DNA from: Nitrosopumilus sp. | GTDB lineage: Archaea > Thermoproteota > Nitrososphaeria > Nitrososphaerales > Nitrosopumilaceae | Reading direction: 5' to 3' | NCBI GenBank assembly: GCA_965249555.1 | Contig: OZ252243.1 | Location: forward strand, 640,001-704,000 | DNA length: 64,000 nucleotides | In this document: positions 1 through 64,000 of the stretch, one piece after another | Layout of the letters: each line of letters opens with the position of its first letter | Numbering within the stretch: the first letter of the stretch is position 1 | The notes under the pieces: model-generated | The model's database searches: none | What the model saw: only the letters and a program-made list of their open reading frames with translations | What the model was told of the DNA's origin: nothing | Position numbers and translations under genes: made by a program

Positions 1-18
1 ACATATCAACTCTACTAG

Positions 19-3000
19 GCTTCAAGAGAGTTGTAACTTTATCGTTACAGAAATTTGGTGGTCATGTGCCATATCAGAACGCCCTGATGTTATGCTTCAA
101 TGGGGCTGTAACTTTATCGTTACAGAAATTTGAGAATAAATCCAGTAATAAATGGATTACCAGTTCCAGCGCTTCAATGGGGCTGTAACTTTATCGTTAC
201 AGAAATTTTATGCGCTATGTGTTATGTTTGTCATACTCATGTAGCTTCAATGGGGCTGTAACTTTATCGTTACAGAAATTTCACAAATTGTAATACAATA
301 AGGGTACTATAACGGTTGCTTCAATGGGGCTGTAACTTTATCGTTACAGAAATTTTATGCGCTATGTGTTATGTTTGTCATACTCATGTAGCTTCAATGG
401 GGCTGTAACTTTATCGTTACAGAAATCACTCGGATGTTGTTTTCCCTGCACGTCTGATATACAGAGCTTCAATGGGGCTGTAACTTTACCGTTACAGAAA
501 TTGGCTCCAGCTTTGGTAATCTCAAGAATGATCTCGCCACGCTTCAATGGGGCTGTAACTTTATCGTTACAGAAATCACTCGGATGTTGTTTTCCCTGCA
601 CGTCTGATATACAGAGCTTCAATGGGGCTGTAACTTTACCGTTACAGAAATTGGCTCCAGCTTTGGTAATCTCAAGAATGATCTCGCCACGCTTCAATGG
701 GGCTGTAACTTTATCGTTACAGAAATGGCTTAATCAAAGATGTTATCTCAATGTCCGTATATTATCAACTTCAATGGGGCTGTAACTTTATCGTTACAGA
801 AATATAAAGAGGAAGCTGAGGGTTTCACAATCGATTTTCTAGCTTCAATGGGGCTGTAACTTTATCGTTACAGAAATTTTGTGAGGTTTGAAGTTTGAAG
901 TGGACAGTTTCCCAAGCTTCAATGGGGCTGTAACTTTATCGTTACAGAAATTCTGTTATCTTTGATTTTTAGTTTGATTTTATCTTCTTCAGCTTCAATG
1001 GGGCTGTAACTTTATCGTTACAGAAATCTAAAAATGTTTTGACTGCTGTCGGCGTGTAAGCCGGGCTTCAATGGGGCTGTAACTTTATCGTTACAGAAAT
1101 TTCCATCAGCTCCAGTTTCATCTTTACCAAATGCTTTGCTTCAATGGGGCTGTAACTTTATCGTTACAGAAATTTCTCCAGCCGGATATTGATAACCGTG
1201 AGCCTTCATGCTTCAATGGGGCTGTAACTTTATCGTTACAGAAATTTCGAAAAGCCAATTAGTAAACTTGGTACGACTCACCTGCTTCAATGGGGCTGTA
1301 ACTTTATCGTTACAGAAATTGTAAGTTACAGGATAACGCAATAAATCTATGCTCAGCTTCAATGGGGCTGTAACTTTATCGTTACAGAAATACTTTATCA
1401 CGATTACGGTTTAGATAGTCAAGGACAAGCTTCAATGGGGCTGTAACTTTATCGTTACAGAAATAAATGAATCAGCGAATAGTTCGACATCAAATTTCTT
1501 GCTTCAATGGGGCTGTAACTTTATCGTTACAGAAATCTGATGATAACATCTTTGCTGAATTTCATGTTCATGCTGCTTCAATGGGGCTGTAACTTTATCG
1601 TTACAGAAATCATGAGTGATTTGTTGTCCTCGAGTTGGTCCTCCATGTGCTTCAATGGGGCTGTAACTTTATCGTTACAGAAATGATACAACTTGAAAAT
1701 ATTGCAAAAGCAGAAGCACGCTTCAATGGGGCTGTAACTTTATCGTTACAGAAATTGGAAAATCAAGCTTCAAAATTAATGGCTACAACATCGCTTCAAT
1801 GGGGCTGTAACTTTATCGTTACAGAAATTTCCCTATGGACCTTCCTTTGCAGGTCCTTGTATTTCTCAGCTTCAATGGGGCTGTAACTTTATCGTTACAG
1901 AAATGCGGCAGCCAATCCCGACGGCTTGGCTTCCATCATAGACGCTTCAATGGGGCTGTAACTTTATCGTTACAGAAATGTAGTAATTGCATTCATCTGC
2001 ATTTGACTTGCACCACCGCTTCAATGGGGCTGTAACTTTATCGTTACAGAAATTTCGGCTTTGAAAATTGCTAATGCTTTAGATTTTTTGCTTCAATGGG
2101 GCTGTAACTTTATCGTTACAGAAATCTTGATGTCTCAAACAGCAAGAGTTCAAACTAGATTAGCTTCAATGGGGCTGTAACTTTATCGTTACAGAAATAT
2201 AGAACGGTTATCAGGTCAAAGAGCGTTAAAAGTAGCTTCAATGGGGCTGTAACTTTATCGTTACAGAAATTTGGATAGCGATTGGATAGCTATGACAAAG
2301 CAACTGGAAGCTTCAATGGGGCTGTAACTTTATCGTTACAGAAATCTGCATCAGTAAGAAATAGTAGATTGTCTACAGCCGTTGCTTCAATGGGGCTGTA
2401 ACTTTATCGTTACAGAAATGATGGATCAGGCTATACCAGGGGTATTGGGTCAGGGATGCTTCAATGGGGCTGTAACTTTATCGTTACAGAAATTTAGTGT
2501 TACTGAAAATTCTAGGTTAGGATGGTCCAAAGCTTCAATGGGGCTGTAACTTTATCGTTACAGAAATTTTGAAAAAGAAACTTTGAAAGAAGACAAAGAG
2601 AGAGCGCTTCAATGGGGCTGTAACTTTATCGTTACAGAAATCTTAGGTTGTAGAACTCAAAGAACAGCTGACATTATCGCTTCAATGGGGCTGTAACTTT
2701 ATCGTTACAGAAATGTCAGAATTAGTTTGAGTAAAAACACTACCTTTTCTCGCTTCAATGGGGCTGTAACTTTATCGTTACAGAAATTTAGCATACAAGA
2801 GATAGCCTCCGATACCAACCGCTCCTGGCTTCAATGGGGCTGTAACTTTATCGTTACAGAAATTTCTCAAAATGAAAAAAATTGTTAACAATGTCCAAGC
2901 TTCAATGGGGCTGTAACTTTATCGTTACAGAAATTTTGAGCCTTTCAATTACACTAGTTAAAATTTTAGATGCTTCAATGGGGCTGTAACTTTATCGTTA

Positions 3001-3538
3001 CAGAAATCACCAAGTCGTGCAATACCTCCACCAGGTCCTCCTGGCTTCAATGGGGCTGTAACTTTATCGTTACAGAAATTTGATTGTTTCGACAAGATTC
3101 CAACTGACACCTAGATCCTGGAGGCTTCAATGGGGCTGTAACTTTATCGTTACAGAAATTAGGATATCAGCGCCACGACTTAGGCCCGCTGCTAAATTTG
3201 TGCTTCAATGGGGCTGTAACTTTATCGTTACAGAAATATGGTATACAAGCAACATATCCGTACGAAGTGTGTATTGTCTACGCTTCAATGGGGCTGTAAC
3301 TTTATCGTTACAGAAATATCGAATTTAGAAAACTTGTCGCAATTAGAACATTTATGCTTCAATGGGGCTGTAACTTTATCGTTACAGAAATTTTTATAGA
3401 GCTATAAAGCCTAATATAAACCCTAAATGCTTCAATGGGGCTGTAACTTTATCGTTACAGAAATTTCTGTTTGTTCTTTTTTAGCCTTGTCAAGACTACT
3501 TTGCTTCAATGGGGCTGTAACTTTATCGTTACAGAAAT
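19..3538 (-). CRISPR. CRISPR array, 48 repeats / 47 spacers (about 35-44 bp), type I-G (I-U)-like repeat ATTTCTGTAACGATAAAGTTACAGCCCCATTGAAGC
   Basis: 36-bp repeat with a 7-bp hairpin CTGTAAC/GTTACAG and 3' end ATTGAAGC on the minus strand. The degenerate terminal repeat at 19-54 (4 mismatches) marks the trailer end, so the leader is on the cas2 side. Single-base variant repeats at 466, 616 and 768. Confidence 0.99.
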
Positions 3539-3691
3539 GGGGTCATTTTCTCTAAAACCGTTATCATGTTTTTGTTTCTAGTTGTTTTTCAATTGTTATC
3601 TGACGATTCAAGCAAATCATAGACATTGCTGTGGTATGATATTTTTTTCATATATATTATATCTGCGAGAGTATTATCATACTTACCTTGA
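3539..3691 (-). promoter_or_regulatory. CRISPR leader
   Basis: AT-rich non-coding stretch between cas2 and the first intact repeat, opposite the degenerate end; TATA-like run near 3650-3660. Confidence 0.7.
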
Positions 3692-3801
3692 CTTGTAACC
3701 CATCGCATTTTCTTTGCCCTATATCACTTGCGCAAAGCTCTTGATAGGGCTTCTTGTCAGGCATCTTGTAACCCATCGCATTTTCTTTGCCCTATATCAC
3801 T
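3692..3801. repeat. 37-bp direct repeat (3692-3728, 3765-3801) flanking a 36-bp unique insert
   Basis: CTTGTAACCCATCGCATTTTCTTTGCCCTATATCACT present twice, exact; the second copy overlaps the cas2 stop codon. Confidence 0.95.
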
Positions 3802-4079
3802 ACGGATCTCTCCCTTTCCGTATCCATTTGTGCCCCTATTACTGATATTCTTTCTTTACTTTTATTTAAGGAGCCAAGATTAATTATCAAAATTTTATCT
3901 TCAACCATATTCATTATATCCTCTAACTCTTCTTTCATAATTATTATTTCCTTGTAGTTAAGATCACACATAAACACAGAATATTGTACAGGTTCCCCAT
4001 ACCCCTTCATCTTTTTATGTATCTGTATCAATCGTTGCGGATCATGTATATCGTAACATACAAAGTATCTATTGCGCAA
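3792..4079 (-). CDS. cas2: CRISPR-associated endonuclease Cas2
   Basis: YFVCYDI..D..R and VQYSVF motifs; likely TTG start at 4079 just after the cas1 stop (ORF track start 4139 overlaps cas1). Confidence 0.96.
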   Translation of the reverse strand: MRNRYFVCYDIHDPQRLIQIHKKMKGYGEPVQYSVFMCDLNYKEIIIMKEELEDIMNMVEDKILIINLGSLNKSKERISVIGAQMDTERERSVVI

Positions 4080-4083
4080 ACCT

Positions 4084-5769
4084 TCATCTTGTCCTAAATG
4101 CAGGATATGTTGGAATCTCTCCAAGAATATGTCTGGCAAGTAATCTTGTTTGAGTTTCCATTATGCGTTTATAGCTGGCAGCATAACCCAAAAGTGGATG
4201 AATAACAACAGAATCCATACGTCTCTCATATGCAGTTATCACTGTAGAACGCCCTCTATTGGTAAGGTTTGTTCCAAAGTCGGTCTTTATCAAATCTGAT
4301 TCATTGATTTCACCGTTATTGATAAGCGTAATACATGTAGAATCTGCTACAATTGGTCTGAATTCCTCGATCATATCAAGTGCAAGTGCGGGTTTCCCAT
4401 ATTTTGGCATATGAAGAAATCCCAGATAGGGATCAAGACCTACTCTACTAACTGTAATCATTGCATTCCTTGTCAACATTGCATATAGAAATGACATAAT
4501 TGCATTAACTGGATCCTTTGGAGGTCTTCTGTTTCTTCCATTAAAATCAAAAGCCGTTGATTCAGATTTTATCATGCCATTAAATTCTGAAAAATATATG
4601 CGTGCAGCCATTCCCTCTATTCCAAGAAGAGTATCATATTGTTTTACAGTACATGCACGTTGTGCAAGTATGTTCATCTTGTGTATCTTATCTATAGGGG
4701 GAGATTTGTGGTTTCTACGTAGCATTGTCATGCAATTTTTTATTTTTCCAAACACCATCTGACGAGCTATCCCAATGGATGCATTTTTAACATCATATTT
4801 TTTATGCTGTTTAATTCGCAGTTCTATATTTTTATGTGAAAGTCCTGTAGTAATACCCGTAAACCATCCTCCATATGTCATGTAACAGATAGGAATATTT
4901 CGCTTGCTTAACTCCCTTATTGCTTGTGTTGTGATCTGGATATTTCCAAATAGTGTAATTTCTGAAATGTCTATCAATCTAATCTTCTTTATTATTGTAT
5001 CTTTTAATTTTACATGAATGCAATCATTTGATTTTGTAATATGTGCTCCCTGTTCCTGTATGTATACTGGTATGGTGTCATTTCTTATTGGATACATTCT
5101 GCGTATCTGGTCCTTGTTTATTTGATGAGTCTCATCTGATAACAAATTGACTTCATCAGGTAGACATATTCCCACAAGGGAACATCTTGGACATTTCGGA
5201 CTGTCAACCAACGGAGCAGGTATTGTATATGACTTTGCCATTTCTTTCATCTCTTTGATCATCTGTAATGTTTTTTTTACTGTTTGATCATCTAGATTAA
5301 TTTCTATTCTTTGCTTTGATGCAATATAATAAACAAAACCCTTTGTACATGTGTATCCATTTGCACGTAGTAAAAGTCCTTGAGCACATACTTGTATGAT
5401 GTGATCATCATATGTTCTGTTAGGAGTATTGGGAGTGCTGCCACGTTTGTATTCTATTGGTGTTGCAACGTTTCCATCTAATTCAAGTAGATCTGTTTTA
5501 GATATCAATCCAAGCTCTGTATCAGACAAAGTAACTGATCTGGCATGAATCTTTTCTACTGTGATATTATCTTTATCGGTCTTTTGTTCAAGCATTTTTC
5601 CTCCTGACGGTTTGTCTACATTTCTATGCTGATATTTGCCGTCTATCACATCTTTGTTGGATTCAAATTCCCCTTGAACCCATTCCATATATGCAAGTCG
5701 TTTACAATATACGAATTGTGTTAGCATTCTTACTGGTATAAGATTTGAATTAACACTTGATGTACTCAT
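4084..5769 (-). CDS. cas1: Cas4-Cas1 fusion protein (typical of type I-G/I-U)
   Basis: N-terminal Cas4 (YCKR, KTD..IEYK, CPRCSLVGIC Fe-S cysteines); C-terminal Cas1 (GIEG, RRPPKDPVNA, GFLH, LALDMIEEFR). Confidence 0.97.
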   Translation of the reverse strand: MSTSSVNSNLIPVRMLTQFVYCKRLAYMEWVQGEFESNKDVIDGKYQHRNVDKPSGGKMLEQKTDKDNITVEKIHARSVTLSDTELGLISKTDLLELDGNVATPIEYKRGSTPNTPNRTYDDHIIQVCAQGLLLRANGYTCTKGFVYYIASKQRIEINLDDQTVKKTLQMIKEMKEMAKSYTIPAPLVDSPKCPRCSLVGICLPDEVNLLSDETHQINKDQIRRMYPIRNDTIPVYIQEQGAHITKSNDCIHVKLKDTIIKKIRLIDISEITLFGNIQITTQAIRELSKRNIPICYMTYGGWFTGITTGLSHKNIELRIKQHKKYDVKNASIGIARQMVFGKIKNCMTMLRRNHKSPPIDKIHKMNILAQRACTVKQYDTLLGIEGMAARIYFSEFNGMIKSESTAFDFNGRNRRPPKDPVNAIMSFLYAMLTRNAMITVSRVGLDPYLGFLHMPKYGKPALALDMIEEFRPIVADSTCITLINNGEINESDLIKTDFGTNLTNRGRSTVITAYERRMDSVVIHPLLGYAASYKRIMETQTRLLARHILGEIPTYPAFRTR

Positions 5770-6112
5770 ATGTTTTGAAATTATTTTTCATATAAATAAA
5801 TCAATATATTGATGAGATAATTACTAAATGAGATAGATACAGTATCAATTATTGCTGTTTGAATTTCAGGATTATGTAACAATTCATCTCTCTCTAATTC
5901 TTGATTGAATTGCACTTGAAGAATATGAGTAATACTGAATTACTTTTTTGATTTCTTTAGACTTTTCTCGTATCTCTCAAATACTTTATCATCTCTTTTG
6001 CTCCATGGTTACTCTTCTTTGAGTTTGGTTTCTTCCATAGTTATATTATAACTATTTTGTTATTCAATTGCTTAAGCTTTGGTGATTTTGAAAATATAGG
6101 TCTCGATACCCG

Positions 6113-6637
6113 TTATACAAACTTTCTAGCCTTCATTCTCTTGATTTTTTCTTGCAACAAAATACATCCTTGGATGAGAGTTTCAGGTCTAGGCGGACAG
6201 CCAGGAACATAGACATCGACTGGAATCACTCCGTCAATTCCCGGAAGTACATTGTATGAATCAAAATACAACCCCCCAGTAATTGCACAAGCTCCCATAG
6301 CAATTACATACTTTGGTTCTGGCATTTGATCATAAACTAGTCTGAGACGTGGTGCCATTTTTCTTGTAATAGTTCCTTGAACAACAATTAGATCACATTG
6401 TCTAAGTGATCCAAATGCCTCAATGATACCAAATCTTTCAACATCATATCTAGGACTTGATGCTGCACCAAATTCAACACTGCAGCAAGCCGTTTCAATG
6501 TGGACAGGCCAGAGTGACCAAATTCTACCCCAATTGATGGCATAGCCCAATGGTTTGCCGATTGCCCGCTCTAAAATGTCCCCTAGCTTTCCTACAAAGA
6601 CATTTGCATTTTCTGGCGTTACTAAATCATTAAGCAA
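6113..6637 (-). CDS. nuoB: NADH-quinone oxidoreductase subunit B
   Basis: TACCSVE, GACAITGG and VPGCPPRPE Fe-S motifs. Confidence 0.97.
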   Translation of the reverse strand: MLNDLVTPENANVFVGKLGDILERAIGKPLGYAINWGRIWSLWPVHIETACCSVEFGAASSPRYDVERFGIIEAFGSLRQCDLIVVQGTITRKMAPRLRLVYDQMPEPKYVIAMGACAITGGLYFDSYNVLPGIDGVIPVDVYVPGCPPRPETLIQGCILLQEKIKRMKARKFV

Positions 6638-6676
6638 TCTTATCCCCTATCTCATAAATGCAATTTATATAAAAAA

Positions 6677-7051
6677 CTACCATATTCTTCGCCTCCCAGA
6701 CTGATACAATGCAAATGCCATTGCGCCAAACATTATAGCTAAAAATCCCATCATTGGCAAAGTTGCACTCTTTGGAAGTTCCAAAAGGGCACTTCCCCAG
6801 GCATACAGGAAGATTGCCATGACATCAAAGACTACAAACATCAGAATGTAGGGATAATACTGCATCATAAAGTGAGTCCGGCCTTCGCCTGACGGGACTT
6901 GACCGCATTCCATTGGTAAAAATTTCACAGGATTGTTTATTTTTCGAGGAGAAATCATCCTAGAAATAACTAAAGCCGGAGCCATAGCTGCTACGGCAAA
7001 TCCAAACATCAATACAACAATACTGTAATTGCCCGCTAATTCTCCGACCAA
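6677..7051 (-). CDS. nuoA: NADH-quinone oxidoreductase subunit A
   Basis: Three hydrophobic helices, PMECG loop, FVVFDV; directly upstream of nuoB. Confidence 0.95.
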   Translation of the reverse strand: MVGELAGNYSIVVLMFGFAVAAMAPALVISRMISPRKINNPVKFLPMECGQVPSGEGRTHFMMQYYPYILMFVVFDVMAIFLYAWGSALLELPKSATLPMMGFLAIMFGAMAFALYQSGRRRIW

Positions 7052-7097
7052 TTTAGCTTTTCACTACAATTTTTGTATATAATTCAATCGTTTCAAA

Positions 7098-8030
7098 GGT
7101 TCTCCCATACGAAATCGTCTCCAACCCTACTGAGGACACTTACTAGCGTGCTTTGCTGAATCAGGACATCTCAGATATGCTTTGCATCTTATACTTTCGT
7201 TGTGTCAGTTCATGATTTTGTGTACGATACACTTTCAGAATTTGTTAGCATGTACCCGGATTATTGCAAGCATCCGGTCTTGCAGCTGCCACCTTTGCCT
7301 TTTGTTTTCCTCTTCTCTTTGCAATTCTGAAATAGAATGATTCCATTCTTTCATCAAATCGTACTATAGTATTTGCAGCCTCTACCATTGCGTTACGTAA
7401 CCATGCAGAACCCCTCTTTGTTATTCCGCCTCCTCGGTGCACATCTGCGCTGTCCCTGTGCGATGGTGCAAGTCCTGCATATGAGACTAGTTTTTCTGCT
7501 GTTGCAAATCTGCTGATGTCAACTATCTCTGAAATTATTGTCAATGCCGTGACATAGTTTATTCCAGGAATGGTCATTAGCAGTCTTGTTTTCTCATCCT
7601 CATTGCTAATTGTTGCAATCTTTATCTCAATTGTGTTGATCTGTTTTTGCATCATATCTATGCTGTCAAGATATGCATCCATTGCCATTCTGTCAACCTC
7701 ACTCAGATTAATTTCATGCAACCATCGTACTCCTTTTTGCGAGAATGTCTTTGTGGGTGTAATCATATTTTGCAAGTATTGCATAAATCATGTTTTTGTG
7801 TTTTGATACATTTCGCACGCGATTCAGTCTGGTTCTTACCAGACTGTATAGGTCTCTATAGTATTTTTCTGGTACGAATGAGCTGTACACCATGTCTGCT
7901 CTTAGCAAGTCTGCCAATACGTCTGAATCAAGTTTGTCGTTTTTTATCTTTGCCTGTGCAATTATCTTGGTCTTTGCAGGATGTGCGAGAACTGTATCAA
8001 TTCCATGGTCTTCTAGTGTGTCATGGAGTC
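7098..8030 (-). pseudogene. IS110-family transposase remnant (5'-truncated, frameshifted) with its 3' end
   Basis: KNDKLDSDVLADLLR, TIPGI, SYAGLAP and KRGSAWLR motifs split over several frames; 3' end sequence recurs at 24511, 32551 and 34399. Confidence 0.9.
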
Positions 8031-8364
8031 TAATCCAATAGTTGGCTTTGTTGTAATGATAGGACTATCCATTATGTTTAGTTTAGGACAGAATACTTAC
8101 GAATCAGAAGAATATGATCTGGTGGTTATTGGATTTGAGGATTTGCTAACAAAATGCAACAGCATACACAGTTTTGAATCCTATAATTCCTACATTGATC
8201 ATCATAATTCTTTCATTGATGAATATGGGGAATTTAATAAATCTGAAGGCGATACTGAAATTGTTTCAACAGATTACCAAATTGCAATTTTGATAGAAGA
8301 ACTGATTCAATGTGAGAATAAGGAAGAATCTAGGTTGATAAACTATGGTGAGCTATCAGGATAG
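8023..8364 (+). CDS. hypothetical membrane-anchored protein (possibly 5'-truncated)
   Basis: 113-aa ORF with N-terminal hydrophobic segment abutting the IS110 breakpoint. Confidence 0.5.
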   Translation: MESNPIVGFVVMIGLSIMFSLGQNTYESEEYDLVVIGFEDLLTKCNSIHSFESYNSYIDHHNSFIDEYGEFNKSEGDTEIVSTDYQIAILIEELIQCENKEESRLINYGELSG

Positions 8365-8379
8365 GATGTAATTTGTATC

Positions 8380-8783
8380 TAGGATTTTTCTTTATTCATT
8401 GATCAGAAAGTCAAACTAAACAAGTGTTTCAATCAGAACCAGAACCTATTGATGAATGTCCTTTTTGCCATAAACCTAGCGATATTATATACAAAATATA
8501 CAACAATAAGACTAAGCATTATTCTGCTTTTTCAATAGGATAAGGGGATTATTCGGCTACATTTACTTGTAGAAATTGCACTACTGAAGGAGAATTATCA
8601 AAAGATTTTGAACATAATTTAATCTACAATTTCAAATTAGGTTTAAAATATAATAAAATCTGTAAATCATACAAACATAATCCTGTAAAGGCACGAGGTC
8701 AATTAGAAAAATTAATACAAAAAAATCAACAGTATACAAATGTTGAGGATTTTGTAGAAACTCTAAGAGATTGGGATAGATAA
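8380..8783 (+). pseudogene. zinc-ribbon protein remnant
   Basis: One frame reads ECPFCHKP...FTCRNC but contains internal stop codons. Confidence 0.4.
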
Positions 8784-8910
8784 TTACCATCTCCATAAAT
8801 CCTTCAAAAAGCCCCGACAGTTAACAGGAAGAAGATTTACAGTTATGCCTCGATAAGTTAACAGAACCGTTTCAAATAGTTTTTATATTAGTATACCGAA
8901 CATATGGTGA

Positions 8911-9923
8911 ATGCCTACCTTATTAACAACCAGAGATCGAATTAGTTTTGAGGATAAAATACAGACAAAAGCAGTCAATACGCAGAAAACATCCCAGTCA
9001 TCAGTAAGAAACTTTGAGAGATTTTGCAAGGAAAAGTATGACAAATCAATGGAGGAGATAATATCAGAATATCACAAAGTTGAGATGGATTTAATCTATG
9101 AATCACTGCAAGAATGGATAAACTGGAACAATACAAAGGTTCATTCAAACAGCATTCCTACACTGTTTTCATATCTCAAAACATACCTAAGATATCACAA
9201 GATAAGAATTACAAAAGAGGATGTGGTAAAACAGCTGAGTTTACCTCACAAGGTCAAAGAGGAGAAATATCCATTGACAAAAGAGGAGATCAGAAGCCGA
9301 TGATTTTTTGTTTGATATTGAACATGATTACCTGGGAGAAATATCCATTGACAAAAGAGGAGATCAGAAGGATACTGCAAGTATGCAATAAGAATAACAC
9401 GATCAAGATTCTGGCACAGTTATCAAGTGATATGAGAAAAGGGGAATTGCTCCAGCTGAAAAAAAGAGATCTTGGACAAAAAAGAATCATGGTAAATATT
9501 CCTGCAAGTATTACAAAGACAAAAAGATCAAGGGTGACTTTTTTTAGCAGAGAGATAATACCTTTACTGATGCCGATTCTTAGAAGGCTCTGGCTGATGA
9601 TGACAGAGTGTTTTTTCGTGGAAAGCTAAATCCTGCAAACATAAGCAATCACTACCAGCTGATTCTGACAGAGTATCTAAAGAGGACAGGGCTTGATCAA
9701 AAATATGAATCCGGACGTCACAAGATAACAACACACAGCTTTAGGGCATTTTTTATCACAAAGGTGTCTCTTCATGATCCAAACCTTGCAAAGTACTTTG
9801 CAGGACAGGAACAAACAAGAGACCTGCTGATGTATGACATATTGACAGCAGATGAAAAGTGAGAAAACTATATCAAATTTGAGCCTGATTTGTTGATATG
9901 GGATTCAAATAAAAGCGTAAGGT
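8911..9923 (+). pseudogene. tyrosine recombinase/integrase, disrupted
   Basis: Three frames carry the N-terminal binding domain, SSDMRKGELLQL (catalytic R), KTK, HSFR and LMY; broken by a 74-bp insertion at about 9297, a frameshift near 9590 and a stop at 9860. Confidence 0.9.
9261..9370. repeat. 36-bp direct repeat (9261-9296, 9335-9370) flanking a 38-bp unique insert
   Basis: GGAGAAATATCCATTGACAAAAGAGGAGATCAGAAG present twice, exact; flanking bases differ on both sides. Confidence 0.97.
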
Positions 9924-9936
9924 AAGGCCAACTGTC

Positions 9937-10629
9937 ATGCCACATGTCTCAATTTATGTTGATGAATCAGGAGATATTGGATTTAAAAGATCATCAGAGT
10001 TCTTTACTGTAGGATATGTGTTTACTGTTAACAAGTTTCCTCAAAAAGAAAATAGGAGAATGAAAAAATTATTAAAGAATATCAATCTAGGTATCAAAAA
10101 ACACAATAAAAAAATTTCAGAATTCAAGTTTTCAGACAATACACATGAAATTAGAAAGAAGGTTTTACATGAAATACAAAAATTGGATGCAAACATTGGT
10201 GTCATATGTATAAGCAAGGATTCAGTAAAGGCAAAATTGAAAAAGGATCCCATCAGATTCTACAGCTATGTCATAATTGAGAATATTGCAACGGTGCTAG
10301 TAAATGATTATATGAAAACATATGATCCTTACAACAACATTCGTTTTACAATAGACAGAAGTTTATCAAAAAATCAGATTAAATCATTTAATGAATACTG
10401 TGAAGAAAAAATATCATACAAAACACATCAAAGGGATCAGGAAATGGAAATACGCACAACAATCAAGCATGAGGATTCAAAAAAAGTTCCGATGCTGCAA
10501 GTTGCAGACTATATAGCAGGTGCAACACAGAGAAAAATTGTACATAGAGATTCAACATACTATAATATAATTTCAGAGAGAATAAAACATCGTGAAAAAT
10601 GGGATTGGAACAACAAAATTAGTTGGTGA
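9937..10629 (+). CDS. DUF3800 domain protein
   Basis: N-terminal IYVDESG, EFKF and C-terminal S......LQVADYIAG motifs. Confidence 0.85.
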   Translation: MPHVSIYVDESGDIGFKRSSEFFTVGYVFTVNKFPQKENRRMKKLLKNINLGIKKHNKKISEFKFSDNTHEIRKKVLHEIQKLDANIGVICISKDSVKAKLKKDPIRFYSYVIIENIATVLVNDYMKTYDPYNNIRFTIDRSLSKNQIKSFNEYCEEKISYKTHQRDQEMEIRTTIKHEDSKKVPMLQVADYIAGATQRKIVHRDSTYYNIISERIKHREKWDWNNKISW

Positions 10630-10631
10630 AC

Positions 10632-10713
10632 CTTGACTGACCTCCCAGCTTATCCAAATAAGCATCATTGATCTGTCAAGACACTCCTGATTGCTCAAGA
10701 GACGTTACCCACC
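10632..10713 (+). ncRNA. candidate structured RNA 3' of the DUF3800 gene
   Basis: Outer stem CTTGAC/GTCAAG (10632/10675) encloses hairpin GCTTAT-CCAA-ATAAGC; GC-richer than the flanks. Confidence 0.45.
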
Positions 10714-11119
10714 TAATCATAATACCAAGTATTCCATATTTATAATTATTCTATAATTAGATTTTATTGTATGTGTAATTTGGAGGGATAATCATAATAT
10801 TATGGATTTTACAGCTTTGGTTTGATTCGTAATTTCATTTTTGGAATTAACCAATAATATTCAAGATGTCTCAAATTGCTACGTAAATTAAAACAATTGA
10901 CACTTGTTAGAATATTTTCAATGAGATTAAAGGTCGTCTTTTTTCTCAGAACCCAAATCATCTAACAAACCAGAATATTTTTCAATGATTTCATCAGTTA
11001 TTTTTTCATCATTTTGGTTCATGTGCATTAGTTCTTTTTGTCGTATAAATAACGATCTGCTTTACAACTGAACGGTCTAGGCTAGTTCGTTGGTCCTGAA
11101 TATCATATAATAAAATTCT

Positions 11120-11245
11120 AGGCGATTGGGTACCTACTGCCCCTAACATATACTTCAATAGATCAAACAAATTACCATCCCTGTTACTGTATCTCCATTC
11201 CATCTCCTTGAGGTATAGTAAAAATTTACCCGGACACACCATGAT
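11120..11245 (-). pseudogene. IS1595-family transposase C-terminal fragment
   Basis: KFLLYLKEMEWRYSNR resembles the YLxEFxFRYN motif. Confidence 0.6.
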
Positions 11246-11358
11246 GCCATTGCAAGATAATTATTTGATGCAGATGCCTCTGGTGTGACTTTATCATTTA
11301 GAGCTTTTCTCATTTGAATGGAAATTTTCATAAAAATTAGTGGAGCAAATTTAAAGGA

Positions 11359-12633
11359 TCAGGAATAAAATTTCATTATTAAAAAGAATAATGCAAATCC
11401 AATTAAAAACAGAATTCCTGCAACACTGGTAACTTTCAGTATTGTAGAAGGATGATCTAATTTAGGGAGGAATTTTCCAGTGACCAATCTAAAATTAAAA
11501 ATGGCAATTATTGGTGCAACCACAAAGGACATAACAGTGGCAAAATCCACCAATCCTTTCAAATTATTACCAAATTGGAATATCACAATTAATGAGCCTA
11601 TAGCGATTATCAATAGAATGGATATGTATAGAATTCTGGATTTTGTCCCTTCAATACTTTCATGTTTTGTAAAAAGTAACTCAACAGTCCTTTTCAAAGA
11701 TCTAGAATAACCATCAAATACGGCGATAATAGTTCCAAACATTATTGCAAAAGATGAAGCAGAGATTAGGATATAACTCCAGTCTCCAATGGTATCAGTA
11801 TACAAAGTAACCACCTGATGTGCAAATTGTGCACTATTGTTTGGAAGTTCCTCGCCAGAGCCAAAGAAGATGTAGGATCCCAAAGTTATAAACATTATCG
11901 CAAGAATGCCTGTAACTAAATATGCAAATTTAAATTCAAAAATAGTCTCTTTTAATTTTGGTTTATAATTTGATTGTTTGATTCGCTCCAGTGTCCACAA
12001 ACTATTCCAACTAGAAATTTCCAGAGGAGCAGGCATCCATCCCATTAGTGCCAACAGAAAGAAAATGCCAGATACGGATAGTAAATCCTTACTTACAAAT
12101 CCCTGAACATGTTCTATTGGACCATCATACAACACAAGAACAAAAGCAGCCACAGTAGACACTAACAATACTATTGCAACAGTTTTGATCAGACTGTCAA
12201 GGGCATTATATTTTCCAATTGTCAATATTGCAACACAGACAGCAAATAAGATAACCACGGTCCATTCTACAAGAAAATCAATTCCAAAGAGATTTTCAAA
12301 AAATCCCGCAGTAACAAACCCAACTGCACCAGTCACAAAAAACATGGATGCCATAGTGAGTATAAAGTACAACCACAGTGCAGGTTTGCCGAGTTTCTTG
12401 TATCCATCAAGGATACTTGTTTGTGTAGAATTTGCATAGCGGGAACCATATTCAAAGAAAGGATATTTCAAAATTATGGCTAAAATTACAAACCCCATAA
12501 TAAATAGACCGTAATCAGCACCAGCTCTTGTAGATTGAATTAGATGTGAAACTCCAATTGCAGTACTGGCAAATAATATTCCAGGACCGGCAGTTTTTAA
12601 AAAATTAGACAGTTTTTCATTCATCATATTCAA
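11359..12633 (-). CDS. NRAMP-like divalent metal transporter
   Basis: GPGILFASTAIGVSHLIQSTRAGADYG motif and about 11 hydrophobic helices. Confidence 0.8.
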   Translation of the reverse strand: MNMMNEKLSNFLKTAGPGILFASTAIGVSHLIQSTRAGADYGLFIMGFVILAIILKYPFFEYGSRYANSTQTSILDGYKKLGKPALWLYFILTMASMFFVTGAVGFVTAGFFENLFGIDFLVEWTVVILFAVCVAILTIGKYNALDSLIKTVAIVLLVSTVAAFVLVLYDGPIEHVQGFVSKDLLSVSGIFFLLALMGWMPAPLEISSWNSLWTLERIKQSNYKPKLKETIFEFKFAYLVTGILAIMFITLGSYIFFGSGEELPNNSAQFAHQVVTLYTDTIGDWSYILISASSFAIMFGTIIAVFDGYSRSLKRTVELLFTKHESIEGTKSRILYISILLIIAIGSLIVIFQFGNNLKGLVDFATVMSFVVAPIIAIFNFRLVTGKFLPKLDHPSTILKVTSVAGILFLIGFALFFLIMKFYS

Positions 12634-12709
12634 AATTAGACAAGACTAACATTCCATATATCATCAACCCAAACTCCAATTATTTTGACATTCAATTTCC
12701 ATGAAGAAA

Positions 12710-13000
12710 TTACCTCGAGACACCTTTTTTGATTTGAGCAATATGTTCTTCATTAGATACAGGATTTCCAGCGCAACTATAATGGCCAGAAATCATAATT
12801 AATTCAGACTTGTGAGCATTGATTGAAATATTAATTTTGCGTTTAACAGAATCAGGATCTAAATTTTCTGCAACTGTTTTATCAATTCCAGGTTCTGTAA
12901 CTGCATCAACAGAGGAATTTTCTTTAGTCCAATTTGCCAAAGGTATCTGAATCCTTCTATCCATACATGTAACAGATGTCGCAAATTTTCCTTCAGCCAT
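12710..13000 (-). CDS. putative beta-type carbonic anhydrase-like protein, possibly degenerate
   Basis: CMDxR, TEPG and GHxxCAGNP zinc-ligand pattern; short for the family. Confidence 0.6.
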   Translation of the reverse strand: MAEGKFATSVTCMDRRIQIPLANWTKENSSVDAVTEPGIDKTVAENLDPDSVKRKINISINAHKSELIMISGHYSCAGNPVSNEEHIAQIKKGVSR

Positions 13001-13029
13001 GGTTAAACCAAATCAATATGGCTTAATAA

Positions 13030-13362
13030 TTATTTTTGATATAGAAAACATTCAGATGTATGATCGTTTATCATTCCCGTAGCTTGCATGAATGCATAGC
13101 AAATTGTGGGTCCGACAAAATTAAATCCGCGTTTTTTTAGATCTTTATATAATTTTTCTGAGATTTCTGCAGATTCAGATAATTTAGAATGTTTTTTGGA
13201 TTTATTTTTGATAGGTTTATGATCAGCAAATTCCCACAAATACTTGTCAAAAGTTCCAGATTCATTCTGAATCTTTAAGAATTGTTTTGCATCATTAATT
13301 GCATAATTAATTTTTAGTTTATTGCAAATTATTGGTTCATTTTCTTGCATCAACTGGTGCAC
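13030..13362 (-). pseudogene. tag: DNA-3-methyladenine glycosylase I, N-terminally truncated
   Basis: NKLKI..AINDA, DLKKRGFNFVGPTICYAFMQATGMINDH...C. Confidence 0.85.
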
Positions 13363-13438
13363 GAATAGGCGTTTTTGATCATTCTCTAATCATGCATATG
13401 AAAAAAATGCCTTATGGCAGGTAGTGTAGTGATGCTTT

Positions 13439-13858
13439 ATGCTTGGGCATGTAGACGAATATTGGGCGTTTTTGACTCCACAGGCGACAAAAATATTGAA
13501 TACATATCACAATCATCGCAAACGAAAAGGGGCATCTTGCAATGACACTCCAATATTTGGAATTGATAAATCAATTCAAAGACAGCTTAGATGGAATGGT
13601 ATCAGATCAATAGTGTACAGATCAACAGTAAAAAGCAAAATGTTCCGATACAAACATGGTGATCGTTATGATATACAAGCAGATCACGGATTTAGAAAAA
13701 GATTCAATACAATTCTAAAACTAGACAACACTGTAAATTACAATATTGCAGAAAAGCTAATGGGACACAAAAGTGGTCTTGATGGAGTATATTTTACTCC
13801 CACATTAAATGAATTGTTTATAGAATTTAAAAAAATTATATGTAAATTAGAGATTTAA
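13439..13858 (+). pseudogene. tyrosine integrase C-terminal fragment
   Basis: HGFRKRF, EKLMGH and LDGVYF motifs; N-terminal half absent. Confidence 0.8.
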
Positions 13859-13957
13859 GATATAAATCATATTTTTGTGAAACTTGTAACGATTTCAGAT
13901 TCTATTTAGATTACTGTTTATAAGTAAGAAACTTCTTACTTAATATCAGGTGAATTA

Positions 13958-14212
13958 ATGCTAAAGACAGTAAATGTATCTGAAAAAGGTCAAATTGCAA
14001 TACCAAAAGAAATTCAGGAATTATTAGGAATTCAGAAAGGAGATAACCTAGTTATTACTACAAAAAACAAAAAAATTTTGATCCAAAAAGCTACAAATAT
14101 AGAAAAACGTATTGTGGATGACTTTGATGATCTACTAAAATACTCTGAATCATCACTTGGAAAATTATGGAACAATAAGAAAGATGATGTCTGGGAAAAA
14201 TATTTGCAATGA
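13958..14212 (+). CDS. AbrB/MazE-family antitoxin
   Basis: VSEKGQIAIPKEIQELLGIQKGD; 4-bp overlap with the toxin gene. Confidence 0.9.
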   Translation: MLKTVNVSEKGQIAIPKEIQELLGIQKGDNLVITTKNKKILIQKATNIEKRIVDDFDDLLKYSESSLGKLWNNKKDDVWEKYLQ

Positions 14213-14544
14213 TTTTACAAAGACAAATAATTTTACTAAATTTCCCATTCTCAAATCTCAAAATATCAAAAGTAAGACCTGTAATCGTTATATCAAATGA
14301 TAAATACAATAAAAAATCCAAGGATGTGGTTGTTGTTCCGATAACATCAAATCTGACAAAAACTGATTATGACATGATCATTACAAATAACAACTTGGAG
14401 GAAGGAACTCTGATTGTTGATAGTAGAGCAAAAATAAATAGAATTTTTAGCGTAGAGCAAAAACTGATTAGACTCAATATAGGAAGAATCAATAAAAAGA
14501 CATTTTCTGAGATAAAGACAATTTTATCTAAACTTGTAGGATAA
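14209..14544 (+). CDS. mazF: MazF/PemK-family toxin
   Basis: FPFS....KVRPVIVISND and VVVPITS motifs. Confidence 0.9.
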   Translation: MILQRQIILLNFPFSNLKISKVRPVIVISNDKYNKKSKDVVVVPITSNLTKTDYDMIITNNNLEEGTLIVDSRAKINRIFSVEQKLIRLNIGRINKKTFSEIKTILSKLVG

Positions 14545-14819
14545 AACATTAGTTTATTTTTTGTGCTTGTAAGATTTTTCTTTTTTAATTCGCTCCAAAA
14601 GAACAGATGCTGGCTCATCATTTGGGTCTTGTGGTACTAGTTTGCCTTCAAATGCTTTTTTGAGAATACTTTTTTTCAAATGATCCATATTATCATCAAA
14701 TATTTACAAAATGATCAGTTTTAGGATGAGTTGAGTTATTTTGTTTATTAGAACGGTGTCTGTTAGATTGGGAATAATCTAATTCAACATGATAGAGTCA
14801 TCAATCATGGCGTATTTTC

Positions 14820-16307
14820 CTAATTCAACCATTCCCCACCTCTAATTCCCCATACATTATAATTTGCTTGAGCCAAATCTCCTGCTTCATTTAGTGTTGT
14901 TGGACCTATTGCTCCTATGTAATTCTCTGCAATTCCTGGGAGTGCAGCTTTAATCACACTAACATCACTGCTTTGGGTTTCAAGCATTGCCAGTCCAATT
15001 AACCACACGGCATCATATGAAGAATGCACAAATACGTTAGGAACCATGCCAAGTACTTCAGTTATATGAGATTGCACTTTGTTATATTTTGGGTTTTCTG
15101 TAATTGCAAACGCAACTGATGTAAATTGAACATTAGTTGAAAATTCTAGTGCTATTGGATCATCAATCAGACTGTGGTCTTTTGTGGTAGCACCTGGTCC
15201 GAACCATCTTACATCATGTAATATGTCATATTCGGATGCTGATTGAGTAAACTGTAGAATTTCCGCAAATCCCAAAAACATGACACCAACTTTGTCTGCT
15301 CCATATTCATCAACATGTTCTTGTACTTGTTGAGCTAATAGGGAAACTGATACAGAAAATTCTGGAGTCTCCGGATTGTAGCGAATAGGTTCGCCTACTA
15401 TTCCCCCTCTTTTGATAAATGAATCAGTTGTAGACTTACTTAGACCATCACCCCATGTGTCTCCCCTATATACTGGAACCAATACATCGATTCCTTCATG
15501 TTTCATTAGCTTTGCAAGTGCAGGTCCTTGCTTAGAGTCATCTGGAATTAGACGAAATACACTATCATTTGTAATAGCTAATGCAGGTGCAGTAGAACAA
15601 CAGCTAACTAACAACATGTTGTTAGAGTCCGAATAACCTTTCATGTGGCTAACATTGGAACTAGTTTCAGGTCCTATTACAATTCCAATTCCTTTGGCAT
15701 AAAGTGATGTTAGTTTTTCTAGTGCAGTTACTGGATTAGTTGCAGAATCTTCTGTAATCATTTTGAGATGCCATGGGGCATCAATGTCTTGCAAATGTTT
15801 GTTAAACTCGGATACCCCAAACTTTGAGCCCTCATTGCTTCCTAGTCCATGAGTTGACCAATCACCTGTTAGTGGAACGATTGCTCCGATGGTTACTTCT
15901 CCGGACAGTCCTGCTGTTTCTTCCATCATTGGATCTTTCATCATATCATCCTCCATCATTGGATCTTTCATCATATCATCCTCCATCATTGGATCTTTCA
16001 TCATATCATCCTCCATCATTGGATCTTTCATCATATCATCCTCCATCATTGGATCTTTCATCATATCATCCTCCATCATTGGATCTTTCATCATATCATC
16101 CTCCATCATTGGATCTTTCATCATATCATCCTCCATCATTGGATCTTTCATCATATCATCCTCCATCATTGGATCTTTCATCATATCATCCTCCATCATT
16201 GTTTCATCTACATCCATAACTTCTGTATCCGTACCTAATACTCCATAAGCAACACCGATAATAATTAGAATAACTACAACACCAATTCCTATTTGTTTAG
16301 TACTCAT
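14820..16307 (-). CDS. membrane-anchored ABC substrate-binding protein (LivJ-like) with Met/Asp-rich repeat linker
   Basis: N-terminal TM helix, IGAIVPLTG, EDS, IGP..S, YDAV motifs; a possible 1-bp deletion near 14830 removes about 14 C-terminal residues (GKYAMIDDSIMLN in another frame). Confidence 0.88.
   Translation of the reverse strand: MSTKQIGIGVVVILIIIGVAYGVLGTDTEVMDVDETMMEDDMMKDPMMEDDMMKDPMMEDDMMKDPMMEDDMMKDPMMEDDMMKDPMMEDDMMKDPMMEDDMMKDPMMEDDMMKDPMMEDDMMKDPMMEETAGLSGEVTIGAIVPLTGDWSTHGLGSNEGSKFGVSEFNKHLQDIDAPWHLKMITEDSATNPVTALEKLTSLYAKGIGIVIGPETSSNVSHMKGYSDSNNMLLVSCCSTAPALAITNDSVFRLIPDDSKQGPALAKLMKHEGIDVLVPVYRGDTWGDGLSKSTTDSFIKRGGIVGEPIRYNPETPEFSVSVSLLAQQVQEHVDEYGADKVGVMFLGFAEILQFTQSASEYDILHDVRWFGPGATTKDHSLIDDPIALEFSTNVQFTSVAFAITENPKYNKVQSHITEVLGMVPNVFVHSSYDAVWLIGLAMLETQSSDVSVIKAALPGIAENYIGAIGPTTLNEAGDLAQANYNVWGIRGGEWLN
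15922..16200 (-). repeat. 30-bp tandem repeat, 9 perfect copies plus a partial, encoding MMEDDMMKDP
   Basis: GGATCTTTCATCATATCATCCTCCATCATT repeated exactly. Confidence 0.99.
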
Positions 16308-16660
16308 CTAAAATAAGATAAAAAATGATATATTTAAAATCTTCTGATTAATACGCTGTCAATCTTAGGGTCATTTGCCTTTACTGTTCAATTCGAATCA
16401 TGAAAAATTAAAGTTGTATGCCGTTACATATTAGGCATAGAAATAGACAGTTTTGGTTGTATGGGAATGTCATTTCCTATAATTCTACCACGATAAACCT
16501 TACTTGAAAGTATCATCATTTAGAAAATTAACAAATCGAATATAAAGTTCTGGCATACTCTCATGTAGCCATTGATACAGTCTGGAGACACCATATTGGG
16601 AGATGAAAATGGACTTTGTATTTTAGTTCAATATTATTTGAGTTTAATATACATTGAATT

Positions 16661-17236
16661 TTAATATTTTATAATTTTCATTGGATCAATTTTTGGGTGA
16701 GATTCAAGTTTTTTTATATCGCCATCAAATGTGTAGAATTCATCACATCCAATGTGTTTAGCTATCAACACATGTAAAAGATCTGCAGTGTATGCACGTC
16801 TAAATTCAGCTTTTACTGCTTGCCCAGAAATTATTCTTGAAATTTTTAGTGCCATTTGTTTCTTGCATGACTTTCAAAGCATCTGAAATAATATCTTGAA
16901 ATTTTAAATTTGGCACTTCTTCCATTTTGATATTAGGTAATGATAAGAAATGTGGAATTACTTTATTGTAATTTGCTAGACCCTCAGTTCTTACATGTAG
17001 TTCTCTTTGATCAGGTGTCAAAAGTCCAATTCTTGCAATATCATATGTTTCCATCTTTTGACATACACCAGCAAATTCAGTTAATGTAGGATTTGAAATA
17101 ATTCCTAAATGGGTTCCAGATTTACATTTGTTTAGAATATCTCTAGATCCAGTTTTTAATCTAACATTTGAGGTTGGAAGTAAATTGTATACTAGAATAT
17201 TAGTATCTAAATATGCTTTTTTAATAACTCTAGTTA
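16661..17236 (-). pseudogene. PIN-domain (VapC-like) toxin, frameshifted
   Basis: AYLDTNIL and IISNPTLTEF in one frame; ADLLHVLIA...CDEFYTFD in another; shift at an A run near 16845; start codon unclear. Confidence 0.8.
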
Positions 17237-17971
17237 TGCATCAATTTCTTCCATTATTTCTTCAACATCTACACCTTGAAGAAATTTTTTATCTGCAAAG
17301 ATTTCAGACAACTCATCATAAGCTCCAATATCAAGAGGAGGAATCTTACTTAGTCCTGATTTTTCTGCTAATTTTTTTCTAAAATCTTCATCATTAAACA
17401 TGAATGGATTTACTTTAGCAGTAGAAGTAATTGATGTTAAATCTATTTTCTTGTCAGTAAATGGTAATTCAAATTGTGAACTTGGGTCAGAATCTCTTTC
17501 TAAGAGAGTCTTTCTAACTAGAGCTTTAATTTTACTTTTGTCGGTATATTCTGGAAACAAGGCATATGCATCAGCCAATAACTCATTTAATGGTTTAGTA
17601 AAATAGTACAAAGTCATTGTCTTAATTTTTTCAAATGACTCTGAATGTTCTTCTTTAAATCCAGATAACATGTCTTTTCCTTTTTCAGTAATTAAATATC
17701 GGTTATGTTTATCATCATAATAATTTGATACAGGGTAGGAATCTACAAAATGATTATTAACTAGAAATTCGGTATCAGCAAATAATTGCGGACTAAAAGC
17801 ACCGAAATGGCTTGATTCCCAATCATCGTAAACAGATTCATTAGCTAAGATGATTTTATTTGTTAGTAAACCATACTTTTGTAATCTTGTATTACCATCA
17901 ACATATTGTGTTGAATCTATAATGGATAAAAGCCACAATGACTTGTCAGATAAATCCAATGAATTAGTCAT
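17234..17971 (-). CDS. putative antitoxin, winged-helix (Panacea/YwgA-like) protein
   Basis: G.TRLQK, FGAFS..L and YLITEKG pattern; directly upstream of the PIN gene. Confidence 0.6.
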   Translation of the reverse strand: MTNSLDLSDKSLWLLSIIDSTQYVDGNTRLQKYGLLTNKIILANESVYDDWESSHFGAFSPQLFADTEFLVNNHFVDSYPVSNYYDDKHNRYLITEKGKDMLSGFKEEHSESFEKIKTMTLYYFTKPLNELLADAYALFPEYTDKSKIKALVRKTLLERDSDPSSQFELPFTDKKIDLTSITSTAKVNPFMFNDEDFRKKLAEKSGLSKIPPLDIGAYDELSEIFADKKFLQGVDVEEIMEEIDA

Positions 17972-18169
17972 CCCGTTACGATATAAATCCGTAACTGATA
18001 ATTGATCTAGATCTTTGAAAAGTGACTTGATGGTAAAACAATATCGGATTTTATTATTGTAAAATCAGCGACATTCATTGCACCAAGATTGTCCCTTTTG
18101 AAATGTCCCTAAGATTGAGCAGAATAAATCTAGCATAATTAATTATACTGTAATGTTGTACCTAATTTA

Positions 18170-18721
18170 TTGAGTAAAAGAAAAATTGCAATTATTTCAT
18201 TTTTAGTAATTGTTGGAATTATCATAGGCTCATCAATAATATCATCTAATCAAGATAAACCAGTTGCAGAAAAACAAAAACAGCCCATAAAAGATTATTA
18301 TGAAAATGGACGGTTAAAAAGTGAAACACAGTATCATGAGAATGGAAAAATAGAATGGGCAAGACTGTATTATGAAAATGGACAAAAGGAATGGCACAAG
18401 TCATATTATGAAAATGGTAAATTATGGGTTGAAGCAAAACATCGTGAGAATGGAAAAGGAGACTGGCTAAAGGAATATTATGATAATGAACAATTATACC
18501 GTGAATACAAATACGATGAGAATGGGATTGAGAGATATTTGAAGTACTATTATGAGACTGGACAATTACACTATGAAGAACAATTCTATGATAATGGAAA
18601 TAGTATGTCACAAAATCTGTATTATGAGAATGGGCAATTAAGAAATGAAAAACATTATGACAAGTATGGAGAATTAGAAAATGAAAACCATTATGACAAG
18701 AATGGAAAATTAGAGAATTAA
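18170..18721 (+). CDS. membrane-anchored MORN-variant repeat protein (YwqK-like)
   Basis: Repeated YYENG motifs after an N-terminal TM helix. Confidence 0.85.
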   Translation: MSKRKIAIISFLVIVGIIIGSSIISSNQDKPVAEKQKQPIKDYYENGRLKSETQYHENGKIEWARLYYENGQKEWHKSYYENGKLWVEAKHRENGKGDWLKEYYDNEQLYREYKYDENGIERYLKYYYETGQLHYEEQFYDNGNSMSQNLYYENGQLRNEKHYDKYGELENENHYDKNGKLEN

Positions 18722-19297
18722 CTAAATTCTAATTTTTTAATAAAGTCTAAAAAAGACACTTTTAGATCCAAAAAATAGGCATGAATACACCTGAAAATTG
18801 ATTAAAAAAATATGATCATACTTTGCAAGTTATAACTCCCATCTGATTTTGAGGACCTAGATTTTTAGGCGTAAAAATTGAATATAATTCATTATTCCTA
18901 AATCCAGTCTTCTAAGGACATGGTGTTTTTAGATTCTTGTTTTGATTTTTTCCTTTGTTGAATCTCATCTAACTTTATTTCCTTTCATTGGGTTGGGAGC
19001 CTTAAGGAAAACCTGCAGAGGCTTTGATAGATGGAAAACCATCATTCAAAATGCAACACCTTACAAGGAAAATTCAGTTTGAAAGAGTCTAGTTCAGATA
19101 AAATTTACATTTCATAATTTATCCCCAAATAACTTTCATCAAACCCTATAGTGACAGAAGTATGGGAGGTAAAACTCACATACAAACAAAACTATCCATC
19201 TATGCCTAATATGTAACGGCACACGACTTTATTTTTTCAAATTTTTCATGTCCCGAATTGAACAGCATGAAATGTCCCTAAGATTGAGCAGACGTAT

Positions 19298-19498
19298 CTA
19301 AGGAATTATCGCCCTGCAGTTAGTAGGTTTTTGTAACGGAGTATAATCACATTCTACTGGAAAACCATCCTGAGGCAAATAATAATGTTCATTACTTCCC
19401 CAAGTTTTGTACAATAAATAATTTGCAACTACCACAAAACTAAAAATAAATACCATAAGAATCAAAATCACTATTGGAATTAAAATTAATTTTTTCAT
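19298..19498 (-). CDS. small hypothetical membrane protein
   Basis: 66 aa with a long hydrophobic N-terminus; follows the 19513 ORF. Confidence 0.5.
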   Translation of the reverse strand: MKKLILIPIVILILMVFIFSFVVVANYLLYKTWGSNEHYYLPQDGFPVECDYTPLQKPTNCRAIIP

Positions 19499-19512
19499 AA
19501 TAAAAAAAGAGG

Positions 19513-20064
19513 TTAGTTATCATAGTGCCAAGCGGCTACATACACATCCCACCAGAAGGTAGGAGCAGAATAAGCATTCAGATCAGGATTAGGTTCGTTA
19601 ACTTGCACTAAACTTAGAATAGGAGTATACCACATATGATTGACTCGGACATAATAATCATATATATGATTCTCATCTCTAAATTCACCATTGTCACAAT
19701 TACCATAACCAGTCGTGTTTATTTTGGCATAGACTTTACCATTATCCCTAAAATCAATCCAAGGCCACTGAACTTGATAATATCCCAAACTTGTTAATGT
19801 GGATTGAGCAGAAGACAGTTCATCATAACCGTGCAATCCAATTTCCAAGGGAGGTTCTGGGTGTTCGGTAGAACCATAAGTAATTCCGCAAGCAGACAAA
19901 GACCAATAGTTGACAGGTGTGATGTAAGAAACATTACTTACATTATTATCATCATATCCAATAGTTGTGATTTGAGCATTTGTAAGATAACTGAAAGGGC
20001 CATTAGCAGCTTCTGCTAAAGCAACGCCAGTTCCTTCTTTATCCCCATTCATGTAAGATATCAT
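19513..20064 (-). CDS. hypothetical protein (possibly a fragment of a secreted protein)
   Basis: 183-aa ORF rich in Tyr/Asn/Trp; no family recognised. Confidence 0.55.
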   Translation of the reverse strand: MISYMNGDKEGTGVALAEAANGPFSYLTNAQITTIGYDDNNVSNVSYITPVNYWSLSACGITYGSTEHPEPPLEIGLHGYDELSSAQSTLTSLGYYQVQWPWIDFRDNGKVYAKINTTGYGNCDNGEFRDENHIYDYYVRVNHMWYTPILSLVQVNEPNPDLNAYSAPTFWWDVYVAAWHYDN

Positions 20065-20467
20065 TATTTTATTATGTAATTTAGCCCTACACTGTTAAAA
20101 CTTAGGTTGTTTTCATCTCATTGAAACCACTGTTAAGTTAGGTTGTTTTGCTGTTAAATTCGGTTGTTTAAATTCCTTAATCTAATCTAGTTTCAAATTT
20201 ACATTTTTTACATTTGCATACATTTTTTATTATTATCAAAGTGGCTTTACATTTAGGACATCTTGGTCTTTTAACATACTGATAAAGACCATATACACCA
20301 CCTGCAATTCCTATAGCTGCAAATATGAAAGGCAGAACCATAAACAATGATTAATTCAACCAATTAAAAAATCAAGCGATCATCTTAAGCCAACAACTAT
20401 CCTTCCCATTAGACAGCCAGCTGGCTCAAATTAACCTCTTGGGATTTAACTTGATTGATCCTGTTAG

Positions 20468-20535
20468 AGATTTTAACGTGCATAACGAATGCACGTTAAG
20501 ATTTTAACGTGCATAACGAATGCACGTTAAGATTT
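20468..20535. repeat. tandem duplication (31-bp unit) of an 11-5-11 palindrome
   Basis: TTAACGTGCAT-AACGA-ATGCACGTTAA occurs twice head-to-tail. Confidence 0.95.
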
Positions 20536-20550
20536 AAAAATAATGAATAT

Positions 20551-21669
20551 ATGAATAATTCATTGGAATTAAAACAGAATCAACAAGAATCTACGAAATC
20601 GACAACTCAACAAATTCCTAAAGGTAAAAAGATCATAAGATATTCATTGAATCAATCTCTAAAGATCGCAAAATCAATAGAAGACAACAATGCTGGAAAT
20701 CCATATAATCGAATAGATCTATGCAAATCATTAGAATTAAGTCCAAATGGATCCGTCTTTCGAACATTACTTGTTGCATCTAATAGGTATGGTTTAACAA
20801 AAGGTAACTATAATGCAGATAAAATTGAATTAACTGAATTAGGAAGTTCCATAGTTGCACCAATTGATGATGAGAATCAACTACAAGCAATTAAACAAGT
20901 TCTGAAAACCAACATATTGGGAGAAATAATTGATCATTATAACAATAAACAAATTCCAAGAGTTGAATTACTCAAAAATACATTAAAAAAAGAATTCCAT
21001 GTTGAACATGATGATGTAGATTTATGCTATAATGTTTTTATGTCTAATGCAAAAGAATATAACTTAATTCAGAAAATTAAAGGAAAACAATATCTTAAAT
21101 TTGATGTTTCGATTAAACTACAAAATCCAGAAGAAAAATTTGAATCATTAGAGCAATTAGAAAAAGAAGAAACAATAACAAATGATAATATTGCAATTAT
21201 ACCAACAACAGTAACAACTACATCTAAAGTATTTCTTTCTCACAGTAAGAATATGACAATATTGGATCAGATAAAAAAAGTCCTAACATTTGGAAATTTT
21301 GAATTTGAAATTGCAGTAGAAGAAGAAACAACAGCAATTCCAATACCTGAAAAAATATTTGGTTTAATGCGTAAATGTAACTGTGCCATCATAAATGTCA
21401 GTGCAGATGAACAGGAAAAAAGAGAAGATGGAAGTTATGGTATAAATCAGAATGTACTAATTGAAATTGGAGCTGCATTTTTGCAATACAATAAAAAAGT
21501 TATTTTGTTAGTAGATAAAAGAGTAAAGTTACCTAGTAATCTACAAGGATTGTATAAATCAGAATATGAGGGTGAAGAATTAAGCTGGGATACGGGTATG
21601 AAACTTCAAGAAGCGTTATCAAGTTTTCGTCAATCTGGATATGTGGAATCAAAAAGTTCTAGTCAATAA
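20551..21669 (+). CDS. protein with N-terminal winged-helix-like region and C-terminal TIR-like nucleotide-binding domain
   Basis: KVFLSHS, CNCAIINVSAD, NQNVLIEIGAA (candidate catalytic Glu) and LPSNLQGL; start chosen after the palindromic repeats. Confidence 0.8.
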   Translation: MNNSLELKQNQQESTKSTTQQIPKGKKIIRYSLNQSLKIAKSIEDNNAGNPYNRIDLCKSLELSPNGSVFRTLLVASNRYGLTKGNYNADKIELTELGSSIVAPIDDENQLQAIKQVLKTNILGEIIDHYNNKQIPRVELLKNTLKKEFHVEHDDVDLCYNVFMSNAKEYNLIQKIKGKQYLKFDVSIKLQNPEEKFESLEQLEKEETITNDNIAIIPTTVTTTSKVFLSHSKNMTILDQIKKVLTFGNFEFEIAVEEETTAIPIPEKIFGLMRKCNCAIINVSADEQEKREDGSYGINQNVLIEIGAAFLQYNKKVILLVDKRVKLPSNLQGLYKSEYEGEELSWDTGMKLQEALSSFRQSGYVESKSSSQ

Positions 21670-21851
21670 AATAATAACTAGAATTCATAATTAATTCCTA
21701 ACTTTACAACTAAACTCCTAACCATAATACCATAAAAACCCAAGATACCTATGATTTGATCAACCCTCGCTTATCTTAACACTGGTTTGAATTGATTGAA
21801 AACCTTCGTCAAGTTACCAGTGTATTATCAATTGTATTATAACAGGGTGCC

Positions 21852-22120
21852 GTGTATGGTACAATGACGTATAAGAACGTAAAAACAGTACCGTTTGCTT
21901 CACTGATTGCTGCAATGATCCTGCCATTCTCTGGCATGAATTTTGCAGAGGCAGAAATAGATGAAATAAAATACAGTAAATCAGAGATTGACAAATCATT
22001 TAAAAATTCAGAAGGTTATGTCAGTTTTGAGAAACAAGATAATCAAATGAAAGTAGATGTGAGTGAAATGATCAAAAATGATCTAGATATGAAAGATATC
22101 AGAATCATGGAATTTAGGTA
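21852..22120 (+). pseudogene. secreted protein 5' fragment (signal peptide MTYKNVKTVPFASLIAAMILPFSGMNFAEA)
   Basis: Signal-peptide-like start; truncated where an inverted copy of the 29906 gene begins. Confidence 0.6.
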
Positions 22121-22121
22121 T

Positions 22122-22357
22122 TTGCGTTTTGCCATATCCCAAGTGAGCTTGTCCCATGTGTAAACAAAATATGCAGTAAATTGTGAATGTTTTTTTGGTG
22201 CTTTGATTTTGTTTTATTGGTATAACCGTACAATTTGTGGGCTGCAGACCTTACATATGTTTTGTAAGATAATAAATTGCCATAAATTTGTTTATTATTT
22301 TGAGGCATACCGCAAGTCATTATCAATTGTATTATAACAGAGTGCCGTATATAGTAT
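22122..22357 (-). pseudogene. partial duplicate of the promoter and 5' end of the 29906-30709 gene
   Basis: Near-identical reverse complement of about 29860-30092. Confidence 0.85.
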
Positions 22358-23422
22358 AGGCAGTCTAGCCAAGGTAAACCTCCTGCAAGATTTTTACTTG
22401 GTTGGACTTTTGCCTTTGGAATTTAAAATAAATTACTTGCTAGTTTTTTTAATGACAGGATCTCTTCTTCCTGTCTGATTTTTTTATCAATTACACAAAG
22501 CATTGCATCATTCCAAACATGTTGTGAGAAAAAATTATGTTTGGTATTGGCTAATTCAATCTCATCATCCACTACCGTATCTTCAAGAAATTTAGTTACA
22601 ATTACGTCTTCATCTACAGATTATGACGACTTGAAATCATTATTGCATTATGATCCTGCCAATACAAATATTGTCACGGGTAACGGCCCTGATGAGTTAA
22701 TGTGGAATCTACTACAAACTGCAGAAATTATCTTAGATGGAAGTGAAAGCGATGACAAAGATAATGGGAATCTAAAATTCTTTTGTCGTATTATATAGCC
22801 TGGAATGTTTAGCTATATTCAAAGTTCTGGAATGGAAGAGATGTCAATGATTGTGTATTTGGTAGGCCAAATATTTTCTCCCCAGAGAAGATCTATATTA
22901 TTCCTCGATAATGTTACAGGCATCTTTGACACTTGTTATTCGCATATTTACTAAGTTTCTTCATCTGTTGATTCAACATGATGATAATTCTTATTTGTAG
23001 GAATAAGCATTATGGATTTTATCCTTTCTAATGTATAACATGTTGATTTGTATATTCCATTATCCATTTGAAACCATACTGAATTAATTTAGAGAAATCG
23101 TAATTTAACATCGGATGCAATAGGGGCCAGAAATCTAAAGAAAAATATCCCTACATATCATTTGTCATAAAAGTTCCTAAAACAACCATCATGTTGCTGT
23201 TTTGTCTTCAATATTGCAAAAAATATTCAAACATCACTTTACAATGATCCAAATAACTACCATCTCACAGCTTTGGTTGTATAGCATTCCAACTGCATTA
23301 ATTTCAGATTTCTATGATTTCCTTTACGAACAATCCCTTTGGAATGACAATTATGAAAACATTACATATCACATTATTATAAATTAACAATATTTAATAA
23401 ATAAGTGATATGTAGTATATTC

Positions 23423-24292
23423 ATGGTAAGTATAGTAAAAGAGGGAGGATTTTACTATATGAAACATCACACTAGAGACAAAGAAAAGAGAAGATATCTA
23501 GGCAAAACCATACCAAAGGATATCGAGCAACAAAAAAAGACGTTTCTCAAGGAATTTTACTGTAAAGTGTGGGATGGTAAAACACGAAAAATTATCGCAA
23601 GTTACAAAAAAGACACAGTGGGAATTCCACGATCAATAAAACTAAAAAATTTTGAGAGTTTTGCAATATCATTTACATACAACACGCAAAGAATAGAGGG
23701 TTCAAGTCTCACTCGTGCAGACACAATAAACTTGCTAGTACATGGTGTCACTTCTGCAAAAAAATCAAAGATAGATGCCATTGAGACTCTGAAACACTAT
23801 GAGCTATTTATCAGACTAGTAACATCAAAGAAGCTTGAAAGAATCAGAAAAAAAGATGTCCTAAAATGGCACAGAGAAATATTTGATCAAACAAAAATTG
23901 GAGAAGCTGGGGATATCAGACATCACAGGGTAGGAGTAATAACTAGTAACGAGGTAGAATTTACGCCAGTTCCACAGATACCAAAAAAACTAAAAGAATT
24001 TTTTGATTGGCTAAACAGATATGATAAAAAGGCAAATCCTGTAGAATTTGCAGCCCTCACTCATTACAAGCTTGTCTCAATTCACCCCTTTGCTGATGGA
24101 AATGGCAGGATCTCAAGACTAGTCATGAATTATGTTTTATTCAAATATGATTGTCCACTTGTGCAGATTGAAAGCAGGGACAAGAGGTCATATTTCAAGT
24201 CATTAGAAAAATCCCAGACAAACAATAATGAGATGTATTTTCTAAAGTGGTTTATGAAATATTATATCAAATCCAACAAGAGATATCTATAA
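23423..24292 (+). CDS. Fic-domain protein
   Basis: Canonical HPFADGNGRISR motif; NTQRIEGS motif. Confidence 0.93.
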   Translation: MVSIVKEGGFYYMKHHTRDKEKRRYLGKTIPKDIEQQKKTFLKEFYCKVWDGKTRKIIASYKKDTVGIPRSIKLKNFESFAISFTYNTQRIEGSSLTRADTINLLVHGVTSAKKSKIDAIETLKHYELFIRLVTSKKLERIRKKDVLKWHREIFDQTKIGEAGDIRHHRVGVITSNEVEFTPVPQIPKKLKEFFDWLNRYDKKANPVEFAALTHYKLVSIHPFADGNGRISRLVMNYVLFKYDCPLVQIESRDKRSYFKSLEKSQTNNNEMYFLKWFMKYYIKSNKRYL

Positions 24293-24510
24293 AAAAACTA
24301 ATTTACTATCTACGCCAGTTGTCTGCATCTGAGATACTTTCAAATTGATTCTTTTAAAAACCTGACAAACAAAACCCTCAGAACAACCAAAACAATTGAG
24401 TGCCAGCCACAGAAAAGATTTAGAATATTATCTAGAAAATTTTCCCAATTTTTTTCTTAGTTTATTCAACGTTGCTTATCATATGTAGTAATTATTGAAA
24501 TGTACACTCT

Positions 24511-24642
24511 CATACGAAACCGTCTCCAACCCTACTGCGACTAAGTGTGTTTTGCTGAATCACGACATCTGGGATATGCATCTTATACTTTCGTTGTGTC
24601 AGTTCATGATTTTGTATACGATACACTTTCAGAGTTTGTTAG
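24511..24642 (-). mobile_element. IS110 3'-end fragment
   Basis: Similar to 7106-7248. Confidence 0.8.
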
Positions 24643-24918
24643 TATGATGCATTTAGATAAAAAAAGTCCGTATCCACATCAGCCCCTGATTACCCATCAC
24701 GGATGGTCCAAGGGATTCAAATACGGCAATATACCATAGTATAAGATAACATAAGATAGTATCGGTTTGCGATATTTATTCTCTAAAGGCAATTATTCAT
24801 GTTTGTGCCTAAATTATATCTTCAATAACATGTGATTTTGTCAAACCTATAAAATTAACGATCATGTGGAATCTTGTGTGAAAGAAAAATGAAAAGAATA
24901 GTAAAAATGGCATGCTAC

Positions 24919-25025
24919 AACTATGAGCAGGCAACAACACGGAAGAAAGATGCCTAAATCAAGTTCAAGTTCTAGTTACCGTTCATCTAGTAACTATGAC
25001 CAGGCAACAACACGGAAGAAAGGTG
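24919..25025. repeat. about 34-bp imperfect direct repeat, period 73 bp
   Basis: AACTATGA(G/C)CAGGCAACAACACGGAAGAAAG(A/G)TG at 24919 and 24992. Confidence 0.85.
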
Positions 25026-25135
25026 AGATAATCAGGTGCACAAAATGCCGGTTCTGTGAAGTTATCGTGACCTGAAATATGGATCTTCTAAGGATTCTGC
25101 TAACTAATTTTTATAACTGGTTATTCAATCAAAAA

Positions 25136-25243
25136 CATGAATCTCTGCTTACAGAGCCGCCCCATTGAAGAATTAACTATGTGTGTTACAAAATACAAAA
25201 ATTAGAAATTTCTGAAAGTTTCTACTTTCAGCCCCATTACCGA
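25136..25243 (+). CRISPR. degenerate mini-CRISPR (repeat - 36-nt spacer - repeat), candidate crRNA-like RNA
   Basis: First unit ends GCCCCATTGAAGA; second unit ATTTCTGAAAGTTTCTACTTTCAGCCCCATTACCGA aligns without gaps to the array repeat and keeps a 7-bp hairpin; TTTTATAA upstream at about 25109. Confidence 0.75.
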
Positions 25244-25424
25244 ACATACATACTTAATGAATCTATCATAACAAGGATTGAAACTTTGTAGTGAGTTGTA
25301 GAGAATCCAATTTGGAAATCCACTAAAACAAGGATATAACATCTCACTACAAACAAATTATTTTCTTGTGCCTGTCAACAAAATCAAGAAATATTTAATA
25401 AAGTAGTTCAATGTTAATTTGAGT

Positions 25425-25538
25425 ATGACAAAAGAAAACACACCAGATTGGAATGATGAAGACCTTGCCAAATGCACAAAATATGATGATGATGTTAAAG
25501 CAGGTACAATGACCTATAGAAGCATAGAGATAAATTAA
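25425..25538 (+). CDS. small acidic protein (37 aa), putative antitoxin
   Basis: MTKENTPDWNDEDLAKCTKYDDDVKAGTMTYRSIEIN; TATA-like TTTAATAAA about 28 bp upstream; precedes a RelE-like gene. Confidence 0.5.
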   Translation: MTKENTPDWNDEDLAKCTKYDDDVKAGTMTYRSIEIN

Positions 25539-25558
25539 ATCAATTTCTCTCTTTTTTT

Positions 25559-25825
25559 ATGAAAATTTCTAAAATTAAATACAGTAAACAGTTTGATAAA
25601 TTTTTAGAGAATCTGAATGATAAAACTCGTGCAGAACAAATTACTACTGCACTTGAAAACTATGCAAAAGATCCAAATGAATTACCTAGACCAAAAGATT
25701 GCAAACATTATGCAAATAGAGAAAAAGTTGCAATACCTGATGCAAGTGTTGTCGTTTTTTATGATAATTTTGGGAGTTATTGGATTATGATTGATGGTTC
25801 TGAATTTACTCAACGAGTAACTTAG
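25559..25825 (+). CDS. RelE/ParE-like toxin candidate
   Basis: 88 aa; IKYSKQFDKFLENL start, helix pair, DP, then beta strands VVVFYD - a RelE/ParE-like pattern. Confidence 0.55.
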   Translation: MKISKIKYSKQFDKFLENLNDKTRAEQITTALENYAKDPNELPRPKDCKHYANREKVAIPDASVVVFYDNFGSYWIMIDGSEFTQRVT

Positions 25826-25838
25826 TTACTTGTATTGA

Positions 25839-26009
25839 TTAATCCTTAGTTACAACAATTCCTTTACCACGAATGACAAACTTTATCCTTTCAGGATCTT
25901 TGAGAAGTTCTATTATTGGTTTTGGTACTCTGCATATTTTACTGTTAGCTCCATCAAATGTAAGTTTTACAGAAAACTCTCTCTGATCTTTTTTCCATCT
26001 TGGCAACAT
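25839..26009 (-). CDS. small AbrB-like DNA-binding protein (56 aa)
   Basis: MLPRWKKDQREFSVKLTFDGANSKICRVPKPIIELLKDPERIKFVIRGKGIVVTKD; divergent from the transposase, with TACGTACG twice in between. Confidence 0.6.
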   Translation of the reverse strand: MLPRWKKDQREFSVKLTFDGANSKICRVPKPIIELLKDPERIKFVIRGKGIVVTKD

Positions 26010-26090
26010 ACAAAATTATCTTTACATGTATAAAAATCATACGTACGCTAATAAGTTATGTATAAATATACGTACGTGTAATATAATTAC

Positions 26091-27215
26091 ATGAACCCAA
26101 GAACTCAAAGAGCCCAACAGATGATGAAAAATCCAGACTGTGCAGTACAATTCACTCCTGACAAATTCAGTGTAAGATCACAAAGCATTCCACAAATTCA
26201 TTATATCATATCAAAGACTGACAACGGATTAATCTGTGACTGTCCAGATCACACCAAAAGAAAATCAGACTGCAAACATATCAAGATTGTATTGGAGCTA
26301 ATTAAGAAAAATCAAGGTGATGTCCAAGAGTTTAGAATGATGGATAGATCACTACTCAAATTATGCAAATACTGTGATTCAGGCAGATTGATCAAAAAAG
26401 GAATCAAAAAAAACAAGAAAGGAAATACCCAGCAATACAAATGCCAAGATTGTAAAAAGAGATTCACCTTGAATCTTGGCTTTGAGAAGATGAGATATGA
26501 TTCAACTCTAATCACTAGAGCCTTGCAGTTGTACTTTGCAGGAATGAGTGTAAGAGATATTGCAGATGCTTTTGAGCAGGAGGACATCAAAGTATCTTAT
26601 AGGGCAGTCTACGGATGAGTTGAAAAATACTCCAAGATGACCAGTAATTATCTCAAGGGTATAGTACCAAGAGTATCTGAAACTTGGAGAACAGATGAAA
26701 TCTTTATGAAGATAAAAGGCAATATGAAACTACAGTATTCAATGCTTGACCACTCCACTAGATTTATGATCACTCAATATGTGGTAAACACAAAAGGCAC
26801 TGAAAACGTCACACCGATGTTTAGGGAAGCAATGATGATTGCAGACAAAATCCCAACTACTCTGATTTCTGATGGTGCAGCCAACTTTCACTAGGCATGG
26901 AAGGATAATTACAAGGCACGAAATTTCTTGTGGAAAGATACTAACCATATCAGACACATACACCTCAAGGGTGACAAAAATAATAACAGAATGGAAAGAT
27001 TGAATGGTACTATAAGAGACAGAGAAGTAGCATACAGGGGGATAAAGAAGATGAACAGTCCATTATTTGCAGGATTCCAAACATTCTATAATTTCTCAAA
27101 AAAGCATGGTGGCATAGGCAAGAAGACTTCAGCAGAATTAGCTGGTATTCTAGTAGATGGAAATAACAAGTGGAAAACTCTGATCCAAAACGCCTCACTT
27201 AGTCAATACCAATAA
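26091..27215 (+). pseudogene. IS6-family DDE transposase with SWIM and zinc-ribbon domains, two in-frame stops
   Basis: CDCPDH....CKH, CKYC/CQDC, WRTDE, LISDG, NNRMER; the three ORFs share one frame, with TGA at 26616 and TAG at 26892. Confidence 0.92.
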
Positions 27216-27326
27216 TCATCATTTTAAGAATTTTAGAACTTGTAAATTTTATGTAGATTTTTCAATCCTTAGAAGATCGTGTTTTGTGTCTGGGTCACGA
27301 TAACTTCACAGAACCACAAATTCAAT

Positions 27327-28768
27327 GTATGTATCAACCTTCACGCACAAATCAATATCATTACACAAAAAGATCTAAGATCAACTAAATCATCATACAA
27401 AACATGTCAGGTTGTGGTCATGAGAAAATCATCATACAGCTACAAGCAGAGATAAAACAACTGCAAGAAAAGTTAAAACAACTACCGCTAATCATAGAAA
27501 ATCTCATAGAATCAAACAAGGAACTGCAAAAAAAGCTGTCATATTATGAGAATGCACACTCTCCGCCATCAAAGAATTCCCTTGAATGGAGAAAGCAAAA
27601 AAGACAACACAGACAGCCAGGCAAATCAAGACGTGGTGGAATAGCAGGACACGTTGGCAAGACACAGAAATTCAGACCAACTAGCACCAAACACCACAGA
27701 TCAGATGCATGTCCCAAATGCGGTAGTGAAAATATTCATCAAACCAAAACCTGCAAAAGGATAATGGTTGAGATTCCTCCACCAACACCCTACGGTATAA
27801 CTGAGCATGTTTTGAATCAATACATCTGCATGGACTGTTCTGATAATTTTCAAACCACGGGAAACCTTCCACTACATGGATGTTTTGATGGTTCAGTGAT
27901 ACGTGAGGTCGTCTCACTGTTCTCAAAGAGATTGACATACGATGCTATCAGAACCACACTCTATGAAAGATATGGATTAGAAATCAGCAATACAACCGTA
28001 CAATCCATTCTTCGCAACGGTAGTGTGATGTTAGAGTCATTTTACAATACAATCCACAGCGAAATCGTGACTGAAAATATTCTCGGAATCGATGAGACAG
28101 GATTTTCAATTGATGGAAATACTGGATGGATGTGGGTTGCAAGAAGCAAGACTAGTGCACAGTATGCCTTGGAGTACAGCAGAGGTGCCAATGTTCTAAA
28201 AAAGTACTGGAAGAAATTCAAAGGAACCCTAGTGTCTGACGGATATGCTCCGTACAGGACAGTATTTTGTGATAACACAAAGCAGAGATGCACCGCACAC
28301 CTGCAGCGCGATGCCAAATATCTGGCAATAAAATCACAGGACAAAAAGGCAAGGATTCTATACGAGAAACTCTCAGATATGCTAGGTCATGCCAGGGTTT
28401 GGAGTGTAGGTAATCGTCATACAAAACGGCGGGAAACGTACAGGGATGATTTACTAAAACAGCTAGACCGTATCATTGCACGATATTTGAAAGGTGATAT
28501 GGAGATGGTTCAGTTTGGCAAGAAGCTAAAGACTGCAAGGAACAGCATGTTTACGTTTGTCATGGATGGCGATGTCCCGTCAACTAACAATGATGCAGAG
28601 AATTCCATTCGAAAGTGCGTGATGCAGAGGAATGTTCGCGGGCAGATGAAGAGTGATCAGGGCATGAGGATGATCTCAGTCTTTCTCACATGCTTTGAGA
28701 CATGGAGAATAAGGGAATTGAACATGTTTTCTGAGATGGCAAAATACATCTAAGTGCTTGATACATAC
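27327..28768 (+). mobile_element. IS66-family element (single-ORF, ISBst12-like), intact
   Basis: 11-bp IRs GTATGTATCAA / TTGATACATAC and 8-bp target duplication AATTCAAT (27319-27326, 28769-28776). Confidence 0.95.
27404..28753 (+). CDS. IS66-family transposase
   Basis: Coiled coil, SPPS, CPKCG/CMDC, IDETG, LVSDGY, QRCTAHLQR and TNNDAENSIR motifs. Confidence 0.95.
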   Translation: MSGCGHEKIIIQLQAEIKQLQEKLKQLPLIIENLIESNKELQKKLSYYENAHSPPSKNSLEWRKQKRQHRQPGKSRRGGIAGHVGKTQKFRPTSTKHHRSDACPKCGSENIHQTKTCKRIMVEIPPPTPYGITEHVLNQYICMDCSDNFQTTGNLPLHGCFDGSVIREVVSLFSKRLTYDAIRTTLYERYGLEISNTTVQSILRNGSVMLESFYNTIHSEIVTENILGIDETGFSIDGNTGWMWVARSKTSAQYALEYSRGANVLKKYWKKFKGTLVSDGYAPYRTVFCDNTKQRCTAHLQRDAKYLAIKSQDKKARILYEKLSDMLGHARVWSVGNRHTKRRETYRDDLLKQLDRIIARYLKGDMEMVQFGKKLKTARNSMFTFVMDGDVPSTNNDAENSIRKCVMQRNVRGQMKSDQGMRMISVFLTCFETWRIRELNMFSEMAKYI

Positions 28769-28832
28769 AATTCAATTAATTTAAATAAATCTCCAGGAAT
28801 CAATGTCGTTATCGCCATAATGATATTAATTT

Positions 28833-29789
28833 TTGGAAATTACAAGTCAACCGGGCATAACCATTGCAGAGATGGAAGAAAAAAAGCACAAACCAATTCC
28901 AAATGATCAATCACAAAGCAAGTATGAAAACATGCCTGTTTGGCATAATCGAATGGATTTGATAGTAAATCTTGCCCGAGAACTGCAGCTTAGACAAAAA
29001 TACTGGGGGCCTCAAAGAACATCAGCTGATTTTTACAATATCATAGATCAAGAAATTAGTAAACTAGGAAAGAAAAAAATCATCGTAGATTGGAACAGAT
29101 CAAAACGCACGGGCACAATTAGACTGACAGATACAAATCAGACATTCCAGAAACCCACAGTAAGTTTAGACAAATCAAAGAAGAGTGTACTGCCTGACAG
29201 CATGGATCAAAATGATCCAAAAAAAATATTTGTGTCAATACTTGGAAATGGACGTAAAGACAACACATACAAGTTTGCCCTAGCTCGTGCCCTGTTAGAA
29301 TATTGTAAAGAAACATCATACGATGAGAATGACGCACATAGAGTAATACCATACGAATACCTTGCAGACAAATTCCTGAAATATTACTGGCATCAAGAAT
29401 GTAAATTCAAAATTAAACAAGATTTTAAGATTAAAAGTACGCCCAAAGTCATACAAGCAATACGTGATGTGTTTAATGATTCTGTGCCAGCTGATTTTGA
29501 TCTTGTTGATGAGGAACAGAAGAGTCTTGCCAAACGTACCATCTTAAAGACAGTTTTTGGTAATGAAAAATCAAAGACATCACTTGTTGTGCCAAGATTC
29601 CAAAAGATAGTGGAAGGCAGATATTCAAATCTAACAAAGGTGTTTTATGACTATGATGATGCTGCAAAAAGGATAGCTCTTTGCCCCGAAGCATTTAGAT
29701 TCTTCAAAGACAATAACAGTTTACTTTCGTTGGCAGTTCTCCTTTATCTGATTTTTCTGCATCAGCGTATGAATTATCTACCATACTAA
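28833..29789 (+). CDS. N-terminal part of an HNH-endonuclease-associated protein, probably truncated
   Basis: NTYKFALARALL and FLKYYW resemble the N-terminal domain of HNH restriction-like proteins; no HNH motif before the stop. Confidence 0.55.
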   Translation: MEITSQPGITIAEMEEKKHKPIPNDQSQSKYENMPVWHNRMDLIVNLARELQLRQKYWGPQRTSADFYNIIDQEISKLGKKKIIVDWNRSKRTGTIRLTDTNQTFQKPTVSLDKSKKSVLPDSMDQNDPKKIFVSILGNGRKDNTYKFALARALLEYCKETSYDENDAHRVIPYEYLADKFLKYYWHQECKFKIKQDFKIKSTPKVIQAIRDVFNDSVPADFDLVDEEQKSLAKRTILKTVFGNEKSKTSLVVPRFQKIVEGRYSNLTKVFYDYDDAAKRIALCPEAFRFFKDNNSLLSLAVLLYLIFLHQRMNYLPY

Positions 29790-29905
29790 ATGGTATAATC
29801 ATTGCAGCAATCAGTGGAGGCAAACGGTAACTGTCTTTGCGTTCTTGTACGTCATTGTATCGTATACAACACCTTGTTATAATACAGTTGATAATGATTT
29901 GCGGT

Positions 29906-30709
29906 ATGCCTCAAAATAATAAAGCAGTTTATGGCAATTTGCTATCTTACAAAGTATACGTAAGGCCTGCAGCCCACAAATTGTACGGTTATACCAACAA
30001 AACAAAATCAAAGCACCAAAAAAACATTCACAATTTACTGCATATCTTGTTTACACATGGGACAAGCTCCACTTGGGATATGGCAAAACGCAAATCACGC
30101 AAAATATCATTAATTCGAAAACAAGAAAAGATTTACAGGCGCCTACTGATTGGCAGAACCGATAGGGGCAGACATTCAGGGGGCATGTTGGATCTTGGCC
30201 TGGTAGTCAAAGAGCAAAGTGTACCACACACAAAGTACAGGCTGTCATTGTATGGCATACTATACTGCATTGATACGCAAGATCCCGCCAAAAAAGACAT
30301 TGACAGTATGGTAAAAAACTATGCATTTTTGATTCCCAAAATATTTGGCAACTGGGGCAGGGTAAAATCGGCATTAGGTGCTGATGCATACAGTTTGAGA
30401 ATACTATCTAAAGGCATTTATCTTAACAACACAAAGATGGCACGCAGCGACAACCCACTGTACGAGCTAATGTCATATGTCCACATAAAATATAAAAAAA
30501 ATTTCGAGTCTATTTTTGAGTATCAGCTAGCCGAGCAGATATCTTTTTGGTTTTACACATATTTACTGTATGAAAATTCTCAAAAACTAAAAAACATACT
30601 AGGCAAAGACGAGCAATTGCAAAATTGGTATATGGATTTTTTCAAGCAGGCAAAGGACCATTATACCAAGAGATTGCACACAATTAAAAATTCCAATATT
30701 TTAAAATAG
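29906..30709 (+). CDS. conserved hypothetical winged-helix protein
   Basis: STWDMAK and LDLGLV...YRLSLYG winged-helix pattern; ATG at 29906 preferred. Confidence 0.65.
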   Translation: MPQNNKAVYGNLLSYKVYVRPAAHKLYGYTNKTKSKHQKNIHNLLHILFTHGTSSTWDMAKRKSRKISLIRKQEKIYRRLLIGRTDRGRHSGGMLDLGLVVKEQSVPHTKYRLSLYGILYCIDTQDPAKKDIDSMVKNYAFLIPKIFGNWGRVKSALGADAYSLRILSKGIYLNNTKMARSDNPLYELMSYVHIKYKKNFESIFEYQLAEQISFWFYTYLLYENSQKLKNILGKDEQLQNWYMDFFKQAKDHYTKRLHTIKNSNILK

Positions 30710-30711
30710 AC

Positions 30712-31077
30712 TCATTTTGCGTGCTTTGTTATCATTTTGCGCAAGATATCTGGCTCTATTGGCTTGTTAATTATGCCTGCAAGACTTTTTGTCTTGACGT
30801 CTTCGTACTTTGTATGATCTAAAACATAACTTGATGTAAATACTATCTTGGCATTACTATCAATATTTTTAATGCGCAAAAATGTCTCATAGCCGTCAAT
30901 TCCGGGCATCTTTATATCCAAAAATACAAGGTGGGGCTTTATCTCTACATACTGTGCTATGGCATCATGGCCATTTGTTGCAGTGTATACATTATAGCCA
31001 TCATTTAACAAAACCAGCTGCAAGGATTCTAAAAAATCACAGTCATCATCTGTTATCAGAATCCTTTTTCTTGCCAT
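30712..31077 (-). CDS. single-domain response regulator (CheY-like)
   Basis: ILITDDD, FLDIKMPGIDG and KP motifs. Confidence 0.95.
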   Translation of the reverse strand: MARKRILITDDDCDFLESLQLVLLNDGYNVYTATNGHDAIAQYVEIKPHLVFLDIKMPGIDGYETFLRIKNIDSNAKIVFTSSYVLDHTKYEDVKTKSLAGIINKPIEPDILRKMITKHAK

Positions 31078-32318
31078 TACGCACCAGTCTTGGGCAAAGT
31101 TATGGTAAATGTGACGGGATGATTACTTGCAGTAATGGAGCCATTGTGGCGCTCTATGATGTTTTTGCAGCTTGTAAGGCCCAAGCCGGTACCTTGCATC
31201 TTTGTGGTAAATAATGGATCAAATAATCGTTCAATATCTTTTTTTGGTATCGCAGGACCAGAGTTCTCAAAGGACAATACAATCATATCGTGTTGTTTTT
31301 CTAGTTTTACTGTTATATATCCAGTATCATTGCCAATTGCCTGCACTGCGTTGAGCATTATATTTGTAAATACAAACTCTATCTTTTCTGCATCACATGA
31401 TATCATGTCATCCCCATCAGGCAGTGTCAGTGTAATGTTTTGAGGCAGCGCCATACCTGCCATACACTGGCGTAATATTGACAGTATTGATGCAGGTTCA
31501 GATATTATGGAAATGGTTCTGACATAGTTTAGCACGCCTTCTATCTGGTGTGACATTCTCTTTATTGCTCGGTTTATCCTGTTTGTTTCATTGTGTATGA
31601 TGTCGGTTTTGGGATTACTTTGGATTAGTGTGATAGAGTTGCGTATTGTACCTAGGGGGTTTCGCATGTCATGGGCAATCATTGCTGCAAACTCGCCTAT
31701 TGTCACAAACTTTTCTTGTCTTATCTTCTCATCTGCATATCTGTTAAAGATTCGCAGGATAAAATATATCATAAATACGTGTGTTATCACATTAATGATG
31801 CCGAGTATTACTTGCAGTGAAATTAGCTGAATTGATATCTCATCTATATAATTCCCCAAGTTTTCAGTCAGTACATCAGATAGTATCAGCAGCTGGTTCC
31901 CGTCAAATATAATGTCAGTGACTTGTTGATTAGCGGCAATATCATTTGATCTTAGTATGGCAATTTTGTCTTTATACTCTGTGAATTTTTGGCTTATGAC
32001 ATTCCAGTCATAGTCAAATCTTTCTGGCAGTGGTACAGTCTCTATATTATTTAGCTTGCCGCCATACTTTAGATGGTGGATGTTTTGCTCTAGATTGTCT
32101 AGTGCCCCAAAGACATCATTGTGTACGGGAATATCAGACAGGTTATGTTGTACTTCAATTTGTACATATGTGGTGAGCAGTCTGTTTTTTCCTGCAACAT
32201 TTACAATGTTTCCAGTATGATTAATTTGGGATTCAAAATGTACAATAATTAAAGAGCTTGTAACTATTAGTGTAATTTGCAGCATTACCAGTATTGCTAT
32301 TTTTTGCGTAAACTTCAA
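31077..32318 (-). CDS. membrane sensor histidine kinase with PilJ/NarX-like sensor domain
   Basis: Two TM helices, VNVAGKNRLL P-box-like motif, AHDMRNPL, N box, FTTK and GTGLGL. Confidence 0.92.
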   Translation of the reverse strand: MKFTQKIAILVMLQITLIVTSSLIIVHFESQINHTGNIVNVAGKNRLLTTYVQIEVQHNLSDIPVHNDVFGALDNLEQNIHHLKYGGKLNNIETVPLPERFDYDWNVISQKFTEYKDKIAILRSNDIAANQQVTDIIFDGNQLLILSDVLTENLGNYIDEISIQLISLQVILGIINVITHVFMIYFILRIFNRYADEKIRQEKFVTIGEFAAMIAHDMRNPLGTIRNSITLIQSNPKTDIIHNETNRINRAIKRMSHQIEGVLNYVRTISIISEPASILSILRQCMAGMALPQNITLTLPDGDDMISCDAEKIEFVFTNIMLNAVQAIGNDTGYITVKLEKQHDMIVLSFENSGPAIPKKDIERLFDPLFTTKMQGTGLGLTSCKNIIERHNGSITASNHPVTFTITLPKTGA

Positions 32319-32550
32319 CTATAATATGTCAAAGGACAAACAATAAAAAATTATACAAGGCATGCCGCAAGTCATTATCAACTGTATTATAACAGGGTGG
32401 CCGTGTATGGTACAATGACGTACAAGAACGCAAAGACAGTACCGTTTGCCTCTCTGATTGCTGCAATGATCCTCATGTTGAACAGATGTTATACGAAATC
32501 TTTTCTGTATCTTGTGTATACCTACTGTTGGGCCTGAGAGTTGAAAGGCA

Positions 32551-32702
32551 GATGCCTGCAATAATCCGGGCACATGCTAACTCTGAAAGTGTATTATACA
32601 CAAAATCATGAACTGACACAACGAAGATGCAAATCATATCACAGGTCCTGATTCAGCAAGACATAGTCGCAGCAGGGTTGGAGACGGTTTCGTATGGGAA
32701 CC
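32551..32702 (+). mobile_element. IS110 3'-end fragment
   Basis: Reverse-complement similarity to 7098-7274. Confidence 0.8.
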
Positions 32703-32703
32703 A

Positions 32704-32928
32704 TAATCACATATGATTCTCAAAAATGTGACGGAACCTAGTCATTCCAGCTAAAATCAGAGTCCCCATATATAATACAGTCACACAGCATCTCCTGGGC
32801 CAGCATCTCTTGTATGGATAGTGGTTCCAGCAATGTGGGATCTGATACTCTGTCCAGCCTTAATGGCATATCATATGAGAATGACTCATCGAGGGTTCCC
32901 TGAATTGCCTTACTATCAAAGATTAGAG
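32704..32928 (-). pseudogene. duplicate of the 3' end and downstream flank of the giant gene
   Basis: 32738-32928 matches 34714-34904 with about 10 mismatches in 191 bp. Confidence 0.92.
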
Positions 32929-33054
32929 AACACCAGTTAGAATTAGTATTAAATCTCTCTTATAACTATCAGTCCATCTACGAAATTTACCACGTAAACT
33001 ATGATCACGTAAATCTATAACATCATCAAAATCATCCGAAGACAATTTTATAAT

Positions 33055-33591
33055 CTAGATCATGCCAACTTCTGCGTTTGAATCTGAAGATATGGAAATA
33101 GAGGTATTATGTAATGCGCGTATTATAGGATCTCCTGAATTATTATAACAATCAACATACAAGTAAGCGTTAGTTAGAGTGGTTTTGGTTCGTATAAGTA
33201 CTGGTGATTTCCCTTGTATCACAAACTCATTCCATGGTTCATAAGTTTGTTCGTTTATAATGTATCCGAACAAATCTTGTTTTGTTTTTGAATTAACATA
33301 TTGAGGTAACCAAGGCTCAGTTGGTTTTTTCTTTTCACCACGATTTACAAATCCAACAATACCTTGATATGAAATGATATATTTCATATTTTCAAGAATA
33401 TTCATTCCAGCAGGCATGTTTACAAATTTCTCATCAGAAATTTTTAAAATATTGTTCGGAATATTACCAACACGCAAAAACCCTTTCACTTTAGGGTGTT
33501 CAATCTTGTAATTATTAAATTCAAATTTTTTAACTTTAAACAAAAGGGAAGTCATATCCATTGGACCAATTGAAATAGAAGCGTCTGGCAT
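33055..33591 (-). CDS. hypothetical protein, third gene of a TA-like operon
   Basis: 178-aa ORF 1 bp downstream of the zinc-finger gene; EPWNEF and NNSGDP motifs. Confidence 0.7.
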   Translation of the reverse strand: MPDASISIGPMDMTSLLFKVKKFEFNNYKIEHPKVKGFLRVGNIPNNILKISDEKFVNMPAGMNILENMKYIISYQGIVGFVNRGEKKKPTEPWLPQYVNSKTKQDLFGYIINEQTYEPWNEFVIQGKSPVLIRTKTTLTNAYLYVDCYNNSGDPIIRALHNTSISISSDSNAEVGMI

Positions 33592-33592
33592 T

Positions 33593-34000
33593 TTATAAAA
33601 TTGAAGGAATTAATATTTTAGGAATATGTCTTTTGTCATTCGGCATAGATTCTCCTTTGATTTCTTGTTCACCATAAGTTGAAACAATTTCAAGAGCATT
33701 AATTGTACTCTGAATGTTAGAACTATCTTGCCAAAATAATTTCCCAAATATATCAACTTCTAATATTTGTTTGATTTGTCCTATACGATATGCAACTTTC
33801 CCAGATTCAACATACCCATCTTCAGAAAGTAATCCATATCTACACATTGGACAAACCAAACCATCAAAAGATCCTAAAAAAACATCATCCACAAAATAAG
33901 GAATTAATCCTTCAATAAGACGTGTTTCACAATCAGGACATCCAAAGTCACCAGACTTTAATTGGATAGGATCTTTTTGTGTCAAGTTATCTTTAGTCAT
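33593..34000 (-). CDS. zinc-finger protein (MqsA/YgiT-type), putative antitoxin
   Basis: CPDC...LVCPMC with intervening beta strands. Confidence 0.65.
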   Translation of the reverse strand: MTKDNLTQKDPIQLKSGDFGCPDCETRLIEGLIPYFVDDVFLGSFDGLVCPMCRYGLLSEDGYVESGKVAYRIGQIKQILEVDIFGKLFWQDSSNIQSTINALEIVSTYGEQEIKGESMPNDKRHIPKILIPSIL

Positions 34001-34019
34001 ATTTTTGCATTTATAACTA

Positions 34020-34238
34020 TTATTTAATATAAACAGTTCTTAAAAATAACTTGCAAGTGTATTTTCTTAGAACAATTATAATAGAACCCAATGTTATCGT
34101 ATAAACATATTTTTCAATCTCATTTTTAATACCTTCACTTAGTATTTTTTCTATCGTTTGCTTTGAAATATGTTGTTGCGTCATTCTATCTTTTATGTGT
34201 ATAGAGTAATATCTGGCACAGTTTCTAAAAGGATCCAA
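34020..34238 (-). CDS. DUF4258-like small toxin candidate
   Basis: YSIHIKDRM....IS...I..IL..G and C-terminal RTVY pattern; start uncertain. Confidence 0.6.
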   Translation of the reverse strand: MDPFRNCARYYSIHIKDRMTQQHISKQTIEKILSEGIKNEIEKYVYTITLGSIIIVLRKYTCKLFLRTVYIK

Positions 34239-34398
34239 TTCATAATCTCACAGTTTTGTTTTTGTTATTTGAAATTATACAAGTCATTACAAACTTGATC
34301 GAATTTGACTATTTAGACTGATCCTAGATCGGGTTCTGGCAAGTTACAGTGACCTGTTTTCTACTGGAAAGTTTAGTGACCTGAAGGTATCAGGGTTA

Positions 34399-34481
34399 GG
34401 TTCTCCCATACGAAATCGTCTCCAACCCTACTGAGGACACCTCCTAGCGTGCTTTGCTGAATCAGGACATCTCAGATATGC
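34399..34481 (-). mobile_element. IS110 3'-end fragment
   Basis: Near-identical to 7098-7180. Confidence 0.85.
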
Positions 34482-34713
34482 CATCTCATTTTGTCTCTGC
34501 CTTTGGTACAGAGAGTTTTATTTTTGCAAAAAGTACGGGAAGGATTCTTGTCATATTTTGATTCCAGGAATTGCATTAATAATTCATCAGGGATTGTTTT
34601 TGCAAATGATGCAAAATCCATCCATTGTTTTTGTAAAATATTCCATGATAATCTAGGGGCAGTAGATACCCAATAACCTAATTACATATAATTCTCAAAA
34701 GATATGATGGAAC

Positions 34714-37700
34714 CTAGTCGTTCCAGCTAAAATCAGAGTCATCATATATCATACAGTCACACAGCATCTCCCGGGCCAGCATCTCCTGTATGGATAGTGA
34801 TTCCAGCAATGCGGGATCTGATACTCTGTCCAGCCTTAATGGCATATCATATGAGAATGATTCATCGAGGGTTCCCTGAATTGCCTTACTATCAAAGATC
34901 AGAGTTGCCCTATCCTGCTCATCAATTACCAGATTTGCAAAGTTTGAATGAATTCTAGTCATTACGCTTGTTGGCGAATCATCTCTTTGTTGTATATCAG
35001 GTCTTGTAATCTGCAACCAGGTGCCATAGTCATTTTGTGACCATATGTATCCATATTGGTCCTCCCAGACCTGGTAACGTCTGTCTTGCTGGGTTAGTGA
35101 TATGGTCTCAAACGGATTCTGGTTGCCATGCTTTTGTTTTAGTTCATGAGTTGCTGCTGCAAGTAATGCTTCTCCCACAAACTCTACACCTTCGTTGATA
35201 TATGTGGTAGTAGAATAACGTTGTTTGTCAACTGCATTAATTGCCAATACTTCATGGGATAATGGTGCCATTATTACAAATGATATGGTAACATCAAAGC
35301 ACCTCTCTGCAGTATCTGATGATGTACATTTGACTTTACTAATTGTGGCACCAGTCATGTTCTGATTTACCAGTCCCTCTTTTTGCTCATGGACTATATC
35401 TGCAATGTCATAGCCTGCAGGACTGGTATAGTTGCTATTTACATTCACTATAATGTGGGACTCTGCATTAGTCTTCAGGCCAACTTCTGGAACTCCAAGG
35501 GATAGAGATACCGACTTTAGGCCATTTGTTGCATAGCCTTTGATGTGGACTGTATTGTTATCACCAATAATGCTGCTAGTCATATTAAAGTCAGTGTGCC
35601 AGTTGTTTGTAATGGTTAATGGCATGCCATTAAAGACAAAGCCGTCATCAACTAGCTGTACTGCTTGATTATTCCAATGTTTGCCAAAGGTTGGCTTTGT
35701 TTTCCATTCATTAGAATCTCCACCTTTTTTCTTTGGTGTTTCAGTTCCAGAAGGTACACTAGCGGTGCCACCAACTGCTGTTGTATCAAGTGTAATGACT
35801 ATAGATGGTGATGCAGCAGATGTGTTGACTCCATCAGATGCCGTTGCAGTAAAAGAGTTCTCACCTTCATCTAGTGCAACTTCTGTAAATGAGAAATTCC
35901 CTGAACCATCGGCAATTACTGTACCAGCTGGTGTTGCTCCATTGAATAGTTCTATAGTTGCTCCGGCTTCAGTTGAACCGCCTTCAATTGTGATTGGTGA
36001 TGAGGAAACAATTGCAGGTGATGTGGCAATTGCAGGAACTGGTGGTGCTGTGGTATCAGATTCTACTGTTACAGTTTCAGTGATTGTTGCGACTTGTCCA
36101 TTGCTGTCAGTTACGGTATAAGTTACAACATAGTCTCTAGAAGTGTTGGCATTTACTGTTTCACCGCCAACTAAACTGGATGCAATTCCTGAGATATCAG
36201 ATTCATTGGCAATTACACCTGGGGTGTATGTTCCGTCAAATGGTACTGCAGTGGAATAGTCAACTGTGTGACCATCAACATCAAAGGTTGGTGCTGTGGT
36301 ATCAACTACGGTAATTGTAATTGATTTTTGGTCTGGTGTGTTGCCTGCCGCATCATCTGGTGCATCATACAATACGGTGTATTCTCCTATACTACTGGTG
36401 TCAGGTGTATCACCTGTAACTGTTACTGTTCCAGAGTAGGCTTGGTTATTATCAGTTACAGTAGCGTCAGGTATAGTGTAGGTGTTGGTTTGAGTTAACT
36501 CAATTATTTCACTAGATCCTGCTGGTGTGATAACTGGTTTTTCTGTATCAGGTAGAGTTGGTGCTGTGGTATCAGCTGTAACTGTAACTGTTCTAGTTAC
36601 TGTAACTGCAGGGTTTCCAGCTGCATCATCTACATCAAAGGTAACATCATAGGTTCCAACCTCACTGGTATCAACTGTATCTCCACCAACAGATACGTCA
36701 TCTGTGATAACTCCATCAGTGTTATCAGTTGCAGTAAAGGTGAATGGTGTGTATGTTTCTCCAAGTTCAATGGAAAATGATTCCTCATTGACTGTGATAG
36801 ATGGTACTGTGGTATCAGCTGTAACTGTAACTGTTCTAGTTACTGTTACTGCATGGTTTCCGGCCGCATCATCCACATCAAAGGTTACATTGTAAGTATT
36901 ATCTACACTGGTATCAACTGTATCTCCAACAACTACATTATCTGTGATATCCCCGTCAGTGTTATCATTTGCAGAATAGGTGAATGCTGTGTATGTTTCT
37001 CCAAGTTCAACGGAGAATGAATCTTTATCAACTGTGATTACTGGTGCTATGGTATCAAGCGTAATGACTATAGCTGGTGATGCAGCAGATGTGTTTGGTC
37101 CATCAGATGCCGTTGCAGTAAACGAGTTCTCACCATCAGTCAGTGTAACTGTAAATGAGAAAGATCCCGAATCAGCAGTTACTGTATCAACTGTTGTTCC
37201 TCCACGGAACAGTTCCACAGTTGTCCCGGCCTCAGCCGTACCATCAATCGTGATTGATGGTGTATTGACAGTTGCAGGTGGTGTGGTAATTGCAGGAACT
37301 GCTGGTGCTGTGGTATCAAGTGTAATGAGTATAGGTGATGATGATGCAGATGTGTTTGGTCCATCAGACGCTGTTACAGTGAATGAGTTGGCACCCTTAG
37401 TCAGTGTAACTGTAAATGAGAAAGATCCCGAATCAGCAGTTACTGTATCACCAGTTGATGTTGCTCCCTTGAGCAGTGCTACAGTTGTCCCGGCCTCAGC
37501 CGTACCTTCAATCGTGAATGATGGTGTATTGACAGTTGCAGGTGGTGTGGTGATTATAGGAGCTTCCGGTGGTATGGTATCAAGTGTAATGAGTACAGGT
37601 GATGATGCGTCAGATGTGTTTGGTCCATCAGACGCCGTTGCAGTGAATGAGTTCTCACCATCAGTCAGTGTAACTGTAAATGAGAAAGATCCTGAATCAG

Positions 37701-40700
37701 CAGTTACTGTATCACCAGTTGATGTTCCCCCCTTGAATAGTTCTACAGTTGTCCCGGCCTCAGCCGTACCTTCAATCGTGATTGATGGTGTATTGACAGT
37801 TGCAGGTGAGGTGGTAATTTCGGGAGCTTCCGGTGCTGTGGTATCAAGTGTAATGAGTACAGGTGATGATGATGCAGATGTGTTTGGTCCATCAGACGCC
37901 GTTGCAGTGAATGAGTTCTCACCTTCATCTAGTGCAACTCCTGTAAATGAGAAATTCCCGTCACCATCAGCAGCTACTGTATCACCAGTTGATGTTGCTC
38001 CCTTGAGCAGTGCTACAGTTGTCCCGGCCTCAGCCGTACCTTCAATCGTGAATGATGGTGTATTGACAGTTGCAGGTGAGGTGGTGATTTCAGGAGCTTC
38101 CGGTGCTGTGGTGTCAACTACAGTAATTACAATTGATTTTTCATCTGGTGTGTTACCTGCCGCATCATCTGGCGCATTATACAATACGGTGTATTCTTTT
38201 ACAACACGGGTGTCAGGTGTAGCACCTGTAACTGCTACTGTTCCAGTGTAGACTGGGTCATTATCAGTTACGATAGCGCCTTGTTCTGTGTAGGTGTTGG
38301 TTTGAGTTAACTCAATTGTTTGGGTAGATCCTGCTGGTGTGATTACTGGTGCTGTGGTATCTGTAACTGTAACTGTTCTAGCTACTGTTACTGCATGGTT
38401 TCCGACCGCATCATCCACATCAAAGGTAACATCATAGGTTCCAGCTGTATCGGTATCAGCTGGATATCCAGCAACAGTTACCTCACCGGTGATAATCCCG
38501 TCAGTATTATCATTTGCAGTAAAGGTGAATAGCTCGTACGTTCCTCCAAGCTCGACGGAGAGCGAATCCTCATTGACTGTGATGGTTGGCACCGTGGCAT
38601 CAGGTGTAACTGTGACTGTCCTGGTTACTGTTACTGCATGGTTTCCAGCCGCATCATCCACATCAAAGGTAACAGTGTAGGTATTAGCTACACTGGTATC
38701 AACTGTATCTCCAACAACTACATTATCTGTGATATCCCCGTCAGTGTTATCATTTGCAGAATAGGTGAATGCTGTGTATGTTTCTCCAAGTTCAACGGAG
38801 AATGAATCTTTATCAACTGTGATTACTGGTGCTATGGTATCAAGTGTAATGAGTACAGGTGATGATGATGCAGATGTGTTTGGTCCATCAGTTGCTGTTG
38901 CAGTGAATGAGTTCTCACCATCAGTCAGTGTAACTGTAAATGAGAAATTTCCGTCACCATCAGCAGTTATTGTATCAACTGTTGATCCTTCATTGAATAG
39001 TTCTACAGTTGTCCCGGCTTCAGCCGTACCTTCAATCGTGAATGATGATAAGGAAACAGTTTCAGATGGCGTGGTAATTGCAGGAACCGGTGGTGTTTCA
39101 GTATCAAGCGTAATGAGTACAGCTGGTGATGCGCCAGATGTGTTTGGTCCGTCAGACGCTGTTGCAGTGAATGAGTTCTCACCCTCAGTCAGTGTAACTG
39201 TAAATGAGAAAGATCCCGAATCAGCAGCTACTGTATCACCAGTTGATGTTGCTCCCTTGAGCAGTGCTACAGTTGTCCCGGCCTCAGCCGTACCTTCAAT
39301 CGTGAATGATGATGAACCGACAGTTACAGGTGAGGTGGTGATTATAGGAGCTTCCGGTGCTATGGTATCAAGCGTAATGACTATAGCTGGTGATGGACCA
39401 GACGTGTTGACTCCATCAGATGCTCTTGCAGTGAATGAGTTGGCACCTTCATCTAGTACAACTCCTGCAAATGAGAAACTACCTGAACCATCGGCAGTTA
39501 CTGTACCAGCTGGTGTTGCTCCATTGAATAGTGTTATAGTTGCTCCGGCCTCAGTTGAACCGCCATCAATTGTGATTGGTGATGCGCCAACAGTTGCAGG
39601 TGGCGTGGTAATTGCAGGAACTGGTGGTGCTGTAACATCAGATTCTACTGTTACAGTTTCAGTGATTGTTGCGACTTGTCCATTGTTGTCAGTTACAGTG
39701 TAAGTTACAGCATATTCTCCAGAAGCGTTGACATTGACTGTTTCATCACCAACTGTACTGGATTTAATTCCTGAGATATCAGATTGATTGTTAATTACAC
39801 CTGGGGTGTATGGTCCGCCAAATGGTACTGTAGTGGAATAGTCATCTGTGTTACCATCAACATCAAAGGTTGGCGGTGTGGTATCAGATACAGTAATTAC
39901 AATTGATTGTTGGTCCGGTGTGTTGCCTGCCGCATCATCTGGCGCATCATACAATACGGTGTAAACTCCTATACTACTGGTGTCAGGCGTATCACCAGAG
40001 GGTGTTGCCGTTTCAGAGTAATCTGGGTCATTATCAGTTACGGTGCCGCCTTGTTCTGTGTAGGTGTCAGTTGCAGTCAACTCTATTGTTGTATCAGATC
40101 CTGTTGGTGTGATTACTGGCGGCGTAACATCAGGTCCTACTGTTACAGTTTCAGTGATTGTTCTGCTTTGTTCATTGTTGTCAGTTACGGTGTAAGTTAC
40201 AGCATATTCTCCAGAAGCGTTGACATTGACTGTTTTGCCGCCAACTGTACTGGATTTAATTCCTGAGATATCAGATTGATTGTTAATTACACCTTGGGTG
40301 TATGGTCCGCCAAATGGCACTGTAGTGGAATAGTCATCTGTGTTACCATCAACATCAAAGGTTGGCGGTGTGGTATCAGATACGGTAATTACAATTGATT
40401 GTTGGTCCGGTGTGTTGCCTGCCGCATCATCTGGCGCATCATACAATACGGTGTAAACTCCTATACTACTGGTGTCAGGTGTATCACCAGAGACTGCTAC
40501 TGTTCCAGGGTAGGCCGGGTCATTATCAGTTACGGTGCCGCCTTGTTCTGTGTAGGTGTCAGTTGCAGTCAACTCTATTGTTGTATCAGATCCTGTTGGT
40601 GTGATTACTGGCGCTGTGGTGTCAAGTGTGATGAGTACTGCTGGTGATGGATCAGACGTGTTGACTCCATCAGATGCTCTTGCAGTAAATGAGTTGCCAC

Positions 40701-43700
40701 CCTCATCTAGTTCAACTCCTGCAAATGAGAAATTCCCTGAATCATCGGCAGTTGTCGTACCAGCTGGTGTCACCCCATTGAATAGTTGTATAGTTGCCCC
40801 GGCCTCAGTTGAAGTACCATCAATTGTGATTGGTGTAGAGCCAACAGTTGCAGGTGGCGTGGTAATTGCAGGAACTGGTGGCGGTGTGGTATCAGTTACT
40901 TTGTATGTTCTGGTTTTATCACCAGCCGGGTTTGTACCATCAGTTGAGGAATAAGTGATAGTGTAATCGCCTACTGTGCCAACATCAACAGTTCCAGATA
41001 TGGTGATTGGAGAGCCATCATCAGTTGATACTCCATCAAGAAGTACCGGTGCAGGTGAGTCTAGTTCAAGGGTGATCTCTTCTGGAGTTACTGTGATTAC
41101 CGGCGGCGTAACATCAGGTCCTACTGTTACAGTTTCAGTGATTGTTCTGCTTTGTTCATTGTTGTCAGTTACGGTGTAAGTTACAGCATATTCTCCAGAA
41201 GCGTTGACATTGACTGTTTTGCCGCCAACCATACCAGGTGCAGTTCCTGAGATATCAAATGCATTGGCAATCGTACCTTGGGCGTATGTTCCGCCAAATG
41301 GCACTGTAGTGGAATAGTCATCTGTGTTACCATCAACATCAAAGGTTGGCGGTGTGGTATCAGATACGGTAATTACAATTGATTGTTGGTCCGGTGTGTT
41401 GCCTGCCGCATCATCTGGCGCATCATACAATACGGTGTAAACTCCTATACTGCTGGTGTCAGGCGTATCACCAGAGGGTGTTGCCGTTTCAGAGTAATCT
41501 GGGTCATTATCAGTTACGGTGCCGCCTTGTTCTGTGTAGGTGTCAGTTGCAGTCAACTCTATTGTTGTATCAGATCCTGTTGGTGTGATTACTGGCGGCG
41601 TAACATCAGGTCCTACTGTTACAGTTTCAGTGATTGTTCTGCTTTGTTCATTGTTGTCAGTTACGGTGTAAGTTACAGCATATTCTCCAGAAGCGTTGAC
41701 ATTGACTGTTTTGCCGCCAACTGTACTGGATTTAATTCCTGAGATATCAGATGCATTGGCAATCGTACCTTGGGTGTATGTTCCGCCAAATGGCACTGTA
41801 GTGGAATAGTCATCTGTGTTACCATCAACATCAAAGGTTGGCGGTGTGGTATCAGATACGGTAATTACAATTGATTGTTGGTCCGGTGTGTTGCCTGCCG
41901 CATCATCTGGCGCATCATACAATACGGTGTAAACTCCTATACTGCTGGTGTCAGGCGTATCACCAGAGGGTGTTGCCGTTTCAGAGTAATCTGGGTCATT
42001 ATCAGTTACGGTGCCGCCTTGTTCTGTGTAGGTGTCAGTTGCAGTCAACTCTATTGTTGTATCAGATCCTGTTGGTGTGATTACTGGTGGTATAGTGTCA
42101 AGTGTGATGAGTACTGCTGGTGATGGATCAGATGTGTTGACTCCATCAGTTGCTCTTGCAGTAAATGAGTTGCCACCCTCATCTAGTTCAACTCCTGCAA
42201 ATGAGAAATTCCCCGAATCATCGGCAGTTGTCGTACCAGCTGGTGTCACCCCATTGAATAGTTGTATAGTTGCCCCGGCCTCAGTTGAAGTACCATCAAT
42301 TGTGATTGGTGTAGAGCCAACAGTTGCAGGTGGCGTGGTAATTGCAGGAACTGGTGGCGGTGTGGTATCAGTTACTTTGTATGTTCTGGTTTTATCACCA
42401 GCCGGGTTTGTACCATCAGTTGAGGAATAAGTGATAGTGTAATCGCCTACTGTGCCAACATCAACAGTTCCAGATATGGTGATTGGGGAGCCATCATCAG
42501 TTGATACTCCATCAAGAAGTACCGGTGCAGGTGAGTCTAGTTCAAGGGTGATCTCTTCTGGAGTTACTGTGATTACCGGCGGCGTAACATCAGGTCCTAC
42601 TGTTACAGTTTGAGTGATTGTTCTGCTTTGTTCATTGTTGTCAGTTACGGTGTAAGTTACAGCATATTCTCCAGAAGCGTTGACATTGACTGTTTTGCCG
42701 CCAACCATACCAGGTGCAGTTCCTGAGATATCAAATGCATTGGCAATCGTACCTTGGGCGTATGTTCCGCCAAATGGCACTGTAGTGGAATAGTCATCTG
42801 TGTTACCATCAACATCAAAGGTTGGCGGTGTGGTATCAGATACGGTAATTACAATTGATTGTTGGTCCGGTGTGTTGCCTGCCGCATCATCTGGCGCATC
42901 ATACAATACGGTGTAAACTCCTATACTGCTGGTGTCAGGCGTATCACCAGAGGGTGTTGCCGTTTCAGAGTAATCTGGGTCATTATCAGTTACGGTGCCG
43001 CCTTGTTCTGTGTAGGTGTCAGTTGCAGTCAACTCTATTGTTGTATCAGATCCTGTTGGTGTGATTACTGGCGGCGTAACATCAGGTCCTACTGTTACAG
43101 TTTCAGTGATTGTTCTGCTTTGTTCATTGTTGTCAGTTACGGTGTAAGTTACAGCATATTCTCCAGAAGCGTTGACATTGACTGTTTTGCCGCCAACTGT
43201 ACTGGATTTAATTCCTGAGATATCAGATTGATTGTTAATTACACCTGGGGTGTATGTTCCGCCAAATGGCACTGTAGTGGAATAGTCATCTGTGTTACCA
43301 TCAACATCAAAGGTTGGCGGTGTGGTATCAGATACGGTAATTACAATTGATTGTTGGTCCGGTGTGTTGCCTGCCGCATCATCTGGCGCATCATACAATA
43401 CGGTGTAAACTCCTATACTGCTGGTGTCAGGCGTATCACCAGAGGGTGTTGCCGTTTCAGAGTAATCTGGGTCATTATCAGTTACGGTGCCGCCTTGTTC
43501 TGTGTAGGTGTCAGTTGCAGTCAACTCTATTGTTGTATCAGATCCTGTTGGTGTGATTACTGGTGGTATAGTGTCAAGTGTGATGAGTACTGCTGGTGAT
43601 GGATCAGATGTGTTGACTCCATCAGTTGCTCTTGCAGTAAATGAGTTGCCACCCTCATCTAGTTCAACTCCTGCAAATGAGAAATTCCCTGAATCATCGG

Positions 43701-46700
43701 CAGTTGTCGTACCAGCTGGTGTCACCCCATTGAATAGTTGTATAGTTGCCCCGGCCTCAGTTGAAGTACCATCAATTGTGATTGGTGTAGAGCCAACAGT
43801 TGCAGGTGGCGTGGTAATTGCAGGAACTGGTGGCGGTGTGGTATCAGTTACTTTGTATGTTCTGGTTTTATCACCAGCCGGGTTTGTACCATCAGTTGAG
43901 GAATAAGTGATAGTGTAATCGCCTACTGTGCCAACATCAACAGTTCCAGATATGGTGATTGGAGAGCCATCATCAGTTGATACTCCATCAAGAAGTACCG
44001 GTGCAGGTGAGTCTAGTTCAAGGGTGATCTCTTCTGGAGTTACTGTGATTACCGGCGGCGTAACATCAGGTCCTACTGTTACAGTTTCAGTGATTGTTCT
44101 GCTTTGTTCATTGTTGTCAGTTACGGTGTAAGTTACAGCATATTCTCCAGAAGCGTTGACATTGACTGTTTTGCCGCCAACCATACCAGGTGCAGTTCCT
44201 GAGATATCAAATGCATTGGCAATCGTACCTTGGGTGTATGTTCCGCCAAATGGCACTGTAGTGGAATAGTCATCTGTGTTACCATCAACATCAAAGGTTG
44301 GCGGTGTGGTATCAGATACAGTAATTACAATTGATTGTTGGTCCGGTGTGTTGCCTGCCGCATCATCTGGCGCATCATACAATACGGTGTAAACTCCTAT
44401 ACTGCTGGTGTCAGGCGTATCACCAGAGGGTGTTGCCGTTTCAGAGTAATCTGGGTCATTATCAGTTACGGTGCCGCCTTGTTCTGTGTAGGTGTCAGTT
44501 GCAGTCAACTCTATTGTTGTATCAGATCCTGTTGGTGTGATTACTGGCGGCGTAACATCAGGTCCTACTGTTACAGTTTCAGTGATTGTTCTGCTTTGTT
44601 CATTGTTGTCAGTTACGGTGTAAGTTACAGCATATTCTCCAGAAGCGTTGACATTGACTGTTTTGCCGCCAACTGTACTGGATTTAATTCCTGAGATATC
44701 AGATGCATTGGCAATCGTACCTTGGGTGTATGTTCCGCCAAATGGCACTGTAGTGGAATAGTCATCTGTGTTACCATCAACATCAAAGGTTGGCGGTGTG
44801 GTATCAGATACGGTAATTACAATTGATTGTTGGTCCGGTGTGTTGCCTGCCGCATCATCTGGCGCATCATACAATACGGTGTAAACTCCTATACTACTGG
44901 TGTCAGGTGTATCACCAGAGGGTGTTGCCGTTTCAGAGTAATCTGGGTCATTATCAGTTACGGTGCCGCCTTGTTCTGTGTAGGTGTCAGTTGCAGTCAA
45001 CTCTATTGTTGTATCAGATCCTGTTGGTGTGATTACTGGTGGTATAGTGTCAAGTGTGATGAGTACTGCTGGTGATGGATCAGATGTGTTGACTCCATCA
45101 GTTGCTCTTGCAGTAAATGAGTTGCCACCCTCATCTAGTTCAACTCCTGCAAATGAGAAATTCCCTGAATCATCGGCAGTTGTCGTACCAGCTGGTGTCA
45201 CCCCATTGAATAGTTGTATAGTTGCCCCGGCCTCAGTTGAAGTACCATCAATTGTGATTGGTGTAGAGCCAACAGTTGCAGGTGGCGTGGTAATTGCAGG
45301 AACTGGTGGCGGTGTGGTATCAGTTACTTTGTATGTTCTGGTTTTATCACCAGCCGGGTTTGTACCATCAGTTGAGGAATAAGTGATAGTGTAATCGCCT
45401 ACTGTGCCAACATCAACAGTTCCAGATATGGTGATTGGGGAGCCATCATCAGTTGATACTCCATCAAGAAGTACCGGTGCAGGTGAGTCTAGTTCAAGGG
45501 TGATCTCTTCTGGAGTTACTGTGATTACCGGCGGCGTAACATCAGGTCCTACTGTTACAGTTTCAGTGATTGTTCTGCTTTGTTCATTGTTGTCAGTTAC
45601 GGTGTAAGTTACAGCATATTCTCCAGAAGCGTTGACATTGACTGTTTTGCCGCCAACCATACCAGGTGCAGTTCCTGAGATATCAAATGCATTGGCAATC
45701 GTACCTTGGGCGTATGTTCCGCCAAATGGCACTGTAGTGGAATAGTCATCCGTGTTACCATCAACGTCAAAGGTTGGCGGTGTGGTATCAGATACGGTAA
45801 TTACAATTGATTGTTGGTCCGGTGTGTTGCCTGCCGCATCATCTGGCGCATCATACAATACGGTGTAGACTCCTATACTACTGGTGTCAGGCGTATCACC
45901 AGAGGGTGTTGCCGTTTCAGAGTAATCTGGGTCATTATCAGTTACGGTGCCGCCTTGTTCTGTGTAGGTGTCAGTTGCAGTCAACTCTATTGTTGTATCA
46001 GATCCTGTTGGTGTGATTACCGGCGGCGTAACATCAGGTCCTACTGTTACAGTTTCAGTGATTGTTCTGCTTTGTTCATTGTTGTCAGTTACGGTGTAAG
46101 TTACAGCATATTCTCCAGAAGCGTTGACATTGACTGTTTTGCCGCCAACTGTACTGGATTTAATTCCTGAGATATCAGATTGATTGTTAATTACACCTGG
46201 GGCGTATGTTCCGCCAAATGGCACTGTAGTGGAATAGTCATCTGTGTTACCATCAACATCAAAGGTTGGCGGTGTGGTATCAGATACGGTAATTACAATT
46301 GATTGTTGGTCCGGTGTGTTGCCTGCCGCATCATCTGGCGCATCATACAATACGGTGTAAACTCCTATACTACTGGTGTCAGGCGTATCACCAGAGGGTG
46401 TTGCCGTTTCAGAGTAATCTGGGTCATTATCAGTTACGGTGCCGCCTTGTTCTGTGTAGGTGTCAGTTGCAGTCAACTCTATTGTTGTATCAGATCCTGT
46501 TGGTGTGATTACTGGTGGTATAGTGTCAAGTGTGATGAGTACTGCTGGTGATGGATCAGATGTGTTGACTCCATCAGTTGCTCTTGCAGTAAATGAGTTG
46601 CCACCCTCATCTAGTTCAACTCCTGCAAATGAGAAATTCCCCGAATCATCGGCAGTTGTCGTACCAGCTGGTGTCACCCCATTGAATAGTTGTATAGTTG

Positions 46701-49700
46701 CCCCGGCCTCAGTTGAAGTACCATCAATTGTGATTGGTGTAGAGCCAACAGTTGCAGGTGGCGTGGTAATTGCAGGAACTGGTGGCGGTGTGGTATCAGT
46801 TACTTTGTATGTTCTGGTTTTATCACCAGCCGGGTTTGTACCATCAGTTGAGGAATAAGTGATAGTGTAATCGCCTACTGTGCCAACATCAACAGTTCCA
46901 GATATGGTGATTGGAGAGCCATCATCAGTTGATACTCCATCAAGAAGTACCGGTGCAGGTGAGTCTAGTTCAAGGGTGATCTCTTCTGGAGTTACTGTGA
47001 TTACCGGCGGCGTAACATCAGGTCCTACTGTTACAGTTTCAGTGATTGTTCTGCTTTGTTCATTGTTGTCAGTTACGGTGTAAGTTACAGCATATTCTCC
47101 AGAAGCGTTGACATTGACTGTTTTGCCGCCAACCATACCAGGTGCAGTTCCTGAGATATCAAATGCATTGGCAATCGTACCTTGGGCGTATGTTCCGCCA
47201 AATGGCACTGTAGTGGAATAGTCATCTGTGTTACCATCAACATCAAAGGTTGGCGGTGTGGTATCAGATACGGTAATTACAATTGATTGTTGGTCCGGTG
47301 TGTTGCCTGCCGCATCATCTGGCGCATCATACAATACGGTGTAGACTCCTATACTGCTGGTGTCAGGCGTATCACCAGAGGGTGTTGCCGTTTCAGAGTA
47401 ATCTGGGTCATTATCAGTTACGGTGCCGCCTTGTTCTGTGTAGGTGTCAGTTGCAGTCAACTCTATTGTTGTATCAGATCCTGTTGGTGTGATTACTGGC
47501 GGCGTAACATCAGGTCCTACTGTTACAGTTTCAGTGATTGTTCTGCTTTGTTCATTGTTGTCAGTTACGGTGTAAGTTACAGCATATTCTCCAGAAGCGT
47601 TGACATTGACTGTTTTGCCGCCAACTGTACTGGATTTAATTCCTGAGATATCAGATGCATTGGCAATCGTACCTTGGGTGTATGTTCCGCCAAATGGCAC
47701 TGTAGTGGAATAGTCATCTGTGTTACCATCAACATCAAAGGTTGGCGGTGTGGTATCAGATACGGTAATTACAATTGATTGTTGGTCCGGTGTGTTGCCT
47801 GCCGCATCATCTGGCGCATCATACAATACGGTGTAAACTCCTATACTGCTGGTGTCAGGCGTATCACCAGAGGGTGTTGCCGTTTCAGAGTAATCTGGGT
47901 CATTATCAGTTACGGTGCCGCCTTGTTCTGTGTAGGTGTCAGTTGCAGTCAACTCTATTGTTGTATCAGATCCTGTTGGTGTGATTACTGGTGGTATAGT
48001 GTCAAGTGTGATGAGTACTGCTGGTGATGGATCAGATGTGTTGACTCCATCAGTTGCTCTTGCAGTAAATGAGTTGCCACCCTCATCTAGTTCAACTCCT
48101 GCAAATGAGAAATTCCCCGAATCATCGGCAGTTGTCGTACCAGCTGGTGTCACCCCATTGAATAGTTGTATAGTTGCCCCGGCCTCAGTTGAAGTACCAT
48201 CAATTGTGATTGGTGTAGAGCCAACAGTTGCAGGTGGCGTGGTAATTGCAGGAACTGGTGGCGGTGTGGTATCAGTTACTTTGTATGTTCTGGTTTTATC
48301 ACCAGCCGGGTTTGTACCATCAGTTGAGGAATAAGTGATAGTGTAATCGCCTACTGTGCCAACATCAACAGTTCCAGATATGGTGATTGGAGAGCCATCA
48401 TCAGTTGATACTCCATCAAGAAGTACCGGTGCAGGTGAGTCTAGTTCAAGGGTGATCTCTTCTGGAGTTACTGTGATTACCGGCGGCGTAACATCAGGTC
48501 CTACTGTTACAGTTTCAGTGATTGTTCTGCTTTGTTCATTGTTGTCAGTTACGGTGTAAGTTACAGCATATTCTCCAGAAGCGTTGACATTGACTGTTTT
48601 GCCGCCAACCATACCAGGTGCAGTTCCTGAGATATCAAATGCATTGGCAATCGTACCTTGGGTGTATGTTCCGCCAAATGGCACTGTAGTGGAATAGTCA
48701 TCTGTGTTACCATCAACATCAAAGGTTGGCGGTGTGGTATCAGATACGGTAATTACAATTGATTGTTGGTCCGGTGTGTTGCCTGCCGCATCATCTGGCG
48801 CATCATACAATACGGTGTAAACTCCTATACTGCTGGTGTCAGGCGTATCACCAGAGGGTGTTGCCGTTTCAGAGTAATCTGGGTCATTATCAGTTACGGT
48901 GCCGCCTTGTTCTGTGTAGGTGTCAGTTGCAGTCAACTCTATTGTTGTATCAGATCCTGTTGGTGTGATTACTGGCGGCGTAACATCAGGTCCTACTGTT
49001 ACAGTTTCAGTGATTGTTCTGCTTTGTTCATTGTTGTCAGTTACGGTGTAAGTTACAGCATATTCTCCAGAAGCGTTGACATTGACTGTTTTGCCGCCAA
49101 CTGTACTGGATTTAATTCCTGAGATATCAGATGCATTGGCAATCGTACCTTGGGTGTATGTTCCGCCAAATGGCACTGTAGTGGAATAGTCATCTGTGTT
49201 ACCATCAACATCAAAGGTTGGCGGTGTGGTATCAGATACGGTAATTACAATTGATTGTTGGTCCGGTGTGTTGCCTGCCGCATCATCTGGCGCATCATAC
49301 AATACGGTGTAAACTCCTATACTACTGGTGTCAGGTGTATCACCAGAGGGTGTTGCCGTTTCAGAGTAATCTGGGTCATTATCAGTTACGGTGCCGCCTT
49401 GTTCTGTGTAGGTGTCAGTTGCAGTCAACTCTATTGTTGTATCAGATCCTGTTGGTGTGATTACTGGTGGTATAGTGTCAAGTGTGATGAGTACTGCTGG
49501 TGATGGATCAGATGTGTTGACTCCATCAGTTGCTCTTGCAGTAAATGAGTTGCCACCCTCATCTAGTTCAACTCCTGCAAATGAGAAATTCCCTGAATCA
49601 TCGGCAGTTGTCGTACCAGCTGGTGTCACCCCATTGAATAGTTGTATAGTTGCCCCGGCCTCAGTTGAAGTACCATCAATTGTGATTGGTGTAGAGCCAA

Positions 49701-52700
49701 CAGTTGCAGGTGGCGTGGTAATTGCAGGAACTGGTGGCGGTGTGGTATCAGTTACTTTGTATGTTCTGGTTTTATCACCAGCCGGGTTTGTACCATCAGT
49801 TGAGGAATAAGTGATAGTGTAATCGCCTACTGTGCCAACATCAACAGTTCCAGATATGGTGATTGGGGAGCCATCATCAGTTGATACTCCATCAAGAAGT
49901 ACCGGTGCAGGTGAGTCTAGTTCAAGGGTGATCTCTTCTGGAGTTACTGTGATTACCGGCGGCGTAACATCAGGTCCTACTGTTACAGTTTCAGTGATTG
50001 TTCTGCTTTGTTCATTGTTGTCAGTTACGGTGTAAGTTACAGCATATTCTCCAGAAGCGTTGACATTGACTGTTTTGCCGCCAACCATACCAGGTGCAGT
50101 TCCTGAGATATCAAATGCATTGGCAATCGTACCTTGGGCGTATGTTCCGCCAAATGGCACTGTAGTGGAATAGTCATCTGTGTTACCATCAACATCAAAG
50201 GTTGGCGGTGTGGTATCAGATACGGTAATTACAATTGATTGTTGGTCCGGTGTGTTGCCTGCCGCATCATCTGGCGCATCATACAATACGGTGTAGACTC
50301 CTATACTGCTGGTGTCAGGCGTATCACCAGAGGGTGTTGCCGTTTCAGAGTAATCTGGGTCATTATCAGTTACGGTGCCGCCTTGTTCTGTGTAGGTGTC
50401 AGTTGCAGTCAACTCTATTGTTGTATCAGATCCTGTTGGTGTGATTACTGGCGGCGTAACATCAGGTCCTACTGTTACAGTTTCAGTGATTGTTCTGCTT
50501 TGTTCATTGTTGTCAGTTACGGTGTAAGTTACAGCATATTCTCCAGAAGCGTTGACATTGACTGTTTTGCCGCCAACTGTACTGGATTTAATTCCTGAGA
50601 TATCAGATGCATTGGCAATCGTACCTTGGGTGTATGTTCCGCCAAATGGCACTGTAGTGGAATAGTCATCTGTGTTACCATCAACATCAAAGGTTGGCGG
50701 TGTGGTATCAGATACGGTAATTACAATTGATTGTTGGTCCGGTGTGTTGCCTGCCGCATCATCTGGCGCATCATACAATACGGTGTAAACTCCTATACTA
50801 CTGGTGTCAGGCGTATCACCAGAGGGTGTTGCCGTTTCAGAGTAATCTGGGTCATTATCAGTTACGGTGCCGCCTTGTTCTGTGTAGGTGTCAGTTGCAG
50901 TCAACTCTATTGTTGTATCAGATCCTGTTGGTGTGATTACTGGTGGTATAGTGTCAAGTGTGATGAGTACTGCTGGTGATGGATCAGATGTGTTGACTCC
51001 ATCAGTTGCTCTTGCAGTAAATGAGTTGCCACCCTCATCTAGTTCAACTCCTGCAAATGAGAAATTCCCTGAATCATCGGCAGTTGTCGTACCAGCTGGT
51101 GTCACCCCATTGAATAGTTGTATAGTTGCCCCGGCCTCAGTTGAAGTACCATCAATTGTGATTGGTGTAGAGCCAACAGTTGCAGGTGGCGTGGTAATTG
51201 CAGGAACTGGTGGCGGTGTGGTATCAGTTACTTTGTATGTTCTGGTTTTATCACCAGCCGGGTTTGTACCATCAGTTGAGGAATAAGTGATAGTGTAATC
51301 GCCTACTGTGCCAACATCAACAGTTCCAGATATGGTGATTGGAGAGCCATCATCAGTTGATACTCCATCAAGAAGTACCGGTGCAGGTGAGTCTAGTTCA
51401 AGGGTGATCTCTTCTGGAGTTACTGTGATTACCGGCGGCGTAACATCAGGTCCTACTGTTACAGTTTCAGTGATTGTTCTGCTTTGTTCATTGTTGTCAG
51501 TTACGGTGTAAGTTACAGCATATTCTCCAGAAGCGTTGACATTGACTGTTTTGCCGCCAACCATACCAGGTGCAGTTCCTGAGATATCAAATGCATTGGC
51601 AATCGTACCTTGGGCGTATGTTCCGCCAAATGGCACTGTAGTGGAATAGTCATCTGTGTTACCATCAACATCAAAGGTTGGCGGTGTGGTATCAGATACG
51701 GTAATTACAATTGATTGTTGGTCCGGTGTGTTGCCTGCCGCATCATCTGGCGCATCATACAATACGGTGTAAACTCCTATACTGCTGGTGTCAGGCGTAT
51801 CACCAGAGGGTGTTGCCGTTTCAGAGTAATCTGGGTCATTATCAGTTACGGTGCCGCCTTGTTCTGTGTAGGTGTCAGTTGCAGTCAACTCTATTGTTGT
51901 ATCAGATCCTGTTGGTGTGATTACTGGCGGCGTAACATCAGGTCCTACTGTTACAGTTTCAGTGATTGTTCTGCTTTGTTCATTGTTGTCAGTTACGGTG
52001 TAAGTTACAGCATATTCTCCAGAAGCGTTGACATTGACTGTTTTGCCGCCAACTGTACTGGATTTAATTCCTGAGATATCAGATGCATTGGCAATCGTAC
52101 CTTGGGTGTATGTTCCGCCAAATGGCACTGTAGTGGAATAGTCATCTGTGTTACCATCAACATCAAAGGTTGGCGGTGTGGTATCAGATACGGTAATTAC
52201 AATTGATTGTTGGTCCGGTGTGTTGCCTGCCGCATCATCTGGCGCATCATACAATACGGTGTAAACTCCTATACTGCTGGTGTCAGGCGTATCACCAGAG
52301 GGTGTTGCCGTTTCAGAGTAATCTGGGTCATTATCAGTTACGGTGCCGCCTTGTTCTGTGTAGGTGTCAGTTGCAGTCAACTCTATTGTTGTATCAGATC
52401 CTGTTGGTGTGATTACTGGTGGTATAGTGTCAAGTGTGATGAGTACTGCTGGTGATGGATCAGATGTGTTGACTCCATCAGTTGCTCTTGCAGTAAATGA
52501 GTTGCCACCCTCATCTAGTTCAACTCCTGCAAATGAGAAATTCCCCGAATCATCGGCAGTTGTCGTACCAGCTGGTGTCACCCCATTGAATAGTTGTATA
52601 GTTGCCCCGGCCTCAGTTGAAGTACCATCAATTGTGATTGGTGTAGAGCCAACAGTTGCAGGTGGCGTGGTAATTGCAGGAACTGGTGGCGGTGTGGTAT

Positions 52701-55700
52701 CAGTTACTTTGTATGTTCTGGTTTTATCACCAGCCGGGTTTGTACCATCAGTTGAGGAATAAGTGATAGTGTAATCGCCTACTGTGCCAACATCAACAGT
52801 TCCAGATATGGTGATTGGAGAGCCATCATCAGTTGATACTCCATCAAGAAGTACCGGTGCAGGTGAGTCTAGTTCAAGGGTGATCTCTTCTGGAGTTACT
52901 GTGATTACCGGCGGCGTAACATCAGGTCCTACTGTTACAGTTTCAGTGATTGTTCTGCTTTGTTCATTGTTGTCAGTTACGGTGTAAGTTACAGCATATT
53001 CTCCAGAAGCGTTGACATTGACTGTTTTGCCGCCAACCATACCAGGTGCAGTTCCTGAGATATCAAATGCATTGGCAATCGTACCTTGGGTGTATGTTCC
53101 GCCAAATGGCACTGTAGTGGAATAGTCATCTGTGTTACCATCAACATCAAAGGTTGGCGGTGTGGTATCAGATACGGTAATTACAATTGATTGTTGGTCC
53201 GGTGTGTTGCCTGCCGCATCATCTGGCGCATCATACAATACGGTGTAAACTCCTATACTGCTGGTGTCAGGCGTATCACCAGAGGGTGTTGCCGTTTCAG
53301 AGTAATCTGGGTCATTATCAGTTACGGTGCCGCCTTGTTCTGTGTAGGTGTCAGTTGCAGTCAACTCTATTGTTGTATCAGATCCTGTTGGTGTGATTAC
53401 TGGCGGCGTAACATCAGGTCCTACTGTTACAGTTTCAGTGATTGTTCTGCTTTGTTCATTGTTGTCAGTTACGGTGTAAGTTACAGCATATTCTCCAGAA
53501 GCGTTGACATTGACTGTTTTGCCGCCAACTGTACTGGATTTAATTCCTGAGATATCAGATGCATTGGCAATCGTACCTTGGGTGTATGTTCCGCCAAATG
53601 GCACTGTAGTGGAATAGTCATCTGTGTTACCATCAACATCAAAGGTTGGCGGTGTGGTATCAGATACGGTAATTACAATTGATTGTTGGTCCGGTGTGTT
53701 GCCTGCCGCATCATCTGGCGCATCATACAATACGGTGTAAACTCCTATACTACTGGTGTCAGGTGTATCACCAGAGGGTGTTGCCGTTTCAGAGTAATCT
53801 GGGTCATTATCAGTTACGGTGCCGCCTTGTTCTGTGTAGGTGTCAGTTGCAGTCAACTCTATTGTTGTATCAGATCCTGTTGGTGTGATTACTGGTGGTA
53901 TAGTGTCAAGTGTGATGAGTACTGCTGGTGATGGATCAGATGTGTTGACTCCATCAGTTGCTCTTGCAGTAAATGAGTTGCCACCCTCATCTAGTTCAAC
54001 TCCTGCAAATGAGAAATTCCCTGAATCATCGGCAGTTGTCGTACCAGCTGGTGTCACCCCATTGAATAGTTGTATAGTTGCCCCGGCCTCAGTTGAAGTA
54101 CCATCAATTGTGATTGGTGTAGAGCCAACAGTTGCAGGTGGCGTGGTAATTGCAGGAACTGGTGGCGGTGTGGTATCAGTTACTTTGTATGTTCTGGTTT
54201 TATCACCAGCCGGGTTTGTACCATCAGTTGAGGAATAAGTGATAGTGTAATCGCCTACTGTGCCAACATCAACAGTTCCAGATATGGTGATTGGGGAGCC
54301 ATCATCAGTTGATACTCCATCAAGAAGTACCGGTGCAGGTGAGTCTAGTTCAAGGGTGATCTCTTCTGGAGTTACTGTGATTACCGGCGGCGTAACATCA
54401 GGTCCTACTGTTACAGTTTCAGTGATTGTTCTGCTTTGTTCATTGTTGTCAGTTACGGTGTAAGTTACAGCATATTCTCCAGAAGCGTTGACATTGACTG
54501 TTTTGCCGCCAACCATACCAGGTGCAGTTCCTGAGATATCAAATGCATTGGCAATCGTACCTTGGGTGTATGTTCCGCCAAATGGCACTGTAGTGGAATA
54601 GTCATCTGTGTTACCATCAACATCAAAGGTTGGCGGTGTGGTATCAGATACGGTAATTACAATTGATTGTTGGTCCGGTGTGTTGCCTGCCGCATCATCT
54701 GGCGCATCATACAATACGGTGTAAACTCCTATACTGCTGGTGTCAGGCGTATCACCAGAGGGTGTTGCCGTTTCAGAGTAATCTGGGTCATTATCAGTTA
54801 CGGTGCCGCCTTGTTCTGTGTAGGTGTCAGTTGCAGTCAACTCTATTGTTGTATCAGATCCTGTTGGTGTGATTACTGGCGGCGTAACATCAGGTCCTAC
54901 TGTTACAGTTTCAGTGATTGTTCTGCTTTGTTCATTGTTGTCAGTTACGGTGTAAGTTACAGCATATTCTCCAGAAGCGTTGACATTGACTGTTTTGCCG
55001 CCAACTGTACTGGATTTAATTCCTGAGATATCAGATGCATTGGCAATCGTACCTTGGGTGTATGTTCCGCCAAATGGCACTGTAGTGGAATAGTCATCTG
55101 TGTTACCATCAACATCAAAGGTTGGCGGTGTGGTATCAGATACGGTAATTACAATTGATTGTTGGTCCGGTGTGTTGCCTGCCGCATCATCTGGCGCATC
55201 ATACAATACGGTGTAAACTCCTATACTGCTGGTGTCAGGCGTATCACCAGAGGGTGTTGCCGTTTCAGAGTAATCTGGGTCATTATCAGTTACGGTGCCG
55301 CCTTGTTCTGTGTAGGTGTCAGTTGCAGTCAACTCTATTGTTGTATCAGATCCTGTTGGTGTGATTACTGGTGGTATAGTGTCAAGTGTGATGAGTACTG
55401 CTGGTGATGGATCAGATGTGTTGACTCCATCAGTTGCTCTTGCAGTAAATGAGTTGCCACCCTCATCTAGTTCAACTCCTGCAAATGAGAAATTCCCTGA
55501 ATCATCGGCAGTTGTCGTACCAGCTGGTGTCACCCCATTGAATAGTTGTATAGTTGCCCCGGCCTCAGTTGAAGTACCATCAATTGTGATTGGTGTAGAG
55601 CCAACAGTTGCAGGTGGCGTGGTAATTGCAGGAACTGGTGGCGGTGTGGTATCAGTTACTTTGTATGTTCTGGTTTTATCACCAGCCGGGTTTGTACCAT

Positions 55701-58700
55701 CAGTTGAGGAATAAGTGATAGTGTAATCGCCTACTGTGCCAACATCAACAGTTCCAGATATGGTGATTGGAGAGCCATCATCAGTTGATACTCCATCAAG
55801 AAGTACCGGTGCAGGTGAGTCTAGTTCAAGGGTGATCTCTTCTGGAGTTACTGTGATTACCGGCGGCGTAACATCAGGTCCTACTGTTACAGTTTCAGTG
55901 ATTGTTCTGCTTTGTTCATTGTTGTCAGTTACGGTGTAAGTTACAGCATATTCTCCAGAAGCGTTGACATTGACTGTTTTGCCGCCAACCATACCAGGTG
56001 CAGTTCCTGAGATATCAAATGCATTGGCAATCGTACCTTGGGCGTATGTTCCGCCAAATGGCACTGTAGTGGAATAGTCATCTGTGTTACCATCAACATC
56101 AAAGGTTGGCGGTGTGGTATCAGATACGGTAATTACAATTGATTGTTGGTCCGGTGTGTTGCCTGCCGCATCATCTGGCGCATCATACAATACGGTGTAA
56201 ACTCCTATACTGCTGGTGTCAGGCGTATCACCAGAGGGTGTTGCCGTTTCAGAGTAATCTGGGTCATTATCAGTTACGGTGCCGCCTTGTTCTGTGTAGG
56301 TGTCAGTTGCAGTCAACTCTATTGTTGTATCAGATCCTGTTGGTGTGATTACTGGCGGCGTAACATCAGGTCCTACTGTTACAGTTTCAGTGATTGTTCT
56401 GCTTTGTTCATTGTTGTCAGTTACGGTGTAAGTTACAGCATATTCTCCAGAAGCGTTGACATTGACTGTTTTGCCGCCAACTGTACTGGATTTAATTCCT
56501 GAGATATCAGATGCATTGGCAATCGTACCTTGGGTGTATGTTCCGCCAAATGGCACTGTAGTGGAATAGTCATCTGTGTTACCATCAACATCAAAGGTTG
56601 GCGGTGTGGTATCAGATACGGTAATTACAATTGATTGTTGGTCCGGTGTGTTGCCTGCCGCATCATCTGGCGCATCATACAATACGGTGTAAACTCCTAT
56701 ACTGCTGGTGTCAGGCGTATCACCAGAGGGTGTTGCCGTTTCAGAGTAATCTGGGTCATTATCAGTTACGGTGCCGCCTTGTTCTGTGTAGGTGTCAGTT
56801 GCAGTCAACTCTATTGTTGTATCAGATCCTGTTGGTGTGATTACTGGTGGTATAGTGTCAAGTGTGATGAGTACTGCTGGTGATGGATCAGATGTGTTGA
56901 CTCCATCAGTTGCTCTTGCAGTAAATGAGTTGCCACCCTCATCTAGTTCAACTCCTGCAAATGAGAAATTCCCCGAATCATCGGCAGTTGTCGTACCAGC
57001 TGGTGTCACCCCATTGAATAGTTGTATAGTTGCCCCGGCCTCAGTTGAAGTACCATCAATTGTGATTGGTGTAGAGCCAACAGTTGCAGGTGGCGTGGTA
57101 ATTGCAGGAACTGGTGGCGGTGTGGTATCAGTTACTTTGTATGTTCTGGTTTTATCACCAGCCGGGTTTGTACCATCAGTTGAGGAATAAGTGATAGTGT
57201 AATCGCCTACTGTGCCAACATCAACAGTTCCAGATATGGTGATTGGGGAGCCATCATCAGTTGATACTCCATCAAGAAGTACCGGTGCAGGTGAGTCTAG
57301 TTCAAGGGTGATCTCTTCTGGAGTTACTGTGATTACCGGCGGCGTAACATCAGGTCCTACTGTTACAGTTTGAGTGATTGTTCTGCTTTGTTCATTGTTG
57401 TCAGTTACGGTGTAAGTTACAGCATATTCTCCAGAAGCGTTGACATTGACTGTTTTGCCGCCAACCATACCAGGTGCAGTTCCTGAGATATCAAATGCAT
57501 TGGCAATCGTACCTTGGGCGTATGTTCCGCCAAATGGCACTGTAGTGGAATAGTCATCTGTGTTACCATCAACATCAAAGGTTGGCGGTGTGGTATCAGA
57601 TACGGTAATTACAATTGATTGTTGGTCCGGTGTGTTGCCTGCCGCATCATCTGGCGCATCATACAATACGGTGTAAACTCCTATACTGCTGGTGTCAGGC
57701 GTATCACCAGAGGGTGTTGCCGTTTCAGAGTAATCTGGGTCATTATCAGTTACGGTGCCGCCTTGTTCTGTGTAGGTGTCAGTTGCAGTCAACTCTATTG
57801 TTGTATCAGATCCTGTTGGTGTGATTACTGGCGGCGTAACATCAGGTCCTACTGTTACAGTTTCAGTGATTGTTCTGCTTTGTTCATTGTTGTCAGTTAC
57901 GGTGTAAGTTACAGCATATTCTCCAGAAGCGTTGACATTGACTGTTTTGCCGCCAACTGTACTGGATTTAATTCCTGAGATATCAGATGCATTGGCAATC
58001 GTACCTTGGGTGTATGTTCCGCCAAATGGCACTGTAGTGGAATAGTCATCTGTGTTACCATCAACATCAAAGGTTGGCGGTGTGGTATCAGATACGGTAA
58101 TTACAATTGATTGTTGGTCCGGTGTGTTGCCTGCCGCATCATCTGGCGCATCATACAATACGGTGTAAACTCCTATACTGCTGGTGTCAGGCGTATCACC
58201 AGAGGGTGTTGCCGTTTCAGAGTAATCTGGGTCATTATCAGTTACGGTGCCGCCTTGTTCTGTGTAGGTGTCAGTTGCAGTCAACTCTATTGTTGTATCA
58301 GATCCTGTTGGTGTGATTACTGGTGCTGTAACATCAGGTCCTACTGTTACAGTTTCAGTGATTGTTCTGCTTTGTTCATTGTTGTCAGTTACGGTGTAAG
58401 TTACAGCATATTCTCCAGAAGCGTTGACATTGACTGTTTTGCCGCCAACCATACCAGGTGCAGTTCCTGAGATATCAAATGCATTGGCAATCGTACCTTG
58501 GGCGTATGTTCCGCCAAATGGCACTGTAGTGGAATAGTCATCTGTGTTACCATCAACATCAAAGGTTGGCGGTGTGGTATCAGATACGGTAATTACAATT
58601 GATTGTTGGTCCGGTGTGTTGCCTGCCGCATCATCTGGCGCATCATACAATACGGTGTAGACTCCTATACTACTGGTGTCAGGTGTATCACCAGAGGGTG

Positions 58701-61700
58701 TTGCCGTTTCAGAGTAATCTGGGTCATTATCAGTTACGGTGCCGCCTTGTTCTGTGTAGGTGTCAGTTGCAGTCAACTCTATTGTTGTATCAGATCCTGT
58801 TGGTGTGATTACTGGCGCTGTGGTGTCAAGTGTGATGAGTACTGCTGGTGATGGATCAGATGTGTTGACTCCATCAGATGCTCTTGCAGTAAATGAGTTG
58901 CCACCCTCATCTAGTTCAACTCCTGCAAATGAGAAATTCCCCGAATCATCGGCAGTTGTCGTACCAGCTGGTGTCACCCCATTGAATAGTTGTATAGTTG
59001 CCCCGGCCTCAGTTGAAGTACCATCAATTGTGATTGGTGTAGAGCCAACAGTTGCAGGTGGCGTGGTAATTGCAGGAACTGGTGGCGGTGTGGTATCAGT
59101 TACTTTGTATGTTCTGGTTTTATCACCAGCCGGGTTTGTACCATCAGTTGAGGAATAAGTGATAGTGTAATCGCCTACTGTGCCAACATCAACAGTTCCA
59201 GATATGGTGATTGGAGAGCCATCATCAGTTGATACTCCATCAAGAAGTACCGGTGCAGGTGAGTCTAGTTCAAGGGTGATCTCTTCTGGAGTTACTGTGA
59301 TTACCGGCGGCGTAACATCAGGTCCTACTGTTACAGTTTCAGTGATTGTTCTGCTTTGTTCATTGTTGTCAGTTACGGTGTAAGTTACAGCATATTCTCC
59401 AGAAGCGTTGACATTGACTGTTTTGCCGCCAACCATACCAGGTGCAGTTCCTGAGATATCAAATGCATTGGCAATCGTACCTTGGGCGTATGTTCCGCCA
59501 AATGGCACTGTAGTGGAATAGTCATCTGTGTTACCATCAACGTCAAAGGTTGGCGGTGTGGTATCAGATACGGTAATTACAATTGATTGTTGGTCCGGTG
59601 TGTTGCCTGCCGCATCATCTGGCGCATCATACAATACGGTGTAGACTCCTATACTACTGGTGTCAGGTGTATCACCAGAGGGTGTTGCCGTTTCAGAGTA
59701 ATCTGGGTCATTATCAGTTACGGTGCCGCCTTGTTCTGTGTAGGTGTCAGTTGCAGTCAACTCTATTGTTGTATCAGATCCTGTTGGTGTGATTACTGGC
59801 GGCGTAACATCAGGTCCTACTGTTACAGTTTCAGTGATTGTTCTGCTTTGTTCATTGTTGTCAGTTACGGTGTAAGTTACAGCATATTCTCCAGAAGCGT
59901 TGACATTGACTGTTTTGCCGCCAACTGTACTGGATTTAATTCCTGAGATATCAAATGCATTGGCAATCGTACCTTGGGCGTATGTTCCGCCAAATGGCAC
60001 TGTAGTGGAATAGTCATCTGTGTTACCATCAACGTCAAAGGTTGGCGGTGTGGTATCAGATACGGTAATTACAATTGATTGTTGGTCCGGTGTGTTGCCT
60101 GCCGCATCATCTGGCGCATCATACAATACGGTGTAGACTCCTATACTACTGGTGTCAGGTGTATCACCAGAGGGTGTTGCCGTTTCAGAGTAATCTGGGT
60201 CATTATCAGTTACGGTGCCGCCTTGTTCTGTGTAGGTGTCAGTTGCAGTCAACTCTATTGTTGTATCAGATCCTGTTGGTGTGATTACTGGCGCTGTGGT
60301 GTCAAGTGTGATGAGTACTGCTGGTGATGGATCAGATGTGTTGACTCCATCAGATGCTCTTGCAGTAAATGAGTTGCCACCCTCATCTAGTTCAACTCCT
60401 GCAAATGAGAAATTTCCCGAATCATCGGCAGTTGTCGTACCAGCTGGTGTCACCCCATTGAATAGTTGTATAGTTGCCCCGGCCTCAGTTGAAGTACCAT
60501 CAATTGTGATTGGTGTAGAGCCAACAGTTGCAGGTGGCGTGGTAATTGCAGGAACTGGTGGCGGTGTGGTATCAGTTACTTTGTATGTTCTGGTTTTATC
60601 ACCAGCCGGGTTTGTACCATCAGTTGAGGAATAAGTGATAGTGTAATCGCCTACTGTGCCAACATCAACAGTTCCAGATATGGTGATTGGAGAGCCATCA
60701 TCAGTTGATACTCCATCAAGAAGTACCGGTGCAGGTGAGTCTAGTTCAAGGGTGATCTCTTCTGGAGTTACTGTGATTACCGGCGGCGTAACATCAGGTC
60801 CTACTGTTACAGTTTCAGTGATTGTTCTGCTTTGTTCATTGTTGTCAGTTACGGTGTAAGTTACAGCATATTCTCCAGAAGCGTTGACATTGACTGTTTT
60901 GCCGCCAACCATACCAGGTGCAGTTCCTGAGATATCAAATGCATTGGCAATCGTACCTTGGGCGTATGTTCCGCCAAATGGCACTGTAGTGGAATAGTCA
61001 TCTGTGTTACCATCAACATCAAAGGTTGGCGGTGTGGTATCAGATACGGTAATTACAATTGATTGTTGGTCCGGTGTGTTGCCTGCCGCATCATCTGGCG
61101 CATCATACAATACGGTGTAAACTCCTATACTACTGGTGTCAGGTGTATCACCAGAGGGTGTTGCCGTTTCAGAGTAATCTGGGTCATTATCAGTTACGGT
61201 GCCGCCTTGTTCTGTGTAGGTGTCAGTTGCAGTCAACTCTATTGTTGTATCAGATCCTGTTGGTGTGATTACTGGTGCTGTAACATCAGGTCCTACTGTT
61301 ACAGTTTCAGTGATTGTTCTGCTTTGTTCATTGTTGTCAGTTACGGTGTAAGTTACAGCATATTCTCCAGAAGCGTTGACATTGACTGTTTTGCCGCCAA
61401 CTATACCAGGTGCAGTTCCTGAGATATCAAATGCATTGGCAATCATACCTTGGGTGTATGTTCCGCCAAATGACACTGTAGTGGAATAGTCATCTGTGTT
61501 ACCATCAACGTCAAAGGTTGGCGGTGTGGTATCAGATACGGTAATTACAATTGATTGTTGGTCCGGTGTGTTGCCTGCCGCATCATCTGGCGCATCATAC
61601 AATACGGTGTAGACTCCTATACTACTGGTGTCAGGTGTATCACCAGAGGGTGTTGCCGTTTCAGAGTAATCTGGGTCATTATCAGTTACGGTGCCGCCTT

Positions 61701-64000
61701 GTTCTGTGTAGGTGTCAGTTGCAGTCAACTCTATTGTTGTATCAGATCCTGTTGGTGTGATTACTGGCGCTGTGGTGTCAAGTGTGATGAGTACTGCTGG
61801 TGATGGATCAGATGTGTTGACTCCATCAGATGCTCTTGCAGTAAATGAGTTGCCACCCTCATCTAGTTCAACTCCTGCAAATGAGAAATTCCCCGAATCA
61901 TCGGCAGTTGTCGTACCAGCTGGTGTCACCCCATTGAATAGTTGTATAGTTGCCCCGGCCTCAGTTGAAGTACCATCAATTGTGATTGGTGTAGAGCCAA
62001 CAGTTGCAGGTGGCGTGGTAATTGCAGGAACTGGTGGCGGTGTGGTATCAGTTACTTTGTATGTTCTGGTTTTATCACCAGCCGGGTTTGTACCATCAGT
62101 TGAGGAATAAGTGATAGTGTAATCGCCTACTGTGCCAACATCAACAGTTCCAGATATGGTGATTGGAGAGCCATCATCAGTTGATACTCCATCAAGAAGT
62201 ACCGGTGCAGGTGAGTCTAGTTCAAGGGTGATCTCTTCTGGAGTTACTGTGATTACCGGCGGCGTAACATCAGGTCCTACTGTTACAGTTTCAGTGATTG
62301 TTCTGCTTTGTTCATTGTTGTCAGTTACGGTGTAAGTTACAGCATATTCTCCAGAAGCGTTGACATTGACTGTTTTGCCGCCAACCATACCAGGTGCAGT
62401 TCCTGAGATATCAAATGCATTGGCAATCGTACCTTGGGCGTATGTTCCGCCAAATGGCACTGTAGTGGAATAGTCATCTGTGTTACCATCAACATCAAAG
62501 GTTGGCGGTGTGGTATCAGATACGGTAATTACAATTGATTGTTGGTCCGGTGTGTTGCCTGCCGCATCATCTGGCGCATCATACAATACGGTGTAAACTC
62601 CTATACTACTGGTGTCAGGTGTATCACCAGAGGGTGTTGCCGTTTCAGAGTAATCTGGGTCATTATCAGTTACGGTGCCGCCTTGTTCTGTGTAGGTGTC
62701 AGTTGCAGTCAACTCTATTGTTGTATCAGATCCTGTTGGTGTGATTACTGGTGCTGTAACATCAGGTCCTACTGTTACAGTCTGAGTGATTGTTCTGCTT
62801 TGTTCATTGTTGTCAGTTACGGTGTAAGTTACAGCATATTCTCCAGAAGCGTTGACATTGACTGTTTTGCCGCCAACCATACCAGGTGCAGTTCCTGAGA
62901 TATCAAATGCATTGGCAATCATACCTTGGGCGTATGTTCCGCCAAATGGCACTGTAGTGGAATAGTCATCTGTGTTACCATCAACGTCAAAGGTTGGCGG
63001 TGTGGTATCAGATACGGTAATTACAATTGATTGTTGGTCCGGTGTGTTGCCTGCCGCATCATCTGGCGCATCATACAATACGGTGTAGACTCCTATACTA
63101 CTGGTGTCAGGTGTATCACCAGAGGGTGTTGCCGTTTCAGAGTAATCTGGGTCATTATCAGTTACGGTGCCGCCTTGTTCTGTGTAGGTGTCAGTTGCAG
63201 TCAACTCTATTGTTGTATCAGATCCTGTTGGTGTGATTACTGGCGCTGTGGTGTCAAGTGTGATGAGTACTGCTGGTGATGGATCAGATGTGTTGACTCC
63301 ATCAGATGCTCTTGCAGTAAATGAGTTGCCACCCTCATCTAGTTCAACTCCTGCAAATGAGAAATTTCCCGAATCATCGGCAGTTGTCGTACCAGCTGGT
63401 GTCATCCCATTGAATAGTTGTATAGTTGCTCCGGCCTCAGTTGAAGTACCATCAATTGTGATTGGTGTAGAGCCAACAGTTGCAGGTGGCGTGGTAATTG
63501 CAGGAACTGGTGGCGGTGTGGTATCAGTTACTTTGTATGTTCTGGTTTTATCACCAGCCGGGTTTGTACCATCAGTTGAGGAATAAGTGATAGTGTAATC
63601 GCCTACTGTGCCAACATCAACAGTTCCAGATATGGTGATTGGAGAGCCATCATCAGTTGATACTCCATCAAGAAGTACCGGTGCAGGTGAGTCTAGTTCA
63701 AGGGTGATCTCTTCTGGAGTTACTGTGATTACTGGCGGCGTAACATCAGGTCCTACTGTTACAGTTTCAGTGATTGTTCTGCTTTGTTCATTGTTGTCAG
63801 TTACGGTGTAAGTTACAGCATATTCTCCAGAAGCGTTGACATTGACTGTTTTGCCGCCAACCATACCAGGTGCAGTTCCTGAGATATCAAATGCATTGGC
63901 AATCGTACCTTGGGCGTATGTTCCGCCAAATGGCACTGTAGTGGAATAGTCATCTGTGTTACCATCAACGTCAAAGGTTGGCGGTGTGGTATCAGATACG
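34714..64000 (-). CDS. giant Ig-like repeat surface protein (>9,700 aa, 5' end outside the window)
   Basis: Uninterrupted frame that stays open to the window edge; Thr/Asp-rich DUF5011-like and Big-type domains delimited by DTTPP/DTTAP; unique C-terminal domain of about 330 aa. Confidence 0.95.
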   Translation of the reverse strand, partial: VSDTTPPTFDVDGNTDDYSTTVPFGGTYAQGTIANAFDISGTAPGMVGGKTVNVNASGEYAVTYTVTDNNEQSRTITETVTVGPDVTPPVITVTPEEITLELDSPAPVLLDGVSTDDGSPITISGTVDVGTVGDYTITYSSTDGTNPAGDKTRTYKVTDTTPPPVPAITTPPATVGSTPITIDGTSTEAGATIQLFNGMTPAGTTTADDSGNFSFAGVELDEGGNSFTARASDGVNTSDPSPAVLITLDTTAPVITPTGSDTTIELTATDTYTEQGGTVTDNDPDYSETATPSGDTPDTSSIGVYTVLYDAPDDAAGNTPDQQSIVITVSDTTPPTFDVDGNTDDYSTTVPFGGTYAQGMIANAFDISGTAPGMVGGKTVNVNASGEYAVTYTVTDNNEQSRTITQTVTVGPDVTAPVITPTGSDTTIELTATDTYTEQGGTVTDNDPDYSETATPSGDTPDTSSIGVYTVLYDAPDDAAGNTPDQQSIVITVSDTTPPTFDVDGNTDDYSTTVPFGGTYAQGTIANAFDISGTAPGMVGGKTVNVNASGEYAVTYTVTDNNEQSRTITETVTVGPDVTPPVITVTPEEITLELDSPAPVLLDGVSTDDGSPITISGTVDVGTVGDYTITYSSTDGTNPAGDKTRTYKVTDTTPPPVPAITTPPATVGSTPITIDGTSTEAGATIQLFNGVTPAGTTTADDSGNFSFAGVELDEGGNSFTARASDGVNTSDPSPAVLITLDTTAPVITPTGSDTTIELTATDTYTEQGGTVTDNDPDYSETATPSGDTPDTSSIGVYTVLYDAPDDAAGNTPDQQSIVITVSDTTPPTFDVDGNTDDYSTTVSFGGTYTQGMIANAFDISGTAPGIVGGKTVNVNASGEYAVTYTVTDNNEQSRTITETVTVGPDVTAPVITPTGSDTTIELTATDTYTEQGGTVTDNDPDYSETATPSGDTPDTSSIGVYTVLYDAPDDAAGNTPDQQSIVITVSDTTPPTFDVDGNTDDYSTTVPFGGTYAQGTIANAFDISGTAPGMVGGKTVNVNASGEYAVTYTVTDNNEQSRTITETVTVGPDVTPPVITVTPEEITLELDSPAPVLLDGVSTDDGSPITISGTVDVGTVGDYTITYSSTDGTNPAGDKTRTYKVTDTTPPPVPAITTPPATVGSTPITIDGTSTEAGATIQLFNGVTPAGTTTADDSGNFSFAGVELDEGGNSFTARASDGVNTSDPSPAVLITLDTTAPVITPTGSDTTIELTATDTYTEQGGTVTDNDPDYSETATPSGDTPDTSSIGVYTVLYDAPDDAAGNTPDQQSIVITVSDTTPPTFDVDGNTDDYSTTVPFGGTYAQGTIANAFDISGIKSSTVGGKTVNVNASGEYAVTYTVTDNNEQSRTITETVTVGPDVTPPVITPTGSDTTIELTATDTYTEQGGTVTDNDPDYSETATPSGDTPDTSSIGVYTVLYDAPDDAAGNTPDQQSIVITVSDTTPPTFDVDGNTDDYSTTVPFGGTYAQGTIANAFDISGTAPGMVGGKTVNVNASGEYAVTYTVTDNNEQSRTITETVTVGPDVTPPVITVTPEEITLELDSPAPVLLDGVSTDDGSPITISGTVDVGTVGDYTITYSSTDGTNPAGDKTRTYKVTDTTPPPVPAITTPPATVGSTPITIDGTSTEAGATIQLFNGVTPAGTTTADDSGNFSFAGVELDEGGNSFTARASDGVNTSDPSPAVLITLDTTAPVITPTGSDTTIELTATDTYTEQGGTVTDNDPDYSETATPSGDTPDTSSIGVYTVLYDAPDDAAGNTPDQQSIVITVSDTTPPTFDVDGNTDDYSTTVPFGGTYAQGTIANAFDISGTAPGMVGGKTVNVNASGEYAVTYTVTDNNEQSRTITETVTVGPDVTAPVITPTGSDTTIELTATDTYTEQGGTVTDNDPDYSETATPSGDTPDTSSIGVYTVLYDAPDDAAGNTPDQQSIVITVSDTTPPTFDVDGNTDDYSTTVPFGGTYTQGTIANASDISGIKSSTVGGKTVNVNASGEYAVTYTVTDNNEQSRTITETVTVGPDVTPPVITPTGSDTTIELTATDTYTEQGGTVTDNDPDYSETATPSGDTPDTSSIGVYTVLYDAPDDAAGNTPDQQSIVITVSDTTPPTFDVDGNTDDYSTTVPFGGTYAQGTIANAFDISGTAPGMVGGKTVNVNASGEYAVTYTVTDNNEQSRTITQTVTVGPDVTPPVITVTPEEITLELDSPAPVLLDGVSTDDGSPITISGTVDVGTVGDYTITYSSTDGTNPAGDKTRTYKVTDTTPPPVPAITTPPATVGSTPITIDGTSTEAGATIQLFNGVTPAGTTTADDSGNFSFAGVELDEGGNSFTARATDGVNTSDPSPAVLITLDTIPPVITPTGSDTTIELTATDTYTEQGGTVTDNDPDYSETATPSGDTPDTSSIGVYTVLYDAPDDAAGNTPDQQSIVITVSDTTPPTFDVDGNTDDYSTTVPFGGTYTQGTIANASDISGIKSSTVGGKTVNVNASGEYAVTYTVTDNNEQSRTITETVTVGPDVTPPVITPTGSDTTIELTATDTYTEQGGTVTDNDPDYSETATPSGDTPDTSSIGVYTVLYDAPDDAAGNTPDQQSIVITVSDTTPPTFDVDGNTDDYSTTVPFGGTYAQGTIANAFDISGTAPGMVGGKTVNVNASGEYAVTYTVTDNNEQSRTITETVTVGPDVTPPVITVTPEEITLELDSPAPVLLDGVSTDDGSPITISGTVDVGTVGDYTITYSSTDGTNPAGDKTRTYKVTDTTPPPVPAITTPPATVGSTPITIDGTSTEAGATIQLFNGVTPAGTTTADDSGNFSFAGVELDEGGNSFTARATDGVNTSDPSPAVLITLDTIPPVITPTGSDTTIELTATDTYTEQGGTVTDNDPDYSETATPSGDTPDTSSIGVYTVLYDAPDDAAGNTPDQQSIVITVSDTTPPTFDVDGNTDDYSTTVPFGGTYTQGTIANASDISGIKSSTVGGKTVNVNASGEYAVTYTVTDNNEQSRTITETVTVGPDVTPPVITPTGSDTTIELTATDTYTEQGGTVTDNDPDYSETATPSGDTPDTSSIGVYTVLYDAPDDAAGNTPDQQSIVITVSDTTPPTFDVDGNTDDYSTTVPFGGTYTQGTIANAFDISGTAPGMVGGKTVNVNASGEYAVTYTVTDNNEQSRTITETVTVGPDVTPPVITVTPEEITLELDSPAPVLLDGVSTDDGSPITISGTVDVGTVGDYTITYSSTDGTNPAGDKTRTYKVTDTTPPPVPAITTPPATVGSTPITIDGTSTEAGATIQLFNGVTPAGTTTADDSGNFSFAGVELDEGGNSFTARATDGVNTSDPSPAVLITLDTIPPVITPTGSDTTIELTATDTYTEQGGTVTDNDPDYSETATPSGDTPDTSSIGVYTVLYDAPDDAAGNTPDQQSIVITVSDTTPPTFDVDGNTDDYSTTVPFGGTYTQGTIANASDISGIKSSTVGGKTVNVNASGEYAVTYTVTDNNEQSRTITETVTVGPDVTPPVITPTGSDTTIELTATDTYTEQGGTVTDNDPDYSETATPSGDTPDTSSIGVYTVLYDAPDDAAGNTPDQQSIVITVSDTTPPTFDVDGNTDDYSTTVPFGGTYTQGTIANAFDISGTAPGMVGGKTVNVNASGEYAVTYTVTDNNEQSRTITETVTVGPDVTPPVITVTPEEITLELDSPAPVLLDGVSTDDGSPITISGTVDVGTVGDYTITYSSTDGTNPAGDKTRTYKVTDTTPPPVPAITTPPATVGSTPITIDGTSTEAGATIQLFNGVTPAGTTTADDSGNFSFAGVELDEGGNSFTARATDGVNTSDPSPAVLITLDTIPPVITPTGSDTTIELTATDTYTEQGGTVTDNDPDYSETATPSGDTPDTSSIGVYTVLYDAPDDAAGNTPDQQSIVITVSDTTPPTFDVDGNTDDYSTTVPFGGTYTQGTIANASDISGIKSSTVGGKTVNVNASGEYAVTYTVTDNNEQSRTITETVTVGPDVTPPVITPTGSDTTIELTATDTYTEQGGTVTDNDPDYSETATPSGDTPDTSSIGVYTVLYDAPDDAAGNTPDQQSIVITVSDTTPPTFDVDGNTDDYSTTVPFGGTYAQGTIANAFDISGTAPGMVGGKTVNVNASGEYAVTYTVTDNNEQSRTITETVTVGPDVTPPVITVTPEEITLELDSPAPVLLDGVSTDDGSPITISGTVDVGTVGDYTITYSSTDGTNPAGDKTRTYKVTDTTPPPVPAITTPPATVGSTPITIDGTSTEAGATIQLFNGVTPAGTTTADDSGNFSFAGVELDEGGNSFTARATDGVNTSDPSPAVLITLDTIPPVITPTGSDTTIELTATDTYTEQGGTVTDNDPDYSETATPSGDTPDTSSIGVYTVLYDAPDDAAGNTPDQQSIVITVSDTTPPTFDVDGNTDDYSTTVPFGGTYTQGTIANASDISGIKSSTVGGKTVNVNASGEYAVTYTVTDNNEQSRTITETVTVGPDVTPPVITPTGSDTTIELTATDTYTEQGGTVTDNDPDYSETATPSGDTPDTSSIGVYTVLYDAPDDAAGNTPDQQSIVITVSDTTPPTFDVDGNTDDYSTTVPFGGTYAQGTIANAFDISGTAPGMVGGKTVNVNASGEYAVTYTVTDNNEQSRTITETVTVGPDVTPPVITVTPEEITLELDSPAPVLLDGVSTDDGSPITISGTVDVGTVGDYTITYSSTDGTNPAGDKTRTYKVTDTTPPPVPAITTPPATVGSTPITIDGTSTEAGATIQLFNGVTPAGTTTADDSGNFSFAGVELDEGGNSFTARATDGVNTSDPSPAVLITLDTIPPVITPTGSDTTIELTATDTYTEQGGTVTDNDPDYSETATPSGDTPDTSSIGVYTVLYDAPDDAAGNTPDQQSIVITVSDTTPPTFDVDGNTDDYSTTVPFGGTYTQGTIANASDISGIKSSTVGGKTVNVNASGEYAVTYTVTDNNEQSRTITETVTVGPDVTPPVITPTGSDTTIELTATDTYTEQGGTVTDNDPDYSETATPSGDTPDTSSIGVYTVLYDAPDDAAGNTPDQQSIVITVSDTTPPTFDVDGNTDDYSTTVPFGGTYTQGTIANAFDISGTAPGMVGGKTVNVNASGEYAVTYTVTDNNEQSRTITETVTVGPDVTPPVITVTPEEITLELDSPAPVLLDGVSTDDGSPITISGTVDVGTVGDYTITYSSTDGTNPAGDKTRTYKVTDTTPPPVPAITTPPATVGSTPITIDGTSTEAGATIQLFNGVTPAGTTTADDSGNFSFAGVELDEGGNSFTARATDGVNTSDPSPAVLITLDTIPPVITPTGSDTTIELTATDTYTEQGGTVTDNDPDYSETATPSGDTPDTSSIGVYTVLYDAPDDAAGNTPDQQSIVITVSDTTPPTFDVDGNTDDYSTTVPFGGTYTQGTIANASDISGIKSSTVGGKTVNVNASGEYAVTYTVTDNNEQSRTITETVTVGPDVTPPVITPTGSDTTIELTATDTYTEQGGTVTDNDPDYSETATPSGDTPDTSSIGVYTVLYDAPDDAAGNTPDQQSIVITVSDTTPPTFDVDGNTDDYSTTVPFGGTYAQGTIANAFDISGTAPGMVGGKTVNVNASGEYAVTYTVTDNNEQSRTITETVTVGPDVTPPVITVTPEEITLELDSPAPVLLDGVSTDDGSPITISGTVDVGTVGDYTITYSSTDGTNPAGDKTRTYKVTDTTPPPVPAITTPPATVGSTPITIDGTSTEAGATIQLFNGVTPAGTTTADDSGNFSFAGVELDEGGNSFTARATDGVNTSDPSPAVLITLDTIPPVITPTGSDTTIELTATDTYTEQGGTVTDNDPDYSETATPSGDTPDTSSIGVYTVLYDAPDDAAGNTPDQQSIVITVSDTTPPTFDVDGNTDDYSTTVPFGGTYAPGVINNQSDISGIKSSTVGGKTVNVNASGEYAVTYTVTDNNEQSRTITETVTVGPDVTPPVITPTGSDTTIELTATDTYTEQGGTVTDNDPDYSETATPSGDTPDTSSIGVYTVLYDAPDDAAGNTPDQQSIVITVSDTTPPTFDVDGNTDDYSTTVPFGGTYAQGTIANAFDISGTAPGMVGGKTVNVNASGEYAVTYTVTDNNEQSRTITETVTVGPDVTPPVITVTPEEITLELDSPAPVLLDGVSTDDGSPITISGTVDVGTVGDYTITYSSTDGTNPAGDKTRTYKVTDTTPPPVPAITTPPATVGSTPITIDGTSTEAGATIQLFNGVTPAGTTTADDSGNFSFAGVELDEGGNSFTARATDGVNTSDPSPAVLITLDTIPPVITPTGSDTTIELTATDTYTEQGGTVTDNDPDYSETATPSGDTPDTSSIGVYTVLYDAPDDAAGNTPDQQSIVITVSDTTPPTFDVDGNTDDYSTTVPFGGTYTQGTIANASDISGIKSSTVGGKTVNVNASGEYAVTYTVTDNNEQSRTITETVTVGPDVTPPVITPTGSDTTIELTATDTYTEQGGTVTDNDPDYSETATPSGDTPDTSSIGVYTVLYDAPDDAAGNTPDQQSIVITVSDTTPPTFDVDGNTDDYSTTVPFGGTYTQGTIANAFDISGTAPGMVGGKTVNVNASGEYAVTYTVTDNNEQSRTITETVTVGPDVTPPVITVTPEEITLELDSPAPVLLDGVSTDDGSPITISGTVDVGTVGDYTITYSSTDGTNPAGDKTRTYKVTDTTPPPVPAITTPPATVGSTPITIDGTSTEAGATIQLFNGVTPAGTTTADDSGNFSFAGVELDEGGNSFTARATDGVNTSDPSPAVLITLDTIPPVITPTGSDTTIELTATDTYTEQGGTVTDNDPDYSETATPSGDTPDTSSIGVYTVLYDAPDDAAGNTPDQQSIVITVSDTTPPTFDVDGNTDDYSTTVPFGGTYTPGVINNQSDISGIKSSTVGGKTVNVNASGEYAVTYTVTDNNEQSRTITETVTVGPDVTPPVITPTGSDTTIELTATDTYTEQGGTVTDNDPDYSETATPSGDTPDTSSIGVYTVLYDAPDDAAGNTPDQQSIVITVSDTTPPTFDVDGNTDDYSTTVPFGGTYAQGTIANAFDISGTAPGMVGGKTVNVNASGEYAVTYTVTDNNEQSRTITQTVTVGPDVTPPVITVTPEEITLELDSPAPVLLDGVSTDDGSPITISGTVDVGTVGDYTITYSSTDGTNPAGDKTRTYKVTDTTPPPVPAITTPPATVGSTPITIDGTSTEAGATIQLFNGVTPAGTTTADDSGNFSFAGVELDEGGNSFTARATDGVNTSDPSPAVLITLDTIPPVITPTGSDTTIELTATDTYTEQGGTVTDNDPDYSETATPSGDTPDTSSIGVYTVLYDAPDDAAGNTPDQQSIVITVSDTTPPTFDVDGNTDDYSTTVPFGGTYTQGTIANASDISGIKSSTVGGKTVNVNASGEYAVTYTVTDNNEQSRTITETVTVGPDVTPPVITPTGSDTTIELTATDTYTEQGGTVTDNDPDYSETATPSGDTPDTSSIGVYTVLYDAPDDAAGNTPDQQSIVITVSDTTPPTFDVDGNTDDYSTTVPFGGTYAQGTIANAFDISGTAPGMVGGKTVNVNASGEYAVTYTVTDNNEQSRTITETVTVGPDVTPPVITVTPEEITLELDSPAPVLLDGVSTDDGSPITISGTVDVGTVGDYTITYSSTDGTNPAGDKTRTYKVTDTTPPPVPAITTPPATVGSTPITIDGTSTEAGATIQLFNGVTPAGTTTADDSGNFSFAGVELDEGGNSFTARASDGVNTSDPSPAVLITLDTTAPVITPTGSDTTIELTATDTYTEQGGTVTDNDPAYPGTVAVSGDTPDTSSIGVYTVLYDAPDDAAGNTPDQQSIVITVSDTTPPTFDVDGNTDDYSTTVPFGGPYTQGVINNQSDISGIKSSTVGGKTVNVNASGEYAVTYTVTDNNEQSRTITETVTVGPDVTPPVITPTGSDTTIELTATDTYTEQGGTVTDNDPDYSETATPSGDTPDTSSIGVYTVLYDAPDDAAGNTPDQQSIVITVSDTTPPTFDVDGNTDDYSTTVPFGGPYTPGVINNQSDISGIKSSTVGDETVNVNASGEYAVTYTVTDNNGQVATITETVTVESDVTAPPVPAITTPPATVGASPITIDGGSTEAGATITLFNGATPAGTVTADGSGSFSFAGVVLDEGANSFTARASDGVNTSGPSPAIVITLDTIAPEAPIITTSPVTVGSSSFTIEGTAEAGTTVALLKGATSTGDTVAADSGSFSFTVTLTEGENSFTATASDGPNTSGASPAVLITLDTETPPVPAITTPSETVSLSSFTIEGTAEAGTTVELFNEGSTVDTITADGDGNFSFTVTLTDGENSFTATATDGPNTSASSSPVLITLDTIAPVITVDKDSFSVELGETYTAFTYSANDNTDGDITDNVVVGDTVDTSVANTYTVTFDVDDAAGNHAVTVTRTVTVTPDATVPTITVNEDSLSVELGGTYELFTFTANDNTDGIITGEVTVAGYPADTDTAGTYDVTFDVDDAVGNHAVTVARTVTVTDTTAPVITPAGSTQTIELTQTNTYTEQGAIVTDNDPVYTGTVAVTGATPDTRVVKEYTVLYNAPDDAAGNTPDEKSIVITVVDTTAPEAPEITTSPATVNTPSFTIEGTAEAGTTVALLKGATSTGDTVAADGDGNFSFTGVALDEGENSFTATASDGPNTSASSSPVLITLDTTAPEAPEITTSPATVNTPSITIEGTAEAGTTVELFKGGTSTGDTVTADSGSFSFTVTLTDGENSFTATASDGPNTSDASSPVLITLDTIPPEAPIITTPPATVNTPSFTIEGTAEAGTTVALLKGATSTGDTVTADSGSFSFTVTLTKGANSFTVTASDGPNTSASSSPILITLDTTAPAVPAITTPPATVNTPSITIDGTAEAGTTVELFRGGTTVDTVTADSGSFSFTVTLTDGENSFTATASDGPNTSAASPAIVITLDTIAPVITVDKDSFSVELGETYTAFTYSANDNTDGDITDNVVVGDTVDTSVDNTYNVTFDVDDAAGNHAVTVTRTVTVTADTTVPSITVNEESFSIELGETYTPFTFTATDNTDGVITDDVSVGGDTVDTSEVGTYDVTFDVDDAAGNPAVTVTRTVTVTADTTAPTLPDTEKPVITPAGSSEIIELTQTNTYTIPDATVTDNNQAYSGTVTVTGDTPDTSSIGEYTVLYDAPDDAAGNTPDQKSITITVVDTTAPTFDVDGHTVDYSTAVPFDGTYTPGVIANESDISGIASSLVGGETVNANTSRDYVVTYTVTDSNGQVATITETVTVESDTTAPPVPAIATSPAIVSSSPITIEGGSTEAGATIELFNGATPAGTVIADGSGNFSFTEVALDEGENSFTATASDGVNTSAASPSIVITLDTTAVGGTASVPSGTETPKKKGGDSNEWKTKPTFGKHWNNQAVQLVDDGFVFNGMPLTITNNWHTDFNMTSSIIGDNNTVHIKGYATNGLKSVSLSLGVPEVGLKTNAESHIIVNVNSNYTSPAGYDIADIVHEQKEGLVNQNMTGATISKVKCTSSDTAERCFDVTISFVIMAPLSHEVLAINAVDKQRYSTTTYINEGVEFVGEALLAAATHELKQKHGNQNPFETISLTQQDRRYQVWEDQYGYIWSQNDYGTWLQITRPDIQQRDDSPTSVMTRIHSNFANLVIDEQDRATLIFDSKAIQGTLDESFSYDMPLRLDRVSDPALLESLSIQEMLAREMLCDCMIYDDSDFSWND
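39620..64000 (-). repeat. tandem array of 492-bp modules in a 1476-bp super-repeat
   Basis: 16 A modules and 33 B modules counted from shadow-ORF periodicity; one unit spans 1968 bp because of an extra B module near 58.1 kb. Confidence 0.97.

What the first reader, a model, noticed from the sequence alone, without database searches (positions are those of the whole stretch)
502..690. Duplicated spacer matches the neighbouring core gene nuoA with only synonymous mismatches and a TTC PAM
Seen: spacers 502-540 and 652-690 encode APALVISRMISP, identical to NuoA. In crRNA orientation they match 6946-6984 at 30/39, all 9 mismatches are third-codon synonymous, and the 5' flank is TTC. Mismatches at seed positions 2, 5 and 8 should protect the local copy. 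Inference: the spacer came from a diverged nuoA allele - a related thaumarchaeote's chromosome (inter-species DNA transfer or antagonism), a virus or element carrying nuoA, or a second genomic copy. Alternatively the local nuoAB is a replacement allele that escaped self-targeting.
Basis: partly seen in the sequence, partly recalled or inferred. Interest (0 to 1): 0.85.

Follow-up and report, generated by a model that had tools for sequence, protein, structure and literature searches.

The report
CRISPR spacer from a foreign nuoA allele
An old, duplicated CRISPR spacer in a marine ammonia-oxidising archaeon was copied from a relative's version of the respiratory gene nuoA, which hints at DNA exchange between related species but is too mismatched to harm the cell's own gene.

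Summary
Spacers 502-540 and 652-690 are identical. They match the cell's own nuoA at 6946-6984 in 30 of 39 bases. All 9 mismatches are synonymous third-codon changes (12 of 12 residues kept), and the 5' flank is TTC.

The array (48 repeats, 47 spacers, read on the minus strand) belongs to a complete type I-G CRISPR-Cas system. TTC fits that type's published TTN PAM. The roughly 14.5 kb CRISPR-Cas locus splits the nuo operon between nuoB and nuoC.

The genome has only one nuoA and no better match to the spacer. No exact copy turned up in the viral, genome or metagenome collections. The best of 81 distinct nuoA alleles reaches 34 of 39.

The most likely source is an unsampled nuoA allele of a related ammonia oxidiser, probably captured from incoming DNA at a locus that recombines often. 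The first 180 nt of the local nuoA, which hold the match, are phylogenetically discordant with the rest of nuoA-nuoB. However, the allele type expected before that replacement matches the spacer no better (30 of 39), so escape from self-targeting is not supported.

This is a new member of a known kind and of moderate interest.

The parts
19..3538 (-). CRISPR array: 48 repeats of 36 nt and 47 spacers (44 unique), transcribed leftwards from the leader at its right end
   Evidence: The terminal repeat at 19-54 carries 4 mismatches, which marks the trailer end. In minus-strand sense the repeat ends ATTGAAGC, the 8-nt 5' handle.
502..540 (-). nuoA-like spacer, copy 1 (spacer 7, near the old trailer end)
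652..690 (-). nuoA-like spacer, copy 2 (spacer 9)
391..690 (.). Exact tandem duplication of a 150-nt block holding two repeat-spacer units (spacers 6/7 = 8/9)
   Evidence: family D4, 100% identity. The variant repeat (T>C) precedes both copies of the spacer.
3539..3791 (-). AT-rich leader between the array and cas2
   Evidence: Window 3503-3709 is 79.7% identical to the stretch next to cas2 in congener G361.
3792..4139 (-). cas2
   Evidence: Pfam PF09827 and TIGR01573.
4084..5769 (-). cas4/cas1 fusion of type I-G
   Evidence: NF049935 cas4g_cas1g, 731 bits against a cut-off of 560. Pfam Cas1 plus Cas4 domains.
6113..6637 (-). nuoB. Its last ~17 nt are repeated just upstream of nuoC, on the far side of the CRISPR-Cas insertion (outside the window, genome ~631539)
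   Evidence: Pfam PF01058. Junction sequences.
6677..7051 (-). nuoA, the only copy in the genome
6946..6984 (+). Protospacer-like site in nuoA, written in crRNA sense: 30 of 39 identical to the spacer
6943..6945 (+). TTC at the PAM position, 5' of the site on the non-target strand
   Evidence: Published I-G PAM is TTN / GAA (passages).
6872..7051 (-). The first 180 nt of nuoA: a segment whose ancestry differs from the rest of nuoA-nuoB
7245..8033 (-). Broken IS110-family transposase gene directly upstream of nuoA
   Evidence: Pfam PF02371 on 7245-7784. It is absent at this place in G380.

Best explanation
The spacer is a true CRISPR memory taken from the nuoA gene of another ammonia-oxidising archaeon of the same family, probably the same genus. 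That allele is not in the collections searched.

Inferred mechanism: DNA from a relative entered the cell. The type I-G Cas4/Cas1-Cas2 machinery cut a 39-nt piece next to a TTC PAM and inserted it at the leader. The unit later drifted to the trailer end and was duplicated by recombination between repeats.

nuoA-nuoB sits between two variable regions: the CRISPR-Cas island in the nuoB|nuoC gap, and an IS- and integrase-bearing region upstream of nuoA. Foreign nuoA DNA is therefore a likely substrate there, as the flank of exchanged islands.

The crRNA does not attack the cell's own gene. Nine mismatches, three of them at seed positions 2, 5 and 8 and none at every-sixth positions, should prevent R-loop formation.

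Shown here: the match and its codon pattern, the system type, the single gene copy, the absence of a better match, and the mosaic ancestry of nuoA. Inferred: the route of entry, the link to local recombination, and the harmlessness.
For: Match and pattern.

System type: all six type I-G cas genes score above NCBIfam cut-offs. Cas3 has its HD domain at the C-terminus. The I-G PAM is given as TTN (PMC9638904, passage) and as 5'-GAA-3' on the other strand (PMC10504553, passage).

One gene, no better match: one nuoA in the genome and no better match elsewhere in it.

The spacer looks like a family allele. Against 40 distinct genus alleles it scores 27-34 of 39 (mean 30.9), where the alleles score 26-38 among themselves (mean 32.3). 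Every variable base of the spacer except the TCG codon is seen in the genus. TCG itself occurs in metagenome locus L094.

The organism is an ammonia oxidiser: it has archaeal AmoA.

The locus is recombination-prone:
- nuoA-B-C are contiguous in 38 of 41 congener loci. Two congeners (G380, G202) carry inserts between nuoB and nuoC, and one locus is cut by a contig end.
- G361 carries a type I-G locus with the identical repeat at the same site.
- The nuoC-side end of the insert and the duplicated nuoB tail are clearly shared with G202 and G361; G380 carries a more diverged look-alike, judged by eye.
- In nuoA 1-180 the own genome groups with G202 and G361 (support 96/90). The rest of nuoA-nuoB rejects that group (p-AU 7.8e-5) and lies nearest G380 and G405, as does the amoA locus.

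Other support: contigs of other nuoAB alleles, 80-95% alike, occur in the same sequencing runs as this organism. In Pyrococcus furiosus, CRISPR arrays, transposons and sites of recombination with incoming DNA are hot spots for spacer uptake (PMC5737086, abstract and passages).
Against: The source allele was not found.
- Exact spacer: 0 hits in IMG/VR, in one genome per species and in JGI metagenome contigs.
- Up to 3 mismatches: 0 of 400 relatives in the order.
- BLAST of all 150 congeners and of a 400-genome family sample: nothing above 88-89% identity.
- 80 metagenome nuoA loci: best 33 of 39.

No other spacer shows a chromosomal-gene match. This holds for the other 43 unique spacers here, the 60 spacers of the second array and 699 unique spacers from relatives' arrays. 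Chromosomal DNA uptake is therefore rare, not pervasive.

The link to local recombination is circumstantial. Neither the imported allele type (present own allele, 30 of 39) nor the G380/G405 type (30 of 39) is the spacer's source.

The tree groups were named after the trees were seen. The reverse AU test on segment A is only borderline (p 0.064).

Seed rules for type I-G were not found in the papers read. They are carried over from recalled type I-E/I-F work.
Confidence: 0.6

Rival explanations
1. Self origin in an earlier host. The array and its adaptation module were imported by recombination from a congener whose CRISPR-Cas locus also lay beside nuoAB. There the spacer had been taken from that cell's own nuoA, because DNA next to an array is an uptake hot spot. 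In the new host the gene is diverged, so the spacer is harmless.
For: nuoA lies 0.9 kb from the cas genes and 3.1 kb from the leader. About 10 kb of a 2.23 Mb genome is that close, so chance proximity is roughly 0.5% (inference from coordinates). Array-adjacent hot spots are reported for P. furiosus (PMC5737086). G361 has the identical repeat at the same site, and its cas4/1-cas2 is 88% identical in DNA. Its effector Cas proteins, by contrast, share only 32-46% of residues with ours, and nuoC-N is 78.6% identical in DNA. This shows that modules of this locus have been exchanged.
Against: A perfect self-match with a TTC PAM should kill the donor. G361's own allele matches only 32 of 39. No spacer is shared with G361 or any other relative. 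None of the 699 unique spacers from relatives' arrays, including those beside nuo in G361 and G386, matches the nuo loci.
Confidence: 0.15
2. Escape from autoimmunity. An ancestor of this strain took the spacer from its own nuoA. Survivors were cells in which recombination replaced the targeted part of nuoA with a foreign allele.
For: The replaced tract (nuoA 1-180 plus at least 42 nt upstream, which are 97.6% identical to G202) covers the protospacer at gene positions 68-106. The cas genes are all intact.
Against: Alleles of the background clade (G380, G405) match the spacer at 30 of 39, and related metagenome alleles L093 and L123 at 32 of 39. About 2-3 differences would be expected from the roughly 5% divergence seen in the rest of nuoA-nuoB. 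The tract would cover the site by chance about 19% of the time (180 of 939 nt).
Confidence: 0.12
3. The spacer came from a virus or mobile element that carries a nuoA-like auxiliary gene.
For: Viruses of these archaea are poorly sampled. The other spacers also have no database target. Mobile elements of this group are known to carry metabolic genes such as amoC (PMC6563490, summary passage).
Against: In IMG/VR, 9 candidate stretches were found and none encodes a NuoA relative. The exact spacer has 0 hits there. GenBank phages give no match to the array.
Confidence: 0.06
4. Regulatory crRNA. The crRNA is antisense to nuoA mRNA (34 of 39 pairs if G:U is allowed) and tunes expression of respiratory complex I.
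For: Strand and pairing were computed. The duplication doubles the dose of this crRNA.
Against: No Cas10 (type III) gene scores above cut-off in the genome. Type I-G is a DNA-targeting system (PMC9638904). The seed mismatches argue against DNA binding. Spacers 3 and 5 are also duplicated, so duplication is not special to this spacer.
Confidence: 0.02
5. Chance resemblance.
For: 30 of 39 is only slightly above the best chance hits of the other spacers (29 of 41 and 29 of 40).
Against: All 9 mismatches are synonymous and in the phase of a real gene (p about 3e-6). The peptide match is 12 of 12, against a background best of 9 of 13. The flank is a correct PAM.
Confidence: 0.01

Closest known systems
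CRISPR spacers against chromosomal genes of related species in haloarchaea (Turgeman-Grott et al. 2019, Nat Microbiol 4:177). I saw only its title, in a reference list; the paper is not held and its content is recalled.
   Same: A type I archaeal system holds a spacer derived from a core chromosomal gene of a relative. This implies DNA transfer between species and a possible barrier to it.
   Different: Here there is a single such spacer among 104 unique spacers in the genome, not a pervasive pattern. The donor is unidentified. The system is type I-G in a marine ammonia oxidiser, for which no mating or transformation route is known. The cell's own copy of the gene lies beside the array.
Self-targeting spacers and CRISPR autoimmunity, including uptake hot spots next to arrays (P. 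furiosus, PMC5737086; abstract and passages read)
   Same: The spacer resembles a gene of the host chromosome close to the array and close to a transposase gene, with a proper PAM.
   Different: The match is 30 of 39 with seed mismatches, so it is not a functional self-target. The nine synonymous differences cannot be escape point mutations.
Type I-G (formerly I-U) CRISPR-Cas of Geobacter and Thioalkalivibrio (PMC9638904 and PMC10504553; passages read)
   Same: Same gene set (Cas7g, Csb2, Cas3g, Cas8g1, Cas4/Cas1, Cas2), a 36-nt repeat with a hairpin, an 8-nt handle, and a TTN PAM.
   Different: The host is an archaeon and the locus is inserted inside the nuo operon. Activity was not tested.
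Spacers of Porphyromonas that match genomes of other Porphyromonas species (PMC5570325; only the search listing and the start of the abstract were seen)
   Same: Spacers that point at relatives' chromosomes in an organism with few known phages or plasmids.
   Different: A bacterium, other CRISPR types, and many such spacers.

Membership tests
Type I-G CRISPR-Cas system | Signature genes csb2 (Cas5/Cas6 fusion), cas7g (Csb1) and cas8g (Csx17) | tested here: met
   TIGR02165 at 188.9 bits (cut-off 45), TIGR02570 at 87.2 (cut-off 38), TIGR04113 at 525.2 (cut-off 150)..
Type I-G CRISPR-Cas system | Cas3 with the helicase first and the HD nuclease at the C-terminus | tested here: met
   TIGR02621 cas3_GSU0051 at 704.9 bits (cut-off 400). 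Helicase domains at residues 50-374 and HD at 592-771.
Type I-G CRISPR-Cas system | Cas4-Cas1 fusion plus Cas2 | tested here: met
   NF049935 at 731 bits (cut-off 560) and TIGR01573.
Type I-G CRISPR-Cas system | 36-nt hairpin repeat cut to leave an 8-nt 5' handle | tested here: inconclusive
   The repeat is 36 nt. The 7-bp stem arms change together among congeners' repeats. The stem is followed by 4 nt and then ATTGAAGC, which fits the cleavage geometry described in PMC9638904. Processing itself was not tested.
Type I-G CRISPR-Cas system | 5'-TTN PAM on the non-target strand | tested here: inconclusive
   TTC flanks the only identifiable (diverged) protospacer, in 36 of 42 genus loci and in 39 of 80 metagenome loci. 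No second protospacer was found to confirm the PAM of this array.
Functional self-targeting spacer (autoimmunity) | Full or near-full match to the host's own chromosome, with an intact seed and a PAM | tested here: not met
   30 of 39, with mismatches at positions 2, 5 and 8. No better site exists in the genome.
Spacer acquired from a related species' chromosome | A protospacer, identical or nearly so, present in a relative's chromosomal gene | tested here: inconclusive
   The gene family, reading frame and PAM fit. The best allele reaches 34 of 39 among 81 distinct alleles. No exact match in three collections.
Spacer acquired from a virus or mobile element | The protospacer lies on a viral or plasmid sequence | tested here: not met
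   within the limits of those collections.

The most novel reading that the evidence does not exclude
The spacer is a scar of island exchange. In this genus the nuoB|nuoC gap and the region upstream of nuoA are swap sites where cassettes (CRISPR-Cas, IS elements, toxin-antitoxin genes) are exchanged between species by recombination through the conserved nuoA-nuoB flanks. The resident type I-G adaptation machinery samples the free ends of such incoming DNA. CRISPR would then record, and could police, recombination with particular congeners at its own locus. That would be a direct genomic trace of gene flow between species in marine ammonia oxidisers, which have no known DNA-transfer route.
Probability: 0.3. 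Interest if true: 0.65.

Novelty: new member of a known kind. Interest (0 to 1): 0.45.

Why it matters
Marine ammonia-oxidising archaea are among the most abundant cells in the ocean, yet how they exchange DNA is essentially unknown, and few of them carry CRISPR. A spacer copied from a relative's core respiratory gene shows that chromosomal DNA of one such archaeon has been inside another. The mosaic nuoA, and the shared insertion site with changing cargo, show that such DNA also recombines.

The case is also a clean natural example of a spacer that resembles the host's own essential gene and is tolerated because only wobble positions differ. That is useful when setting thresholds for calling 'self-targeting' spacers.

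It is one spacer with an unidentified donor, so its weight is modest. Two literature searches (listings only) showed no report of such spacers in ammonia-oxidising archaea.

Tried and rejected
- Second nuoA copy: rejected. The complete genome has one hit.

- Other spacers matching chromosomal genes. Spacer 39 hit a zinc-finger gene in two congeners at 29 of 35. I rejected this as chance: the sequence is A-rich, the mismatches are not in codon phase, and the spacer has a stop codon in the gene's frame. Spacers 23 and 41 seemed to match the own genome near 1.61 Mb. That region turned out to be a second CRISPR array, so these are overlaps between spacers, not gene matches.

- Type III RNA targeting: no Cas10 scores above cut-off.

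- Sequencing runs. Only contigs were available. Of the nine spacer-specific bases, only 6959 C>T was listed, and that is the majority state in the genus, so the table is not diagnostic; 429 further differences were not shown. Absence of cover in runs X5, X6 and X1 says nothing.

- Genome-wide relatedness using window 44001-64000: no hits in five relatives. That stretch is one giant variable gene, so the test was uninformative. I repeated it with the amoA locus.

- Target-site-like repeats flanking the CRISPR-Cas insert. Three 12-mers are shared between the two flanks. Only the one at the nuoB stop and nuoC start is meaningful.

- PAM confirmation from other spacers: not possible, because no other protospacer was found. 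I did not scan further spacers in IMG/VR and did not use degenerate or shortened versions of the spacer (see below).

- Structure prediction, fold search, complex prediction and the three large protein searches were not used, because no claim here depends on them.
Full report
**Observation**

The window starts inside a CRISPR-Cas locus. Positions 19-3538 hold 48 copies of a 36-nt repeat and 47 spacers of 35-44 nt, 44 of them unique. Spacer 7 (502-540) and spacer 9 (652-690) are identical. They lie in an exact 150-nt tandem duplication (391-540 = 541-690), and each follows the same single-base variant of the repeat. One block of two repeat-spacer units was therefore duplicated; the spacer was not acquired twice. 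Spacers 3 and 5 are also identical.

A gap-free scan of every spacer against the whole 2,230,439-bp genome (one contig, 34.4% GC) places the best match of this spacer at window 6946-6984, with 30 of 39 identical. The next best is 25 of 39. The other spacers peak at 60-75% identity.

On bases alone the hit is only just above noise. What makes it real is the pattern. All nine mismatches fall on third-codon positions of the gene at 6677-7051 (minus strand), which is NuoA (Pfam PF00507). All nine are synonymous, giving 12 of 12 residues, APALVISRMISP. The best translated match of any other spacer is 9 of 13. Nine mismatches would land on the 13 third positions by chance with probability 3.4e-6.

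**Orientation and system type**

The repeat at 19-54 is degenerate (4 changes), which marks the trailer end. The AT-rich stretch 3539-3791 lies between the array and cas2, and it is conserved next to cas2 in a congener (79.7% over window 3503-3709). The array is therefore read on the minus strand. In that sense the repeat ends ATTGAAGC. The crRNA then has the sequence of the plus strand at 6946-6984, the 5' flank 6943-6945 is TTC, and the mismatches sit at crRNA positions 2, 5, 8, 14, 17, 20, 23, 26 and 32.

The cas genes are cas2 (3792-4139) and a cas4/cas1 fusion (4084-5769) in the window. Just upstream of the window lie cas7g, csb2, cas3g (HD domain at the C-terminus) and cas8g1/csx17. All score above NCBIfam cut-offs for type I-G.

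Papers on type I-G give a TTN PAM (PMC9638904, introduction passage) and use 5'-GAA-3' on the complementary strand (PMC10504553, passages). They also describe a 36-nt repeat cut 4 nt after the hairpin to leave an 8-nt handle, which is the geometry seen here. The stem arms of the repeat change in step among congeners' arrays. The genome encodes archaeal AmoA, so the host is an ammonia-oxidising archaeon.

**Where the spacer came from**

The genome has a single nuoA and no better match elsewhere. This rules out a second copy. The searches for a source gave:

- The exact 39-mer is absent from IMG/VR, from one genome per prokaryote species, and from JGI metagenome contigs.
- It is absent at up to 3 mismatches from 400 relatives in the order.
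- A BLAST of the whole array against all 150 other species of the genus finds the spacer only as diverged hits in their nuoA genes. Across 42 loci, own included, the match is 27-34 of 39. The best are G481, G256, G253 and G437 at 34, and TTC is the flank in 36 of 42.
- A sample of 400 genomes of the family gives nothing better.
- Eighty metagenome nuoA loci peak at 33 of 39.
- Over 81 distinct alleles the maximum is 34.

The spacer behaves like one more allele of this gene family. Its distance to genus alleles (mean 30.9 of 39) is close to their distance from one another (mean 32.3). Each of its variable bases occurs in some allele, including the rare TCG codon in metagenome locus L094. Its third-position GC content is higher than usual, 0.46 against a mean of 0.26.

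No viral contig encodes a NuoA relative, and GenBank phages show no match to the array. The source is thus most simply an unsampled cellular nuoA of a related ammonia oxidiser.

**Is uptake of chromosomal DNA general here? No**

None of the other 43 unique spacers matches a gene of this genome or of congeners. One apparent hit, spacer 39, is a chance A-rich match with a stop codon in frame.

The genome holds a second array (genome 1609811-1613821; 61 repeats of 30 nt). It lies beside a cas4-cas1 remnant broken by IS elements. None of its 60 spacers matches the genome. Among 699 unique spacers taken from relatives' arrays, none matches the nuo loci, with a maximum of 73% identity.

**Context: nuoA-nuoB lies between two variable regions**

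In 38 of 41 congener loci (some genomes appear twice) nuoA, B, C and D are contiguous, and where I read the junction (four loci) the nuoB stop overlaps the nuoC start. In this genome about 14.5 kb of CRISPR-Cas separates nuoB from nuoC-N.

Congener G361 has a type I-G locus with the identical repeat at the same site. G380 has IS elements there, and G202 has a ParE-type toxin gene. The last ~17 nt of nuoB are repeated just before nuoC. The ~100 nt of insert next to nuoC are clearly homologous in the own genome, G202 and G361, and a more diverged look-alike, judged by eye, is present in G380. This points to one old insertion whose cargo has since changed.

Between the own genome and G361, cas4/1-cas2 is 88% identical in DNA and nuoC-N 78.6%, while the effector Cas proteins share only 32-46% of residues. 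Modules of the locus have therefore been swapped. Upstream of nuoA lie a broken IS110 transposase gene, integrase fragments and a DUF3800 gene.

**nuoA itself is a mosaic**

Against G380, the nearest relative in nuoB (94.8%), nuoC (92%) and nuoC-N (89.7%), the differences crowd into the first 180 nt of nuoA: 32 there, against about 5% divergence in the remaining 760 nt.

In that first segment G380 is no closer than the average allele (82.2% against a mean of 82.3%). The nearest alleles there are a different set at about 88%, among them G202 and G361. Trees say the same. Segment 1-180 groups the own genome with G202 and G361 (support 96/90). The rest of nuoA-nuoB rejects that group (p-AU 7.8e-5) and places the own genome next to G380 and G405.

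Two caveats apply. I named the groups after seeing the trees, and forcing own+G380+G405 together on the short segment is only borderline (p 0.064).

The amoA locus agrees with the G405/G380 background: 94% and 88%, against 81-86% for G202 and G361. The 42 nt upstream of nuoA are 97.6% identical to G202. So the 5' part of nuoA, which contains the protospacer at gene positions 68-106, was imported by recombination.

**What this means for the rival readings**

The imported tract covers the target site, as the escape-from-autoimmunity idea predicts. But the allele type of the background clade, which stands in for the state before replacement, matches the spacer at only 30 of 39 (G380, G405) to 32 of 39 (metagenome relatives L093, L123). 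Two or three differences would be expected. The present allele is also 30 of 39, so the spacer was not taken from the imported DNA either. It records a third allele.

The closeness of the gene to the array (0.9 kb from the cas genes; roughly 0.5% by chance) is best explained by the locus being a place where foreign nuoA-flanked DNA repeatedly arrives and recombines. In P. furiosus, arrays, transposons and sites of recombination with incoming DNA are uptake hot spots (PMC5737086). This link is inference.

A self origin in a former host of the array remains possible but lacks support. G361's allele is 32 of 39, there are no shared spacers, and a perfect self-target should be lethal.

**Consequence for the cell**

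Nine mismatches, three of them in the PAM-proximal eight positions and none at every-sixth positions, should block R-loop formation on the cell's own gene. This rests on seed rules recalled from type I-E/I-F work; I found no type I-G seed data in the papers read.

The crRNA is antisense to nuoA mRNA (34 of 39 pairs counting G:U), but the genome has no Cas10 scoring above cut-off. A regulatory role is therefore unlikely. No known allele, with 5 or more mismatches always including position 5, would be a good target today.

**Comparison and verdict**

Spacers against relatives' chromosomal genes are known, above all in haloarchaea (Turgeman-Grott 2019, recalled; only its title was seen). This is a new member of that kind in a group where it appears unreported: two searches, listings only; supplements were closed.

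Contigs of other nuoAB alleles co-occur with this organism in public runs, so donors are at hand. The finding is real and neatly explained in outline. It rests on one spacer and an unidentified donor, so I rate it of moderate interest.

Noticed in passing
Genome 631539-646113 (window -8461 to 6113); L001:11539-20000 plus window 1-6113: The whole type I-G CRISPR-Cas locus (~14.5 kb) sits between nuoB and nuoC and splits the nuo operon. The last ~17 nt of nuoB are repeated just before nuoC. About 100 nt of TATA-rich insert end are clearly shared with G202 and G361, which suggests an old insertion that supplies a new promoter for nuoC-N; G380 shows a more diverged look-alike, judged by eye. The cargo differs between genomes: CRISPR-Cas in G361, IS elements in G380, a ParE toxin gene in G202.
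   Followed up: partly
Outside the window: genome 1609811-1613821 (L002:9811-13821) and L002:13967-16629: A second CRISPR array (61 repeats of 30 nt, 60 spacers) lies next to a cas4-cas1(-cas2?) module. That module is interrupted by an IS1595 transposase gene and flanked by IS66 transposase genes. No effector genes were looked for.
   Followed up: partly
Window 1685-1719 and 3008-3043, against genome 1611836 and 1610571: Spacers 23 and 41 of array 1 overlap two spacers of array 2 (23 of 24 and 24 of 29 bases, the latter with wobble-type differences). Both arrays therefore sampled the same region of related, unknown targets.
   Followed up: partly
Window 34714-64000 (-): A giant open frame of at least 9761 codons runs off the window's end. 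A 20-kb DNA query of this stretch found nothing in five congeners at E <= 1e-20.
   Followed up: no
Window 7245-10629: A degraded mobile region lies directly upstream of nuoA: a broken IS110 transposase gene, phage-integrase fragments (9114-9629) and a DUF3800 gene (9937-10629). G380 shares the integrase and orf130 fragments at 73-76% identity but lacks the IS.
   Followed up: partly
Genome 1884690-1884798 (-), outside the window: A mini-array of two perfect copies of the array-1 repeat with a single 37-nt spacer, far from any cas gene examined.
   Followed up: no
Window 55-3502 (spacer starts on the + strand): By my own count on the spacer list, 20 of 47 spacers begin with TT and 6 more with T on the plus strand. 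That is AA or A at the PAM-distal end in crRNA sense. This is either a fuzzy repeat boundary or a bias in end trimming. Unexplained.
   Followed up: no
L037-L049 (arrays of congeners G361, G497, G488, G409, G340, G500, G386, G502, G501, G495, G496, G465): The repeats differ among congeners by paired changes in the two 7-nt stem arms, which is natural covariation supporting the repeat hairpin. G386 has its array 3.6 kb upstream of nuoA. Of the 10 array-bearing congeners whose nuoA position I saw, two (G361 and G386) have the array beside nuo.
   Followed up: partly

Follow-up and report, generated by a model that had tools for sequence, protein, structure and literature searches.

The window analysed here is the 64,000-nt stretch at positions 640,001–704,000 of a Nitrosopumilus sp. 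genome that consists of a single contig of 2.23 Mb with 34.4% G+C. A CRISPR array, its leader, cas2 and a fused cas4-cas1 gene follow one another at the start of the window (Table 1). The true repeat of the array has a 7-bp hairpin, and its minus-strand reading ends in ATTGAAGC; because of this repeat end, the hairpin and a degenerate terminal repeat at the far end (19–54), the leader can be placed on the cas2 side of the array and transcription assigned to the minus strand. Weak CRISPR-DR16 matches to the array also lie on the minus strand. The Cas4/1 protein is 58–78% identical to Cas4/1 of other Nitrosopumilus and Nitrosopumilaceae. Beyond the array lie a Cas_GSU0053 (Csb1) gene (E 2e-35) and a gene for a Cas3 helicase with a C-terminal HD domain at residues 592–771; two neighbours of 490 and 727 aa have no Pfam match and are assumed from their position to be Csb2 and Cas8u. 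The Cas4/1 fusion, cas2, Csb1/GSU0053, Cas3-HD and the array together identify the system as type I-G (formerly I-U).

Table 1. Features of the window discussed in the text (coordinates in nt of the window)
Feature	Position	Strand	Remarks
Type I-G CRISPR array	19..3538	-	48 repeats of 36 nt, minus strand ATTTCTGTAACGATAAAGTTACAGCCCCATTGAAGC; 47 spacers of 35-44 nt
CRISPR leader, 153 nt	3539..3691	-	Between unit and first repeat
Leader-proximal copy of 37-nt target	3692..3728	-	Second, idle cas2 end and stop
36-nt spacer-sized insert	3729..3764	-	Single copy in genome
cas2-proximal copy of 37-nt target	3765..3801	-	Working cas2 end: final 7 coding bases, TAG
cas2	3792..4139	-	115-aa ORF from TTG; Pfam Cas2 E 5e-18; C-terminus intact, ending as in relatives
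cas4-cas1 fusion, presumed integrase	4084..5769	-	561 aa; Cas1 E 2e-88 (profile positions 1-282 of 283), Cas4 E 3e-17
Sibling unit	9261..9370	+	36-nt duplication (9261-9296, 9335-9370), 38-nt insert

Several features of the surroundings deserve mention in their own right. The old end of the I-G array contains exact block duplications of repeat-spacer units (171–279 equals 318–426; 391–540 equals 541–690), and internal duplication is thus a further way in which this array grows or rearranges. The I-G island of ~13 kb, made up of effector genes, array, cas2 and cas4/1, lies between Pfam-typed NADH-dehydrogenase subunit genes, with chain 3 and the 20-kDa subunit on one side and the 30-kDa, 49-kDa and NADHdh subunits on the other (window 6113–7051; L005 8442–11539, which is genome 628.4–631.5 kb), and it appears to split the operon of this complex. 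An IS110-family transposase fragment of 179 aa (window 7245–7784) and a DUF3800 gene (9937–10629) are found nearby, and the stretch between the CRISPR island and a broken integrase-like gene looks like a patch of mobile DNA.

A spacer-sized insertion at the end of cas2

Between the leader and cas2, two identical 37-mers flank a 36-nt insert with a period of 73. The 37-mer occurs at only these two places in the genome. An initial annotation of the window had described this exact duplication, its insert and its period, all of which are borne out by sequence comparison, and had put it 150 bp from the first true repeat, in good agreement with the 153 nt measured to the repeat end at 3538. An exact 37-mer duplicated at a fixed short distance is not expected as a chance event. 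Contigs from runs X1 and X4, which are 100% identical to the window, read through the first copy, the insert and the second copy; the unit is therefore not an assembly artefact. Its target comprises the last 10 bases of cas2 and the 27 bases behind the gene, and the cas2 end (...SVVI followed by TAG) falls inside the 37-mer, with the stop at 3794..3792 next to the final 7 coding bases. The unit would be tolerated because the stop codon was duplicated along with the target.

The initial annotation proposed comparison with an empty allele in related strains or reads, and such an allele exists. Contigs from runs X5 and X6, which come from two studies and are ~91–93% identical to the window, join position 3691 directly to 3765; their alignment skips 73 nt with an ambiguity of 37, the length of the duplicated stretch, as expected for a single 37-mer. 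These contigs differ from the window at 17 positions in 183 nt of leader and at 61 in 836 nt of cas2 and cas1, and among the 40 differences listed (31 more exist) none lies inside the 37-mer. Six more distant I-G loci are also single-copy. Two belong to genomes of the same genus with the same system (G009 and G014; ~68% DNA identity, Cas2 47–48% identical), in which the alignment has a 72–73-column gap at the unit, and four are further I-G loci named Nitrosopumilus sp. (L136, L131, L140 and L137). Here 253 nt separate the cas2 stop from the first repeat, or 180 nt when the 73 are subtracted, as against ~178 nt in G009. The unit at 3692 is thus an insertion relative to kin loci. Had the insert been ancestral sequence shaped only by a tandem duplication with deletion, a possibility raised in the initial annotation, related loci should carry it; they carry the single-copy target instead.

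That the unit is ancestral, and that relatives lost it by recombination between the 37-nt direct repeats, is very improbable, even though a deletion of this kind would yield exactly the single-copy form of X5 and X6. Repeated independent losses would be needed to leave a single copy in all seven related forms, which range from ~92% to ~68% DNA identity, and the two copies are identical at 37 of 37 positions although the flanks have diverged by 7–9% from the nearest relative, which favours a recent gain. By comparison, a single gain in recent time is far more probable.

The insert shows no likeness to its surroundings: aligned with 400 nt on each side, on both strands, it scores 18 against a null mean of 18.1. 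Simple tandem duplication and replication slippage were rejected on this result, since the insert is not derived from local sequence, and complements of 7 and 6 nt between the insert and the 37-mer that had been spotted by eye failed the same local-sequence test.

Recurrence, length geometry and target choice

Similar units recur elsewhere in this genome and in a relative. A first scan covered exact direct duplications at all periods from 20 to 400 and kept the isolated ones; 12 of the 26 isolated exact duplications of at least 28 nt sit in just seven periods, 69–75. Units were then given a fixed definition (duplication 28–45 nt, insert 28–48 nt, period 64–80), under which this genome (G000) has 13 unit-like events in 2.23 Mb and the I-G-bearing G009 has 17 in 1.03 Mb. 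Two genomes without Cas1 gave none in the whole 1.36 Mb of G010 and one in 0.4 of the 2.2 Mb of G002. The G002 event, a 34-nt duplication with one mismatch plus 38 nt, counts against a perfect link between units and Cas1. The comparison behind this link has two genomes on each side, and differences in lifestyle or genome size may be confounding factors. G002 may also once have had CRISPR, for which a comparison is provided by another Cas1-less genome of the genus (G018:C1:252741-253118) with a six-repeat I-G-like orphan array; I-G-like systems therefore get lost in this genus.

The working list comprises 12 units from this genome and 17 from G009, after units at 16547 and 19053, which the isolation filter had lost, were added and duplications were extended across single mismatches. 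The 13 events of this genome under the fixed definition include a pair of true repeats at 1884690 and an event at 2053378, the latter dropped from the list afterwards. The event at 2053378 (28 + 42) has a counterpart in Cas1-less G010, where a similar 22-nt repeat has a period of 70, and is probably a conserved feature of another kind; a candidate at 1609447 (27 + 36) was dropped as well, since tandem repetition runs on beyond it in diverged form and it has matches in multi-copy sequence.

Two of the 12 units of this genome lie within 6 kb of the cas1-cas2 genes. One is the unit at 3692; the other, the sibling unit at 9261, was the case that the initial annotation saw as independently supported by the unit at 3692, and it stands as a second instance, with its 36-nt duplication and 38-nt insert inside a phage-integrase-like reading frame. 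It splits this gene into ORFs at 8911–9303 and 9114–9629, and its two copies are in the same codon phase. The suggestion in the initial annotation that such a unit could seed a new array finds no counterpart, as every unit stops at two copies with one insert between them. Periods of units in long intact reading frames are 75, 75, 72, 72, 72 and perhaps 69, all multiples of three, as a filter by selection would leave. Units of 70, 71, 73 and 74 nt, together with the 72-nt unit at 1948572, are outside long frames, at gene ends or in broken genes such as that at 9261.

Lengths of duplications and inserts follow a pattern. At 3692 the duplication is 37 nt long against 36 nt for the true repeat, and the 36-nt insert falls within the 35–44 nt of the array spacers. 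Across the 29 units of both genomes, 36 and 37 nt are the commonest duplication lengths (16 units). Longer duplications go with shorter inserts (Spearman -0.68, p 4e-5, n=29), and the sum of the two lengths, 72.6 with an sd of 1.6, varies less than either length by itself and less than it would if they were independent. This is not what a simple fixed-stagger model predicts. Extension of the duplication at the expense of the insert, by chance or micro-homology, explains part of it; it does not explain four G009 units (5187, 34477, 41414 and 186739) with exact 33-nt duplications and 38–40-nt inserts, a subclass at odds with a repeat of 36 nt. A further Cas1 of G009 is encoded at 2.034 Mb.

Some targets may also have a border in common. 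The motif [CG]TT stands at one 5' end of the duplication in 11 of the 29 units, compared to 6.9% of random sites, although the binomial P of ~2e-6 is overstated because the motif was chosen post hoc. The plus-strand end of the true repeat is GCTT and the unit at 3692 starts with CTT on the plus strand; the unit therefore shares the polarity of the array.

Other observations made during these comparisons may be useful. A minus-strand frame of more than 3500 codons with ~246-nt repeats and 45% G+C occupies genome ~10.6–21.3 kb (L126), and contains three in-frame units: those at 16547 and 19053, both of 75 nt, and one of 72 nt at 18809 that is older. The two true I-G repeats with a single spacer between them at genome 1884690–1884801 (L129) stand alone, 1.24 Mb from the main array, and the off-target unit at 1882077 lies 2.6 kb from it. 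A distantly related I-G locus, in a record named Caldilineaceae bacterium (L152, 6951–7059), has a 36 + 37 + 36 unit within cas4/1 itself, where tblastn gives a match ~70 nt longer than at the other loci.

Sources of the inserts

A search for the source of the insert at 3729–3764, as proposed in the initial annotation, returned none. The insert has no second copy in its own genome, no match at three or fewer mismatches in 300 other genomes of the family, no exact match in viral or metagenome contigs and no match among plasmid records; among phage records the only match is at chance level (E 0.4, Microbacterium phage). Because its source was not found, it is by size that this insert is called a spacer. 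The insert of the sibling unit, at 9297, likewise has no match in its own genome by BLAST.

Other inserts can be traced. When 20 candidate inserts of this genome were compared by BLAST (16 of them of the 36-nt class), seven of the 36-nt class matched the same genome elsewhere, over 32/32, 33/33, 35/35, 36/36, 32/33, 31/36 and 31/33 nt, and identity stops at the insert borders. True spacers show no such matches at 24 nt or more, either in the I-G array (0/47) or in the second array of the genome (0/60). Self-matching inserts in the units against 0/107 among true spacers are the contrast to be expected if a self-derived spacer is lethal in a working array and does no harm in a place that yields no crRNA.

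Within the 47% of the G009 genome examined, inserts at 558127 and 1866811 have exact matches elsewhere; the insert at 1873316 matches a multi-copy element and three others match conserved genes of G000. The insert of a further G009 unit (1872101–1872208) and a true 40-nt spacer of that genome's own I-G array, at 1995542–1995581, have 35 nt in common, 36 if the next base is counted, the overlap being shifted by 5 nt at one end. Such an overlap is a more direct link between the units and CRISPR adaptation than their size.

Positions of the traceable sources were also considered. TTN stands upstream of three of the seven self-protospacers, as judged by eye in one displayed strand, which is not clearly above chance. 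Four of the seven (965252, 984192, 991588 and 1099184) lie near a cumulative GC-skew peak at ~1.0 Mb, three of them at 965–992 kb, although these numbers are small. The three G009 inserts that match G000 genes do so at 1.01–1.06 Mb. The 965–1100 kb region may be a replication-terminus hot spot for prespacers.

Origin of the unit and its significance

The unit at 3692 is probably the scar of an off-target spacer integration by the adjacent type I-G Cas4/1-Cas2, a reading for which, on comparison of sequences, our confidence is high. The initial annotation had reached a similar view, of leader-proximal mis-integration by Cas1-Cas2, and this is now supported by the empty allele, the 9261 instance, the genome-wide geometry and sibling inserts copied from elsewhere. 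The machinery is at hand: full-length cas4/1 and cas2, a predicted integrase, are directly adjacent to the unit, and the I-G effector genes lie beyond the array. In the proposed sequence of events, Cas4/1-Cas2 would be loaded with a 36-nt prespacer, probably of foreign origin, and would attack two strands 36–37 bp apart, 153 bp upstream of the proper leader-repeat junction. Gap repair would then copy the 37 bp between the cuts and give the 37 + 36 + 37 arrangement. Cas2 is unchanged because its stop codon lies inside the copied stretch; with the leader-repeat junction untouched as well, the event was probably neutral. The insert is most likely not made into crRNA, because the new "repeats" are without the hairpin and the ATTGAAGC tail.

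The main rival is a CRISPR-independent process of the lineage, for example repair or template switching, that adds ~72 nt each time as a short piece copied from DNA elsewhere plus a compensating duplication of the target, so that the match to repeat and spacer sizes is coincidental. We consider it unlikely, while recognizing that the tight sum and the negative correlation of lengths agree with it, as do the unit-like event in 0.4 Mb of Cas1-less G002 and the lack of a clear PAM at the self-protospacers. It has more difficulty with the whole 1.36 Mb of Cas1-less G010, in which units number zero, with the repeat length as the commonest duplication (16/29) and with a [CG]TT border common to units and repeat end. 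The 35-nt overlap between a G009 insert and a true array spacer also argues for adaptation, two units adjoin cas1-cas2, and the G002 event loses weight if that genome once had CRISPR.

Selection for a working mini-array or regulatory RNA, whether a CreA-like repeat-spacer-repeat or a guide controlling cas expression, has very little probability as an alternative to an integration scar. The site between cas2 and leader on the array strand is plausible for such elements, and the predicted fold of the 37-mer (-5.8 kcal/mol) is slightly more stable than those of shuffled sequences (z -3.0). However, the unit is conserved in no relative, an Rfam search gave no family matches on 3692–3801, and the insert matches nothing in the genome to which it could guide. 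The 37-mer also lacks the 7-bp hairpin of the true repeat, and the weak similarity to the array repeat (TGTAAC..ATCG) that the initial annotation had noted dissolves into chance, as 48% of 5000 random genomic 37-mers align as well or better.

The only other Cas1 of the genome belongs to a second CRISPR-Cas system, probably of type I-B (L130 13967–19998; genome 1613.9–1620 kb), with Cas4, Cas1, Cas2, Cas6, a CXXC_CXXC protein and an array of 61 repeats of 30 nt. Its cas4 and cas1 are separated by an IS1595-type transposase gene, its cas2 and cas6 by an IS66-type gene, and its Cas1 match begins only at profile position 33. That this second module made the insertion is scarcely credible: its Cas1 and Cas2 are present at 1.615 Mb, but a 30-nt repeat should give duplications of ~30 nt, of which one was seen (29 + 35 at 1840225), and two transposase genes interrupt it. 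A casposase origin was rejected, as the target duplication reported for a casposase is 13 bp (PMC8464041) and the genome has no third Cas1 homologue.

The reaction itself is already known, and the unit at 3692 adds an unusually well-documented natural case. Off-target integrations were detected in the E. coli type I-E system with over-expressed Cas1-Cas2 (Nivala, Shipman and Church 2018, Nat Microbiol 3:310), as related in PMC7054753, bioRxiv 10.1101/148544 and PMC6698737; one of these accounts describes evidence outside E. coli as "circumstantial" and from two species (10.1101/148544). The E. coli "neo-CRISPR" units, as described in these accounts, resemble those reported here in having a spacer-sized insert, a repeat-length duplication of a non-CRISPR target and an active Cas1-Cas2, which is predicted in our case. 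Unlike them, the present units are natural and archaeal, are associated with a type I-G system with a Cas4-Cas1 fusion, have an empty allele in a wild relative, and occur as 12–17 sibling scars per genome, many with self-derived inserts. Pyrococcus furiosus Cas1-Cas2 in vitro is reported to keep repeat-length cut spacing at non-CRISPR sites, with likeness to the repeat mainly at the borders (PMC6698737). The 36–37 bp spacing and the enriched [CG]TT border found here, a motif identified post hoc, are similar, whereas the P. furiosus targets were plasmids in vitro with 30-bp spacing and other border bases and the present scars are fixed in chromosomes.

The type I-U (I-G) Cas4/1-Cas2 of Geobacter sulfurreducens is described as having a predominant spacer length of 36 bp and TTN PAMs in 50–80% of spacers (PMC6547450). 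The module studied here is alike in its Cas4-Cas1 fusion with Cas2 beside leader and array and in its 36-nt insert; the TTN frequency compares with three of seven traceable self-protospacers in our case. "Ectopic spacer acquisition" in type II-A systems of Streptococcus thermophilus and S. mutans takes place away from the leader-proximal repeat (PMC7999890, PMC5338259). According to these papers, such spacers enter a true repeat inside the array, whereas the target here is no repeat, so that the word "ectopic" in the title of the initial annotation could mislead. Within the genus, Ca. Nitrosopumilus koreensis has a family 1 casposase, a Cas1-family integrase that, by the account in PMC8464041, also duplicates its target, but over 13 bp compared to 37 nt here. 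No report of scars of the present kind in Nitrosopumilus or type I-G systems was found in open-access papers and preprints.

Taken jointly, these findings suggest a broader reading to which we give even chances: in I-G-carrying Nitrosopumilus, off-target Cas4/1-Cas2 integration would be a source of mutation that acts again and again instead of an occasional accident, would have left at least a dozen spacer-sized pieces, mostly of own DNA, in each chromosome, and would provide both an uncensored sampling record and a ruler for repeat plus spacer. If this is true, insertions break some genes and add 23–25 amino acids in frame to others, and several pieces in this genome come from near the GC-skew switch at ~1.0 Mb, which is maybe the replication terminus. 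The scars would escape autoimmune selection because no crRNA is made from them, and would then be a natural record of what the adaptation machinery samples. The near-constant total of ~72.6 nt would, if true, act as a ruler for repeat plus spacer when no repeat motifs anchor the second cut.

Off-target integration has been demonstrated mainly with over-expressed E. coli Cas1-Cas2 and in vitro. The unit at 3692 is an unusually clean case, in which filled and empty alleles both occur in the wild and the integrase gene is adjacent. Units of this kind should not be annotated as small CRISPR arrays. The contrast between self-derived scar inserts and the 0/107 self-matching true spacers would make visible the autoimmune filter that acts on CRISPR memory, and the raw sampling preferences of the type I-G adaptation module could be read from genomes alone. 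CRISPR adaptation in these archaea can, on this evidence, act as a mutagen, by gene disruption and by in-frame insertions into proteins.

Follow-up and report, generated by a model that had tools for sequence, protein, structure and literature searches.

A 74-bp lesion with CRISPR spacer geometry in an integrase pseudogene of Nitrosopumilus sp. and its likely origin by ectopic type I-G spacer integration

The window analysed here, that is, the whole stretch of 64,000 nt from Nitrosopumilus sp. (positions 640,001 to 704,000 of contig OZ252243.1), carries a broken integrase gene 5.7 kb from a type I-G CRISPR array. A direct repeat of exactly the CRISPR repeat length lies inside this gene and encloses a unique segment of spacer length. 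What could have produced such a structure in an ordinary reading frame, outside of any array? The features of the locus are as follows.

8911..9862, plus strand: tyrosine-recombinase (integrase) pseudogene, seen as open reading frames in three frames (8911-9303, 9372-9629 and 9608-9862)
9261..9296, plus strand: duplicated 36-bp target site, copy 1, inside the integrase reading frame; its length is that of the CRISPR repeat
9297..9334, plus strand: 38-bp insert, a putative ectopic "spacer" without known source; unique, and of the commonest spacer length in the array
9335..9370, plus strand: duplicated 36-bp target site, copy 2; exact repeat, at about twice the flanking depth where listed as its own piece
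9586..9592, plus strand: second, independent integrase lesion, a frameshift of about +2 nt relative to homologues, seen from the alignment to homologues and from the change of open reading frame

The lesion and the state of the integrase gene

The duplicated sequence, GGAGAAATATCCATTGACAAAAGAGGAGATCAGAAG, is an exact direct repeat (9261-9296 and 9335-9370), and both flanks of the pair mismatch, thus its length is exactly 36 bp. This repeat was found in 0 of 100 shuffles, compared with the two copies in the real window. The 38-bp segment between the copies occurs only once in the window and only once in the 2.23-Mb genome. With 74 bp taken out, frame 1 continues into frame 0 to yield ...KEEKYPLTKEEIRRILQV, and the stop codon at 9301-9303 was caused by the frameshift that the insertion introduced into the integrase. 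Identity of the flanks at offset 74 was 0.32 and 0.12 over 25 nt. Tandem duplication or slippage was considered for the lesion and rejected, given that the similarity stops at the flanks and the insert is unrelated to them. Insertion of a transposon or IS element was likewise rejected: the focal region showed no inverted repeats, the inserts of all such events are different (see next) and the duplication is 36 bp long.

The lesion was also present in reads. In Logan contigs from four runs belonging to three studies, both junctions were spanned by a 98-nt piece (9267-9364), and no joint that skips the 38-bp insert was listed. In three of the four runs (X1, X2 and X5) the 36-mer formed a separate piece with roughly double the depth of its flanks; for run X4, no separate 36-mer row was among the rows shown. 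The independence of these runs is only partial, because the run that matches best may come from the sample sequenced for this assembly. Furthermore, both G017 and G009, two relatives of this genome (referred to as G000), have an integrase homologue with a single copy of the site, and the alignment (about 73% DNA identity) leaves a gap of exactly 74 columns, as expected of an empty site.

The middle integrase piece reached 21.2 bits with Phage_integrase (PF00589), under the cut-off of 27.1, whereas the G009 homologue (74% identical) reached 37 bits, over the cut-off, and matched the SAM-like N-terminal model too. The third piece contains an HSFR...Y stretch, which we take to be the recombinase motif. 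Reads listed no differences at the second lesion, and in both G009 and G017 the homologue is likewise broken into pieces. The insertion is one of two disabling lesions whose order is unresolved, since the second frameshift is present, and it is possible that the integrase was already dead when the insertion occurred.

Several claims had been made in a preliminary description of this locus. The exact 36-bp duplication around a unique 38-bp insert held in the window, in the genome and in the reads. The agreement of 36 bp with the array's repeat length and of 38 bp with its spacer range held as well, and 38 nt is moreover the commonest spacer length. It had stated that removing 74 bp restores the frame; this is true at the insertion, but the second frameshift near 9588 remains. 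The further claim that the integrase was knocked out by the insertion is unproven because of that +2 frameshift and the broken homologues in two relatives.

The type I-G locus and similar footprints in the genome

The lesion lies about 3.5-5.5 kb from the Cas4/Cas1 and Cas2 genes. The features of the two CRISPR loci are listed below, in window coordinates unless stated.

19..3538, minus strand (probable functional strand): type I-G CRISPR array, 48 repeats of 36 nt, repeat ATTTCTG...CCCCATTGAAGC
19-54: degenerate terminal repeat of this array; the leader lies past 3538
3792..4139, minus strand: cas2 (115 aa), by Pfam CRISPR_Cas2 (65 bits) and NCBIfam cas2
4084..5769, minus strand: cas4/cas1 fusion (Cas4g/Cas1g), 561 aa without stops, by Pfam and NCBIfam; the presumed integrase for the events
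genome 1615392-1616225: second Cas1, beside an array of 61 repeats of 30 nt each

The minus orientation of the I-G array is inferred from the repeat end ...ATTGAAGC together with the decayed state of the terminal repeat on the low-coordinate side. The array has 47 spacers, which range from 35 to 44 nt and are most commonly 38 nt (13 of 47). Beside the array is a complete I-G set, namely Cas7g (Csb1), Csb2, Cas3g, Cas8g1 (Csx17), Cas4g/Cas1g and Cas2; all six exceed their NCBIfam cut-offs, and Pfam agrees with NCBIfam on this gene set. The fusion protein scored 296 bits with Pfam Cas_Cas1, 64 bits with Cas_Cas4 and 731 with NCBIfam cas4g_cas1g (cut-off 560). Its translation contains one N-terminal Cys, a CxxCx5C cluster and a D...EYK motif. 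The adaptation module appears intact, although this is inferred from sequence alone. The genome holds only two Cas1 genes, each adjoining an array. Solo Cas1 genes of 409-439 aa are present in the genus.

The preliminary description had proposed a genome-wide histogram of direct repeats and predicted a spike at the geometry of the lesion; the histogram was computed and the spike was found. The exact-pair scan gave 1039 pairs of at least 16 nt, 65 of them isolated after filtering and 29 of those at least 24 nt long. Thirteen of the 29 had a spacing of 69-75 bp. When mismatches were tolerated, 21 of 50 isolated pairs fell at spacings of 66-75 bp, which are 10 of the 271 possible spacings (binomial p 1.9e-17). 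After one tandem repeat and a three-repeat mini-array were dropped, 18 of the 21 remained, which we read as 12 clear events, five decayed candidates and a single anomalous pair of 28 bp at a spacing of 70. In the 12 clear events, the focal one included, the duplicated stretch measures 35-39 bp and the insert 32-39 bp, a little less than the array spacers. Some 39-bp duplications go with inserts of 32-33 bp, so that either the ruler is imprecise or chance matches obscure the boundaries. Two further pairs of this kind lie in the window.

3692..3801, no strand assigned: second event in the window, with exact 37-bp copies at 3692-3728 and 3765-3801 separated by a 36-bp insert with no source in the genome
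24919..25025, no strand assigned: weaker, decayed candidate, a 34-nt pair with two mismatches and a spacing of 73

The former lies 154 bp past the first array repeat, with the leader on one side and the 3' end of cas2 on the other. For the latter, a diverged tandem duplication is not excluded because the flanks are partly alike. Elsewhere, one event lies within an IS4/5 transposase gene (genome 23778), and four events fall within 8 kb in giant surface-protein genes (p 4.5e-4). The spacing was divisible by 3 in all seven events within long open genes, versus 2 of the 10 other events, and this in-frame bias of gene-internal events is likely a selection filter. The pair at genome 1840225 (29-32 bp, spacing 64) has an insert derived from a repeat that is present more than 20 times. 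The three-repeat mini-array (genome 1607942-1608117) consists of 35-nt repeats with spacings of 71 and 70. Another mini-array, at genome 1884690, comprises two canonical repeats; by Pfam, its 10 neighbouring ORFs were ordinary cellular genes, with nothing viral among them.

Where the inserts come from could be determined for half of the clear events. Six of the 12 inserts have a distant second copy on the chromosome with 94-100% identity, and the ends of the source coincide with the ends of the insert; the sources are a tRNA-His gene, a Na+/H+ exchanger gene, an ammonium transporter gene and three other loci. Among the other inserts, one had a weak chromosomal match and five had none. By comparison, 0 of 108 array spacers matched the chromosome over more than 20 nt. 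The 12 inserts are mutually different, and none significantly matches another insert or an array spacer. For the focal 38-bp insert, we failed to find an exact 38-mer match in viral, genome and metagenome collections; blastn against phages returned only chance-level matches (E 0.5 or worse), and blastn-short against the genome gave matches of 17 nt or less. A diverged source is not excluded, as the 38-mer scans demand exact identity. The search for an insert source and a TTN PAM, which the preliminary description had put forward, therefore gave no source for the focal insert, and the PAM could be sought only at the six self-derived sources of the other events. There, TT at -3/-2 in either orientation was read by eye in 2 of 6, hence a Cas4-dependent PAM check is not evident. 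Four of seven insert sources lie within 135 kb near the GC-skew maximum (scan p 0.024); without the weak match this becomes three of six (p 0.17), and since the signal is lost in this way the clustering is no more than a hint.

No clear motif was common to the 12 target sites, or to them and the leader-repeat junction, in an in-register comparison. Information content in the best orientation was 17.7 for the 12 sites against 15.2 +/- 1.0 in 40 random controls (control maximum 18.0), and the ATTGAAGC repeat-end motif with at most one mismatch was present at 1 of 12 sites versus 0.9 expected. At the genome 1219275 site, an exact GCTTCAAT lies 3 nt past the duplication, which is unexplained. The preliminary description had also pointed to CCATTGA as common to the integrase site and the CRISPR repeat. 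The match is real, but its significance failed: it is to the reverse complement of the repeat and out of register (site 11-17 versus repeat 26-32), 11.5% of random 36-mers from this genome share a 7-mer with the repeat, and in register the two agree at 10 of 36 positions, as chance would give.

Relatives were scanned as sampled stretches and not as whole genomes. For the event at genome 1268457, G007 and G052 showed the empty site with a gap of exactly 72 columns; in many other genomes the alignment is interrupted at these query positions too. Paralogues of the IS4/5 event in the same genome (about 80% identity) have the site in single copy, but an unrelated indel of about 60 nt adjoins it, which makes the alignment untidy and the support only partial. 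No clean empty-site alignment was obtained for the event at genome 202366, where the region in relatives is too diverged and one of three loci is probably misoriented. The sister genome G014 has a homologous I-G locus (Cas4/1 64% identical), and four pairs of 36-38 bp with spacings of 72-74 were found in a 100-kb sample around that locus. No event-like pair was found in 100 kb around the locus of G055, whose Cas4/1 is the closest (78% identical). In G007, no match to this Cas4/Cas1 was obtained at E 1e-10 or better and no I-G repeat core was found; the absence of Cas1 there rests on one protein query, and the Cas1 family model was not run. The preliminary description had expected no such spike in relatives lacking cas1. 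This control is imperfect, as G007 has one look-alike pair (38 bp, one mismatch, spacing 72) in a 400-kb sample, compared with an average of about 3.2 per 400 kb in the genome studied here.

A likely mechanism and its rivals

We consider it likely that the type I-G Cas4/Cas1-Cas2 complex integrated a spacer ectopically into the integrase gene and that the 74-bp lesion is the fixed outcome; the catalysis by Cas4/1-Cas2 is inferred. The geometry of the lesion, its presence in reads, its empty site in relatives, the genome-wide excess of such footprints, the spacer-like inserts, which in the other events are often self-derived, and an apparently intact I-G adaptation module are shown. In the proposed course of events, the adaptation complex, loaded with a prespacer of about 38 bp, would attack the integrase gene rather than the leader-repeat junction, with one strand transfer on each strand and about 36 bp between the two. 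The 36 bp in between would be doubled as the gaps were repaired, leaving the order site-insert-site. The targets share no motif with the repeat, so we infer that the enzyme and not the target sequence sets the spacing of the cuts. Self-derived inserts would survive at ectopic positions because no working crRNA is made from them, whilst they would be lethal in the array; this too is inferred. With this lesion and at least eleven more footprints in the genome, the CRISPR adaptation enzyme appears to have scarred its own chromosome as well. The natural ectopic spacer integration inferred in the preliminary description is thus well supported by the spike, the self-derived inserts, the empty sites, the reads and the machinery. 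It would have been refuted by a lack of enrichment at this geometry or of read support for the duplication; both were checked, and enrichment is present and the reads support the duplication. Local template switching, which would have explained the insert otherwise, is excluded because six spacer-sized, sharp-ended inserts copy distant genes.

One alternative is that these structures arose independently of CRISPR, through replication slippage, template switching or break repair with filler DNA. Such processes can yield duplications that enclose short fillers, no source is known for the focal insert, and an event-like pair exists in a relative (G007) in which one protein query found no Cas1. 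However, they offer no reason for a fixed duplication of 35-39 bp with a spacing of 69-75 bp at 17 or more places, the six sharp-ended inserts come from tens to hundreds of kb away rather than from local switching, and the geometry equals the array's own period; we regard this explanation as very unlikely. It seems hardly more probable that another enzyme was responsible, either the Cas1 of the second system, a casposase-like Cas1 or an unknown integrase. In its favour are the second Cas1 beside the 30-nt array, the solo Cas1 genes of the genus and the genome 1840225 pair, whose dimensions fit the 30-nt system. Against it, the duplications of the 17 events group at 35-39 bp rather than 30, and the only two Cas1 genes in this genome are both next to arrays. 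Casposon integration produces short duplications and carries the whole element, which speaks against a casposase.

The inserts could also be a tiny non-autonomous mobile element with a long target-site duplication, since target duplication is a hallmark of transposition and two events lie in mobile-element genes (the integrase and the IS4/5 transposase at genome 23778). This is very unlikely and largely refuted by the diversity of the inserts: all 12 are different, several are pieces of housekeeping genes, and the focal region lacks inverted repeats. An artefact of assembly or sequencing deserves mention because short repeats are prone to misassembly, but it is all but excluded by the 98-nt piece over both junctions, the doubled depth of the 36-mer in three runs and the lack of any alternative joint among those listed.

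If ectopic spacer integration is accepted, the fidelity of CRISPR adaptation would carry a measurable genomic cost in nature, captured material could be read prior to its censoring by autoimmunity, and the enzyme's intrinsic ruler could be read on non-repeat DNA. A single complete genome offers at least a dozen fixed events, empty-site comparators, self-derived inserts and a selection signature, and isolated direct repeats of repeat length at the array period are a signature computable for any genome. A bolder reading, towards which we are more sceptical than favourable, is that I-G Cas4/1-Cas2 is a standing endogenous mutagen and that its footprints are an uncensored fossil record of naive adaptation. 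Were this so, about half of the captured fragments would be self-chromosomal and purged from the real array, with a possible bias to the GC-skew maximum that is not robust, and the stagger of about 36 bp would be set by the enzyme alone and not by the repeat sequence. Furthermore, 23-25 in-frame codons would have been added to giant surface-protein genes, and new arrays could be seeded; the mini-array at 1607942-1608117 may be a seed used twice.

Comparison with known systems

Off-target integration by Cas1-Cas2 has been published in vivo and in vitro (PMC7054753, PMC6698737, bioRxiv 10.1101/148544). In Pyrococcus furiosus, Cas1 and Cas2 alone integrate into non-CRISPR DNA in vitro, and it is inherent in the reaction that the two attacks fall a repeat length apart (PMC6698737). 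The off-target sites in that study had sequence features in common with the repeat and were on plasmids, whereas the sites reported here showed no such likeness, are chromosomal and were inherited. The resemblance of targets to the leader-repeat junction, reported for E. coli and P. furiosus, was not seen here. "Ectopic" acquisition in Streptococcus thermophilus (PMC7999890, PMC8047081) is similar in that integration occurs away from the leader-proximal repeat. However, the target there is a genuine array repeat, while ordinary genes and intergenic DNA were the targets here.

The closest machinery has been studied in Methanosarcina barkeri and Geobacter sulfurreducens, whose I-G systems share the Cas4g/Cas1g fusion, Cas2 and a similar repeat end (PMC10274657, PMC6547450). 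The I-G Cas1 domain is reported to have nuclease activity independent of sequence, and only 60-70% of spacer-side integration was correct in vitro (PMC10274657). Those studies concern integration at CRISPR, and chromosomal off-target integration is not reported in their relevant sections.

The closest precedent for the footprint is neo-CRISPR (Nivala, Shipman and Church 2018, Nat Microbiol 3:310), in which a spacer-sized fragment was likewise integrated off-array with a repeat-length target duplication, giving site-spacer-site. For that work, Cas1-Cas2 of the E. coli type I-E system is reported to have been over-produced, and the off-target sites resembled the leader/IHF-repeat context (PMC9456107). 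By the account of a citing preprint (bioRxiv 10.1101/148544), off-target integration has been demonstrated chiefly with over-produced E. coli Cas1-Cas2, and evidence from nature has been no more than circumstantial, in two other species. The type of event is already known, as off-target or "neo-CRISPR" integration, and it is the natural scale that is unusual. In contrast to the E. coli experiments, the case described here is natural and fixed, belongs to an archaeal-type I-G system in which Cas4 and Cas1 are fused, and comprises at least 12 events in one genome, many with self-derived inserts and without a detectable target motif.

Structure of the insertion in the integrase pseudogene

The lesion lies in a probable tyrosine recombinase pseudogene, with the following features (window coordinates):

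8911-9303, 9372-9629, 9608-9862: tyrosine recombinase pseudogene, three consecutive frames
9261-9296: duplicated 36-bp site, copy 1, exact
9297-9334: 38-bp insert between the copies
9335-9370: duplicated 36-bp site, copy 2, exact

The flanking bases of one copy match those of the other on neither side, which fixes the duplication at exactly 36 bp. None of 100 shuffles gave a match, so chance would not be expected to yield such a pair. The insert occurs only once in the window and once in the genome, which is one contig of 2,230,439 bp (34.4% G+C). A 98-nt piece over 9267-9364, which crosses both junctions, was present in Logan contigs of four public sequencing runs from three studies, one of which is possibly the assembly's own source. 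The 36-mer appeared as a separate piece at about twice the depth in three runs (X1, X2 and X5; no such row was among those shown for X4), and no joint omitting the insert was listed in the Logan contigs of the four. With both junctions in the reads and no insert-skipping joint, the structure is real DNA. Thus, the exact 36-bp duplication and unique 38-bp insert of the preliminary description held in the repeat comparison, the shuffles and the reads.

The Phage_integrase match on the middle piece was weak (21 bits, below the cut-off); the homologue in the related genome G009 (74% identical) reached 37 bits, above the cut-off, with additional SAM-like N-terminal matches. Alignment with the homologues of G009 and G017, another relative, was gap-free apart from exactly 74 extra window columns, and both relatives carry the site in single copy (empty site). 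Deletion of 74 bases gives back ...KEEKYPLTKEEIRRILQV, parallel to the relatives' sequence, so that the claimed restoration of the frame also held. The claim that the insertion knocked out the integrase was not supported as stated: a second, independent frameshift (~+2 nt) lies near 9588 and both homologues are split as well, so that the gene has two disabling lesions, of which the insertion is one, and belongs to a family decaying in the genus. It is not established as the cause of inactivation. The pseudogene is flanked by an IS110-family transposase fragment (window 7245-7784) and a DUF3800 gene (9937-10629); the G017 homologue is also followed by a DUF3800-type ORF, a likeness judged by eye without a family search.

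The type I-G locus

The following features belong to the CRISPR systems and their surroundings:

Window 19-3538: I-G array, 48 repeats of 36 nt
Window 3792-4139, minus: cas2
Window 4084-5769, minus: cas4/cas1 fusion (Cas4/1), 561 aa
Window 6113-7051, minus: nuoB/nuoA
Genome 630943-631539, minus: nuoC (Complex1_30kDa)
Genome 1609811-1613821: array of a second CRISPR system, 61 repeats of 30 nt, with a separate Cas1 beside it

The 47 spacers of the I-G array are 35-44 nt long, most commonly 38 nt (13 spacers) and then 37 nt (11). The earlier statement that the duplication equals the array repeat length and that the insert falls inside the spacer range therefore held. The repeat ends ...CCCCATTGAAGC on the minus strand and a decayed repeat stands at the low-coordinate end, which together place the leader probably beyond 3538. 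Cas7g, Csb2, Cas3g and Cas8g1/Csx17 are encoded just upstream of the window, and all six I-G proteins scored above the NCBIfam type I-G cut-offs.

The whole locus (effectors, array, cas2 and cas4/1; ~14.5 kb) lies between nuoC and nuoB/nuoA, all on the minus strand. Over the span considered (genome 630943-647051, i.e. window 1-7051 plus 9 kb upstream), it appears to have been inserted into the NADH dehydrogenase operon. Near its old end (window 171-726) the array contains duplicated spacer-repeat units: 100% identical copies of a 150-nt unit occupy 391-726, and the same spacer is present at both about 207 and about 354.

Repeat pairs of array-like geometry in the genome

The histogram of direct repeats proposed earlier was run, and the predicted spike was found at array-like geometry. 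The exact scan gave 1039 direct repeats (≥16 nt, spacing ≤300 bp, arrays excluded). Isolated pairs, i.e. those with unlike flanks, no third copy and no internal periodicity, numbered 65; 29 of them were ≥24 nt, and 13 of these 29 had a start-to-start spacing of 69-75 bp. When mismatches were tolerated (25/28 matches), 21 of 50 isolated pairs fell at 66-75 bp (10 of 271 spacings; binomial p = 1.9e-17) and every other 5-bp bin held at most four. Removal of one tandem-like pair and two pairs of a three-repeat mini-array left 18 pairs, which we read, by inference from sequence alone, as 12 clear events, five decayed candidates (genome 18809, 95142, 512985, 664919 and 1941796) and one odd pair (2053378; 28 bp, spacing 70).

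Clear events: genome position, duplication (bp), spacing (bp)
16547: 37, 75
19053: 36 (1 mismatch), 75
23778: 37, 69
202366: 36 (1 mismatch), 72
305868: 38 (1 mismatch), 70
643692: 37, 73 (window 3692)
649261: 36, 74 (focal event)
1219275: 36, 71
1268457: 39 (1 mismatch), 72
1882077: 39, 71
1948572: 35, 72
2050963: 35, 73

The second event in the window (3692-3801) is an exact 37-bp duplication around a 36-bp insert, 154 bp past the leader-proximal repeat, and its copy 2 overlaps the final codons of cas2. Giant ORFs at genome 16.5-24 kb form a hot spot, with four events inside 8 kb (p 4.5e-4). The spacings point to selection: they were divisible by three in all seven events inside long still-open frames (≥220 codons) and in two of the remaining 10. 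Frame-breaking events were intergenic, close to where a gene ends, or within genes of mobile elements, namely the integrase and, at 23778, a split IS4/5 transposase. No convincing shared motif emerged among the twelve target sites, and they did not resemble the leader-repeat junction. CCATTGA, cited earlier as common to the focal site and the repeat, is indeed present but gives no support: the two occurrences are not in register, and a 7-mer shared with the repeat is found in 11.5% of random 36-mers of the genome.

The pair at 1840225-1840317 (29-32 bp, spacing 64), with a 35-nt insert that corresponds to a dispersed repeat (>20 genome copies), fits the geometry of the second system (30-nt repeats) rather than I-G. 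The three-repeat mini-array (genome 1607942-1608117) has a third repeat type of 35 nt, ending ATTGAAAC, with 1-2 mismatches between copies. Its spacings are 71 and 70, and the 30-nt array lies 1.7 kb away; it is either a genuine small array or a twice-used neo-array. An orphan mini-array at 1884690-1884798, two perfect 36-nt I-G repeats around one 37-nt spacer, lies far from cas genes amid ordinary cellular genes, with event 1882077 at 2.6 kb. Other repeats in the window are a perfect 30-nt tandem repeat (15922-16201; 9.3 copies, 100% identity) and a very large tandem-repeat coding region (39632-63245; period 492 nt, 48 copies, 68% match) preceded by 264- and 243-nt repeats (37043-39631); the product is probably a giant surface protein.

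Origin of the inserts, relatives and known systems

Six of the 12 inserts have a second chromosomal copy elsewhere, with similarity ending at the insert ends:

23778: 32/32, source 991557-991588, Na+/H+ exchanger
1219275: 35/35, source 965252-965286, gene not identified
305868: 31/32, source 384575-384605, gene not identified
2050963: 36/38, source 601745-601780, tRNA-His
1948572: 35/37, source 2199943-2199975, gene not identified
1268457: 31/33, source 1099184-1099216, ammonium transporter

One other insert has a weak match (31/36) and five have none. Among these five is the focal insert, for which no source was identified in its own genome, in viral, genome and metagenome collections by exact match, or in phages by blastn. 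In contrast to the self-copy inserts, not one of the 108 spacers from the three canonical arrays has a chromosomal match of >20 nt outside the arrays. Such a difference would be expected if self DNA is often captured by the machinery; by inference, a self spacer would kill the cell from within a working array but do no harm at sites without crRNA output. The TTN PAM check was run on the six self-derived sources only; TT at -3/-2, in either orientation and read by eye, was found in just two, so that no PAM selection is apparent here. The grouping of self sources around the GC-skew maximum (~1.03 Mb) was not robust (p 0.024; p 0.17 without the weak match).

For event 1268457, the relatives G007 and G052 (85-89% identical) carry the site once and lack exactly 72 alignment columns, and in many more genomes the match is interrupted at these two query positions. 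A full-length Cas4/1 homologue was present in 4 of the 60 further genomes of the genus sample, and 100 kb was scanned around three of the four loci. G014 gave four pairs (36-38 bp, spacings 72-74) 11-27 kb from its array, G009 one doubtful pair (spacing 68) and G055 no event-like pair.

As a control, G007 had no match to Cas4/Cas1 of the source genome at E≤1e-10 (protein query only, no Cas1 family model), and the I-G repeat core was not found. Its 400-kb sample contained 20 isolated pairs, two at spacing 72: one a diverged tandem duplication, the other event-like (38 bp, one mismatch). The latter could be background; alternatively, it could be left over from a system since lost, as Cas4/1 fragments persist in G017 and G018. 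The rate in this small control, 1 per 400 kb, is below the average of ~3.2 per 400 kb in the source genome. The fragments cover residues 1-49 in G017 (82% identity) and 523-561 in G018 (74%), and several solo Cas1 genes (409-439 aa) occur in other genomes of the genus sample, a pattern suggestive of repeated I-G loss and of casposon-like elements in the genus.

Ectopic spacer integration, the mechanism put forward in the preliminary description, is supported, and the focal lesion is likely to have arisen in this way, with catalysis being inferred. Off-target Cas1-Cas2 integration has been described in E. coli in vivo (Nivala et al. 2018, as cited in PMC7054753, PMC9456107 and bioRxiv 10.1101/148544) and, in vitro, for P. 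furiosus (PMC6698737); natural evidence was described as circumstantial, from two other species (bioRxiv 10.1101/148544). Biochemical work on type I-G Cas4/1 reported a sequence-independent nuclease in the Cas1 domain and in vitro integration with the spacer side correct in just 60-70% (PMC10274657). The literature searched, mostly without subscription papers, contained no account of a genome with many natural chromosomal events, and none of natural chromosomal off-target events for type I-G. We regard the event as one of a known kind, and this genome as a new and unusually rich natural instance of it.

Follow-up and report, generated by a model that had tools for sequence, protein, structure and literature searches.

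What does a solitary pair of CRISPR repeat-like sequences do inside an insertion sequence, far away from the CRISPR array of its host? This question is raised by a locus in the window (the whole 64,000-nt stretch of Nitrosopumilus DNA analysed here), in which a sequence-only reading had recognized a transposon-borne mini-CRISPR mimicking the type I-G repeat of the host upstream of a toxin-antitoxin-like operon, and had interpreted it either as a CRISPR-repressed module or as a decoy. By analysing the locus together with its homologues in the genus, we came to favour, with moderate confidence, the reading that this cassette of about 300 nt, apparently a regulatory unit carried as IS cargo, would be a mobile, CreA/CrePA-like and Cascade-guided repressor of the genes that travel on the transposon.

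The repeat of the host array reads ATTTCTG-TAAC-GATAAA-GTTA-CAG-CCCCATT, a hairpin repeat that ends in an 8-nt handle, and the accompanying cas set (Csb1, Csb2, Cas3g, Csx17/Cas8g, a Cas4-Cas1 fusion and Cas2) assigns the system by gene content to type I-G, as had been proposed. Systems of this subtype use a TTN PAM, and their Csb2 cleaves 4 nt past a 7-bp hairpin, on its 3′ side, which leaves a handle of 8 nt; each sixth base stays unpaired, being flipped out (PMC9638904). The TATA-like box, degenerate repeat, 36-nt spacer and second repeat named by the sequence-only reading were all found in place, and the features of the locus are as follows.

19-3539, minus strand: host type I-G CRISPR array of 48 repeats.
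25050-27315, plus strand: IS6-like element, with IRs at 25050-25072 (left) and 27293-27315 (right).
25108-25116, plus strand: P1, T-rich TATA-like box TTTTTATAA, judged by eye, about 48 nt 5′ of the handle; putative promoter of the guide transcript.
25136-25171, plus strand: I-G psiR1, degenerate repeat with a 5-bp hairpin (25143-25156), CCCC (25160-25163) and the 8-nt handle ATTGAAGA (25164-25171).
25172-25207, plus strand: guide 1 (psiS1), 36-nt spacer, homologous in the elements of genomes G219 and G328.
25208-25238, plus strand: I-G psiR2, ATTTCTG-AAAG-TTTCTA-CTTT-CAG-CCCCATT; a hairpin, then CCCC and ATT.
25243-25261, minus strand: cis target 1, with the protospacer from 25258 down to 25243, directly after psiR2, and the 5′-TTC PAM at 25261-25259.
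25260-25284, plus strand: I-B psiR1, the 3′ 25 nt of the type I-B repeat of the genus (24/25 matching), ending in the handle ATTGAAAC.
25285-25313, plus strand: guide 2 (psiS2), complementary through its first 11 nt and through positions 13-15 to 25353 down to 25339.
25314-25340, plus strand: I-B psiR2, degenerate copy of the I-B repeat, its similarity judged by eye against the repeat consensus.
25339-25356, minus strand: cis target 2, with the protospacer from 25353 down to 25339 and the flanking triplet TTG at 25356-25354.
25393-25400, plus strand: P2, TATA-like box judged by eye, about 32 nt upstream of cargo ORF 1.
25425-25538, plus strand: cargo ORF 1, 37 aa, without a known family and with a paralogue elsewhere in the genome.
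25559-25825, plus strand: cargo ORF 2, 88 aa, possible RelE/ParE-like protein.
25839-26009, minus strand: conserved 56-aa ORF, 75% identical to its counterpart in G328.
26091-27215, plus strand: broken IS6-type transposase gene, with ORFs at 26091-26618, 26637-26894 and 26928-27215.

The enclosing element is bounded by two 23-nt IRs that are 100% complementary and encodes a DDE_Tnp_IS240 transposase domain (PF13610, 31.8 bits, cut-off 27), which bears out the claimed location inside the left IR of an IS6 element, 21 kb from the array. Aligned with the intact 390-aa transposase of G219, the three transposase ORFs cover its residues 14-188, 197-281 and 294-384; an intact transposase paralogue scored 84.7 bits against the NCBIfam model transpos_IS6, under the cut-off of 125 for that model, and a second IS copy in the genome agrees at 84% over the transposase part. 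No 8-bp target-site duplication was found, the flanks 25042-25049 and 27316-27323 being different, and IS6 members can lose this duplication via cointegrate resolution. The 56-aa ORF matched no known family and, by PDB sequence search, no solved relative; an "AbrB-like" label given to it by eye was dropped, as this search returned nothing.

Two homologous elements, located in other genomes of the genus (G219 and G328, the present genome being G000), share the same guide/target layout, and the columns of P1 are identical in all three in the alignment (T59-A66 of the first sequence). The degenerate psiR1 ends in GCCCCATTGAAGA at 25159-25171, and GCCCCATTGAAG of its handle is invariant in 3/3 elements; its hairpin is weak in G000 (145/1000 shuffles equally stable) and, by folding against shuffles, absent from the G219 element. 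By a position-by-position hand count, the second repeat, psiR2, and the host repeat disagree at 12/36 positions, and psiR2 was for this reason missed by a repeat scan allowing up to 10 substitutions; the final 5 nt of the true repeat are replaced. Comparison with the 48-repeat array confirmed two compensatory changes in its stem (T-A to A-T and C-G to G-C) and an unchanged 6-nt loop, both of which had been pointed out before. The psiR2 hairpin has 7 bp in the register of the host repeat and 8 bp by RNAfold, stops 4 nt short of the expected Csb2 cut, and in G000 reaches −8.5 kcal/mol, a stability attained by 0/1000 shuffles. The search pattern for this unit, defined as the handle, 34-46 N, ATTTCTG, 14 N and CAGCCCCATT, matched 47 times in the window, 46 times in the array and once at 25160-25238, compared with 0.00 matches expected from 100 dinucleotide shuffles. 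An equally good repeat-like pair was thus found in none of the 100 shuffles, against one match outside the array.

Immediately downstream, on the opposite strand and 36 nt 3′ of guide 1, cis target 1 pairs with guide positions 1-5, 7-11 and 13-16, that is, with 14 matched positions interrupted at every sixth one. Throughout the 2.23-Mb genome, 697 sites matched guide 1 at seven or more seed positions, and only three of these combined a TTN PAM with at least nine matched seed positions, scoring 14, 9 and 9, where 14 is the site at 25258. Cis target 1 is therefore the best TTN-flanked seed match genome-wide and the sole TTN-flanked site with more than nine seed positions. Counting against this, 32 of 4000 random 36-mers had a local seed match of 14 or more, most of them being true repeats (27 scored at least 19). 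No full-length match to guide 1 exceeded chance elsewhere in the genome (the best reached 26/36, and shuffled guides 24-27), none was found near IS insertion sites, the degenerate guide pattern had 0 matches in viral contigs, and the host CRISPR-cas locus (631000-646500) contained four sites with at least seven seed positions, none of them with a TTN PAM.

Other solitary or unusual units did not reproduce this arrangement. A perfect two-repeat orphan array at genome positions 1884689-1884798 and a three-repeat I-B orphan array in genome G322 were both without a cis target, a faint guide-like stretch 1 kb upstream of csb1 (L011, 9917-9990) failed on alignment, and the region upstream of the cas genes of G328 held nothing similar to the guide. 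As for the host array itself, spacer number 39 has TTC-flanked protospacers in four other genomes of the genus, which are homologous and count as one observation, and no spacer of the whole array matched phage records.

The homologous elements provided evidence that the match is maintained. Guide and target match at 16 positions in G219 and at 15 in G328, each with a TTC PAM, and in all three elements the mismatches occur only at positions 6, 12 and 18. Overall identity between the copies is approximately 75%, and guide 1 is shared between the elements and is, as its homology indicates, not a uniquely acquired spacer. In an alignment of the three elements (A4), 22 pairs were evaluated, and 98.4% of 63 cells were paired; six pairs had changed on both sides, four of them in the guide-target helix (positions 8, 9, 14 and 16) and two in the psiR2 hairpin. 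As the known copies amount to three full sequences plus one contig variant, all of a single genus, this covariation rests on few events. The seven pairs of the psiR2 helix, including the two with changes on both sides, were 100% paired. In 500 shuffles these values were never attained; the slid controls were 30-44% paired with 0 compensatory pairs. In 3/3 elements the psiR2 hairpin leaves exactly 4 nt up to the cut, with 0, 24 and 5 of 1000 shuffles as stable, so that hairpin stability and covariation in three elements support the suggested selection on psiR2 at the cutting distance of Csb2. A fourth copy, approximately 89% identical, was found on contig X4: its handle is unchanged, its guide 1 differs only at position 36, the four changes of psiR2 are all located in the loop, and its PAM for cis target 1 is TTT, which is still TTN.

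The elements are rare. The genus-wide DNA search (151 genomes) returned three carriers only, and a covariance model, built on the three copies in which hairpin and handle are kept, recovered over the same genomes only these training copies at 115-135 bits, all other matches being ordinary arrays at 45 bits or less. In the family-wide DNA search, 77/401 genomes had some match, and the guide region was matched only in G219 and G328; the 401-genome tallies include two unpublished genomes (G258 and G077), on neither of which any claim depends. A pattern scan of genome contigs yielded 115 stretches, of which five passed a filter for loci with three or fewer handle copies and only one (L139, the G219 element) was homologous. 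The G328 cassette fits the scan pattern, yet is missing among the 115 stretches. In a metagenome pattern scan, the eight stretches obtained were seven ordinary arrays and one chance match, with no homologue.

With regard to the hosts, type I-G is present in 2/3 carriers compared with I-G arrays in 10/151 genomes of the genus, these genomes being related and not independent; the cassette of G328 lies approximately 1.2 Mb from its I-G locus, and G219, whose assembly of 20 contigs is 99% complete, yielded neither Csb2 nor an I-G array nor an I-B Cas7. The expected co-occurrence with type I-G thus holds for two carriers and fails for the third. Mimicry of the host repeat also holds only in part: psiR2 is repeat-like in the present genome, but the psiR2-type stem sequences of the G219 and G328 elements differ from the repeats of their own hosts, one carrier is without I-G, and a unit of I-B type is present as well.

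This second unit follows directly and starts with I-B psiR1, whose sequence matches arrays of many genomes; the array of its parent repeat adjoins I-B cas genes in genome G374. The complementarity of guide 2 begins at the first base past the I-B handle and is interrupted at position 12 in G000 as well as in G219, with 13 matched positions each and flanking triplets of TTG and TTA, respectively. The unit-2 sequences of these two elements are unrelated, yet share the same break at position 12, and that of G219 contains a nested inner stem. The G328 copy of unit 2 is split by a small inserted element, and no cis match was found for it. On contig X4, the first 11 nt of guide 2 are unchanged, and positions 14 and 15 are changed on both sides in the table of differences. 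Type I-B was not found in any of the three carriers, and comparison of I-B spacers of other genomes with this genome gave no usable protospacers. After unit 2, a T-rich stretch at 25357-25368 could end the P1 transcript.

Both cis targets fall between P1 and P2, putative promoters that were placed by eye as were the boxes comparable to P2 in G219 and G328. Neither target overlaps the TATA-like box of P2, which begins about 36 nt downstream of target 2 in G000 and about 20 nt downstream of it in G219. The operon behind P2 had been called toxin-antitoxin-like. Its two ORFs, of 37 and 88 aa, are present, but its toxin-antitoxin nature is weakly supported: the 88-aa product, for which only four close relatives were found, reached E=0.049 with Pfam ParE_toxin, below the cut-off, and E=0.013 and 0.1 with PHROG toxin families, below the threshold, while its AlphaFold model had low confidence (pLDDT 55) and retrieved ParE chains in Foldseek at E≥1, none significant. 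When predicted as a complex, the 37-aa and 88-aa products scored 0.59, compared with 0.02 for the best of three controls, with at least 90% contact agreement between runs and a partner pLDDT of at least 77. In the benchmark, the mark was reached by 58/80 solved complexes and 2/110 mismatched pairs, but the range up to 0.60 held only 7/80 solved complexes and both of the passing mismatches, so that binding is weakly supported. The cargo gene pairs of G000, G219 and G328 are unrelated, and since G219 carries an intact unit without detectable Cascade, the cargo cannot be lethal when derepressed.

These observations bear on several alternatives. As guide and target lie on one transcript, their complementarity also predicts an RNA stem, and an account by RNA structure only, in which this stem would serve processing, stability, attenuation or termination of the P1 transcript and no Cascade would bind DNA, keeps a small but real chance of being right. 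The predicted RNA fold of 25136-25380 forms exactly these stems (MFE −50.2 kcal/mol, z −3.16, 1/200 shuffles as stable), the nested inner stem in unit 2 of G219 would suit it, at positions 6, 12 and 18 three of the nine mismatched cells would form G-U pairs in RNA, and the covariation fits RNA pairing and guide-DNA pairing alike. Such an account, however, leaves without a reason that pairing starts at the first base past the 8-nt handle in all units, that a conserved TTC or TTT stands beside position 1, outside the stem, and that drift falls at exactly positions 6, 12 and 18 whereas 8, 9, 14 and 16 covary; moreover, the flanks are unmistakable derivatives of I-G and I-B repeats. Tandem degenerate repeats of two subtypes on a mobile element resemble the "multiplexed" crlRNAs of phages and plasmids (bioRxiv 10.1101/2024.10.29.618823), and with one carrier genome lacking CRISPR they could suggest an anti-CRISPR RNA of the Racr/Cracr type, whose repeats would soak up Csb2 or Cascade or whose guide would divert Cascade to host cas or safeguard promoters. 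This appears unlikely given the lack of TTN-flanked seed matches in the host cas locus and of any match in the phage collection or, for the degenerate guide, in viral contigs. A decoy would also have no need for a guide that is conserved jointly with its own matching cis site, and the decoy option of the sequence-only reading is therefore unsupported, whereas its alternative, a CRISPR-repressed module of the CreTA/CreR type, is strongly supported by the covarying PAM-flanked target.

It is very unlikely that the cassette is an inert relic, a decaying piece of an array caught between the IR and the transposase and drifting there. The broken transposase, the degenerate psiR1, the split unit 2 of G328 and the scarcity of carriers (three among 151 genomes of the genus) would all agree with decay, but copies that are only about 75% identical keep handle, PAM, seed match and hairpin through two-sided changes, their guide is homologous and not unique, P1 is invariant, and the four psiR2 changes of X4 are confined to the loop. 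A CAST-like role of the guide in RNA-directed transposition or homing of the IS is barely credible: IS6 transposases are not known to have any link to Cascade, the sole good target lies inside the element itself, and matches near insertion sites were not found and those elsewhere in the genome were not above chance. This idea draws on the position of the guide at a transposon end and on the partial complementarity that is enough for CAST homing (PMC10120712).

In the reading that we prefer, that Cascade is guided to repress the cargo of the transposon, P1 would drive, from a position just within the left IR, the transcription of the degenerate I-G mini-CRISPR psiR1-guide-psiR2, and the Csb2 of an I-G host would cut this transcript 4 nt 3′ of each hairpin, producing a crRNA-like RNA of about 72 nt that consists of the 8-nt handle AUUGAAGA, the 36-nt guide and, at the 3′ side, a hairpin handle of 28 nt. 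Once loaded with this RNA, Cascade would read the 5′-TTC PAM and pair with 14-16 seed positions of the downstream site, a match presumably too short to license Cas3, and would therefore stay there as a repressor. The parked complex could either block read-through from P1 or, from targets about 36 or about 20 nt upstream of the P2 box, hinder the cargo promoter P2. Unit 2, with its I-B repeat, would repeat the same design immediately 3′. Cargo expression would be low while Cascade is active and on when it is absent, lost or inhibited; the host CRISPR complex would probably serve as a switch for transposon-carried genes. A bolder version, possible but somewhat doubtful, would see the cassette as a portable sensor of CRISPR status for two subtypes, in which I-G and I-B guides park Cascade on the transposon and interchangeable cargo stays silent with the effector and fires if it is missing, lost or blocked by an anti-CRISPR, acting as a mobile addiction or backup-defence switch that moves between CRISPR-Cas types and genomes of marine ammonia-oxidising archaea.

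CreA, CreR and scaRNA lie within CRISPR-cas loci and serve those loci, and the crRNA-like regulators found on phages and plasmids are directed against the cas promoters of the host. The mini-CRISPR arrays of viruses and plasmids, with one or two repeats, use the host Cas machinery and acquired, fully matching spacers against competing elements, whereas the guide of the cassette is conserved, partly complementary and aimed in cis. Type I-G is little studied, and genetic tools are scarce for Nitrosopumilus-like archaea.

The closest likeness is to CrePA/CreTA of type I-B haloarchaea and type I-F Acinetobacter, which also comprise a degenerate two-repeat mini-CRISPR with the handle-forming nucleotides kept (PMC8501985; bioRxiv 10.1101/2024.01.05.574328). 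Their guides likewise pair by the seed only with a nearby PAM-flanked site, CreA requiring seed positions 1-5 and 7-11 plus TTC with positions 6 and 12 free to mutate (PMC8501985), and the order in CrePA, creA followed by its target and then by the promoter of the protein toxin gene, is also that of guide gene, target and putative promoter in the cassette (bioRxiv 10.1101/2024.01.05.574328). In contrast to these systems, the cassette is neither in nor beside a cas operon but 21 kb off inside an IS6-like transposon, occurs also in a genome without detectable Cascade, belongs to subtype I-G with two units for two subtypes in tandem, has a longer seed match (14-16 positions) and a target clear of the predicted promoter box, and carries as cargo a variable two-gene pair with a putative toxin. 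CreR and further mini-arrays that regulate cas genes (Shmakov et al. 2023; Liu et al. preprint 2023) control transcription through a crRNA-like RNA that guides the effector to a partially complementary site (PMC10120712; bioRxiv 10.1101/2023.03.10.532045), as the cassette presumably does, but are described as lying inside CRISPR-cas loci and targeting cas promoters or locus cargo, whereas the cassette matches no cas promoter. The survey in PMC10120712 covers CRISPR-cas neighbourhoods only, and its table gives mini-arrays in 4% of 235 I-G loci, none of which it describes. Cracr and Racr of phages and plasmids are also repeat-derived guide-like RNAs on mobile elements, some as multi-unit transcripts, yet are directed at host cas or creT promoters or else sequester Cas proteins, whereas the cassette would target its own element; the available portion of that preprint names subtypes V-A, I-F, I-E, I-C and I-B and makes no mention of transposons, archaea or I-G (bioRxiv 10.1101/2024.10.29.618823).

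The cassette would place the same logic on a simple transposon and aim it at the transposon itself, for type I-G and with a second unit for I-B. If this is true, Cascade would be a general and horizontally portable transcription factor for mobile elements, CRISPR-repressed modules would not be bound to cas operons, one promoter serving guides of two subtypes would be a natural design, and for Nitrosopumilus-like archaea the roughly 300-nt cassette would offer a compact, testable system for CRISPR interference of type I-G. What is new here compared with the known systems is the IS-borne, type I-G, dual-subtype and thaumarchaeal form of the proposed crRNA-like switch.

Just inside the left inverted repeat (IR) of an IS6-like element, the sequence-only reading had placed a small unit that imitates the repeat of the host type I-G CRISPR system. 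The TATA-like box, degenerate repeat, spacer and second repeat that it listed are all present at 25108-25238, and both stem differences from the host repeat proved to be compensatory. A pattern of handle, gap, ATTTCTG, 14 N and CAGCCCCATT had 46 occurrences within the host array and a single one elsewhere in the window (25160-25238), against 0.00 in 100 shuffles. The features concerned are as follows.

Just upstream of the window: Csb1, Csb2, Cas3g and Csx17 of the host type I-G system
19-3539, minus strand: CRISPR array of 48 repeats
3792-5769: Cas2 and a Cas4-Cas1 fusion
20509-21669: CAP12/Pycsar-type TIR domain protein, in the same island as the element
23405-24292: Fic/DOC protein, in the same island
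25050-27315: IS6-like element with the guide-bearing cassette
27404-28753: IS66-family transposase gene

The type I-G system is complete in the host, whose genome is also complete (2.23 Mb, of which the window covers 640001-704000), and its repeat is laid out as a 7-bp hairpin followed by CCCC and ATTGAAGC. According to work on type I-G (PMC9638904), the cut by Csb2 falls 4 nt 3′ of the hairpin, which has 7 bp, and the resulting 5′ handle is 8 nt long; TTN serves as the PAM, and at each sixth position the guide base is flipped out and does not pair. For one host spacer, protospacers with a TTC flank exist in four related genomes; since these sites are homologous, they were counted as one observation. 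The CRISPR-cas island of ~14 kb lies between nuoA/nuoB and nuoC/nuoD (6113-7051 and L011 7756-9539, genome 629756-631539), all four on the minus strand, and it looks as if the NADH dehydrogenase operon was its place of insertion. Within the array (391-726), a repeat-spacer pair is duplicated at 100% identity with a period of 150 (503-540 / 653-690); 33-34 of 39 positions of this spacer are matched by a sequence found in many genus genomes, with a TTC flank and mismatches three apart, as a coding region would give, and no copy of the matched sequence was found within the host genome. Elsewhere, two perfect host repeats flank a single 36-nt spacer in an orphan array (L012 6689-6798, genome 1884689-1884798, plus strand), with a C-terminal IS6-type transposase fragment ~0.9 kb away; the spacer has no cis or genomic target above chance.

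The I-G type unit (unit 1) lies within the 2266-bp element, 86 nt in from its left IR, which is perfect over 23 nt. Its residence in an IS6 element was borne out by this IR and by a transposase with the IS6-type DDE_Tnp_IS240 domain; the transposase is broken into three ORFs. A second IS6-like copy in the host genome (L013 3263-6643, genome 229263-232643) is intact, with a transposase of 394 aa. Its cargo differs and is encoded on the other strand: a methyltransferase of the Dam type and an ORF of 304 aa without a known family, which are possibly a restriction-modification pair. The surroundings of the element form a defence and mobile-element island, in which a 233-nt inverted repeat, 92-100% complementary (22120-22351 / 29863-30095), brackets ~7.5 kb, and a 19-nt sequence (27327-27345) stands ahead of the IS66-family gene, just outside the element's right IR. 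Also within the window, a 30-nt unit is perfectly repeated 9.3 times in tandem (15922-16201); it belongs to the gene for a periplasmic-binding-type protein of 495 aa and falls in the region that gave an extensin-like match. An ORF of 9740 aa (34714-63936, minus strand) is made up for the most part of a tandem unit of 492 nt (48 copies, 68% matches) and of units of 264 nt.

Homologous IS6 copies, a search for which had been proposed with the sequence-only reading, were sought in 401 family genomes, and in all 151 genus genomes by both BLAST and a covariance model. The guide region was found in only two other genomes, G219 and G328, at ~75% identity and likewise close behind the left end of an IS6-like element; 19 genomes were listed with matches to the IR alone, so the cassette is missing from most relatives of the IS. 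A fourth copy, ~89% identical, lies on a contig in the sequencing run X4, and collection-wide pattern scans gave no further copies. As to co-occurrence with type I-G, G328 has the system with an array of 132 repeats; in G219, neither Csb2 nor an I-G array nor I-B Cas7 turned up.

The putative processing signals are in part conserved. In the degenerate first repeat (psiR1), GCCCCATTGAAG is invariant across the three elements, its hairpin being weak in the host and G328 and absent from G219. In the second repeat (psiR2), the distance from the end of the hairpin to the predicted cut is exactly 4 nt in 3/3 elements despite differing stem sequences, with 0, 24 and 5 of 1000 shuffles as stable, and all four changes in the X4 copy fall within the loop. 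The T-rich TATA-like box upstream of unit 1 (P1) is invariant.

Guide 1 is homologous in the three elements rather than a unique spacer, and its best seed match, in a whole-genome scan ignoring every sixth position, lies directly behind psiR2 on the minus strand (25258->25243), preceded by 5′-TTC and matching guide positions 1-5, 7-11 and 13-16. At least seven seed positions were matched at 697 genome sites; only three had a TTN PAM and at least nine matched, scoring 14 (this cis site), 9 and 9. The layout is identical in G219 and G328, each with TTC, with 16 and 15 positions matched and mismatches at positions 6, 12 and 18 only. These three positions drift freely between elements, whereas positions 8, 9, 14 and 16 have changed in guide and site alike, with the match preserved. 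In an alignment of the three elements, 98.4% of 63 cells over 22 pairs were paired and 6 pairs had changed on both sides; 0/500 shuffles were as good, and slid controls were 30-44% paired with no compensatory pair. In the X4 copy, the guide has a single change, at position 36; its position 6 happens to be matched, and the PAM is TTT, still TTN. CreA guides are described as having seed positions 1-5 and 7-11, a TTC PAM and free positions 6 and 12 (PMC8501985), a signature that, at the sequence level, guide 1 and its cis site show.

Directly after the PAM comes the 3′ part (25 nt) of a different repeat (24/25 positions matching), which forms large arrays in many genus genomes and adjoins type I-B cas genes in G374, a genome with arrays of both I-B and I-G. 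An IS6-type transposase gene lies ~1.5 kb upstream of those cas genes (L177 6966-8090). Neither arrays of this I-B repeat nor its Cas7 were found in the three carriers. Guide 2, which follows the handle ATTGAAAC, is matched at positions 1-11 and 13-15 by the minus strand ~60 nt downstream; this cis match is present in the host and G219 though their sequences are unrelated, and no cis match was found for unit 2 of G328. In X4, positions 14 and 15 are changed on both sides in a table of differences, in which insertions close by lower the certainty of the alignment. The first I-B repeat of G328 (L174) is split by an ~87-bp element that has inverted repeats at its ends and an 8-bp duplication, and whose 19-nt terminal sequence recurs at 27327-27345.

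Downstream of the units come a second TATA-like box (P2) and two ORFs that encode 37 and 88 aa. The homologous elements carry pairs of 42+85 and 45+91 aa, between which no similarity was detected, and an ORF of 56 aa on the other strand is shared by the host and G328 at 75% identity. Signals of ParE/RelE in the 88-aa protein are all sub-threshold (Pfam ParE_toxin, E=0.049; PHROG toxin families, E=0.013 and 0.1), its structure model has a pLDDT of 55, and ParE chains match at E of at least 1. A complex prediction for the 37- and 88-aa proteins scored 0.59 vs 0.02 for the best of three controls, which weakly supports their pairing. A lone paralogue of the 37-aa ORF (L004 1534-1647, minus strand, genome about 1990380-1990493) differs in 3/37 residues and retains the upstream region without the 88-aa partner; it may be an antitoxin-like orphan.

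From the anatomy and covariation observed, we infer that the element's cargo is most likely under Cascade-guided control. The P1 transcript would be trimmed by Csb2 into a crRNA-like RNA, with which I-G Cascade would bind the cis site; the match of 14-16 positions would be too short for Cas3, as with CreA, and the bound complex would impede transcription either at the promoter of the cargo or directed toward it. The I-B unit would act equivalently in I-B hosts. However, guide-site complementarity also predicts RNA stems, the copies are few and related, the unit is still kept in G219 without Cascade, and the targets do not overlap P2.

In the literature, supplements apart, we found no reported IS-borne, type I-G, dual-subtype or thaumarchaeal example. 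The cassette has the order of guide, target, promoter and protein gene described for CrePA of Acinetobacter (bioRxiv 10.1101/2024.01.05.574328), and it may resemble CreA/CrePA and CreR in its manner of working, but it lies outside the cas locus, residence in which is one of their defining features, and does not target cas promoters. With the Cracr RNAs of phages and plasmids it shares mobility and multiplexing, whereas the cassette aims at itself.
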